A stretch of DNA of 64,000 nt. Source: Selaginella moellendorffii (taxonomy: Eukaryota > Plantae > Lycopodiophyta). The notes under the pieces are model-generated. The model had not been told where the DNA came from, did no database searches, and saw nothing but the letters and a program-made list of their open reading frames with translations. Below are positions 1-64,000 of the stretch, one piece after another; positions within the stretch are counted from its first letter, which is position 1, and the number at the start of each line of letters is the position of its first letter. The position numbers and the translations under genes were made by a program. The stretch covers positions 1,292,330 to 1,356,329 of the forward strand of contig NW_003314283.1 of assembly GCF_000143415.4 (NCBI RefSeq), read 5' to 3'.

Positions 1-445
1 GAGGTGGGGCAAGAACATGACATTACGCGGGCGCGGACAGGTGTCGTGCATGCAGAGGCGAGAAATCTACAGGATACAGCCTGTAGGTCTGAATCTTGTT
101 CTCCATATTAACAGGAGTGTGGCCAGCAGGAGAGACTGCCATATGCAAGAAGGCCGCGGTTGAATGCGGCAAGTCACTTAGTCGACTGAGGGAGAAGATC
201 AGCAGCCACCTACTTAGCTAATCTTTTATTTCTGCATGGAGGCACCACCGCAACCGGGCAAGGATTGGAGACTGATGCGAAACTGCTAGCCGATTCTCTA
301 GTGATGGATCGAGGTTAATGAAGACATTATCTGTTGCTTTTCTCTGTTTGCTCCATTTCTCCTGAGCTCTCCATGAATTTTCCAAATCCGCTACCCTTCG
401 TATATTCTAAGCTCACCCAATAGCTGCGGCTTATTGTCAACCATT

Positions 446-1260
446 TCACGATACAGAAGGTACAGGAGCCGAAGATGATCTCATAACCGGGTTCATGTTC
501 CACTTGCACTCGCGGTCCACAGCAACGCCTCTTAACTTCTCTTCAAGAATGCAGCTGACCAAACCAGAGAAGATGAAATTGCTCTTCATGAACAAGGGGT
601 CCTCCCTTCTCCATGTCCTGCCTCGACTGAAGGATGAGACGTGGCCGCTCTTCTCCAAAACCCCGACCATAGCAGCCCAGTAGAAGAACAGTCTGGAACC
701 AGATTGCGAGGTGACAAGCGGAAGAAAGCTACATATCCGCACACAGCGTGAACAAGTGGCTAGAGCTCCAGGCCAATCCTTGTCAACAGCGTCACTTAAA
801 GCGCCCACAGCACCCCAGTCGATCAAAGTGTAGACTTAAGCATATGTTCCTAGGAACTATGTCGTTGTGGACGAGCCCGTGCTCTTTGAAAGCCCGAGAG
901 GTTGTTGCAAAGAGCTGCTCGCTCATGTCCAAACCGTCCACCGGGCCAAGGCTCGCTTGCAAGTCTGCAAGAGAGGCACCTGTATCAGCATGTTGACACC
1001 TTCCATAGTACCGGCTCGAGCTTCGATCGAAAAGCCACCACGTCATGCAGGAAGTCATGGCACAGCATGTCCCTCTCCGCCTTACCAGAGTTCTCTGTTC
1101 CATTCCAGAAGCATTAGGGCAGGGTGCCATCCTTTTCAAGGTGGAATCCAAAGTTTCCCCCGGTCTGTCCCGTTATGGTAAATTAGAATGCTCATTCTCA
1201 ATTATCTCAAGGAGCTCCTAAAGTTTTCTTCATGCTCCAGGTATTGCTGCCATTGGGATG
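446..1260 (-). pseudogene. Degenerate protein-kinase-like gene (atypical/fungal-type kinase fold), frameshifted
   Basis: A catalytic-loop-like 'HGLVHNDIVPRNICL' (ORF 792-1151) is followed in a different frame by a DFG-equivalent 'IDWGA' (ORF 446-826); there is no continuous ORF. Boundaries are approximate. Confidence 0.45.
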
Positions 1261-1473
1261 AGGAATGTAACTGCTTGAGTGAGCGTGACAAATATCAGTT
1301 CTCTGATCTTTCAATTTTGAAGTTCGTTAATATTGCAAGAATCATGAAAATCTGGTAAGTTTGTCTTTAAAATGAGAGTTTATGAGATTCGTTTTTCTGG
1401 TTCTTGGATGCAAGGTGCTTGAAGGCGAGCAGGAGTTCATGTTGCTACTTTTGCAAAAACAAAAGATGCCGAA

Positions 1474-1544
1474 TGCACTGCCCGGGAATCGAACCCGGGT
1501 CTGTACCGTGGCAGGGTACTATTCTACCACTAGACCAGCAGTGC
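1474..1544 (-). tRNA. trnG-GCC: tRNA-Gly(GCC)
   Basis: Reverse complement GCACTGCTGGTCTAGTGGTAGAATAGTACCCTGCCACGGTACAGACCCGGGTTCGATTCCCGGGCAGTGCA; perfect acceptor stem, A/B boxes and a downstream T-run. Confidence 0.96.
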
Positions 1545-1699
1545 TTAATTGATATTAACACTAAATTGTTTCCGAGCCTTGAGGGATATTATTTCCATCA
1601 TTGGTCGAGCCAAAGGCAAGGGGGCGGAGCACGCTCGGAAGCAGTCCTCCAGGTCAGTGAGATCGCTTGCGCATCGCATCGAGCTCATTCCCCATCGCA

Positions 1700-3141
1700 A
1701 TGAGCGAGCGCATTGTGAGATCTTTGATGCAGGCCGTGGTGACCGTTGACCTTGGCAAGCTCGTCGAGACGCTGCTGGATCTCGCTTACAGCGCCCAGCA
1801 TTGCAGGGAGAAATCCAAGACGCTGGCACTCAAGGTGGAGCTCCTCAGCGAGTCCATTGCGGAGCTCATCGAGAAGAGGGAGCACTTTACTCGAGAAAAC
1901 TTTGGAACACATGTTAGAAGGCTCGAGGTAAGATCTTGTTGTTCTTCCAAGATCTAAATGTTTTCTCTTCCCAGGTGGTGTTTAACGATGCTATCTATCT
2001 TCTCCGGAAGTATAGAAACGGTAGCATCTTCGTCAAGATCTTCAAGGCACCACACTCCGAGGATGGATTCGACTCTATCAATCAGAGACTGGAGATTTGC
2101 ATCCAGTACTTTGGATTCAGCCTGCAAGTCAGGAACGAATCCAAAGTCTCGAATCTCGCGGAAGAGAATCGGCAGCTGCGCTCCATGATCCAGTCCATTA
2201 TCCAGCAGCAGCAGGTTGATATGAGAAGATTGCTCAGTGGGGAGCTAAAGTCCGAGGAGAAAGATGCGGTGAACGCGATGCTGGAAGGACTAACTTTCGA
2301 CGACGATGACGAGGTTTATGACGAACACACGCTGTGTGCCACTCTCGAACAGCCTGGTTCTTCTTCCGCAACGCGAGTTCTACTCTTATACTCGGAGGAT
2401 CTTGGAGAGACAGAGCTGGCCATTCTCAAGCGGCTCTCAGAGTCTCACGTCAACATTCTCCAGTTCTTTGGGACTTATGTGGATGGCAAAACGAAGTATG
2501 CTGTCATGGAGAGGCCGGGGAAAGAAATCTCGACGCTGGACGAGTTTATACACAACAAGCCAGAGCTCAAGGATGGCCACTGGAGTCTCAAGAAGAACTT
2601 TGCTCTGGAGATCGCCATGGGGCTGCAATACGCTCACGCTGTGGGTGTCGTCCACAAGAACCTCCGGAGTCCAAACATCTTCATCGACGATAGCCAGGAT
2701 CTCCGCCCCAAAATATTTGGATTCAACCAAGGAAGGATTGAAGCGTTGAAAAGTGACAAGCGGCCGCAGAGCAAGGAACAGGTCCGGTGGAAGGCTCCCG
2801 AGATGCTGCCGCAGGCAAACCGAGCGATCAGGCGCCCCGAGTATAGTTACGCGTGTGACATCTTCTCGCTGGGAGTCGTCATGTGGGAGATCGTCACTTG
2901 GTCGTTTCCATTTGAGCAGATCAAAGGGGTGCGAGGCGTGCTCGAGGCAAGGGCAAGGAGGGGAATGACGCTCGATTTCTCGGCTCTTCCGCCGGGGGAT
3001 CGCTCCCCAGCGCTCCAGGCCTTCGTCCAGATTAGCATGGATTGCATGGAACAAGATAGCGGCACGAGGCCCAACGTTGACGAAGTCGTGGAGAGGCTGT
3101 CACAGCTTGTTCCAGAGGACATGACGTTTTCTTCTTTGTAA
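1700..3141 (+). CDS. MLKL-like protein: N-terminal helical bundle (HeLo/4HB-like), brace and pseudokinase, ~464 aa; exons 1700-1927 and 1975-3141
   Basis: A 47-nt GT-AG phase-0 intron joins an amphipathic helical N-terminus (LVETLLDLAYSAQHCREKSKTLALKVELL...FDSINQRLEICIQ) to a TKL-type kinase fold. HRD is replaced by HKN (HKNLRSPN), DFG by FGF, and there is no Gly-rich loop or VAIK lysine; WKAPE and DIFSLG are retained. Confidence 0.8.
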
Positions 3142-3549
3142 TCAATCGGCACGTAAAATATAAAATATAAAAATAAAATGGAGAAATGTGCTAAATTATT
3201 GTAGCATCGAAGATGGGGCCAACCATTTTTTGTCTTTAAAGAAGTCAAAACTCCTACTTGATGACTTCGAGCATATAGGAGGCTAGTTGGAATAGCCAGA
3301 AGATCATAGCAGCAAGAAGGAGCTTGCGACCTTCTTGGGCAAGTTGGGCAGAATCTTTCAAGGCAACTGTGAACATAATTGTCAATGTTGTGGACCACTT
3401 TCGAATGGATCAACTCCAAAACAGCTTTAATTTATTGCATTGTAATCCGAACTGAAGTTTTCTTGTGAAAAAATCAACTGTGAAAACGTGCTTTCTAGAA
3501 ACGGGGACTTCTTCTTAAGTAGAAAGAATTGTGGATCTTAAGTTTTGAG

Positions 3550-4659
3550 ATGTCGAACGGCAAGAAGTCTTTTGATCGATCTTTGCAGCCTTCAACTAGT
3601 GGTAGTATGAGCCAGCCACCATTTTCTGTTCAAGCTTTTCATGCAAACAATTGGTCAAGATTGCCAAGTTATGACACACATGCCCAAAACTTGAGATCAC
3701 GGAGGACAAGTGGTGATAACAGAAGTTTGAGTTTGCAGCCTTCAATTGGTGTTTACAGCAGACGAAGCAGTGCTTACCAGTTCTATACTAAAAGTGATGG
3801 GTGGGCTGGATCATGGTTAAATTCGTACAGATCTTCAAGCTTTTCAACTACCAGCAGCACTAAAAGTGGATCTTCTGGAATCAGCCAAATTTCCGTCCAG
3901 GCTGTTGCTTCTACCGGACCAGTTCTGGAAAGGAGTGGTCACATCTTACCAAGATGCGGATTTAGCTCAAGGCCTCCATCTTCTGTTTCCGTCCAGGCTG
4001 TTGCTTCTGTTCTGGAAAGGAGTGGTCACGATCTTGTACCAAGATGCGAATTTAGCTCAAGGCCTCCATCTTCTGTTCAAGCTTTCAAAGATGGTCCCAA
4101 CAACTGGTGGAGCCTAACCAGTGATGGATCTTCAGCTTCCAGCATGCGGTCGGTTCAGAAGTCCTCAGCACCTGACTCAGCTTCAAGAATTAAATCTGCA
4201 GCGTCTGTCCAGAACTCGGGCAGATCATTTAGACGTGATTTGGATCAGCTCACACACACAAGCAGCACCAAGTCTCAATTTAGCTCAAGGCCTCCATCTT
4301 CTGTTCAGGCTTTTAAAGATGGTCGCAACAACTGGTGGAGCCTAACCAGTGATGGATCTTCAGCTTCCAGCTTGCAGTCGGTTCAGAAGTCCTCAGCCCC
4401 TGACTCAGCTTCAAGAATTAAATCTGCAGCGTCTGTCCAGAACTCGGGCAGATCATTTAGACGTGATTTGGATCAGCCCACATACACGAGCAGCACCCAG
4501 TCTCAGTTTAGCTCAAGGCCTCCATCTTCTGTTCAGGCATTCGAGAGTGGTCGCAATAACTGGCCCAGTTCATCGGCTTCAAGTATTAGACCTGTCCAGA
4601 ACTCACATGGTTCGGGTATGAGAAGGCGGAGAAGGTTTTTTGTGTCCTGTTATTGTTAA
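3550..4659 (+). CDS. Orphan Ser-rich, internally repeated protein (369 aa) ending RRRRRFFVSCYC
   Basis: Uninterrupted 1.1 kb ORF; the repeat spacings are multiples of 3 and preserve frame; no recognisable domain. Confidence 0.5.
   Translation: MSNGKKSFDRSLQPSTSGSMSQPPFSVQAFHANNWSRLPSYDTHAQNLRSRRTSGDNRSLSLQPSIGVYSRRSSAYQFYTKSDGWAGSWLNSYRSSSFSTTSSTKSGSSGISQISVQAVASTGPVLERSGHILPRCGFSSRPPSSVSVQAVASVLERSGHDLVPRCEFSSRPPSSVQAFKDGPNNWWSLTSDGSSASSMRSVQKSSAPDSASRIKSAASVQNSGRSFRRDLDQLTHTSSTKSQFSSRPPSSVQAFKDGRNNWWSLTSDGSSASSLQSVQKSSAPDSASRIKSAASVQNSGRSFRRDLDQPTYTSSTQSQFSSRPPSSVQAFESGRNNWPSSSASSIRPVQNSHGSGMRRRRRFFVSCYC
3889..4560 (+). repeat. Tandem repeats inside the Ser-rich ORF (228-bp unit x2 plus a partial copy, and a shorter 90-bp-spaced duplication)
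   Basis: The anchor TTTAGCTCAAGGCCTCCATCTTCTGTT occurs at 3961, 4051, 4279 and 4507 (spacings 90, 228, 228). Confidence 0.9.
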
Positions 4660-4697
4660 AAAAACTTAAACAAGACTATCAAAGTCCATTGTAAATA

Positions 4698-5003
4698 TTA
4701 TTTCTGCAAGATTTTTACCCCATTTGTGCAGCTCTCCAGAGCAACAAGACAATGCTGCCACGCATCAACTGATGGATAGTTCATGTCGAGCAGAAACTGG
4801 ACCAGAGAATGGAGCTCATCACAAGAATCGCCATTTTCGTATCTCTCCACAAGCTCACACCTTGTTTCAAGCGCTGCCACTGCTGCAATCCTCTCATCTT
4901 CTGCCTTGAGATGGCCCGTTGCTGCTAGCGAAACTCCACAGTGAATTTGAGCAGACACAAGAAGCACTGTTAGTAGCAGCAACAAGAGCGCCTTGCTCCC
5001 CAT
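4698..5003 (-). CDS. Small secreted Cys-containing protein (101 aa)
   Basis: Signal peptide MGSKALLLLLLTVLLVSA, followed by a helical-looking mature part with Cys pairs (C-x11-C ... C-x6-C). Confidence 0.6.
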   Translation of the reverse strand: MGSKALLLLLLTVLLVSAQIHCGVSLAATGHLKAEDERIAAVAALETRCELVERYENGDSCDELHSLVQFLLDMNYPSVDAWQHCLVALESCTNGVKILQK

Positions 5004-5135
5004 AAAGGAAGAATGAAGAAATAGAACTCCTAACAGCTTTTTGGCTTTTTTCCTGGGCAGAAGTGCACATTTCAACCAACATTTAAGTCACCACTAAAGT
5101 TCAAGTTGTGTTTGTAAATTTCAATTAGTTCAGGT

Positions 5136-7355
5136 TTACAGAGTATACATGTTAGAGAGAAGAACATACGTAGCTGAAAATCTGGACAAGTTCCGATCGA
5201 GGATAGCCTCATTTGCAGCACATCTGGCACTAGTAACTTTCACATCTGGTTGTCTTCCACACGAACCCAGGAATGCCGCCACCGCCACCTTGCCCGGATC
5301 GTAAGGCATGCTATCAAACAGGTCCTTGGCCTCGTTCACAAGTCCAGCTCTACCAAGAACATCAATCATACAACAGATGTGCTCTTCCTTGGAAACCACA
5401 AAGTAATCAAACTCCATCGAGCCAAAGCATTGACAAGCCTCTTTCAAATGACCTGAGTGGCTTAATGCCGTAAGAATGCTCATAAACGTTACTTCGTCCC
5501 GACTAACACCCTCCAAATTAAGAATGTAGAGGAGAGTCTTGGGGCTCTGTGGATGCCGCGAATGGGCATATGCTGCCACCATGGCCGTCCAGGACAGTGT
5601 GTCTCTCGCGGGCATCTGGCTAAAAAGGTGCCACGCCTGAAACACGTCACCGTGGTGAGCATACGTGGCAAGCATGGCATTCCACGTCACCCCGTCCCGC
5701 TCCGGAATCCAGTCAAAGCTGGCCCTGGCCTCGTCAACGCAAAGACTCTGACCGTACGCCGCGATCAGCGCATTCCATGTCACCACGCTGCGGTACGGCA
5801 TCGAGTCAAACAGCTTCCTGGCCTCGTCAACCAGGCGAGCCTCGCCGTACGCACCAACCATCACGTTCCACGTCACCACACTCCTCAGCGGCATTGTATC
5901 AAACATGACACGCGCCTCTTCCAAATGGCCGCCCCGGGAATATGCCGAGACCATACTGGTCCAAGATACCAGGTCGTGCAGTGGCATCCGGTCAAATACC
6001 TTCTTTGCTTCATGGAGATTCCCAGCCTGGGCATATGCTGTGAGCAGAATCGTCCACGAGACCAAGTCCGCCTGTGGCATCTTTCTAAGTGTGCTGTCCA
6101 AAGATTCTATATTCTGGGCATGGGCATATGCTCTAAGCATCGCATTCCAAGAGACTACGTTCCTCTCAGGCATTGCATCAAAGATTCCCTTTGCCTCTCC
6201 CAAATGCCCGTCCTGGGAATATCCCTGAAGCAGCGAAGTCCACGACACAATGCTTTTGACCGGCGCAGAGTCAAAGAGATTTTTAGCATCCTTTAGATGC
6301 CCATTTTGGGCATATGCCTGTATCATAGTGCTCCAAGATACCACATTCCTCTCGGGCATGGAATCAAACACCCTCTTCGATTCTAGCAAATGACCCTTCT
6401 CGGCATAAGCTTTCACCATCATCGTCCACGAGACAATCGTCCTCTGTGGCATCCCATCAAAAGTTTCTTTCGCATCTTTCATATGTCCAACGAGGGCATA
6501 CGTCTGTGCCATGACCGTCCAAGTCATTACGTTTGGCTCCGGCATCTCTTTCAAGAGCTCGAGAGCTTTCCTGGGCTCCCCATTTTGCCTATACATAGTC
6601 ACCACCGTGTTCCACGACACAACGTTTAGCCTCGGCATTCGCAAGAACAGCTTCTCGGCCTCTTCGACATCGCCCTCTTGCGCATAGGCCCCGATCATCG
6701 CGTTCCAGGAAGCTATGCTTCGATCCTCCATCTTGTCAAACAATCTCCTGGCTTCCTGGAGCTGCCCGTTCCGAGCATACCCAGTGATCAAAGTGTTCCA
6801 CGAGACTGCGTCCCTGTCTCGCATTCCATCGAAAAGCTCCCTGGCTTCTCGTGTCCGACCGTCTTGAACGTACGCTGCGATGAGCGTGTTGCACGAGACG
6901 ATGTTCTTCTCCGGCATTCTCTGGAACACCAACCTTGCCTCGTTGGTGTGCCCGCTCTGGGCATACGCCGAGACGATGATGCTCCACGAGTAGACATTCG
7001 GCTGCGCGATGCTGTCAAACACCGCCCTCGCTTCCTGCAAGCTCCCAAGTTTGCCATACATCTCCACCAAAAGGTTCAAGAGGTACCTGTCCTGCAAATG
7101 GTGCTCGCTCTTCCGGATCCGACCGTGTAGCTCTCGGCCATGGAGGAGATTGTCACACGACTTGACGAGTGTTGCGAGCTGGAAGGCTCCCTCGGCTCCG
7201 CTGCGCTGGTCTAAAACTTCTCTGGCCAGCCGACCCCATTTGAGACCAGGAACCGAGCTTGCGAGACTTGTCAAGTAGTGATCCGGGAGTGTTCCCAGCG
7301 CCAGACCTTGGTGAGGACCAAATGGTATCCTGAGATCGCTGGCACTCAACGCCAT
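5136..7355 (-). CDS. PLS-class (SS-array) PPR protein with a truncated E domain and an N-terminal 'PFGPHQG..LGTLP..YL' domain
   Basis: Intronless ORF with a long run of 31-aa repeats (VVSWNxMIxAYAQxGxxxEAxxLFDxMPER). The E-domain segment ends ATYVLLSNMY and there is no DYW. First ATG at 7355. Confidence 0.92.
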   Translation of the reverse strand: MALSASDLRIPFGPHQGLALGTLPDHYLTSLASSVPGLKWGRLAREVLDQRSGAEGAFQLATLVKSCDNLLHGRELHGRIRKSEHHLQDRYLLNLLVEMYGKLGSLQEARAVFDSIAQPNVYSWSIIVSAYAQSGHTNEARLVFQRMPEKNIVSCNTLIAAYVQDGRTREARELFDGMRDRDAVSWNTLITGYARNGQLQEARRLFDKMEDRSIASWNAMIGAYAQEGDVEEAEKLFLRMPRLNVVSWNTVVTMYRQNGEPRKALELLKEMPEPNVMTWTVMAQTYALVGHMKDAKETFDGMPQRTIVSWTMMVKAYAEKGHLLESKRVFDSMPERNVVSWSTMIQAYAQNGHLKDAKNLFDSAPVKSIVSWTSLLQGYSQDGHLGEAKGIFDAMPERNVVSWNAMLRAYAHAQNIESLDSTLRKMPQADLVSWTILLTAYAQAGNLHEAKKVFDRMPLHDLVSWTSMVSAYSRGGHLEEARVMFDTMPLRSVVTWNVMVGAYGEARLVDEARKLFDSMPYRSVVTWNALIAAYGQSLCVDEARASFDWIPERDGVTWNAMLATYAHHGDVFQAWHLFSQMPARDTLSWTAMVAAYAHSRHPQSPKTLLYILNLEGVSRDEVTFMSILTALSHSGHLKEACQCFGSMEFDYFVVSKEEHICCMIDVLGRAGLVNEAKDLFDSMPYDPGKVAVAAFLGSCGRQPDVKVTSARCAANEAILDRNLSRFSATYVLLSNMYTL

Positions 7356-7469
7356 GCATGGTCTCTGGAGATCACTGAAAACTACGTTGATCTCTAGCCT
7401 GGAACTTGGAACCAAAAAAACGTTTCACGATTTATTAACATACCATTTACGTACAAAGCTTTCGTCGTC

Positions 7470-8369
7470 CTAGTCCTTGATACTCTTCTGCAAAGACAAT
7501 GAGCGAACAAAATGGTAAGAAATGGATCAAACGATTTGAGGGAGTACCTTGTCTTCGTCCTTGTGTTTCTCCTTGTCTTTCTTCTTGTCATCGCCCTCCA
7601 GCTTTGCTTCCTTCTTCTTATCTTTCATTTTCTCCTCCTCGTCTCCATGCTTCTCCTTCTTCTCCTTTTTCTCGCCATCGCCCTCGCCCTTGTCTTTCTT
7701 CTCCTTCTTCTCTTTTTTCTTCTCTTTCACTTCGTCTCCCTCGTCCTTGCCTTTCTCTTTCTTCTCCTTGTCTTTCTTCTCTTTCTTTTTTTCCTTCGAT
7801 TCATCACCCTCTTCTCCATCCTTCTTCTTCTCCTTGTCCTTCTTTTCCTTCTTCTTCTCCTTCCCTTCATCGCCCTCGCCTGATCCTTCCTTCTCTTTCT
7901 TCTTCTCCTTCGCGTCATCGCCATGCTTGTCCTTCTTTTTCTCTTTCTTCTCATCTCCCTTGTCATGCTCAGCCTCTAACGTTTTCTCTTTCTTTTCCTT
8001 CTTTTTTTCCTTCTCATCATCAACTTCCAAGCTTTTCTCTGTTTTCTCCGTCTTCTTCTCCTTGTGATCTTCGTCCACCTCCACGCTCTTCTCCTTCTTC
8101 TCCTTCTTCTCTTTCTTCTTCTCCTTGTGATCCTCGTCCACCTCCACGCTCTTCTCCTTCTCCTTCTTCTCTTTCTTCTTCTCCTTGTGATCCTCGTCCA
8201 CCTCCACGCTCTTCTCCTTCTTCTCCTTCTTCTCTTTCTTCTTCTCCTTGTGATCCTCGTCCACCTCCGCGCTCTTCTCCTTCTTCTCTTTCTTCTTCTC
8301 CATGCCACTGTCCTCCAGATGCATCTTCTTCTCCACGTCCACCTCCAAATGCTTCACTTGCTGCGCCAT
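7470..8369 (-). CDS. Lys/Glu/Asp-rich low-complexity protein; probable final intron 7488-7547 giving the C-terminus ...DKKSIKD*
   Basis: Long KEKE-type ORF with AAG/GAG codon bias and a GT-AG 60-nt intron near the 3' end. Confidence 0.7.
8030..8300 (-). repeat. 60-63 bp coding tandem repeat (KKKEKKEKKEKSVEVDEDHKE, about 4 copies)
   Basis: Near-identical units CTCCTTGTGATCCTCGTCCACCTCCACGCTCTTCTCC. Confidence 0.9.
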
Positions 8370-8379
8370 GTCCAAAGCC

Positions 8380-8641
8380 TGGAAAAGATCACAAACAAAA
8401 CTCTCAGCAAAGCATGGACGATCGAGCTCTCTATCAATTCCGCATTTTGATCGCCATTCCTACATAGATCTAACTTCTAACTGAGATCGATCATCGCTTA
8501 CCAAGAGATCCAAGGCCTAGAAAATCACAAACAAAATAAAATAATGGACGATCGAGCTCTCTATCAATTCCGCAACGATCGAATTTGATCGCGATTCCTA
8601 CATAGATCTAGATATTCTAGCTGAGATCGATCATCGCTTAC
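8380..8641 (-). repeat. Two tandem near-identical 5'-UTR introns separated by a 15-nt micro-exon (8502-8516)
   Basis: Both copies start GTAAGCGATGATCGATCTCAG and end TTTGTGAT-T(n)-YAG on the minus strand, and share ATGGACGATCGAGCTCTCTATCAATTCCGCA. Confidence 0.75.
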
Positions 8642-9469
8642 CCGGAAGTAAGAGATCCACGCGCCGCGATCCAAAAACCCTAGCCAAATGTAGGCTCTCG
8701 CAGTAACGCGCTTCCTTCCGCGTGGAGATTCCATCGCATCTTTGTGGCTACGTGGCAGCCAGCTGTTGACTATTTTTGACTAGGGTAACCGTATTTGACT
8801 ATCGTTGGTGATTCTTTCGCCATCAAATAACAATAAAGACACACACGCTCCCATTTTATGGCCTTTGACACCGATGTTCCGTCACCTTGTCATCTTTTAG
8901 GGCAGTGCATGCATGGCACGCAACACATCTCGCTGCCATTGTCGTTTTGCCCTTAACTTTCTCTTCTATCACCCTGCATGGATGGCGAGAGAAAGAGAGA
9001 GCAATCAGAGCAGCGAGGAGAAGGAGGCTTCTTTTTAAATGCACACCGGAGACAGCAACTGCAAAGAAGATAAAGGACTAAGAAGTCTCGATCGATCATC
9101 AAGCTGAAGCAAGGATTCTCATTTTTGTTTCCTGGCTCTCCATGTTGTTCTCGCTCAAGAGCTCTGTTTGTTGGGCATTTTGAGAGTGACAAGGCCTAGG
9201 CATTTTAAAGGCGAAACCCATACCTTTGTCCTTCGGTCTAGCTCTTTGTCCTCTGAAAACTCGAGGAAAAGATTTGGTCGGTACGTTGCTCCTCTCGGAC
9301 GATCTAAGCATCATAAGATACAAATCGTAGAACTTTGTGTCTTCTTTTCTGGGCTGGCTGTGGTGACTGCAATGGTGAGCCACAAGTGCCTTTACCTCCT
9401 TTCTTCGACTGATGAACTCGACCTTATATCTTTGTTTCGCGTGTGTGACAGGACCCAGAAACTCCCGGG

Positions 9470-10797
9470 ATGACCAACGAGGGATTCTCCTCGCAAGGCT
9501 GCGACGATTTCCTGGAGCTCCTGCCGATTCTCCTCAACACCCACAACCAAAAGGAGGTGATGCACAGCATGGGGATGCTGTCCGCGGCGGCATCGTGCTC
9601 TCCCCAGGATCACCACGGCAATGCGGCTAGAAACGCTGCAGCACTCGCGGTGGCTACTCCGGACCATCAATCCAGCGATAGAAAAGAGCATGGCTCTTTG
9701 GACACTGTTGTTCATCCCGGGGACGAGCTCTATGGCAACCCAGTGTACAGTAGCGCGAGTTGTAACAGCTCCAAGACTCCAAAGGCTGGGAGGCTCAAGG
9801 CAATGGTTCCTCCGGCCTTGGGCGGAGTTCTCTCCGCCCAAGAGGACCTCGGACCCAAGAGTGGCGATGGCAAGAAAGCCACCGTGAAGCGCGATGCTTG
9901 CGGCGACGAGGTGAAGAAGCAGCAGCAGCAAGGTCAAGCGAGCAAAGTTTGCTCCAAGGCCGCCGGGAGCGCGTCCAAGAACCTGGTGTCGGAGAGGAAA
10001 CGACGCAAGAAGCTCAACGAGAGGCTCTACTCGCTGCGAGCAATCGTCCCCAAGATTAGCAAGGTTTATCATTCTCTCTTCTTGCTCCCCTAGAACACCT
10101 CTCGAGCCAGAGCTAGAACTTTCACTCTCTCGAAACGTAGAAACCTTTCAGGATGAAACCTTTGACTGGATTGGATTGCATTGCAGATGGACAAGGCGTC
10201 AATCGTGGCCGACGCTATTGATTACGTGCAAGAGCTGCAGGGAAAGGTGCAAGAGCTTCAGGAGGATGTGTCGAGCCTCGAGGCGGCGGAGAGGCGAGAA
10301 GTGGAGCTCGGGAGCGTCGTCGACGCCTGGAACGAGATGATCGTCAGTGACCACCGGGGTTGCAGCTATTCCACCGACGTCGACCAGCACTACGCCAAGC
10401 TGCGCAACCAAGACTCCCGCAAAGCAGTCGAGGTAGTTCTCTTTCTTTCGTATCCATTTACAAGTTTGTTCTTCTCCAGCTCGAAGTTTCCAAGCTCGAG
10501 GAGCAAGTGTTCTACTTGAGAATCAACTGCGGGAACTCGGACGGAGTTCTCATCCAGCTCGCGAAGGCCTTCGAATCCATCGGGCTGGAGTTTAGCAGCG
10601 CAAGTCTCTCGTCCTTCCAAGGCAAGATCATCAACAGCTTCATCGCGAAAGTAAGCTCCTTGCCATCTTATAGTTCCAAGATCTCCTCATGGAAACGAGA
10701 AAACTTTGTCCAGATGGAAGAATGGAAGTCCTTGCACACCGACGAAGTAAAGAAGATCCTCCTTGAGCTCGCTTCCAAGTATGGAATTTATGGCTAA
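9470..10797 (+). CDS. bHLH transcription factor, subfamily IIIa-like (FIT/DYT1/AMS type) with a C-terminal ACT-like domain; exons 9470-10063, 10187-10432, 10480-10650, 10714-10797
   Basis: SKNLVSERKRRKKLNERLYSLRAIVPKISK|MDKASIVADAIDYVQELQ; GT-AG introns keep the frame. Confidence 0.9.
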
Positions 10798-10908
10798 ACA
10801 AGATATGGTCGTTGTGCACGATCAATGGCTAGACAATCTCACTCTGTAAAAAGGTGTATCGCATCGTACAAAATAAAGTTGTGACTAGCAACGGTTAAAA
10901 TGCAAACA

Positions 10909-10980
10909 AGCCCCTAGCGAGGATCGAACTCGCGACCTTTCGCTTACGAAGCGAACGCACTACCACTATGCTATAGAGGC
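10909..10980 (-). tRNA. trnT-CGT: tRNA-Thr(CGT)
   Basis: Reverse complement GCCTCTATAGCATAGTGGTAGTGCGTTCGCTTCGTAAGCGAAAGGTCGCGAGTTCGATCCTCGCTAGGGGCT; anticodon arm TTCGC-TTCGTAA-GCGAA. Confidence 0.95.
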
Positions 10981-11013
10981 CATCCTTGCTAGGAACCCCA
11001 CCTTGGCCGGAAA

Positions 11014-12894
11014 TTAGTCGCGAGCTTCCAATGTAATGGTCATGGTCACCGTCTCTTCTCCACGAAGAACTTCGAGATTTACCTGAAAAGGTAAAAGCAA
11101 GAGTTTATGAGCACCTCGACTGCTTTCCAAAAGCTCTCTCTCTTCCTGTGCTAAGGAAATGTGAAAGTTACTTACAGTCTGCCCGACTTTGCAGGCGTCA
11201 AGAATTTTGTAAAGGTCGCTGCCTTTGCTAATCTTCTGCCCGTTCATGGACACGATAATGTCGCCCATGACAAGCCGGCCATAAGCGTCCCTCGTTGTCG
11301 ATCGCAATCCCTGCGCGGCGCCAGTCAGCTTTAAAGTTCTGATAGAAGAAGTAGAAGTTTCGTTTTAAGATGCTTACGGCTTTGCCAGCAGGGCCATCAG
11401 GAGAGGCACCGAGTACGAGGACTCCACTCACGCCAAGTTGCTCCACTGATTGGTCCGGCGCAAACGAAATCCCCAGAACCGGTCTCGTCACTTTGCCATA
11501 CTTGATGATCTGGTCGACGATGCCAGCCACCTCCAGACAAGAACCGAAGTTTTAGTTCTTTCACCCTTATGCAGCCGAAAGCAGCGCGAAAAACGTACCG
11601 TGTCAACGGGGATGGAGAAGCCAACGCCGGATGACGCACCTGATGGCGAGTAAATTGCCGTGTTGATGCCGATGAGGTTACCAGAGCTGTCGAGCAGCGG
11701 ACCGCCGCTGTTACCGGGATTTATTGCTGCATCGGTCTGAATTACGTCTTGTATTGGACGACCGTTTGCAGCAGATGTGATCTCTCGTCGCAGGCCACTG
11801 GAAAATGAAAGCATATAAAACTTTGCATCCGTACTGAAAAGAGGACATTTAATCTCACCTGATGACTCCCGTGGTTAGCGTGTGATCCAGTCCAAACTGT
11901 GCATATACGTAAGGACGTCAGGAAAAGATCGCCGAAAAAGCTGCAATCGAAGCTGCTTACCGGATTTCCTATAGCGAATACTTTCTGCCCAACGAGAAGC
12001 TCTGAAGAATTCCCCAGTGGCAGCGGTCGTAATGTTTTGTTGCTGCTGGCATCGATTTTTAAAACCGCAACGTCCTTGTCTTGGTCATAGCCGACTATGG
12101 AGGCTTCGTGCGTAGATTGGTCTCCCATTGTGATTCTATTCATCAAGAAAAGGTGAGGAGTTATTTCTTCTTCGTTGTTTGCAAGCGTAAAACACAACTT
12201 ACTTCAAGTCAGAGGCTCCTCGAATAACATGATAGTTTGTGACAATGTGCCCGTCTTTGTCCCAGACAAATCCCGATCCCGATCCTTGAGGGACTTCCAT
12301 TATGTCCGAGGTGAAGGCGTCTCGCCTGTAGCAACACAAAATGAAAAACGATCATTAAAACTCTTCGCGAACGAAAGCAAAGAATAGCGCAAAGTTTGCA
12401 AACCTGACTGCTAGATTTGTGATGTACACGACCGATGGAGTCGAATTCCGGAATAAGTTGATAGTCACAAGCTCATCCGACAGGAATCTTTGCGTTGACG
12501 TATTCACAAAAGCTTGCGCGTCCGCCGGTGTGATCATCACGGAGATCATAACAGCGAGCGACATGCACCACGTAGCATACGAATCCAGTTTGCCATCGCT
12601 CTTTTGCTGTGTCGATAGCCATCTGAAAATCTCGTCGCCCAAATTATTTTGCCGGGCTTGAAGATGTCTGATCTTGAGGAAAAAATTCGAAGAAGAAGAA
12701 AAATCTCGCCTGTCTTTGAGAATTCCGAAGCTCTTGCTAGATCCAGCAGCTGGAATGCCCTGCTCCAATTTGCTCACCACGACAATTCTAGAGCTGGAGC
12801 AACTAGAATCCCTATGTCGCCTCTCGCGCTGGGAAGAATCTAGGCCCTGGATGTTCGATGCGCTGGAAGAACAAGCTGCGGCGACGAGAGCCAT
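11014..12894 (-). CDS. DEG1: Chloroplast Deg/HtrA serine protease (DEG1-like), multi-exon
   Basis: Transit peptide; [22 protein letters not shown]; DVAVLKID; [19 protein letters not shown]; C-terminal PDZ domain. Confidence 0.93.
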
Positions 12895-13225
12895 GCGATG
12901 CGATCGCGGCAGCTAGATCCAGAGGATGCTGCCCCGGCCGATCGATTCGATGGATCGCGAAATTTCTACTTACAAGAGAGCGCTGCCAGAGAGGATCTTC
13001 TCCTAGGGCAAAGAACTCCGTGGCACACAGAAATACGACACATAGCGCTCCCATTGACACGCTACACCCTTGAGTGACGGCTGGGATACCTTTGAAAAGA
13101 CGTTGCGTGGGCATCTTACCGTTGGATTATGTGTTCCAGATGCCCGGGAAAAGAAATACTTTTTCTAATTCTATTATTTTCTGAGGGGGTTTAGTAAGGT
13201 TTGCCTGGAAAAGGGTTACATCACT

Positions 13226-13298
13226 TCCGTTGTAGTCTAGTCGGTTAGGATACTCGGCTCTCACCCGAGCGACCCGGGTTCAAGTCCCGGCAACGGAA
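13226..13298 (+). tRNA. trnE-CTC: tRNA-Glu(CTC)
   Basis: TCCGTTGTAGTCTAGTCGGTTAGGATACTCGGCTCTCACCCGAGCGACCCGGGTTCAAGTCCCGGCAACGGAA; T-runs downstream. Confidence 0.96.
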
Positions 13299-13804
13299 TG
13301 TACCCTTTTCAGGGCTCTTTTTTCATTGAGAGCTTTTTATGGCCGTCCAGCTGGACGGCTGGATTCAGGCACATTTGAAATTTTCCTAATGCACGGAATA
13401 TGCCGGAATAGTCTTATGGCCATGGGCTGATCGCCATGTATGCCCATGAAACACACACCACTAGGTTATTTTCTCTCGCCGGAGCCCCTGTTCTTCGTAA
13501 TCCCTGCTTCTCTCCTCGCTCTCCGTGTCTAGGGCGCCGATCTGATGCCGCGGCGGCGCTCCCGGTGATCTCCGTTTCAATTTGAGCACTCTTTCTCTCA
13601 CATTTGCTCGCCGCGCCGCGATTTTCCTTGCTTCCGGGATGCAGATCGGGCGGCGCAGCTTGTGCTTGACCGCTGGGTGCCGAAAAACGCAAGATTTGGG
13701 GTTGGAATCTTGGTAGGAGGCATTGCCGATCCAGGGTTTGCTGCCGCGAGCCAACAGGGTTTCCAGGGAAGGAAGCTTTTCTCCGCGGGCGAGGTATTCT
13801 GGAG

Positions 13805-14916
13805 ATGGAAGGAGGCGCCGTGGCCAATCCACGCACAGTAGAAGAAGTCTTCAAGGATTTCAAGGGGCGGCGAGCCGGGATGCTTAAGGCGCTCTCTGGA
13901 GGTAAGCTAAGCTCTCTCTATTTTTTTTTTCTTTCTTTGCGCCTCTTGCTAATCTTACCACTTGCGATTGTATGTAGATGTGGAAGAGTTCTACCGACAA
14001 TGTGATCCAGGTTTGTCCTCTTTCTTATCCTTTAGTCTAGTGTGGTGCTACTACATGTATATATAATGGTCGGGTCTTTTGTTTAAGTGTGATATTGACT
14101 TTGGCGTATGGTGTCACTTTTTCCTTATTGACTCCAGAGAAGGAGAATTTGTGCCTTTATGGTCTCCCCGACGAGACTTGGGAGGTGAATCTTCCAGCCG
14201 AGGAAGTGCCGCCGGAGCTCCCTGAGCCAGCGCTCGGTATCAATTTCGCGAGAGATGGCATGCTCCGAAAGGACTGGCTTTCGCTTGTGGCGGTACACAG
14301 CGATGCTTGGCTCTACGCAGTCGCGTTTTATCACGGTGCCCGCCTCGACAAGAGTGAAAGGTTGGTGCTTTTGTTAGTTTTGTCCGTCAGTTTGATTTTT
14401 TTATTGGTACTCGCTGTTCCTTTTTTCTTGTTAACGATTGTGGTAGATCTGAGATTTTTTCATTTTTCATTTGGTGCAGGAAACGACTGTTTGGGATGAT
14501 GAATGAGCTACCAACGGTTTTCGACACTGTCACTGGAAGGAAACCTGTGAAAGAGAAATCCAGCGTGAACAACAGCGGAAGCAAGAGCAAGACCTCTGTT
14601 GTCAAGGTGGGTCTTCGATCTTTCTCCTTTCTCTGTTTTTACTAACAGCTACTACCAGAACGAAGGCGGTGTAAAGTCGTCCAAGGCACCCCCGAAGGAG
14701 GAGGACGAAGCTTTTGACGACGAAGACGAAGAGCACGGTGACACACAGTGTGGAACTTGCGGGGGGAATTACACGTCCGACGAGTTTTGGATAGGCTGCG
14801 ATGTCTGCGAGAAGTGGTTTCACGGCAAGTGCGTCAAGATCACACCGGCCAGGGCGGAGCACATCAAAAAGTACAAATGTCCATCGTGTAGCAACAATAA
14901 GAGAGCTCGGGGATAG
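13805..14916 (+). CDS. Alfin-like PHD finger protein, multi-exon
   Basis: [17 protein letters not shown]...ENLCLYG...[30 protein letters not shown] (Alfin domain), plus PHD finger CGTCG...[15 protein letters not shown]...CPSC. Confidence 0.95.
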
Positions 14917-15602
14917 CCGCCAAAGGGAGAAGCTCGACGTAGCGTTATCCTTGGGAGCTCGTTTAGTTGGTCGGGGTGGGCATCAGTCATCACTTTGAAG
15001 GGCCGGTTCTGGACATCGTCTGTACTATTTATTTTCCTTCCTCCTCTTCCTTCATCGTAGTACCTTTTGCTTTCTTCCTTAGTTGAGCGCCCTGTAGTCG
15101 AGCTAGAATTTTCTCTAGCAGTGGTTCTGACCGATTTTCGTTTGTGTTCAGCTAGTGACAATCATGCATAGCGAAAAGGCCTTCACTATGCAAACCGGGC
15201 AATCTGGGTTGTCACCAATTGACATGAGCATGTTGTATACTACAAAGTGCTCAATACCAGGTTCATTTTATATTTATTTTCTTTCTCGTTCGCCCTCCTC
15301 TTCAGTATAATGTCGTGCGTGATGTCTTCCTTGTTTCAGCTGGTTTTAGTGGAATGGAAGTTTTCTCACTTGAGTTTTGCTCTCCGGTTTGGGTTCGCCT
15401 TTAAGAATGGTTTATAGTGTGGGTCATTAATCCTCTCCGTGCTCTCTTTTAGGACTTCCCTGTAGCTCTGCTGCTGCTGTGTTTGCCTTCCAAGAGGAGG
15501 GAGAGAGAAAAAAAAAAAGTGTGAGGAAAGACTGCGTCTTGCGTTGTTTGCGTAACTTTGTTCTGCAGTTAAGCTAAGGAAGAAGAAAATACAGTGGTTC
15601 GG

Positions 15603-16605
15603 TTAAAGAACGTTGGGAATAAGAGCCTTCCGAGTCTTTGGAAAGCCTTCCAACTTCTGAACATACCAGTCCCGGGTGGAGAAGCTCCTTGCAGTGAGGT
15701 AGAGCATGACGAACACCGCACAGGCAAGAGACATTGTTGTTTGGCTGATCATTGAAATCCCAATGAAGGTGCCTATTTCGAACAGGTACTGCGGGCACGC
15801 TACCTTGTCGAACAATCCTCCGTGTGGAACAATGTACTTCTTGGTGGTGATGCTGTCCCGTCGGGCCGTCGCAGCAAGCCCCTCGGCCGAGTTTCGTATC
15901 CGGGCAAGTATGCAGTGGTGGTAGAAGTTTCCAACTATTCCCACCATGAACACTACAACTCCTAACCACATTGTGTTGTACGTAGGCTGGTAGCACATCG
16001 CCTCGGCAATCTCTTGGGCGTAAAAGAGATTGAGTGACAGTAGCGCGAAAGTCAGCGACACTAACATGCTCGTCACTCCGCATATTGTTCCGGTATACTC
16101 ATGAAGAAAATTCACCTAGCAGTTGCAAGTAAGTTAGCTTTGCTTCAATGGAGTTTAGTTTTTCTCTCTTTACTGAGCGAGCTGCAATGCAAATAGGTAC
16201 CTCGAGGACTCGTTTGACGAAATGCAAAGTCATGGCTGCCGAGACGAGTACTATGCGCAAACTGGCACTGTTGTGGAGGCGGAGGTCGTATGCCCAAGTG
16301 GAGAGTCCCATCTCCTCCATGAACGTCGGTGCGTCAAAGTACTCGAGTTTGTGGAGCAAGAAAGCCGAGCAGAGCAACGCCGCAGGGAGGTAGAACATGA
16401 GCATTCCAATCTTGCTGGGCAACTGGAGGATCTTCTGCTGGCGACCGGCAAACTTGGAGTAAGGCAGTGCCGCGCCACGAAACTCCTGGAGCGAGAGGAG
16501 GACGCCGCCGACGAAGAGCAGCATCTCCGATCCCCATACGTACCTGGAACCCGAGCCCGTGAAGAAGAGGTACGAGGAATCCGGGCGGCTATCGCCGAAG
16601 AACAT
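15603..16605 (-). CDS. 3-oxo-5-alpha-steroid 4-dehydrogenase (steroid 5-alpha-reductase family) protein, 2 exons
   Basis: YSKF; HFVKRVLE|VNFLHEY; GNFYHH; YIVPHGGLFDKVACPQYLFEI; RKALIP. Confidence 0.88.
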
Positions 16606-16947
16606 CTCAATCTCTCACCGGGCTTCAGTTTCTTCCAGGAAATCGAGCATCACGGTCTCGTCGTCCAGTTCTTCGCGTCTTTCATCTCTTCTCGGCGGTG
16701 GTGGTAGAATTGCTCTTCGTCTTCGCTGGACAGAAGTTGCCAAACCGGATAATTCGGTGTCAAGGGACACACGGTGCATCGCTTGATCCGACGGTGGAGG
16801 ATGAGTCCCTCAAAACGGTAACTTGAAGGGCTGGAGATCTGTTTGGGAATATACTGGAATAATAATATTTAGGGTTCTTGCAAGGTCTTAGGGTTCTTGT
16901 TTATTTGGCTCTGTTGGTCGAATCGATCGATCGATCGATCGATTTCC

Positions 16948-17291
16948 ATGGCAACCACGGCCACGCAAGACGGCGCCGCGGCGACGGAGGAGGTGAAGCT
17001 CGATCTCTTTGAGGACGACGACGAATTCGAGGAGTTTGAGAACGGAGGTAAGCACGATCGCAATGCTAGGGCTACAGTCGCTGGAGCTGGATTCTTCCCC
17101 TTCTTTGATCTCCAGAATGGGACGACAAGGAGGAGGAGGACGCGCTCCAGCCGTGGGAGGACGATTGGGACGACGACGACGTCAATGACGATTTCTCGCA
17201 GCAGCTTAGAGCGGAGCTAGAGAAGAACGAGTCCCAGGCACCGAGCGACGATATTTCGCAGCAGAAGAACACCGATACTTCGAGCTCCTAG
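16948..17291 (+). CDS. DSS1: DSS1/SEM1 (26S proteasome and TREX-2 subunit), 2 exons
   Basis: LFEDDDEFEEF...WEDDWDDDDVNDDFSQQLRAEL. Confidence 0.93.
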
Positions 17292-17514
17292 GTAGTAGTA
17301 ATCATTCTTTCGTCCTCTCTATTCGTTTTTGTCTAAGAAGTCCTTGTCTTGGTGACAGATTGACTAGCCGATCTTAAAGCTCTTTGTCCTTTCCTGGTGG
17401 AATCAACCGAGCTCGAATTTTTTTTTCTTCGTGTTCTTACTGGCATCACATGTCAATGCTCCTTTCCTTCCATTGGGATTGCTGACTCTTTCCTCTAATT
17501 TTTTTTGGTTTTCA

Positions 17515-17780
17515 CGTCATAACGGGTGTGTTTTCACTGTTGTAGTTCTAAGTGTGCACACAGGGACGCGCATCACAACCAAGTAAGTTTGCGTTGTTTA
17601 TTTGGATTTGAATGGTCATAACGAGTGTGTTTTCACTGTTGTAGTTTTTCCAAGTGTGGACACAGCCAAGTAAGTTTGCTTTGTTCTGTAGTAGTTCTTC
17701 TAAGTTTGGACACAAGGAGGCTCTCCATCACAACCAAGTAAGTTCGCTTTGTTTATTTTGGATTTGAATTGTCATGGTTG
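17515..17780. repeat. Imperfect local tandem duplication (non-coding)
   Basis: TCATAACG(G/A)GTGTGTTTTCACTGTTGTAGTT occurs twice; CATCACAACCAAGTAAGTT...TTATTT(T)GGATTTGAAT occurs twice. Confidence 0.75.
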
Positions 17781-18739
17781 CGTGGCTCTCGGGCACAGTA
17801 GCGTGCGTTCTTGTGTACAGTGATTGTTTTCTCTTAGAGCTTTTAGCTTTAGATTGTCTTCCCCCGAGTACTTGGTTCTGATTCCTTTGTTCAAATGCTT
17901 GCAGGTTCTTGGTGGAGGAGCTGGGGAACGATCTATGTCTAGCCAGGTAATATGTTCGTATTCTATTACGTAGAGAAGAGGTCTTATTACTTAGCAAAGT
18001 CTTCCTGTTCTGTCCTCTTCTCCGCTTCTCCGTCAACTCTTGCTCTCTTTCGCCCGCTATCCTACGTGCACATTGATGTGAGCTGCGGACTGGTTCCAGG
18101 AAATCTATTCCCGTTTTGTTAGATATTTCAAACTTTGTCACAGGATTGGCATTAGTAAGCCCCTGAAATTGAGCCTGCGAGTCCCTTCAAACTTCTGAAT
18201 GGCTTTGTTTGTCCGCTTGTGGTGCGGTAGTACTCCTGTGATTTTTCAGACAGTGAATTGATGGCTTACCATCAGCATAGCTTCAAGTAGTAAAGCTTTC
18301 CCTTGTTGAAACTTCCGTGCCGTATGACCGGGTGTGGGCTTTAAATTGATCTTCTGAAGCGCTGTCACTGACTCTTCTGATCGAAAATCCTTGCAGCGTA
18401 TCTCTCCGATGTAATCTGGAAGGCATCAAGAGACGATAAGCTCAACGCAGGCTGACGAGATGGATGAACGAACGAGCGACGAACGAACAATAGCCCGCGG
18501 CCATCCTGTACTACCGAGAATGCAAAGGTCCGGACTTTCTCGAGAGACTAAACGTGTTCGTGATGGACAGACAGACCAGACGGGGAACAAAGAAGAAGAG
18601 ATAGATGCAAGGAAAGAAAGCAAAAGGCCCGGCTACAGACCAACATAAGTATGCTACTACTTATGTATTCACCTGGGATCGCTGTAATGGGCCGCAGCCT
18701 CGGGAAGAGTTCTCGTGATGTCGGAAGGAAGAAATCAAA

Positions 18740-19417
18740 TCAGAGGAGATGGGGGTCACCTAGTCCGGAAGGTGATGAAGACGTGGTTGCCCCGGACAGA
18801 GCTGAGCCTGAGCCTCCAGAGCCTTCACTAGTGGTAGCAGCAGCGGCAGCAGCAGCAGCGGAGGCAGCAGTGGAAGCAGCGGCAGCGGCAGCAACAGCTG
18901 AAGTTGCAGAGCCTGGCCTCTTACGCTTCTTCTTCTCGTAGGCAATGCCACGAGCCTTGGCTTGCATCTCTCTCACTTCCCGAAGATAGAGACGGACAGC
19001 TCGAGCTCCAAAAGGATTCGACTCGGGCTTTCCACCGTGCTCCTCGAATGCAGCTCGGAGCCTTCCAATGAGTGCGTCGAGGCTCCCCCAGGCTTGTCGC
19101 AGCGGGCAGGCACAAGGTGCTGGTGGGTGTGCGAGGCCGAAGAAGGGGCAGGCTGGTGCGTGGATTTTTGTCTTACCGAACTGATCCAGGTAGCGCAGGA
19201 ATTCCAGGACGTGAGCTCCGCTGCACCGGGAGAGCGCTAGAGGGGGCCGGTGGTTCTTGAGGTACTGGCCAAAGGTGTTCCAGTCGCGACGCTTCTGGGC
19301 CTCGTAGCGACTTGGAGGAGCTTGCTGGGACGAGGAAGCGTTTGCGTCGGCCCTGCTGGTAGACGCTCCACCACCGGCAACTTCTCCGTTCGATTCATCT
19401 GGTAACAAACCACTCAT
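18740..19417 (-). CDS. ALOG (LSH/G1, DUF640) transcription factor with a poly-Ala tail
   Basis: [25 protein letters not shown]...[20 protein letters not shown]...[14 protein letters not shown]. Confidence 0.96.
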
Positions 19418-22400
19418 CTTCCTGTGAAGTTTTTCTTCTTTTCTTCTTGTCGATTGAGCTGACTGACTCTTGGATCTTCGTTTTACTTGCAGGAATTTAG
19501 GTCAATAGTCGTCTCCACCAGGAAGGAGGAGAAATGAAAACCAGTGAGGAGTCGGCTTCAACTTACAGGGCCCCAAGTTGTGATTTTTACCACCATCTGC
19601 CACTGCCAATGTGAAAGGCTGCTGCTGCTCGTGAAAGGGGGTCCTTGGGAATGGATCCAGAATGGCAGGACAGCGTACCATGCATCGAGGAAATCGGTAC
19701 GCGAAAGAATGGTGTATAATGTTTTCCTTGATGATGATGAACCTGTGTGCTCCAGGAATCTCGAGAGAGAGGCGAGAGAGAGGGATAGAAGTGAGAGACG
19801 CTCTACGAGATGGAGAAAGAGACCGAGAAGCTTTGTTGAGGTATTTCCAGTCCAAGTCGCTGTTTGCCTTCCACAGTGATGCCTGTGATGAAAGAGAAAG
19901 GCAGATGAAGCACAAGATCTTGTCAGAGACCGACCTGCTGTTGTCCAAGGCGAGATCTTTGCGCGCACTTGCCTCCCCGAGAAGGAGATCCTTCTCCAGA
20001 AGCTGCAGGCCAGATGGAAAGAGAGGGGAGGGGGGGAGAGAGCTCTCGGAGAAAAAAGAAACGAGAAAGAGAAAAGAGAAGGCAGACAGGAGGACGAGGG
20101 AAGGAAAAAAAAAATGGAAAGAAAGAAGAGAATCAAAGCAGCCAGATGGAGGAGGAGTGGGATGGGGTAGTGCAAATGCAGATAAGTGATATGGGCAAGG
20201 ACGAACAGTTCCAAGTTGAAGGAAAGGGGGAGGAAGCGATAAACCTGTAAGTACTATGCCTGTTGTTTGGACAAGTAGATATCTAAACGAGGTTGAACGC
20301 TGCAGGGGCAGGGAGGAGGGAGTAAACGAGAGGGCGAAGCTGGAGAGCACACGGATGATTGTGGCAGTGGCAGTAGCGGAGCATTGATGGTGCCCTCGTC
20401 GAGGAAAATCGCCCCTGCAGAGTAACAAAGAGGTACAGCCATAGCTATATCTCTACCGCCTTAAGTTGGAGCTTTGGATCTCTTCTCTTCGCTTCTCTTC
20501 TCTCAGCTTCTACCATTGCGGCTGTTTGCGATTACTACATAGGTAAACGGGGAGCGATGGAGGGGATAAGATGGAAGACGCTGCTCTACTAGGAACTTGG
20601 GAGGAAAAAAAGCACACAAAAACAAAACAAAGGTAAGTTTTTGCGATATTTTTTTCGTTTTTTTTTCTTTTCTTTCTTATGTGTGTTGCTTTGTAGGGTC
20701 AAGGAGTGGGGGCCCTCATGCAAATGCATAACGTGCCATAAGGCTCACGCCAGCCAAGGAAGAAAAAGAATTTCTATATGCTCCGGCTTGGCACGGGGAT
20801 CGAACCCGGGAGCTACTGGAGCTTGATTAGTGGGAGATTAATTGCTAGGTGGACGTCGTTATCGTGGGACAAAGCACGATTATTTGATTTTTGTTGGCAC
20901 TATAGATGTAGGGTGGGGCGGATTCTTTTAAGATTAAGTTGGGCCCCTTGGAGCATACCACTATGCAGCTTCCCTTTGGGAAATAAGAGATTCTTTTAAG
21001 CATTGGTACTATCTATGCGGAAATAATTGTTTATAATGGCCTTATATACAAAATTCAAAGGGCATCAATGCGGCAAGTTGCAGTACAATGCCCCACCATA
21101 TGGAACACATCAATCAATCAATCACAACACACCAAGGTACTAGTAGCAAGCTTCAATTTAGTGCCATCATCCATTCCATTGGGTTCCATTCCATGTCAAA
21201 ATTCTCCAGCACATACAAAAGACACATATACATATTTCTTGTAAAGATTTTGTGGATCTTTTCAAGAAGTCATTTTTATTTTCCTTTTTCACCTATGTAG
21301 GTTGTGACTTTTCAGAAGAGATCAAGTTCTCAACTCCAATGGGTCCCTGTTTGGATTTTGTAGGGTGCAATACGCATCCTCTAAAATGAGGGAGGGTATC
21401 TTACATGCATAAGTGGTTGTGGTGAGTGCTGCTTCAAAGAGAAAAAAAATGAAAAAGAAAACATGATTAAATCTAATATATTCTTGTTTAGTTTGCATGT
21501 CAACATTCCCTTGCTTGTCCACATGGGTAAACTATTGATCTGGACAAAAAAATCACGTGTCAAAACTTTAAAAAACTAGAAATAAAATACAAAATAGAAA
21601 GTTCTTTAAAAACCTTTTTAAACAGTGTGTAATTGTGTAACTAACAAAAATATAAATATTTTATAAGTAACTACTTATGTTTAGTTTTTGTAATAAAAAT
21701 GTAATATTCTAATTTTAAACTGAAATTTACTAAATATATTAAAATTAAAAATGATTAAATATTAAATAAAATAAAGTATTGTGAGGTGCAAGTGTATGGC
21801 TATGATGCCATATACTAATATTAGCATATATTGGGTTTTTGATAGTCATTAAATTGGTTTCAATTTGGATTACTCACCTTATATATAATCTAAGCTTTTT
21901 AGGTTATTTAATATGCACATTTCTAAAAAAAAAATTCTATATTCCATACACTCAGGTAAGGAGCAACTTTGATTCTCTTTAAAGAGTGCTTGGATTTGAA
22001 ATTTTAGTTTAAATTTAATTTTTGCATTGTTTAGATTTCACTTTCATTATAGCTTTTTAAATTTTCTCTCTTTTGTTTTTTCTCATTTTCATAGGAGAGT
22101 AACATCTTCCACCTCCTTTAACTTTGGAGTAGTAATTGGTGTAATTGTTCAATGCTATATAGTTGTAGTTGAACAATCAAACTCTATGGCATTCACGGCA
22201 TATGTATAACTCCTTTTACTTTTATTGCCAATTCTCACATTCGATCAAAGTTCTTCCATGAGAATCCTAGGGATGATATTTTATTATTGGTTTGATCACT
22301 TTATAGTGATTACTACTTATCATTTTTGGGATGATGCTTGGCACTTGCATGAATTTCCCACGTATTTCTAAGGAGCAGTGTTGTAATGGTACAATGGTTT

Positions 22401-22513
22401 GAACATAACTACTCATGTGGATTGAAGCATTCTCCTATATGTCTTTAAGCATACATTTGGATGGTGATAATACCTTTTAACAATTGCATTGTCTTCATCA
22501 AGGGTCATTTAAT

Positions 22514-23010
22514 TGTAAACAACCAAAGAGAACGACTTGAAAAACAATCTATAAGGGTTCAAATATAAACGGAAATGGCCCATAAATAAAAGTGCACCCC
22601 TTTTTCTAATCGGTTAAAAGTCTTGGGATATTTGGGGTTAAGTGTCTTTGGAAATCACACTATATGTTGAAATTGACATCTGGCAGGTTTAGTTTGCCTT
22701 CGGTTGGGCTTGACCCAAGGAAGGGTAGGGTGTTAAGAGAGCGAGGCTCTTGGGAGAGCTGCGGCTCTCAACTTTTATTCATGAGGGTGTGAACTTGTAA
22801 AGAAGTATAGTGGATTGTACGTAACCAAAGGAAACAATTTGAGAAACGATCCATAGAAATTTAAATATAAAGGGAAAGGATCCATAAATAAGAGTGCATC
22901 CCCTTTTCCAATCAATTAAGGGTTTTGGGATATTTGGGGTTAAATGTTTTTGAGTTTGAATAGTACTAGGATGGTTGACCTCCCGAAAAGTCCAAATTCT
23001 AGAGCTTACA
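22514..23010 (+). mobile_element. Cassandra-like TRIM copy 1 (5' LTR internally deleted; 3' LTR 22816-23010)
   Basis: TG...CA 195-bp LTR carrying a 5S-like segment at 22939-22993; flanks TTAAT/GTAAT (4/5 TSD). Confidence 0.85.
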
Positions 23011-23424
23011 GTAATTTGGTGTTTGCTTCCAAAGTCTTTTGCTTCGTGTAGAGCTAAATATGTCAAAGTGAATCAAGTTGGGAATGTTATGGTTAGCACT
23101 TCATCAAGATTTTATGGGATTTATGCATACATTTGCTTTAACCACTTTTGACAATACTCTTCAACTAGCAAAACATTATGATACATTGGCTCTTTCACTT
23201 CTCACAGTATGTCCTTCAACTCTACTTCTTATGGGAGATGGTCCTGTTTCAATGGAGGTTGATCTTGCTACTCATATTCAAGGACAAGGGTGAGGATATG
23301 GTCATGGTAATGATGGTTGCTACTAAGTGTGTGATGAGGTTGGTCACACATATTAGCATTATCGACATTTTCTGGATTGGTATCGTTTATTTCTTGGGTG
23401 GAGGCCTTGGCATCAACAATGTCC

Positions 23425-23610
23425 TATTGGTATTGCTGTGGTGAAAAGTTGGATACCAAAATTCTTCTGGGAAATAAGAAACCTTACGAGTAGTGGAGAG
23501 TCCTTGCGCAAATAAAGATATTGGTATTGTTGTGGTGGAAGGTTTAGATACCGAGATTCTTCCTAGAAATGAGGAGTCCTACAAATAGTGGAGAGTTCTT
23601 GCGCAAATAA
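23425..23610. repeat. ~93-bp tandem duplication
   Basis: TATTGGTATTG(C/T)TGTGGTG...TAGTGGAGAGT(C/T)CTTGCGCAAATAA occurs twice. Confidence 0.8.
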
Positions 23611-23711
23611 GATTATTTCTTTCAAGAGTATCATCAAGGTGTTCACTCGGCATCAGTTCACTCGGCACCAATTCATCCAATACTTACTTTCCAAGCTTAT
23701 TTTTATAACAA

Positions 23712-24306
23712 TGTAAGCTTCTAAATTTAAATTTCTCGGGAGGTCACCTAACCTAGTACTATTCAAACCCAAAGATAGTTAACCCCAAATATCTTAAGAC
23801 CTTTAACTGATTGAAAAAGAAAATGCACTTTTGTTCATGGACCCTTTCCCTTTATATTTAAACATTAATGAATTATCTCTCAAGTTGTTCTCTTTGGTTG
23901 TTTACAATCCATTACGCTTCTTTACAAGTTCACACCCTTGTGAATAGAAGATAAAAGCCACAACTCTCCCAAAAGCCCCGCTCTCTTGATACTCTACCCC
24001 TGTAGTCAAGCCCAACCAGAGCACACTAGACCTGCCAAATATCAATTAACATGTGATGTGATTTTGTTAGTCAATCAATAGAGTCAGACCCAAGACCGTT
24101 TCGATACCAAATGTAAACTCTTAAATTTGGATTTCCCAGGATGTCACCTAGCTCAATATTATTTAAATTCAATGACACTTAACCCTAAATATCCCAAGAT
24201 CCTTAACCAATTGAAAAAAGGGATGTATTTTTGTTCATGGGCCCTTTTCTTTTATATTTGAACCCCAATGGATCATCTTTCAAGTCATTCTCTTTAGTTG
24301 CTTACA
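23712..24306 (-). mobile_element. Complete Cassandra-like TRIM copy 2 (LTRs 23712-23906 and 24112-24306, 205-bp internal region)
   Basis: Two 195-bp TG...CA LTRs; PBS-like TGGTATC; purine-rich tract before the 3' LTR; TSD AACAA/AATAA. Confidence 0.9.
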
Positions 24307-24839
24307 AATAAAAGGTCTTCTATTATTCTCTCCATGTTCGTTTATATAAGCTCAAGTTAATTTTTTATTGCTCGGCCTATTACCACATATTGCTATCTAT
24401 ATTTGTCTCGTGCAGTAAAGCCAATTTTCATTCTTTATGGCAATAGCCATATATATGCATATGCATGGGATGAGGTAGACCTATTTGTGTGTGTAAGCAA
24501 TCTTGAGCTTGAGCTTGAGTCATTACAGGTGGTGCTGAATTAAGCTTTTGACCTTATTTTTTGTATGATTAGTTACTATACAATTATGTCAAGTGTGACT
24601 TTGAAGTTTTCCCCCTTGTTTCATACATTTTTATATTTCTTTTATTCCTTTCATTTTTGTTACTTTTTGTTTTTATTCTTTTACCTTTGCTTCCATCACT
24701 TTTGTTTCTCAATTACTTCTTCTTATGCTTCCATTTTGCTCTTTTATTCCCTCTTTAGATCCATCCAACGGTCTTTATGTTGTAGTAGTTGACTGGCTTA
24801 TGAAAAAGTATGTTAATCTCTTTGAATTTGACTTGTTGT

Positions 24840-25200
24840 CTATAGCCAAGATTGCAATAAATCATCCTATTCCAATTGGAGATGTTCGTCCAATCAAGAT
24901 TTCTGTTCATCATCGGTTACCAAAGTAGATCAAAATTTTATTCATAAATGTCAAGTAGATGTTGGAGAAGGATGTTATCTGATAGTCATAGAGTCCTTGG
25001 GTGTGTAAACCTTATCTTGTTATGAAGTCTGATGGGAGTATTCAATTTTACATTGACTATTGATTGTTAAACGAAGTGATGATTTTGGATATACCCTTTT
25101 CCTCACATTGTTAATCTCCTAGATCATCTAAGGAGAAGTTATTGGTTCACCAAGTTAAATTTTACTTGTAAATACTAGCAAATGCTGATAGTTGATGGTT
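24840..25200 (+). pseudogene. Ty3/gypsy reverse transcriptase remnant
   Basis: Translates with stops and frameshifts as HPIPIGDVRPIK...MLEKDVI**S*SPWV..YLVMKSDGSIQFYIDY*LLNEV...PFPHI.NLLDHL..S.WFTKL. Confidence 0.8.
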
Positions 25201-25394
25201 ATTTGCCATCTCTTCGGTATGCACATGTCACAGAGGTACATAATTCTATTACTACTTCACCATATAAACTCTTATATGGTCATGATTCAATACTGCTAAC
25301 AAAGTTGAGGTTACTTTCATAATTATTATGAGTTTTACTAAGTCTTGGGATTAGTATTTAATGAGCATTTTTCCATTTGTTTGAATAGAGTCTA

Positions 25395-25982
25395 CACCAA
25401 AGAGAACAACTTGGAGAAATAATCCATGGGGTTCAAATATAGAGGGAAAAGGCCCATGAATAAGAGTGCACCCCCTTTTTCAATTGGTTAAAGGTTTTGG
25501 GATACTTGGGGTTAAATGTTATTCGGTTTGAATAGTACTAGGCTGGGTAATTTCCTAAGAAGTCCAAATTTAGGAGCTTATATTTAATATCAGAGCAGTC
25601 TCGGGTCCAACTCTGTTGGTTGGCTAAGGGAATGACACCACATGTTGAGATTGACATTTGGCAAGTTCAATTTGCTCCGGTTGAGCTTGACCTAAGGGTA
25701 GGGTGTCCCAAGAGCCCCGCTCTCGGAAGATCTATACCTCTTAGCTTCCATTCATAAGGGTGTGAATTTGTAGGGAAGCGTAATGGATTATAAGCAACCA
25801 AAGAAAATGATTTAAAAAACAATATATAGGGTTCAAATACAGGGGGAAAAGGCCCATGAATAAAAGTGCACCTCCTTTTTCAAATGGTTAAGAGTCTTAG
25901 AATATTTGGGGTTAAACATTATTGGGTTTGAATAATACTGGGTTAGGTGACCTCCCAAGAAGTTTAAACTCAAGAGCTTATA
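25395..25982 (+). mobile_element. Cassandra-like TRIM copy 3 (LTR-internal-LTR; 3' LTR 25789-25982)
   Basis: Same LTR with the 5S-like box; decayed tRNA-Met PBS TTTAATATCAGAGC at 25583; purine-rich tract AGGGAAGCG. Confidence 0.88.
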
Positions 25983-28900
25983 TCTATTGAACATTTGGGT
26001 CGTATATGAGTGGGGGCTACAACTCCCATCATCATCCATTTGCAGAGTACAAAATAGCAACTTAGTGTTAGTTTAATCTTATGGTATATATTTGTTTAAG
26101 GGGCTCTTTCCTCAATAGAAAAGACAATATCAAGTATTGTGGCAAGTTGTATCGCAAGTTTATAAGATTTGGCATGATGTTCATGATCCTGGCTTGTTCA
26201 CCTGAGAACCCTAATTGCCTTCCAAGTGAGGTCCAAGTGTATGGCTATGATACCATATACTAATATTAGTGTAGCAGTTATTGAATTAGTTTCAGTCCGG
26301 ACCACTATATAATTTAGGGATTTTGGGCTGATTAATATGCATATTCCTTTTCTATATTCTATACACTCACAGTATAAAATAAAATAAATTATAAGAATTT
26401 TATTCATAGATATCATAAGATGAATATACTAAATTAGAATATATCTATATGCATAAGATAAATAGCAACTAAATAAGGGATTAAAATATACTTCTTTTTA
26501 AATATAACTAGTTCATATATCTGTATTTTTTCTTTTCATATGTAGTTTTCTATAATAATAAAATTTTAGAACTGTGATTACAATAATAAATTTTTCCAAA
26601 CCCAAACTTGATAACCAAGGTATGAATATGGTTGGTGTAAAGCATATATCTAAGGATATTCTAGGATATTCTTCAATGTGATATATAATCTATGTGTAAA
26701 AAGTTTCAATAAAAACTAAACAAATCTCAATCAAATGCATGGTTTTTGCCAATCCCTCTAAAGCATAAGTTCTACACTCTCTAGATTTGTTGCACATATA
26801 ATGGATTTATCTAGAAGCTTGTCTATGAAAGACCTTGGACCTAATGAGCTCCATTAGCATCTCCCCATGGAAATCTCCTCAATGCTTTAGTGTCTCCTCA
26901 AGAACAAGTATTTAGGCCAATCCATCTTTGATGAGCTATAGAACATTCTGTAGTAAGAGGACCTTGAGGAGATCCTTAGGGTTCTTTGCATGAGTTTCAG
27001 TGCAACAAAGATAAAAAGAAGATTCCCAGAAATGGTCGATTTTGATAGTAAAGCTTAGCATTACTTTGTTTAATTAACCTAAGATTCACATCCTTTTAAC
27101 TAAACATCCAAACAGGACATCAGAAGTGTCCTCTCAAGTCTCTTGTTCCTTGGGGAATCCAAGTTCGAATACCCAACTTTAAAAATTAGATCAATTATCG
27201 AGAGTGCCCACCAAGCCAATTATGCCTGGAGCTTAGTGGCAAGCCTTGTACATCTACATTGATTTTCTTTTGCAATACTGGAACCATGTTCTATAAGGAG
27301 GTGAGGAAATTACTACTGAATCTGTTTAGTTTCAGGAAAATCATATAATAATTGTGATGCAGTAATTAAGATGAATACATATGCAATATTTGTTTATAAA
27401 TGTTTTTATTGATATTTTATATAGACATCTTAAAATTTTTGGTTAATAATTCTTTCTTGCCGGTACTGAATTGATTCAATAGCTGCTTGTTCGCTTTCAG
27501 GAGTTGATGATAAGGGCTTCCACGCCTCTCAATTGAGGTTGTAAGACCGACAATACTGTAGCATTGTAGCCTTCATAGCCTCGTCCGCAACAGTCCAATC
27601 ACTTCATCGAAGCAGACTGTATCTAGGTAATGCGACATCAATTAGCTTGTGATAGATAGGAAGAAGATTGATGTAGGTTTCGTTGGATGCTTCCACGAAA
27701 AACTCGGCCGGATGTCATAACCTTGCGCGGGAGAGGGAGCTCAGGATCGGCCGCCATGGAGCCACTGCCCGTTGAGAACTCTGGGGCTCAGGTCGTTGAC
27801 GTGAGTGGTGCCTTGGACTGGCTCTATCTCTGCGAAGAAGACATCGAGGATTCCAGTAAGGACTACGAAAACGGCTCGCCTGGCATGGAGGAGGCCCTGG
27901 CAGTGGAATGGATTTTCGCTGCCAACTTGAACATAGAATCGTGACATGACGTGGCAGCACTGTCGTTACCGAAGGCCTCTGGATCATCCGAGAATGGAGT
28001 TGGCACCACCGTTCTCGTGTTTCCATGCCTTCCCCCGTCCTTGCTCATCCTTCACGGTCTCGGGGACAGCCTTGAAAGTCTTCTCGGGACCTGCGGCTTT
28101 ACCTTGGTCTTCCTCCAAATCTCGCCTGGAACCTCGATTCTCTGGTTTTTTCTTTCTTCTTTGTTCTTGAACTTGCAGCTACAAGATACAGACTCTTGCT
28201 GGAACAAAATTTATTCCCGAGCTTCGGATGGACAGGTAGTCTAGTATCCATAATTCAATGCCCAGGTTGCAGTGGATATGGGACCTCCCACGCTGCAAAG
28301 GTCCAATTGTGGTCAATTCCCCACAATTACTGACCTGATTTACAAGGACGCTCTTATATTGAAGGTTTGTAACTTAACCATGATAGAGGCAATTGTGGAA
28401 GCGAAACAAATTCTTGCTTTGGAACAATATTGAGTGTTGTGAGTGGCTTTGGAGCAATATTGAGTGTTGTGAGTGGTGGTACAACTGTGTTTTCAAGAGG
28501 CTTTTTATTGCTAATAAGATTTGCTCTTTTAAAATTTGACTCTGAAACACGACTCTAAACACAAGTTTGTCTTTTCAGTATTTTAAGGCTTTCTGTATTA
28601 CAGGACAAGCCAAAGATGGCCATTTAATCTAGCCGAGGTAATTAAATTATTCTAGATATTTACAATAATTTTTTTTTGTGTGAGCAGAGTAATATTATCT
28701 GATTGGCCATGGATACAAAAATACTAGCTAGAGTTTTGATGATTTTGGTTTTTACTTTGTTAGGTATGTATGATATTTATGGATCACTATGCTTTTTCTT
28801 TTTTGGTTTTCTTAGGCTTGCAGTGGATACTCTAAATCTTGTAATGATTCTAGAGTCAATTTTGTTGGCATTCTATGGTCATTTTGCATCAAAGTTATTC

Positions 28901-31427
28901 TACACTAATTTACCTTCGATGGCAAGCTTGTTCTTGGCAGAGATTTCTGGAAATCATGCGGGGAGTACTCAGTGGATTCCAATGGGAAACTCTCCGGATT
29001 TTGTAAAAATAAAAAAGGTGAGTCTATTTCTACATTCTTCCCTCTTGATGATTTTGTTTCAAATGAGAATGGTTACTTAAGATTTTGCTAATGTCAAAAC
29101 AAGTAAAAAACACATAAGTATTTATTCAGATAAATACAATGTTAAGCACATTCTACTACAGTTCAGTTTGTATATATCATAAACGAAATATAAGCCTATA
29201 ATAAAAACAATAATAATAATTTTGCATCAGCGGCCATAGCACTGGCTGTTAGGTTTGGTAGGCGAAGAACATCAACATTGCCATTTCGCCACCTAAATTG
29301 TTGTTCTAGAGGTTTAGGATCCTTAGCACCAAGAGGTTGGAGATGAAGTTCTCATCAACTAAGCTGTTGTAGGAAGAGCTCTTGGGCTGTTACAACCCAT
29401 GGTGCTAGCCACTATGGCCTTTGCTATGTTTTCCAAGCATTTTACAAGCAGAATGAACATCTTCACTGAGTAAATTAATTGGAAAATTTGGGGTTTGATA
29501 TTGTTGAGGCCACCTCCAAGGTTTTGAGCAATTACAACTATGCTCCAAAAAGGACATTGGCAGAACTTGTGATATCTTACATTGTTTTCTTTGAAAGTAT
29601 ACATTTTCCACAAGAAAAACATATAGTTCAATAGTATTTATTCTATAAAAGAATATTATACTATAAATAAATAATTATAGAAGCTATTACATAAATATTA
29701 TGAATCATATAGTAACACATGTTTTTTAATATTGGAAGTGATATTTCTCCTACCATGCTTAAAATCTAAAAAACCACATAAGCTTATTGAACTATGATCA
29801 TTATTTTGTCCCTTCTCGGGCCGTCCTCATACCGACCGGGAAGTCAGGAGCGACATGACCACCCTCCCGACCCGCCATTTAGTTTCCTCTTGACAAGTAT
29901 CAAATTTATACTCTCCTCCTTGACTACTCAATCTAGAGAAGACACATTTTCAAAGCCAAATGGTGGATGAATGATCAACTCTGCTAAAGTCTAGATTAGC
30001 AAGAGCATCATCCATAGGCACAATAGCTCCAACTTTGCTAATTTACATGACATTAAAAAGGTGAGAAAAGAGTCCTTTTTAGCTTAGCACTACAAAATCC
30101 ACCCTATATCAGCAGATTTTGCTCTTCCTTCTGGTGATGCAGGTTCAAAAACTTCTGAAGACCTCACCCAGTAAACCTCCTCAACAAATGATTGATAAGG
30201 ATAAACTTTGGATAGCTAAACGATGAAGAAATTATAATGTTAGACCCAATTGATTTCAACCTTCTTCTAGAGGTTTTTGATGCTTAAGATCTATGAAACA
30301 ACCAGAATTTTTACTTCTAAGGCTTGATTCATTACTTAATGGAAGTTATCTGACTTTTTTCTTGATCTCATGCTTGGCTTGTACTATGTCTTATAAACAG
30401 CTTTTTTTTCCATCTTTTCCAACTTTTTTCCATGCTTAGTCTATTGGTTCAAGTAATCATTGCCACGCTTTTTCATAAATTTTTCTTGGATTGGACTGAA
30501 TGCAATGCAAAAACAAACTTGAGGTTTGGTAAAAAATGAGACCGAAAAGAAAGTTTTCATGGACAAAGGATCAAACATGTAAATTAATTTTTTTTTTTGG
30601 AGAAATGATTTGCAATGAGGTGTGATTTCATTACTTGTGTTCACATTATGCAATCAAAAGTCTTTATTTTAATGCATGTTGGTTATGGTGGTCTTATAAG
30701 TGGTAAGTCGTGGATGGATAGCAATGAGGCTTTAAATCATTTTGTCTAGGCTTGCTATTAAAAATTTGGGTTACAATGCTCAATTCTTTTTTGAGGAATT
30801 TTGCTATTGTTTGGTGTTGGATTAGTGTTGAGTTAACATTGGAAAAGGAGTGGCATAAGCTTATCTGTGTTGTGAACAAAAGTTAGTGATGTTAAATGCT
30901 GTAAATCTTTATCAATTGAGTGTGGCATTTATGTTGCATTTTGTCAAATCAGGTTGGCACTTGATATTCACATAAATCTTTGAAGTAATAACATAGGTGT
31001 TACTTGTGGTGTTGCTCAATTGATGAACAAATCATTGTGATACTTATATCATATCCATATGATAATGAGCAATATGTTTACAAAGTTGCTTCGTTAAACA
31101 ATGATCAACCCCAAAGTGGTTGATGGTGAAGCTAATCTACTTGTACAAAGTAGTATTGTAGTAGATTTAACTAGATTCTTTATAGTGATATATTATGCTA
31201 AACTTAAATTGGTTCCTTAATTCCTTGAGTTTGCCCATTGAGGTATTGAAAAAGGTTATAACATTCACTTGCTATGACTTGTTGGTACATTTGTTAACAT
31301 TTGGAGTAGATTGTTAAATGGAGAAAGTGTGTAGTGGAGGTATTAACATTGCTAACACTTGTGTTAGTAGAAGTGGCATTATTATCTTGAGTGATGAAGA
31401 ATTCTCTTTAGACCTTAATTTTCTGTT

Positions 31428-32098
31428 TGTAGCACACTCTATCTCTCTCCCCTTAAGCCAACTGGAAAGTGGCAATTGCTTGATGAGAGAGCCGTTAGTG
31501 GCTATTTTATCCCCATTTATCTCCTAAGATTTCAAGGATCCACAGTGACAGTATATCTAAATCTTATCCCATGATCACATGCGCTACACTCACCCCCCCC
31601 TTTCAGAGATGTCAATATCTTCATTGATTATTGATTAACAACCTCTATTGAGTCAAGAAGAACCAACACCTCCATTTCCATACTGAATCTACCAATCTTT
31701 CCATTGTGTAGACTAGCTATTCCATGTGAGGCAATTAGTTATCCACCCGTACTGCAGTCCCACGGTGGATACTCCACACAAGAGGAAGGATATACGTATG
31801 AATATCCAATACGTACAATTTCAAATTTAGGGGTAAGAATATACCTTGCTTAAAGGTATATTATATTTTTAAGTAGCCACTAATTAATGGGAATCAAACC
31901 CATGCCATTTGCTCCGATACCATATGTAGCGCACCCTATTTCTCTCCCCTTAAGCCAACTAAAAAAGGGGCAATTGCTTGATAAAAGAGCCTTTAGTGGC
32001 TATTTTATCCTCATTTATCTCGTAAGGTTCCAAGGATCCACGGTGATAGTATATCTAAATCTCATCCCATGATCACACCCATAATTACATATGCTATA
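31428..32098 (-). mobile_element. Second non-autonomous LTR family (TRIM-like): LTRs 31428-31588 and 31925-~32098
   Basis: TGTAGC...GCTACA termini; on the minus strand PPT GGGGGGGGTGAG and PBS TGGTATCGGAGC; no internal ORF. Confidence 0.85.
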
Positions 32099-32582
32099 AT
32101 GTCATTTATCTTGTTAGTGTTTTAGCTTTACATTAAATCTTGAGGTGATTGAAGAAGAGTGTTAGTGCAATGTGGATATCCGAAAATATGGTCTTCGTGC
32201 TTTAGAACTGAGCTTGATGACTCAATATATCTAGAATAATATTGTCTTTACCAAGTTTATAGATGATTTCGATATTGAATCTAATGAACTTTTCTTACCA
32301 ATGAGTTTGCTTTGGCATAAGCTTTAGTTGCATTGCAAAGTAGCTTAGTGTGTTATGACCTATATAAAGCTTAGTATATCCACCCAAATAGTGTCTCCAA
32401 TATTCTAACACCAACACTATAGCAAACCTCTCTTTTGTTTGAGTGAGCTAGTTTTGTTGGGTCTCATCCAATTTTGTGGAGTAAAATGCAATGGGATAAT
32501 AATAATATAACACCAACTGCATTATCAAATTTTATCGTAACATAGCACCTATAACATAGCCAAATTTATCACAATGCACTTA

Positions 32583-32741
32583 TGTAGTGTATATGATTAT
32601 GGGATGAGATTTAGATATATTGTCACTGTGAATCCTTAAAACCTTGGGGATAAATGAAAATAAAATAGCCACTAAGGGCTCTCATAAAACAATTGCCTAT
32701 TTTCCAGTTAGATTAGGGGGAGAGAGATAAAGTGTGTTACA
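32583..32741 (+). mobile_element. Solo LTR of the second TRIM family
   Basis: Reverse-complement match to 31428-31588; TSD ACTTA/ACTTT. Confidence 0.8.
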
Positions 32742-34552
32742 ACTTTAAAGGATTTATCAAAATCCAAAATTCTGAGAATATGAATTGTAATCAAAATCTC
32801 CTTCAACCTTACAAAAGCATACTTATAAGTTGGTGTCTAGTGAAATGGTCTCATCTACAATTCCATCTTATAGTCTTCATTTTAGTTTCAGTTGAGGATT
32901 AATCATTTGTAACTAGCTTCTTCAATCGTACTCTGTTAATGAGGTTATTGTAGTTTGATTGGATTCAAATAGTTATTTGGTTCATATTTATTTATATTCC
33001 TATATCTTGTATCCAGAGTGTTACATTCCATTAGATAAGTATATGACTTAATAATATGAGTTTAGTGTTTGGGTCTTATGAAAAGTATATTAAGAAGTGA
33101 TTATTGATTGTTTTGTGACTAATGATTGCTTATAAACTTCATTGAAGACTATTGACACTTAACTTGATGATGATTTAATAATGAAAAGCTTGTTTTACTA
33201 GATGGTGTTATAAAGGATCATATCATTGGGTTTGTATAGTTTTTGTATTAGTATGTGAATTCCACCTTTGTCAGTATTATTTAATTGCATTTATTTTATA
33301 ATGTTGGATTGCAATGAATCCTAGATATGGTGATTCACTTCTTGATTATTTGTTATTTGTAACTGAGTATTGTTGAAGGCTTGGTCTTAAATATTGAGTA
33401 AAGTATCTTTAATTTTAATTAGCTTCGTTGCTAAAGAGTTTTGAGTGGTAATTTATTTTTGCATTCTTCTAGTCTTTTTCTAGTATTGATGATGTTAAAA
33501 TGATGTTTTGACATTGACATTATTGGAGCTGAAATTACAATAAGATTAGATGTTTTCTCTATAGATTTTCCATTTATAGTGATTCAAATAGTTGGTGATT
33601 AGTTACTGGCTATTGGAGATTGACATTTCTATTTTGCTAGTCTCAATGAAGATAATATTAATAGTTTGGCTATATCTTTGTGTTGTTTTATATTAACGTT
33701 GAGTGATAAGTTGAGTTAGTCTTTTTTTAGACAAGATTTGGTTTGGCTTTGGCTTCTCTTTGAAGAGTGATTTAGTTATGAATTATATTAGTTTTGCAAA
33801 AGAAAAAGCTAATGATTGATATTGGAGTTCTTGGATCTTTGTTAATTGAGATGAGAATGTCAATTATTAATGATTCTTTTTGTATATATATTATGAAGTG
33901 AGTTACGTCTTGTTATAGAATATGAATTCATAAAGAATCGTTTCGTGATCACTTAAGAAGTGTAGTATTGTTGTGTTTGATTTTTGCATTAATATAGATA
34001 TGTTCTTCATTAACTTTTGCATTATCAAGTTTTAGTTTATGGATGTGTTTGCAATTTTTTTTCTATATGTTTTGACTATAGCTTTCTTCAAACTTTTAGT
34101 TCTTTAGTTCTTATACTCATTACTCTATTTATTTGGAGTTGTCATAACTTATTAATTCCATTGTTCAAGTTAGCAATCATTGATGATGATTGATCCTTAT
34201 TTGGGATAGTTGATTGTCTTTGTTAATGATGGATGGTTTATTGTTCTTTAAGATGGTGGATTATTCAATGATGAATATATATTTCTTTTTTTTTTATTGA
34301 CAATCTTTAGTGATAACTTTTAGATTTTTGTATTATTATATATTCTTTGTAGTGTGTAATAGATTATTCTAGAGAAGCCCACTCTTTTAACACCCTACCC
34401 TTCGGGTCAAGCCTAACTAGAGTAAATTAGACTACTAAATGTTAATCTCTATATATGGTGTGATTTCTCTAGCCAATTAATAGAGTTAAACTTGAGACTC
34501 TAATACTAAACTCTTGAATTTAGACTGAATTTAAATTGAATTTAGACTCTAT

Positions 34553-34726
34553 TTCACAATGATAGGAAGAGCCGATATTAAAGGATCAAAAAGCAATGTC
34601 ACTATAAACACTTGGCTACCATAAGTTAATTATCCCTTTGATAACTTTTCTGACACCTCCAACTTCAAATTTGGAAACACTAAAAGATCAATAACAAATG
34701 TTTTCACAATTTATATTTGTACTTGA
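34553..34726 (-). pseudogene. 25S rRNA (domain V) fragment, antisense on the + strand, decayed
   Basis: GATAGGAAGAGCCGA..AAGGATCAAAAAGCAA...TTATCCCT.TG.TAACTTTTCTGACACCTC is the reverse complement of conserved LSU rRNA, with many C>T/G>A changes. Confidence 0.9.
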
Positions 34727-34736
34727 TAACATATGA

Positions 34737-35003
34737 CATAGTAATATTACTTTTTAATCCTTCGTTATCAACTCTTCCTATAATTGTCAAGCAAAATTCA
34801 CTAAGTGTTGGATTGTTCATCCACCAATAAGGAACATGAGTTAGGTTTAAACCATTATAAAACATGTTAGTTTTACCATATTGATGAGCTATGCTGCAAT
34901 AGTAATTCAATTTAGTATAAAAGAAATTATTGATTTGCATAATTGGTAATTATGCTTGATTGAAAACCCAATGGCACAAAAATACCATGCACAGGATTAT
35001 GAC
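34737..35003 (+). pseudogene. 25S rRNA (domain V-VI) fragment, sense, decayed
   Basis: CTCTTCCTAT..TTGT.AAGCA.AATTCAC.AAGTGTTGGATTGTTCA.CCACCAATA.GGAAC...GTTAGTTTTACC...GGATTATGAC matches LSU rRNA. Confidence 0.9.
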
Positions 35004-36030
35004 CCAATGACTCTTAACCTGAGGTATTTTAAAACTTTTAATTGATTAGAAAAAAAGGGTGCACTCTTGTTTATGAGCCCTTTTCTTTTATATTTGAACC
35101 CCAATAAATCATTTCTCTATTCTCTTTTAGTTACTTACATCCAATTATAAAAAAAAATTATCTCTTAGTCCTAAAATAGAGCTAAAAGTGTGTTATATAG
35201 CACTAGCTAAAGTAAAAGTCTAACAAGTGCAAAATATTTTACTTAAAAGCTCTAATGCAAAAAATCAAAAACAAAAGTGGAAGTCCAAAAAAAGTGCTTC
35301 AGGAATAAATCCAAAACTGAGTTTAAGACTGAATCCAAAAACAAATCCAAAAGCTTAAGACCAAATTTGAGTTTAAATCCAAGGGGTAAAAAAAATTGAT
35401 TGTTTCCCAAACCCATGAAGGTTATGAATGAGACTCTTCCAAATGGTCAAATGTGTGGATAAATGGTTAAAGTAAATTTAATCACTTATATATATTTATA
35501 ATTATAAGTTTCAACCTAATAGTTGATTCTTTAATACTCTAAAGTATAATTCACATACAAAGAAGTTATTTAATTACTTATAAAAATATAGTGACATTAT
35601 AGCTCATAAAGTTTATTGTGAATTATAATATAAGGTCACTAGTCAAATGTAAGTGTCAAACACCCACATGAATACTCATTCGGCTTCACTTCTAGCAAGC
35701 ATTTTAGAATTCTCACTTATAAATCAATTAGATTAATTAGTAATATTAAATATTGTTTTTGTAAACCATTACTCTTACATATTTCTAGATTAATTTAGGC
35801 TTGTGGCTCCTAAAATATACTAAAAAGTGTTTAGGAAAGTTTATAAATTATAAACATGTATATATTATAAACATAAAATTAATTTAAATGAATATGGTAA
35901 ATTATCTGAAAATATCCAAATATATTTTCAATCTAAGAAAACACACATGATTAACTTATAAATAAAAGGAAGGTATATTATTGATTAAACTACCGTAGAT
36001 TGTAGGGTTCCAACAATCCGGTGGGAAGAA

Positions 36031-36510
36031 ATGGCGGGGCTGAGCTCGCGATTGCCGCAATGGGCATTTCCCCGAGCGGTTTCTTCCGCAGCAGCGACGC
36101 ATAGGAATCGGAGGCTCGTCTTGTACAGCAAACCCGGCTGCTGCCTCTGCGATGGGCTCAAAGAAAAGCTCCAAGCCGCGTTTTTGATTGGGGGTGACGC
36201 GAGTTCCCTCGCTGGGACGACCTTGGAGGTAAAACACGGCTTGTCCCTCGCATTGCCTGCTAAAGTCCTTGCGCCGAGGCTCATATAGGTGAGAGACATA
36301 ACTTCCAATCCGGAATGGGAGAAGGCTTACCAGTATGAGATACCTGTTCTAGCTCGGATCAAAGACGATGGGCTGGAAGTAAGTACCTTGATTTGCTATC
36401 TCGGTTGCTATAACTCGAACTTGTTCCAGGAAGTTCTTCCAAGGATGTCGATGCGTATCAGCGTGGAGCAACTCCACAAGAAAATGGGAGCACTGTTGGA
36501 CGATTCATAG
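36031..36510 (+). CDS. Glutaredoxin-like (DUF836/thioredoxin-fold) protein with an organellar presequence, 3 exons
   Basis: LVLYSKPGCCLCDGLKEKL...VRDITSNPEWEKAYQYEIPVL. Confidence 0.9.
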
Positions 36511-36571
36511 CTGTGATTGCCAAGTTATATTGTAGATGGTGTGTGACAAAAAACATAGAACCTGGATCGAT

Positions 36572-37373
36572 TTACCAATCAAGGCCCAAGTTTCTCGAGA
36601 GAAACAAGGTCTCTACGTGATGAATCACAGGCTTCACACCACCCACATAACCAGACATGTGAATTCTTGCCGAGGCATCTGTAGAAAATCATGGTATCAG
36701 ATAGAAACCCTGTGTGTAGTAAGAAACTCACCATCTTCCTTGAGAACTTTTAAAAACTGTGATTTTGATGGCAGTGTATACGTGCCAGCAGCCACAGCTT
36801 TGCGAATCGCCCATGGATGATGCTGCGAGAAAACTGCTTCGTAGGCTTTTGACGCGGAATCACGCAAGTGAGAGCATCTGGAGCAAAAAAACAACAGGAA
36901 AAAAAAGTCGCAATCTGTCATGAAAGAGAAGAAAAAGAGAAGAAAAGAAGCAAAAGAGAGAGACCTCACTCTGATTCAAGGATGTGTTCGAAGAGAATCT
37001 TCACCATTTCAATCCCCCGCTTGACACGGAGCAAGTTCCTCGAATGGCTGCCTCCATTTCTCACGGTGCCCTGCTCAACATCCACCTCCAGCAGCGATCC
37101 CAGCGTCTTGAATCTCTCGGATGCCTGGACCAGATCATCCACCTGCGAGCGCATCGAAATATCGGCCAAGAACGAGAAATGCCGGCACACCTTAGAAGTG
37201 TAATCCTTCTCCGCGAATTTGAAAGCGAAGCCCAGCGATCCAAACAGTACCGACACTAGCGAGCACGCCTTCGCGAAATCTGTGACGCTCAGCTCTCCCG
37301 CGGCCTCGAGATCCGCCGCGAGCTCCCCAAACGCTAGCGCCATCGCCTGGAGAGGACGACCCATCACCGACAT
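36572..37373 (-). CDS. ACD11: ACD11-like GLTP-fold (ceramide-1-phosphate transfer) protein, 4 exons
   Basis: FAKACSLVSVLFGSLGFAFKFAEKDY..KV.DL; GSHSRNLLRVKRG; HHPWAIRKAV; ends LFLSRNLGLDW*. Confidence 0.92.
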
Positions 37374-37499
37374 TATTTTAATCGAACCCTTGCCCTAAAT
37401 AATTTTCTTAAGCCCAAGGAATCGAACCCCCGACGTGCATTTACCCTAAAAACAATAACCCCGACGTAGTTTAAAACCGTAAAACTGTAGGCCTTAAGT

Positions 37500-40400
37500 T
37501 TACTTTCTATGGTGTCTTCTCTTGAGCTCTGCGCGCTGCCTCTTTTCTTCCTCCCACTCTCGATCATACATCCTGGAAGAACAAAGACACAAAGAACTCT
37601 CGCGTCAATCCAGAAAGATGAGAGGAGAACTCACTGTTCGTGGTCGCGGCGAGTAAGCTTGGAAGGAACGTCTTTAAGAGGTGGCTCCATGTAAACGTTC
37701 CTGGCCTGCTGTGGTACCACAGCCTTTCTCTCGTACTGCTGCTGCGACGCTGCCGCGGGGGGTGGCGGCGGTGGCGGCGGCGGTAAGAATCCCTCTCCAG
37801 AGATGTGATCCCGCTTGAGTTTCCTGCGCTTGGATCCAGCAGCCCCGTCAAGTTCGTCTTTGGCCATCGCCATCTTCTCTCTTTCGCGCTCACGTTCTTT
37901 CTCCATCTGGAACAGCCAAAGCATGAGGAACACAGTATAGACGAAAAACTGGAAATAACTCTTACCTTGATCGCTAGAAGTTCTCTCTCGTCTCGCTTCC
38001 GCTCCCTGTTATCTTCATCCCTCCTCCGCTTCTCATCCATGAGCATCATACCGCCTTCATCCGCTCTGCGCTTCTCGTCCCTGTGAGGAGATAAACGCTG
38101 CATGGCTCTCCTCCTCTCGACTTCTTCCTCTCGTCTACTTCCTGGAGCCGACGATAGCAAATGCGGTACCATGTTGGGCGGGAGAGGTGGCGGAGGAGGC
38201 AAGCCCTGTGAAAACCGGTCGTCACCATGTGACTGTTCTCCAGCAGAGTCAGTGTGTCTCGGCCTGGGCCGCTCGTCCTTGTTGCTTCTCTCGTCCCTGC
38301 TTCTACTGTCAAAATTCCAATCGCCTGCTCTATCCGAATTTCTATCTACTGACCTGTCCCTCGGCACTAATCTATCCCTCGACAACTTATCGCCATAGTC
38401 ATCTCGGTCGGACCTCTCCATCCTGTAATCTCGGTCTGGTCTCTCTCGCCCCTTCTCAAGGCTGGGACGGTCGTCGTATCCCCCGTGCTCCGCAGACCGG
38501 GGTCTTTCAGAAGCTAGCCACCTTTCTCCTGTACGAATCTCACCAGCCTCCACATTTCTCTCAACGGGCTCTGCTTTCCTTCGCTTTCGTTCGGACTCGT
38601 CGTTACTGCCTGCTCGTTTGATCTGCCTATCTTTGTCAAGGAAGTGCGCACCATCGTCCCGGTGCGAAGGTGATTTTGATGACGCTGCCATGTGATTGCT
38701 CATTGCTCCTTCGTGAGCATCCTGCCTGTCCCTCTCCCTTTCAATCGAAGCCTTCGGTTCCGCAGACCTGGAGGTTGTTTCAATCCGTGGCTTGGGTGGT
38801 AAGTCCTGAGCTCCTGGTCGAGATGATGTGACAACCGGTGACCGAGTGGATGAAGCACCCGCATTCGTGTGAGAACTGCTGCTCATACGTCTGCTGTTAT
38901 CGAATGCACCCGCCTCCTTCTCTACACTTGCGGCATTGGAGCTTGTATCCACCTTTGGCGTCTTACTTGGCGGATCGTCTCGCACCTGTTCCGGCTTGCT
39001 TCTTGTAGACACAGCTGTTTGAGTCGCCTTGCGAGGTTGCAAACGAGCCTGCAAGAAAAGTATGATCTTCAACCAATGCTTTCACTTAAAAACTACAAGT
39101 TACTCACCTCTTCTTCGGCAACTTGTTTGGAATGATGCACCTCTGTGCTTCGAGCATCTATACCATTTGCTGGTTCGCTTGAGGGTTTACGGCTTTTGGT
39201 CTGACTAGCTTGCTTTAACTCCGTTGAAGCTGCTGGAACAGCTGGCCTGGAAGCTGCTGCTTTCCCATCTGATCTCACTGGCATCGAAGCAACGCCAGGA
39301 GTAGGCTGTTGTTGCGGCTCAGTCAAGGATGGTGCTGCTTTTGCGGGGACAGGAGGGGGTTTAAGGTCAATGTAACCCATTCCGAACTCCTCGTCACTCA
39401 TCCATGCATTCTACACCAGTTGAAGTGTTGAGTAAGAAGTTCCAATTTTACAGGACTGTTTACCTTGCGACTAGCCAGAGCAGCAGACACTCCCGTAGCA
39501 AGAACTTTAAGATCTTCACGGTCATCCAATTTAATTTTGTTAACCTGAAAATCCGGGGTTAGCATTTCACTAGTCTTCCCGTTTGCTTACCCGTCTCTCT
39601 ATGTTGATGCCTGTTTTCTTGGTGATTGGAAAGACGCTAGAAATTTTAGTAAGTATAGTAAGTGCGTTACGTATTTCCATATACTCCGAAGATTCCAGAC
39701 AGTGTATTAGCAGTTTCGTTAATCGGGAGCTCCATTTCCATTGTATCTGAATCAAATGTCATTGTCCAGGCACTTCAAAAAGAAAATGCTTACCCGAACA
39801 AACTGTGCGAAAGTTACCCGTTGACTGTTCGGATCTCTGTACAGAACAGCAAAACCAGGCATATTTCCACATTCTCGATCATAAACCGATTCATCGCTCT
39901 GCAGAAACATCAGAGGTTGTTAAAACGTTGTCAAAGTTGCTAATGATGTGTACCTTCCAGTGATATGCCATTTTCAACGTCTCAAACAAGAACCTGCCCA
40001 GCCTTCCCGCTTCATATTCCGTACAACAGTAAATCATTGGTTGCAGCGTTTTACATATGAGGCAGTCGATGTGGTTGACAGTGTTGAAGAATGGAGTACC
40101 AAGCGAGTGAAGGTTTTGAACAAACCTAGCACAGTAAACAGCATCGATCGTGCTGAATACGCATCTTGGAAAAATGCAGCGTTGCAAGAACTCCATGTTA
40201 ATCTTTTGGCTATCCGGGCATGAGGTCAGCCAAGAATCCTTCTCACGTAAAAGACGTTGCTGAACAGTAGCCACGTGTTGCTCTTGCTTCTGCAACTCTG
40301 ATGACAATCTGTCAAGGACTTCCTGTATTTTCTCCTTATCTTTCTTCCGCTTTGTGATTGCAGCATAAGAGTTGTCAGAGCTCTCCTCCAACGCTCTCAA

Positions 40401-43400
40401 GGAAGACCGTTGCTTTGCAATCTCAAGTTCGTAACGTTGTCTAGGAACGTATAGATCGTGCAACGATAGACCCCAAAATGTGAGGTAAAGTTCCGGCGAG
40501 AGGCTGTTCCAGGCTTTCAGAGGTAGCATAGTATGGACAGTCGAAAGAAGATCAGTCCACCTATACAAACAAACAAGTAAGCTTTCCTCCAAATTTGTAT
40601 AAATGGAACATACGTTATTGCTTTTCGATGTGGCAACTCCAGTACCAGATCCTTAGAAGATTGGCTTTCATCAATCTGCCCACTTGTATCTGACCCTTTT
40701 GGCGTTTTAAAGAGTCCCAAGACCGGTCTATAAATGAGGAAAGCCACCTGAAAATATTCACAAGTTAGAAGAAGATGATGAACGGATAAACACACCTCCG
40801 GTTCTATAAGATACTTGTGTACAAGTTCATCAAGCGATGGCATGAGTTGAGCATAAGCCGTGGACGGAGTCACAGCAACATACAGAAATTCCACGTACTG
40901 CAAGAGCGCGCCGTGACATCTATCGAACTGCTCGCTGACCATTTTAATATGTGGTGCATTGCATTTCGTTACGATACTGCAAGAGAGCGTTTTATGAGAA
41001 AATTTCATTTATGCCTTGACTTACTTAGATCTGTGTTGAGCAATGAGCAGTACCAACGGAAGTGCCAGTTTGGGCTCTTCCTTGGAAAGTAGGGCGTCCC
41101 GCAGCCTATTAGTGGATTTAGTAAACGCCTGAATAACACCAGTAAGGATGGCACTCGTTTCACTTGTAATTTCTTACCTTATTGTTCCTAACCAACCCAA
41201 ATGCTGTAGCTTGATACCGTAAGGTCTCGCCGCCGGACATGGCTTCCAGTTGATCTTCAGTAACATTTTCAGTGTATTCTACGTTGGCCATTTGTTGCAT
41301 CAATTCCTAAATCAGAAGGTCAAGAGCAATGTAAAACCGTACCAGGAAGAAAATACCTGTAGTACAACAAGTTCTATGCCATCACCCTTCTTTAGCTGAT
41401 TGACAAGGTACTGAAACAGGCCACGTAGTTCCATTGAAGGATGCTTTTTGCATCTGTAATGATAAACCTGAGTCCCAGTCCAAAATAACGATATTAGTAC
41501 TTACAAAGTACCCCAGAAAGATGCCAGAGATTGAAGCCAATCTGAGAGATTTAATCCATCCTCCTTAAGCTTCTCGCGGCCGCCTTGAGCTAGGCGCTCC
41601 AACACCACGTATTCTAGGACGTCATACTCGAGCTAATAGAAAGCACTGTCAAAATACTGATTCTTTATGTCCATATCTTGTTATACCTGAGTGAGGTACT
41701 TAAAAGCGTCAACTACAGGAGCAATCATATCTTTGTATGCTTCAATCTGAGAAGAAGAAAAACTAAAAGTAAAACAAGTATAAATTTAAAGTTTACTGTA
41801 CCTGATGGACAATGGTTCTAAGGACAGTTAACGGATTTGCGTGGGCAAGCTTGGCAACCTGTCGTCCCAGTTGCTTCAAATTTTCCTTGGCAAGCCTCTT
41901 TAATATGCGTCTTGTGTCCAGCTGAAACGCGTTTCTTAAGTACAACAACAAAAACACCTCAGCTCACCTTACCTTAGCAGTCTGACGAGCAGCCAAAAGC
42001 ATTGGGAATGATTCGTCATCTTTTTCCCATTCACCATATATTCGGTATCGGACCTACGAATAAGATCGTCACACAATTTTTAGAGAAAGAGAAATACAAC
42101 GTTTACCTCATACGAAAGTAAACTCAGAACGTCCCATATGGCAATGCAGACAGCTGGATTAGCTGGTAAAAGCTGTAATGATGGAAGTAAGCAAGCGCTT
42201 AATGCTTCCTCAACCTTCAGACGTGCTTCCTTGAGAGCTGCCCTAGCATCTTTGTGCTCAGCTTCTTGAGAGCGCGTAGAGTTAACAGCAGACACAGCCG
42301 AAGAATAATATCCTCTAAGAACCTTACAAACCTGCAATGTGTATGTCAGTCTAATCATAATAGAGGCCATGTGGACGCACCTTCTGTAAAAGAATTACAT
42401 CTCGATATAGGTATGGACCAATCCAAGAAAGCATTTGAAAGAGTTCCTTCCTAAGCTCCGTCACAGGAGCTTTTCGGGTAGAAACCTCTTGGTTCAACTT
42501 TGAAAAGTACGAAGGTCGAAGACGATTGTAGATTGGTGCAATAGTGTTTTCTATAATCCTGTAAGCTAATGTCAATTAACATCTTACAACAGTCAAGACG
42601 TTACCTTATCAGCCCGCTCGATATTCGCTCGTGCGCAACCGGATTAAGAGCAGCTAGACGCTCGAACAGGATGTTTGCGTGATGCCTATCAGCTCCGGAT
42701 TCAATTAAGATAGACACTACAGTCATGCTTACCAATCGCCGACTGTCAGAAACCCATCAAGCAGCCCCAGCTTTTGATTCGTTACAAGCTCCATTACCCG
42801 CTCAGCTGTTGCTTCAACCTCGCCATCTAATGCGGCATAAAGGTCAATGTTTACGTCTCCGGGTTTCTCTTCCTCCATGAGATCTTTTCCAGTCGCCGCA
42901 AGATTTATCTTTCCTATTCTGTTCGCCTGCAGAAAACGTTGCGGCAAAAACTTATAAATTACAAATTACCTCCTCCATGCGCCTCTTAAGAATTTCCTCG
43001 TACTGTTCAAAAGCTTCTTCATCTTTAGGTGTTAAATGAGCATATCTAAAACAAAAATGAGTACGAGAAAGCAAAAAAGGAAGTGATTTACATGCTATCC
43101 AGGTCAACAAAGTCAGCCTTCACTAGAGTCGCAGCCAATCTATAAAGACCAGTTGGCACTGGTTCTTCAATCTCCGGACGTTGATAGTATTGGAACTTAA
43201 AACCAAGAATATGACAAAGATGAGACTGCAACATATATCAGCACGTTACAAGAATGCGAAAAAAAATAAGGCTTTACTACCTTTCGAAAAAGTGGCATCA
43301 AGCCAATAAAGGAAGTGTTCTCAGGATGTAATTCAAAAAACTCCAAAACCTGCAGTACTCACACTATCAAGTAAAAACTAAAAATTTCATCAAAACTTAC

Positions 43401-44360
43401 AATGTCAAAAACTCTATTGGGATCGAGGTCGAAGTGCCCGATAAGAGACTGCATGATCGCGAATACAGTGAATACCGTGTGCTTCGTCTATTGCCTATAA
43501 ATACCTTGATAGAGCTGGCGACAGCAGAACTGCTCTGAGAACTATCACTTCCACTTTGTTTCAAGAGAGTTAGCTAACAAGAAAAGCTAAAGTCAGCAAC
43601 CATGACAAGCAACAGCAGTATAGTATTACCAGCTTTGCATATCCTTCACTCTCCTCCCGCAACAGATTGAACTTCGTCTGTTGGTATAACAGTCGTGTAT
43701 TCACTCTAACCTGGAAAACACACAAAGATAATCTAAAGAAGATAAACAGCGTCAGCGTACCTCCTTCGACTTCAAATCCGGAGCTTTGATCTTGATCATT
43801 TCCACCTCCCATAAGAACTCAGCCTCACAGCGCTCTTGGAAGAGACGAACAGGGACCAAACCAGATTCCGCAAGCCATTTCGCCTGCAAAGCACAGTATA
43901 AACAAGACCATCTATACATTTAAAAAAACTTACAAGGTCGACAAGCCGCGATCGAAATTCCCCAGGTACAGTGAGCTGCATAGAAGATCGTGGTGACCTC
44001 CAAATCATTTTTTTCTATCGATAGAAAACCAAAAGCTATACCTCTAAGCTCATGTGAGCAATAGCATCGGCAAAATTGGAAGCGATATCTTCCTTAAGAG
44101 TCGACTCCAGAAAATTCACAGCATCGAGGCCTACTCGGCATTTACTAAGTGGCAGCTCTCCTCGGACCTGCATTTCCAACTCAATCGCTATGAGAAATAT
44201 TTTCTCAATCCAAGAGCTCACATACCATCGTCCAGCAGAGCTCGTAGATAAATCGATCCGGAGGAACAGCAGCGTGAATCTTAGTCGCGGCATTCGTCGA
44301 CTTCCATTCCCGGATGTGCTCGCTCGTCACGTACTTGCAATTCAGCGCTATTAGAGCCAT
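37500..44360 (-). CDS. THO2: THO complex subunit 2, many short exons
   Basis: RVNTRLLYQQTKFNLLREESEGYAKL; SLIGHFDLDPNRV; RRILKRLAKEN; FLQRCIFPRC; CCTEYEAGRLGRFL; C-terminus YDREWEEEKRQRAELKRRHHRK*. Confidence 0.95.
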
Positions 44361-44482
44361 CTCCCTCAGAGAGATCGCCTCCTTCTCTTCAGCTCGGCGC
44401 CGCGCCTCTTCACAGCATTCTCATTGTGTACCTGGCGAGCGCCTCGTCGTCCACACCATTGAAACCCTACTAGTGCTTTCAC

Positions 44483-44955
44483 TTAGGGCTTTTGAGCTAA
44501 AAGAATTTAGGGTTCTTACGCTACTGTGGCGATGGCGGCGCGTGCGATGGATGCTCCGCCGGTGACGCGATCGACGACCGCAAGCTCGATATTTCGAGGT
44601 CAGTGTGCATGAAATGTAAGGAGGAAGGTGGCGCTCGCGAATCAGACGGAACCGAGCAAATTCGAGACGGTGCTCAACTCTCATGCGCCGGTGAGCGCGC
44701 AGGATAAGATCTTGCTGGGGGATCCGTCGTCGCGAGTAGCGCTCGAGTTCCTGGCCGAGATAAGATCCGAGGCACTGGCATCCAGGGCTTTGAATGCTCC
44801 GGGGCTTGGTCTCGGTGTGAGGGGCTAGCGATTGGAACTTCCAGGGCCATGTAGTGGAAAAGATAGTTTCCGGACTTCCTTTACGACTGGAAGAGATTTT
44901 CGACGACGATCATGCCACACAGCTCAACCTTTTGCTCGACTCCGTCAAGGACGTG
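44483..44955 (+). pseudogene. Decayed partial duplicate of the CTU2 5' region
   Basis: Collinear near-identity with 47318-47895, including the upstream TAGGGCTTTTGAG..AAAGAATTTAGGGTTCTTACG, with multiple small deletions. Confidence 0.9.
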
Positions 44956-45186
44956 GAGCTGGAGCGGCAAAGGTCGTCAACTTCCAAGGTTAGCATGGAG
45001 CTCGGAGCGATCGAGTGGGATCAAGCGGGCTGAGCAACTGGAGCCCGAGCAGCAGCAGCAGCGAGGAGCGTGACGAAAGAGTTTGGCACAAAATCAAGAT
45101 TGCAGAGCATTGCATAAGGTCGCATGCTTCAGAAGATACATACATAAGATAGAAAAAAAAAAGAAACATCAATGGATAGGTAGAGA

Positions 45187-46939
45187 TTAAGAGAGCGATT
45201 GTTGAGGAGAGGCCATAGACGAGTGCAAGTGACACAAAATACCACCCCGTCGTCGTGTGTATAACGTGCATGCTTTCTGCTTCCCAAGAGGCATGTAGTG
45301 ACACGAAGGCTGTGTTGCTGCTGGAATAACCCTATCTAGAGCTGCCAGTGCGCTATCGAATGCTCCGTAACCCATGAAGACGTCCGTGTAGTGATCATAG
45401 TTGCACACCACACCACAGGCTGGTACCCGGTCTCCAAAGCCAATCCAGATGAAGTAGACGTGGTATGGGACGTCGCACGCTTTAGTCACCTCGGACATGA
45501 AGTTTGCTGCTCGCGTCTCGTGGTGAGAGGCGAAGTCTTCGTCCAAGCCAATGACAAAAGTCTTGCCTGGCATGTTAACCAAGACCCGTGGCCAATTCAT
45601 TGGCATCTCATCCAGCAGCATTTGCTCGTGATGCCCGTGTGGCAACATCCAACTGGGAGCCTCCAACTTGACGCTGTTTACAACCATGGTTTCCCTCACA
45701 GGTTCCAAGTGCACCCGTTTCCGCAGCTTGATCACTGTGGCTAATGCCATCAAGCAGTTCCACGAGTAGCTGCGCCCGCTGCTGCTGCTGCTGCTGGTCT
45801 GGTGCATTACAGGCCACAGCCAAAGATCTAGCACTTCCTCCAAGTCTAGGCTCGTAAGCTGCAGTGATCGGAACGACAGGTGCGCCTGGAAGCGAGAAAG
45901 GCAGTCGCCCATTCCAGATCCATCCATGAAAAGCACGCAACCTGTTTTCCCCATGAGCTGATATACAGCGTCTGAAGGAGGAGGCATCTTGCAACCTGAA
46001 AGAGCCTTCAAAACCAGCCTCCACTCCCTCTCGTCTAGCGGCTGCTTGAGAAAGCCATCCAGCAGCAGGAGGTGACGATCCAGCCATAGGTTGGGACTTC
46101 CACTGGCGTAGCATTCGAGCAAACTAGGTACACCACCCGTGTTGTACCACAAGCTGTCGAGATCCACACTCTCCTCCAAGAAATCCATCCCCCGCGGGCC
46201 TCGCTTCTCCAGAAAGCAATGCATCTCCATGCCCACAAAGCCAGGAGGCACTTGGAAAACCGACGATGGAGGTCGACCAAGGCACAAAGGCGCCTTTGCC
46301 GCATAGATGACAGTCGCACCACCAGTCGCGAGAAGTGGCACGGCATACTTTCTCGCACTCTCCAACGCCCACTTCTCTGCAAAGGTATCTGCACGGTTAA
46401 CGAAGAAGTAGATGGCTTCCTGGCGTTGCTCCAGCCACCGCATCGCAGCCTCCCACGTCTCAATGTCCACCAGCTCGGCAAGCGCTGCCTCGTTCCTGCC
46501 ATATGACACGGACAAGCCGAGCAAAAGAGTTTCCAGAGGCGCCTCAGCGAAGTAGGCACCCTCTATGTAGACGACGGCAACTTCCTGGAGAACATAGAAT
46601 CGCTTCAAGGACTGGAGAAGTTACTTCACGTACCGGTCGATTAAACGCCAAGAAAGCAGCAAGTGTAGCGAGAAGGAACGACTTCCCTAATCCTGCTGCT
46701 CCTGCAATGCAGCCGAAATCGCCAACTTGTTGCTTCTCCACGAATGCAAGAGCATCGAGGAAACAGGGGCGTCCCATGTAGTCGAGCCAAGGTCCCGGCG
46801 TGCTCTCAACTGTTGGGACTCTCACCCTGACTGACATTCGGGGCGAGGATAACTGCGCGGCCTCAACCGCAGTCATGCTTTGCACCACCTCCCGCCAAAC
46901 ATTCCTCGCCCGCCACATCCTACCTTTCATCATCCTCAT
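45187..46939 (-). CDS. P-loop NTPase of Crinkler-associated/fungal type, ~567 aa; exons 46939-46634 and 46584-45187
   Basis: 49-nt phase-0 GT-AG intron; DYMGR..F; Walker A GAAGLGKS; VVYI; Walker-B-like IYFFVNRAD; TGGVP..L; uncharacterised alpha/beta C-terminal domain. Confidence 0.7.
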
Positions 46940-47356
46940 GCCTCAAACCCTAACCTGAAACCCTGATATTTATGATTGAATGAAAATATTTGGTTTGCTT
47001 AATAGTAGTGTTATTTCTATTTAATAATTTAATTAAATAAATTAATTTTTCAAACATGTTTATAATTTATAGACACAAGATTAATTTTATTAATATTATA
47101 GTAGAATAAATTAGAATATACTAGGAAGTGTAGGAAAATTTATAAATTATAAATACAAAATTAATCTAAATGAATAATTGCTAATATATGATGTGAGGGT
47201 CAAACATATTTTAGATATATCTTTAGGTTTGTTTAAACAAGCCAAACATAAATAAAGATAAAATAACCATTAAAAACTCTTTAATAATTGATATAAATAT
47301 TCTTGTAAACTTTACTTTTAGGGCTTTTGAGATTGAAAGAATTTAGGGTTCTTACG

Positions 47357-64000: not shown

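Follow-up and report, generated by a model that had tools for sequence, protein, structure and literature searches.

In the lycophyte Selaginella moellendorffii we found an expressed gene with a single intron that probably encodes a homolog of animal-type MLKL, belonging to a family of seed-free plants distinct from the DUF1221 MLKLs; we infer for its product the role of an executor. The protein combines an N-terminal domain matching the Pfam family MLKL_N, a predicted two-helix brace and a Raf-like kinase domain that has lost its catalytic residues. The source species agrees with the preliminary description of this DNA, which had guessed at a probable lycophyte.

Gene model and transcript

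The gene lies on the forward strand, and its coding sequence comprises 76 codons in exon 1 (1700..1927; residues 1-76, carrying the first two helices of the bundle and the beginning of the third), a 47-nt GT..AG intron (1928..1974; GTAAGA..TCCCAG), and 388 codons in exon 2 followed by a TAA stop (1975..3141; residues 77-464), giving a product of 464 aa. Both this intron and a length of about 464 aa had been proposed from the DNA sequence, and spliced transcript contigs now establish them: in four runs, one from each of four studies, the contigs skipped exactly the same 47 nt (4/4). Contigs start at 1591 in run X3 and at 1624 in runs X1, X9 and X10, and continue without a break to ends between 3145 and 3212, thereby outlining a 5’ untranslated leader (1591..1699, forward strand) and a 3’ untranslated region (3142..3212, forward strand). 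Since the leader contains no ATG, the ATG at position 1700 is the first start codon of the transcript. Expression reached a word depth of 40-560 across ordinary RNA samples, and the six non-synonymous and five synonymous variants found among the RNA contigs indicate only moderate constraint on the gene.

The corresponding NCBI model (P0001), named "TMKL1", is 513 aa long and identical to ours over exon 2 (100%). It begins at an upstream start and uses a splice near 1656-1742 that occurred in 0/4 contigs, and its N-terminal extension reads antisense across a tRNA-Gly(GCC) outside the gene (1474..1544, reverse strand). The N-termini of homologous proteins (M-x-x-E-K/R...) agree with a start at position 1700. 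The N-terminus of "TMKL1" is unsupported, and the public gene model is corrected accordingly.

Bundle, brace and pseudokinase

Residues 31-141 (1790..2169, forward strand, spanning the intron) matched MLKL_N (PF22215) at 47.8 bits when the N-domain was searched by itself and at 45 bits with the near-full-length sequence (gathering cut-off 27), and exon 2 alone scored 25 bits against the second half of this domain. Modelling and searches used P0001:61-513, equivalent to residues 12-464 (453 aa), or exon references. The AlphaFold model consists of a four-helix bundle (approximately residues 13-121), a brace and then a full kinase fold. The brace (approximately residues 131-175; 2137..2271, forward strand) is predicted as one long and one short helix leading from the bundle to the kinase N-lobe (model residues 120-152 and 158-164; pLDDT 46-76).

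The preliminary description had staked its reading beforehand on a four-helix N-domain; such a bundle was modelled (N-domain pLDDT 83.6), and of 48,161 chains compared with it, those of mouse and human MLKL took the first two places. The alignments were in register from residue 1-2 (4BTF: Z 13.0, rmsd 2.4, 100 residues aligned; 6UX8: Z 12.6, 119 residues aligned), at a Z of about 13 that unrelated helical bundles can also reach. Foldseek placed the MLKL executioner domain and the CC-R domain of NRG1.1 on top with weak E-values (0.08-0.8). Because such Z scores are nonspecific and these E-values weak, the assignment of the N-domain fold leans on sequence-profile matches: in the PDB, a profile of the family’s N-domains matched mouse MLKL with E 2.5e-7 and, more strongly, the N-terminal domains of human MLKL with E 6e-10. 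Only the family profile succeeded there, a single-sequence search of the PDB with the N-domain giving no match. A shape search of the ESM Atlas with the N-domain returned no MLKL cluster, and its sole row above TM 0.5 was the plant DUF7032-ARM family.

The pseudokinase (approximately residues 173-461; 2263..3129, forward strand) is modelled as a complete Raf-like fold of the TKL group, superposing on B-Raf with Z 27.5 and rmsd 2.5 over 257 residues; its best solved relatives were B-Raf, RAF1, MLT/ZAK and CTR1. Pfam Pkinase matched with 86 bits, from profile position 47 onward. No C-terminal tail follows, the B-Raf match reaching position 450 of the 453 residues modelled. The earlier reading of a dead kinase agrees with the alignment, in which the Gly-rich loop (GxGxxG) and the VAIK Lys are both missing and HRD is replaced by HKN (2653..2661, forward strand), so that the catalytic Asp is gone, as it is clade-wide (H-[RK]-[NSK]). 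A second replacement had to be revised: the DFG triplet, previously read as FGF, is GFN once aligned to K-I-x-D-F-G (2719..2727, forward strand), which removes the metal-binding Asp, and the clade as a whole carries GF[NFLY] with one AFF and one GLF. In animal MLKL the DFG is replaced by GFE, to which GFN bears a closer likeness; the VAIK Lys is kept there. In the activation loop, Ser336 (2752..2754, forward strand; S325 in the numbering of P0001:61-513) is invariant in the two alignments of the family, one of 9 and one of 12 sequences, as is K327 in the latter numbering, which makes Ser336 a candidate regulatory phospho-site. This loop was modelled with low confidence, pLDDT falling below 50 over residues 318-330 of the model.

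Relatives in plants, animals and fungi

The protein belongs to a plant clade with tree support of 100/99 whose named members come from Pteridium, Diphasiastrum, Riccia, Calypogeia and Sphagnum and include a Selaginella paralog; they measure about 445-470 aa, and most are intronless. A further member, labelled ‘metagenome’, is 99% identical to a Sphagnum jensenii protein. No seed-plant protein occurred among the best 150 matches of an exhaustive profile search of 1.84 billion representatives. Two Brassicaceae matches considered as seed-plant MLKLs, P0249 and P0266, turned out to be Usp-kinases. Far from being an oddity of Selaginella, the family is inherited within land plants that form no seeds, among mosses, liverworts, lycophytes and ferns. 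The branch of the present Selaginella copy is long (0.87), and the second Cys of the family’s C-K-x-K-C motif is missing from it (HCREKSK). The window, that is, the whole 64-kb stretch of DNA analysed, holds no second MLKL-like copy, and a kinase-like fragment at 792-1151 on the reverse strand had no Pfam match. Literature searches on MLKL in Selaginella, Marchantia or Glomeromycota turned up no account of the clade.

Sequence profile and predicted fold place the clade nearer to the MLKL of vertebrates than to that of Arabidopsis. A profile built from the plant family only (A1) placed 4BTF_A (mouse MLKL) and 6LK5_A in ranks 1-2 of the PDB, the former at E 9.9e-27 in one co-linear stretch (profile 34-435, chain 24-461) and the latter at E 7.6e-26, also in a single stretch across profile 34-435. 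Foldseek with the full-length model likewise ranked 4BTF first, and chordate MLKL clusters were nearest by language-model features (0.97), a DUF1221 streptophyte cluster lying at 0.95. With vertebrate MLKL (4BTF; 2MSV, 6D74, 6UX8) the protein shares the order of four-helix bundle, two-helix brace and TKL pseudokinase, a length of about 460-470 aa, membership of MLKL_N, the replacement of the DFG Asp by Gly and a retained APE motif; it differs in its missing VAIK Lys and its HKN, and identity is only about 17-18%. The proposal of an MLKL of the animal/fungal kind has thus held up, with MLKL_N matched and DUF1221 not, as has that of a compact protein in a seed-free plant, spliced, expressed and free of a C-terminal extension.

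An independent origin, the other part of that proposal, sits badly with a single co-linear match that runs from the N-domain through the brace to the pseudokinase of full-length mouse MLKL (E 1e-26). The size and domain order of animal MLKL, a GFx triplet comparable with its GFE, and a layout common to Glomeromycota proteins likewise make it very improbable that a four-helix bundle and an unrelated Raf-like kinase were joined convergently in plants, as has been proposed for the Poales MLKL clades. Such a fusion would nevertheless accord with the kinase domain alone scoring best with B-Raf rather than MLKL, and several independent fusions of bundle and kinase have been reported in monocots (10.64898/2026.08.07.743466). 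These many Poales MLKL_NTD-kinase fusions were already described (PMC10951266; 10.64898/2026.08.07.743466) and had been missed in the preliminary picture of known plant MLKLs. Pm13 and R3AK (PMC10951266, PMC11297308) resemble our protein in having an N-domain of the MLKL_NTD/MCAfunc type, not DUF1221, followed by brace and kinase. However, Pm13 keeps its key catalytic residues in a kinase of the RLK/Pelle type (LRR_8B; PMC10951266), and the fusions are reported as monocot-only products of several independent events (10.64898/2026.08.07.743466), whereas the Selaginella protein has a catalytically dead, Raf-like kinase and belongs to an old clade.

The MLKLs described across seed plants carry DUF1221 (PF06760), AtMLKL1-3 forming their ‘clade 1’ (Mahdi et al., 10.1101/681015). 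AtMLKL1-3 are likewise plant proteins, presumably related to immunity, in which a brace and a pseudokinase follow an N-domain built as a helical bundle, but their N-domain is DUF1221, they bear a Ser-rich C-terminal extension that the Selaginella protein is missing, and they have been described from seed plants, in contrast to a compact clade found only in seed-free ones. DUF1221 had no match at E up to 10 in the Selaginella protein, three relatives and the Sphagnum member, a threshold at which HMMER filters may still conceal very weak matches, and neither the domain search nor the best 150 profile matches gave any sign of nesting within the DUF1221 family; the tree sequences include no AtMLKL, animal or Poales MLKL. 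We consider it quite unlikely that the compact clade is a diverged seed-free-plant ortholog of clade 1 whose Pfam link was lost and whose Ser-rich tail was added later in seed plants, a reading under which the novelty of the family would be small. The roughly complementary distributions (10.1101/681015), the common layout and the DUF1221 cluster in the feature search all fit such orthology; against it, MLKL_N is significant when DUF1221 is not, and it is Glomeromycota, not seed plants, that appear among the best 150 matches. From Sphagnum, Azolla and Salvinia, MLKL-kinase proteins were reported by NLRtracker, which is described as tagging MLKL by DUF1221 (PMC8559963); together with a compact Sphagnum protein without DUF1221, this indicates that the two families probably coexist in mosses and ferns, which also speaks against orthology. 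In the supplement of Chia et al. 2024 we found no signature behind the ‘MLKL’ tags.

Outside plants, the nearest relatives among the best 150 matches were Glomeromycota MLKL_N-kinase-Sel1 proteins (140-172 bits), which also supplied all next-best full-length matches after the plant clade. These proteins (Geosiphon KAG9295780, Glomus cerebriforme RIA96766; PMC8778642) share MLKL_N and a degenerate kinase without a Gly-rich loop, but are 550-710 aa long with C-terminal Sel1 repeats, for which no match was found in the plant clade, and mostly keep the VAIK Lys and an HHD or HRD, with NFx rather than GFx for DFG. In the tree, the plant clade and the Geosiphon protein grouped inside Glomeromycota diversity (95/89). 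The horizontal transfer suggested earlier would have to be ancient, given that the clade extends over mosses, liverworts, lycophytes and ferns. Glomeromycota have been intimate symbionts of plants since the early land plants, and an exchange in either direction between an arbuscular-mycorrhizal lineage and an early land plant would suit the mostly intronless plant genes as well as the matches and the tree. We nonetheless hold such a transfer, in place of descent from a common eukaryotic MLKL, to be unlikely: the AU test did not reject Glomeromycota monophyly (p 0.067), the very long Geosiphon branch (1.6) was flagged for long-branch attraction in a tree drawn without animal and basidiomycete MLKL_N-kinases, the fungal proteins differ in the Sel1 repeats and catalytic motifs named above, and no kinase-ankyrin gene of the kind found beside plant members adjoined the two fungal loci examined.

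Possible activation and a linked kinase-ankyrin gene

If the Selaginella protein works as the MLKLs of animals and Arabidopsis do, its bundle would be kept inactive at rest by the pseudokinase and brace. Release would follow a signal, for which phosphorylation at the conserved Ser336 of the activation loop, or else the binding of a partner, is the likeliest candidate, and the freed bundle might then oligomerise and enter membranes as a cation-permeable lesion, with immune signalling or cell death as the outcome. A necroptosis-like immune pathway in Selaginella is conceivable on these grounds.

Partners of the RIPK3 or RHIM kind are not known from plants; the candidate here is a kinase-ankyrin gene. 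A gene of this class adjoins the family’s gene at the locus of the Selaginella paralog, in Riccia, in Sphagnum and on a bryophyte-like contig, and the 64-kb window around the Selaginella gene contains none. Its catalytic residues are all invariant in alignment, which suggests an active kinase, and animal RIPK4/ANKK1 likewise combine a kinase with ankyrin repeats. By sequence the kinase did not prove RIPK-like, AMPK and TNIK ranking first rather than RIPKs. A predicted complex of its kinase domain with the pseudokinase of the Selaginella paralog scored 0.00, which is evidence neither way. Given its place beside the relatives’ genes in four plant lineages, the kinase-ankyrin family is a plausible class of upstream partner for the MLKL-like clade. 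In Ceratodon, a kinase-ankyrin gene adjoins a TIR-NB-LRR receptor gene.

The protein might instead be a non-lethal regulatory pseudokinase (a scaffold, an effector decoy guarded by an immune receptor, or one that controls the kinase-ankyrin protein allosterically) whose bundle localises and does not kill. Good expression in ordinary RNA samples with no sign of lethality would suit such a role, as would the receptor gene next to the Ceratodon kinase-ankyrin gene; yet autoinhibited executors are normally expressed among MLKLs, no other part of the protein is as MLKL-like as the bundle, which in every MLKL tested in the literature is the membrane-acting module. We therefore judge a non-lethal role improbable and favour an executor.

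The bolder proposal that seed-free plants possess a two-gene death or immune switch resembling RIPK3-MLKL, made of an animal-type MLKL and a linked active kinase-ankyrin protein, is a speculative one that we would not expect to hold; if true, the module would date back to the split of plants and opisthokonts, or to an exchange between a mycorrhizal fungus and the first land plants, and would later have been lost in seed plants. The recurrent linkage nevertheless offers a concrete candidate activator. The compact family would represent a third, old plant lineage of MLKLs, beside the DUF1221 family of seed plants (especially angiosperms) and the young monocot fusions, and it bears on the long-standing question of whether the MLKL layout is ancient or was repeatedly reinvented. 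Its bryophyte and lycophyte genes are tractable for studying how a four-helix-bundle executor may be controlled without RIPK3.

Structure and surroundings of the MLKL-like gene

The MLKL-like gene consists of a first coding exon of 228 nt (1700-1927(+); 76 codons, ATG at 1700), an intron of 47 nt (1928-1974(+), GTAAGA...TCCCAG) and a second coding exon of 1167 nt (1975-3141(+); 389 codons including the TAA at 3139-3141), each exon comprising a whole number of codons and the product 464 aa. This intron and a product of ~464 aa had been proposed in the preliminary description from sequence alone, and both were borne out when assembled contigs from four public runs of four different studies were aligned to 1300-3500. 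One contig per run (4/4) spans from 1591 or 1624 to 1925, resumes at 1973 and ends at 3145-3212; the joint 1925|1973 is equally good when shifted two bases downstream, yielding the GT..AG intron 1928-1974. Being devoid of the intron and gene-sized in their ends, these contigs represent transcripts and thus demonstrate both expression of the gene and the proposed splicing. No ATG occurs between 1591 and 1699, so that 1700 is the first start codon.

This model is better than the public one. The S. moellendorffii record 'putative kinase-like protein TMKL1' (513 aa), 100% identical across exon 2, starts further upstream and excises an intron near 1656-1742. That splice was seen in 0/4 transcript contigs; residues 1-60 of the record are an antisense reading over a tRNA-Gly(GCC) gene (1474-1544(-)) that lies 155 bp ahead of the ATG of the MLKL-like gene; and the N-termini of relatives (M-x-x-E-K/R...) match the 464-aa model. 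For the analyses we used residues 61-513 of the record, P0001, corresponding to residues 12-464 of the 464-aa protein, together with the separate exons. The intron looks like a local gain, since most members of the plant clade lack introns, namely those of Diphasiastrum and Sphagnum, the Selaginella paralog and a metagenome contig placed with mosses in the tree.

Elsewhere in the window, a 119-codon ORF at 792-1151(-) carries a kinase-catalytic-loop-like stretch (LVHNDIVPRNI) with broken frames beyond it and no Pfam match, and may be the decayed remnant of a kinase or phosphotransferase gene. Downstream of the MLKL-like gene lie a putative Ser-rich ORF of 376 codons (3529-4659(+)) containing repeat units of about 75 aa (...SSRPPSSVQAFKDG.NNWWSLTSDGSSASS...) and no Pfam match, and an intronless pentatricopeptide-repeat (PPR) gene of 759 aa (5139-7415(-)). 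Genes for tRNA-Thr-CGT (10908-10981(-)) and tRNA-Glu-CTC (13225-13299(+)) follow, as does a long AT-rich stretch (20001-36000; G+C 0.28-0.37 vs about 0.50 elsewhere in the window), probably consisting of repeats or transposon remnants.

Domain composition and the catalytic site

Pfam assigns the Selaginella protein an MLKL_N domain (45-47.8 bits; gathering score 27) and a Pkinase domain (86 bits, from profile position 47 onward only); DUF1221, HeLo and RPW8 went unmatched, even with the threshold relaxed to E 10. In an AlphaFold2 model built on a 27-sequence alignment (pTM 0.77), four helices at the N-terminus are followed by a brace of two helices, one long and one short, and then by an entire kinase fold, of which 257 residues superpose on B-Raf (Z 27.5, rmsd 2.5 A). 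The four-helix-bundle N-domain that had been proposed was recovered when this part was modelled alone (pLDDT 83.6) and compared with 48,161 representative chains: mouse MLKL ranked first (4BTF; Z 13.0 and rmsd 2.4, with residues 2-117 falling on 2-117), ahead of the N-terminal domain of human MLKL (6UX8, Z 12.6) and the CC-R domain of Arabidopsis NRG1.1 (Z 11.2). Foldseek ranked the same families first, with weak E-values.

Z values such as 13.0 are reached fairly easily by helical bundles, and the decisive evidence therefore comes from sequence profiles. With a profile built from the N-domain plus brace, the E-value was 6e-10 for N-terminal domains of human MLKL, 2.5e-7 for mouse MLKL and just 0.19 for ADR1, and plant MLKL was absent among the matches listed. 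When a profile of the plant family only was searched against the whole PDB, full-length mouse MLKL and 6LK5 ranked at the top, each as a single stretch over profile positions 34-435 (E 1e-26). The MLKL_N score of 47.8 bits and this mouse MLKL match uphold the claim of a compact MLKL of animal/fungal type in a seed-free plant, S. moellendorffii.

Catalytic motifs were read from an alignment with relatives and active Raf-like kinases. The kinase is catalytically dead, as had been claimed: neither a Gly-rich loop nor the VAIK lysine is present, and HRD is replaced by HKN (2653-2661). The reported change of DFG to FGF was shifted by one residue; in the alignment the triplet is GFN (2719-2727). Animal MLKL has GFE at this position, which the Selaginella GFN resembles, Gly replacing Asp. 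The HRD position reads H-[RK]-[NSK] in every plant-clade member and the DFG position GF[NFLY] in all except two, so that the catalytic loss is old and stable. The APE motif is retained, as is the alpha-C Glu in almost every member (three moss sequences have Asp instead), and Ser336 (2752-2754), within the poorly modelled activation loop, is invariant in both family alignments.

A linked kinase-ankyrin gene

The Selaginella paralog (L005:6001-7338(+)) lies head to head with, and 420 bp from, an intronless 989-aa ORF (L005:2611-5580(-)) that encodes a kinase at its N-terminus and ankyrin repeats at its C-terminus. A homolog (35.5% identity, 608-column alignment) accompanies the MLKL-like gene of a moss-like metagenome contig (L001:711-3476(-) and 6001-7356(+)), and the Riccia sorocarpa pair carries consecutive locus tags (R1sor_023912 and R1sor_023913; L004:1-570(+) and 6001-8257(+)). 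The pairing in Sphagnum jensenii (L008:5296-8391(+) and MLKL-like 13006-14352(-), 4.6 kb apart) was predicted ahead of inspection and then found. The paired kinase-ankyrin genes are intronless and encode about 920-1030 aa, and the family has matches in seed-free plants only.

Judging by the VAVK, alpha-C Glu, HGDLK..N and DFG motifs, invariant across the family, the kinase-ankyrin protein is probably an active kinase. It is not RIPK-like by sequence, and a complex prediction of its kinase with the paralog pseudokinase scored 0.00, a value that speaks neither for nor against their binding. No kinase-ankyrin gene is present in the 64-kb window, at the Diphasiastrum locus or beside the MLKL-like genes of the two fungal loci examined, and two further Selaginella kinase-ankyrin loci are without an MLKL-like neighbour. 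The linkage is a lead to mechanism and not evidence on the gene in the window. In Ceratodon purpureus, a TIR-NB-ARC-LRR immune receptor gene (L009:14856-19046(+)) lies 1.3 kb downstream of a kinase-ankyrin homolog (10001-13574(+)), which has no MLKL-like gene within 10 kb.

Relatives, origin and described plant MLKLs

When 1.84 billion representatives were searched exhaustively with HMMER, a few full-length matches scored 308-795 bits, and a gap separated them from the rest. By exact look-up, these belong to the fern Pteridium aquilinum, the clubmoss Diphasiastrum complanatum (two tandem genes), the liverworts Riccia sorocarpa and Calypogeia fissa, and a second Selaginella locus, together with several unnamed metagenome proteins; one of the latter is 99% identical to a Sphagnum jensenii gene and the rest group with it, marking them as moss sequences. 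The next full-length matches (140-172 bits) were all from Glomeromycota and carried Sel1 repeats, and the best 150 included no seed-plant or animal protein. Two MLKL_N-kinase genes of Glomus cerebriforme, 4.5 kb apart (L007:10001-12282(+) and 16756-19417(+)), indicate a local duplication within the fungal family.

The preliminary description had offered independent origin or horizontal transfer as the source of the gene. In the maximum-likelihood tree the plant clade is supported at 100/99 and groups (95/89) with a Geosiphon protein on a very long branch, other Glomeromycota lying outside, as transfer from fungi would have it; the AU test does not reject Glomeromycota monophyly (p 0.067), so that nesting of the plant clade inside the fungi is not established and transfer is unproven. 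Independent origin is unlikely.

Plant MLKLs have been described 'across seed plants', their pseudokinase being followed by a Ser-rich extension (Mahdi et al., 10.1101/681015) and their N-domain corresponding to Pfam DUF1221 (PMC8559963, PMC10951266). A second group comprises MLKL_NTD-kinase fusions of Poaceae and other monocots, for which several independent fusions have been proposed (PMC10951266, PMC11297308, 10.64898/2026.08.07.743466); its example Pm13 has an RLK/Pelle-type kinase with key catalytic residues kept (PMC10951266). As far as is testable, the Selaginella protein belongs to neither group, because it has neither the DUF1221 nor the C-terminal tail of the former and its kinase, unlike that of Pm13, is Raf-like and dead. 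The MLKL tag of NLRtracker, which by its published description denotes DUF1221 (PMC8559963), occurs in Sphagnum, Azolla and Salvinia and not in Selaginella, Diphasiastrum or Marchantia, and the compact Sphagnum protein gave no DUF1221 match. Mosses thus probably have both families, an argument against their simple orthology. A full-text search returned no publication describing the compact clade, an absence that reflects the limits of the library and is not proof. Rather than being an isolated acquisition, the Selaginella gene belongs to an old gene family of seed-free land plants, and for its protein we infer a role in cell death.
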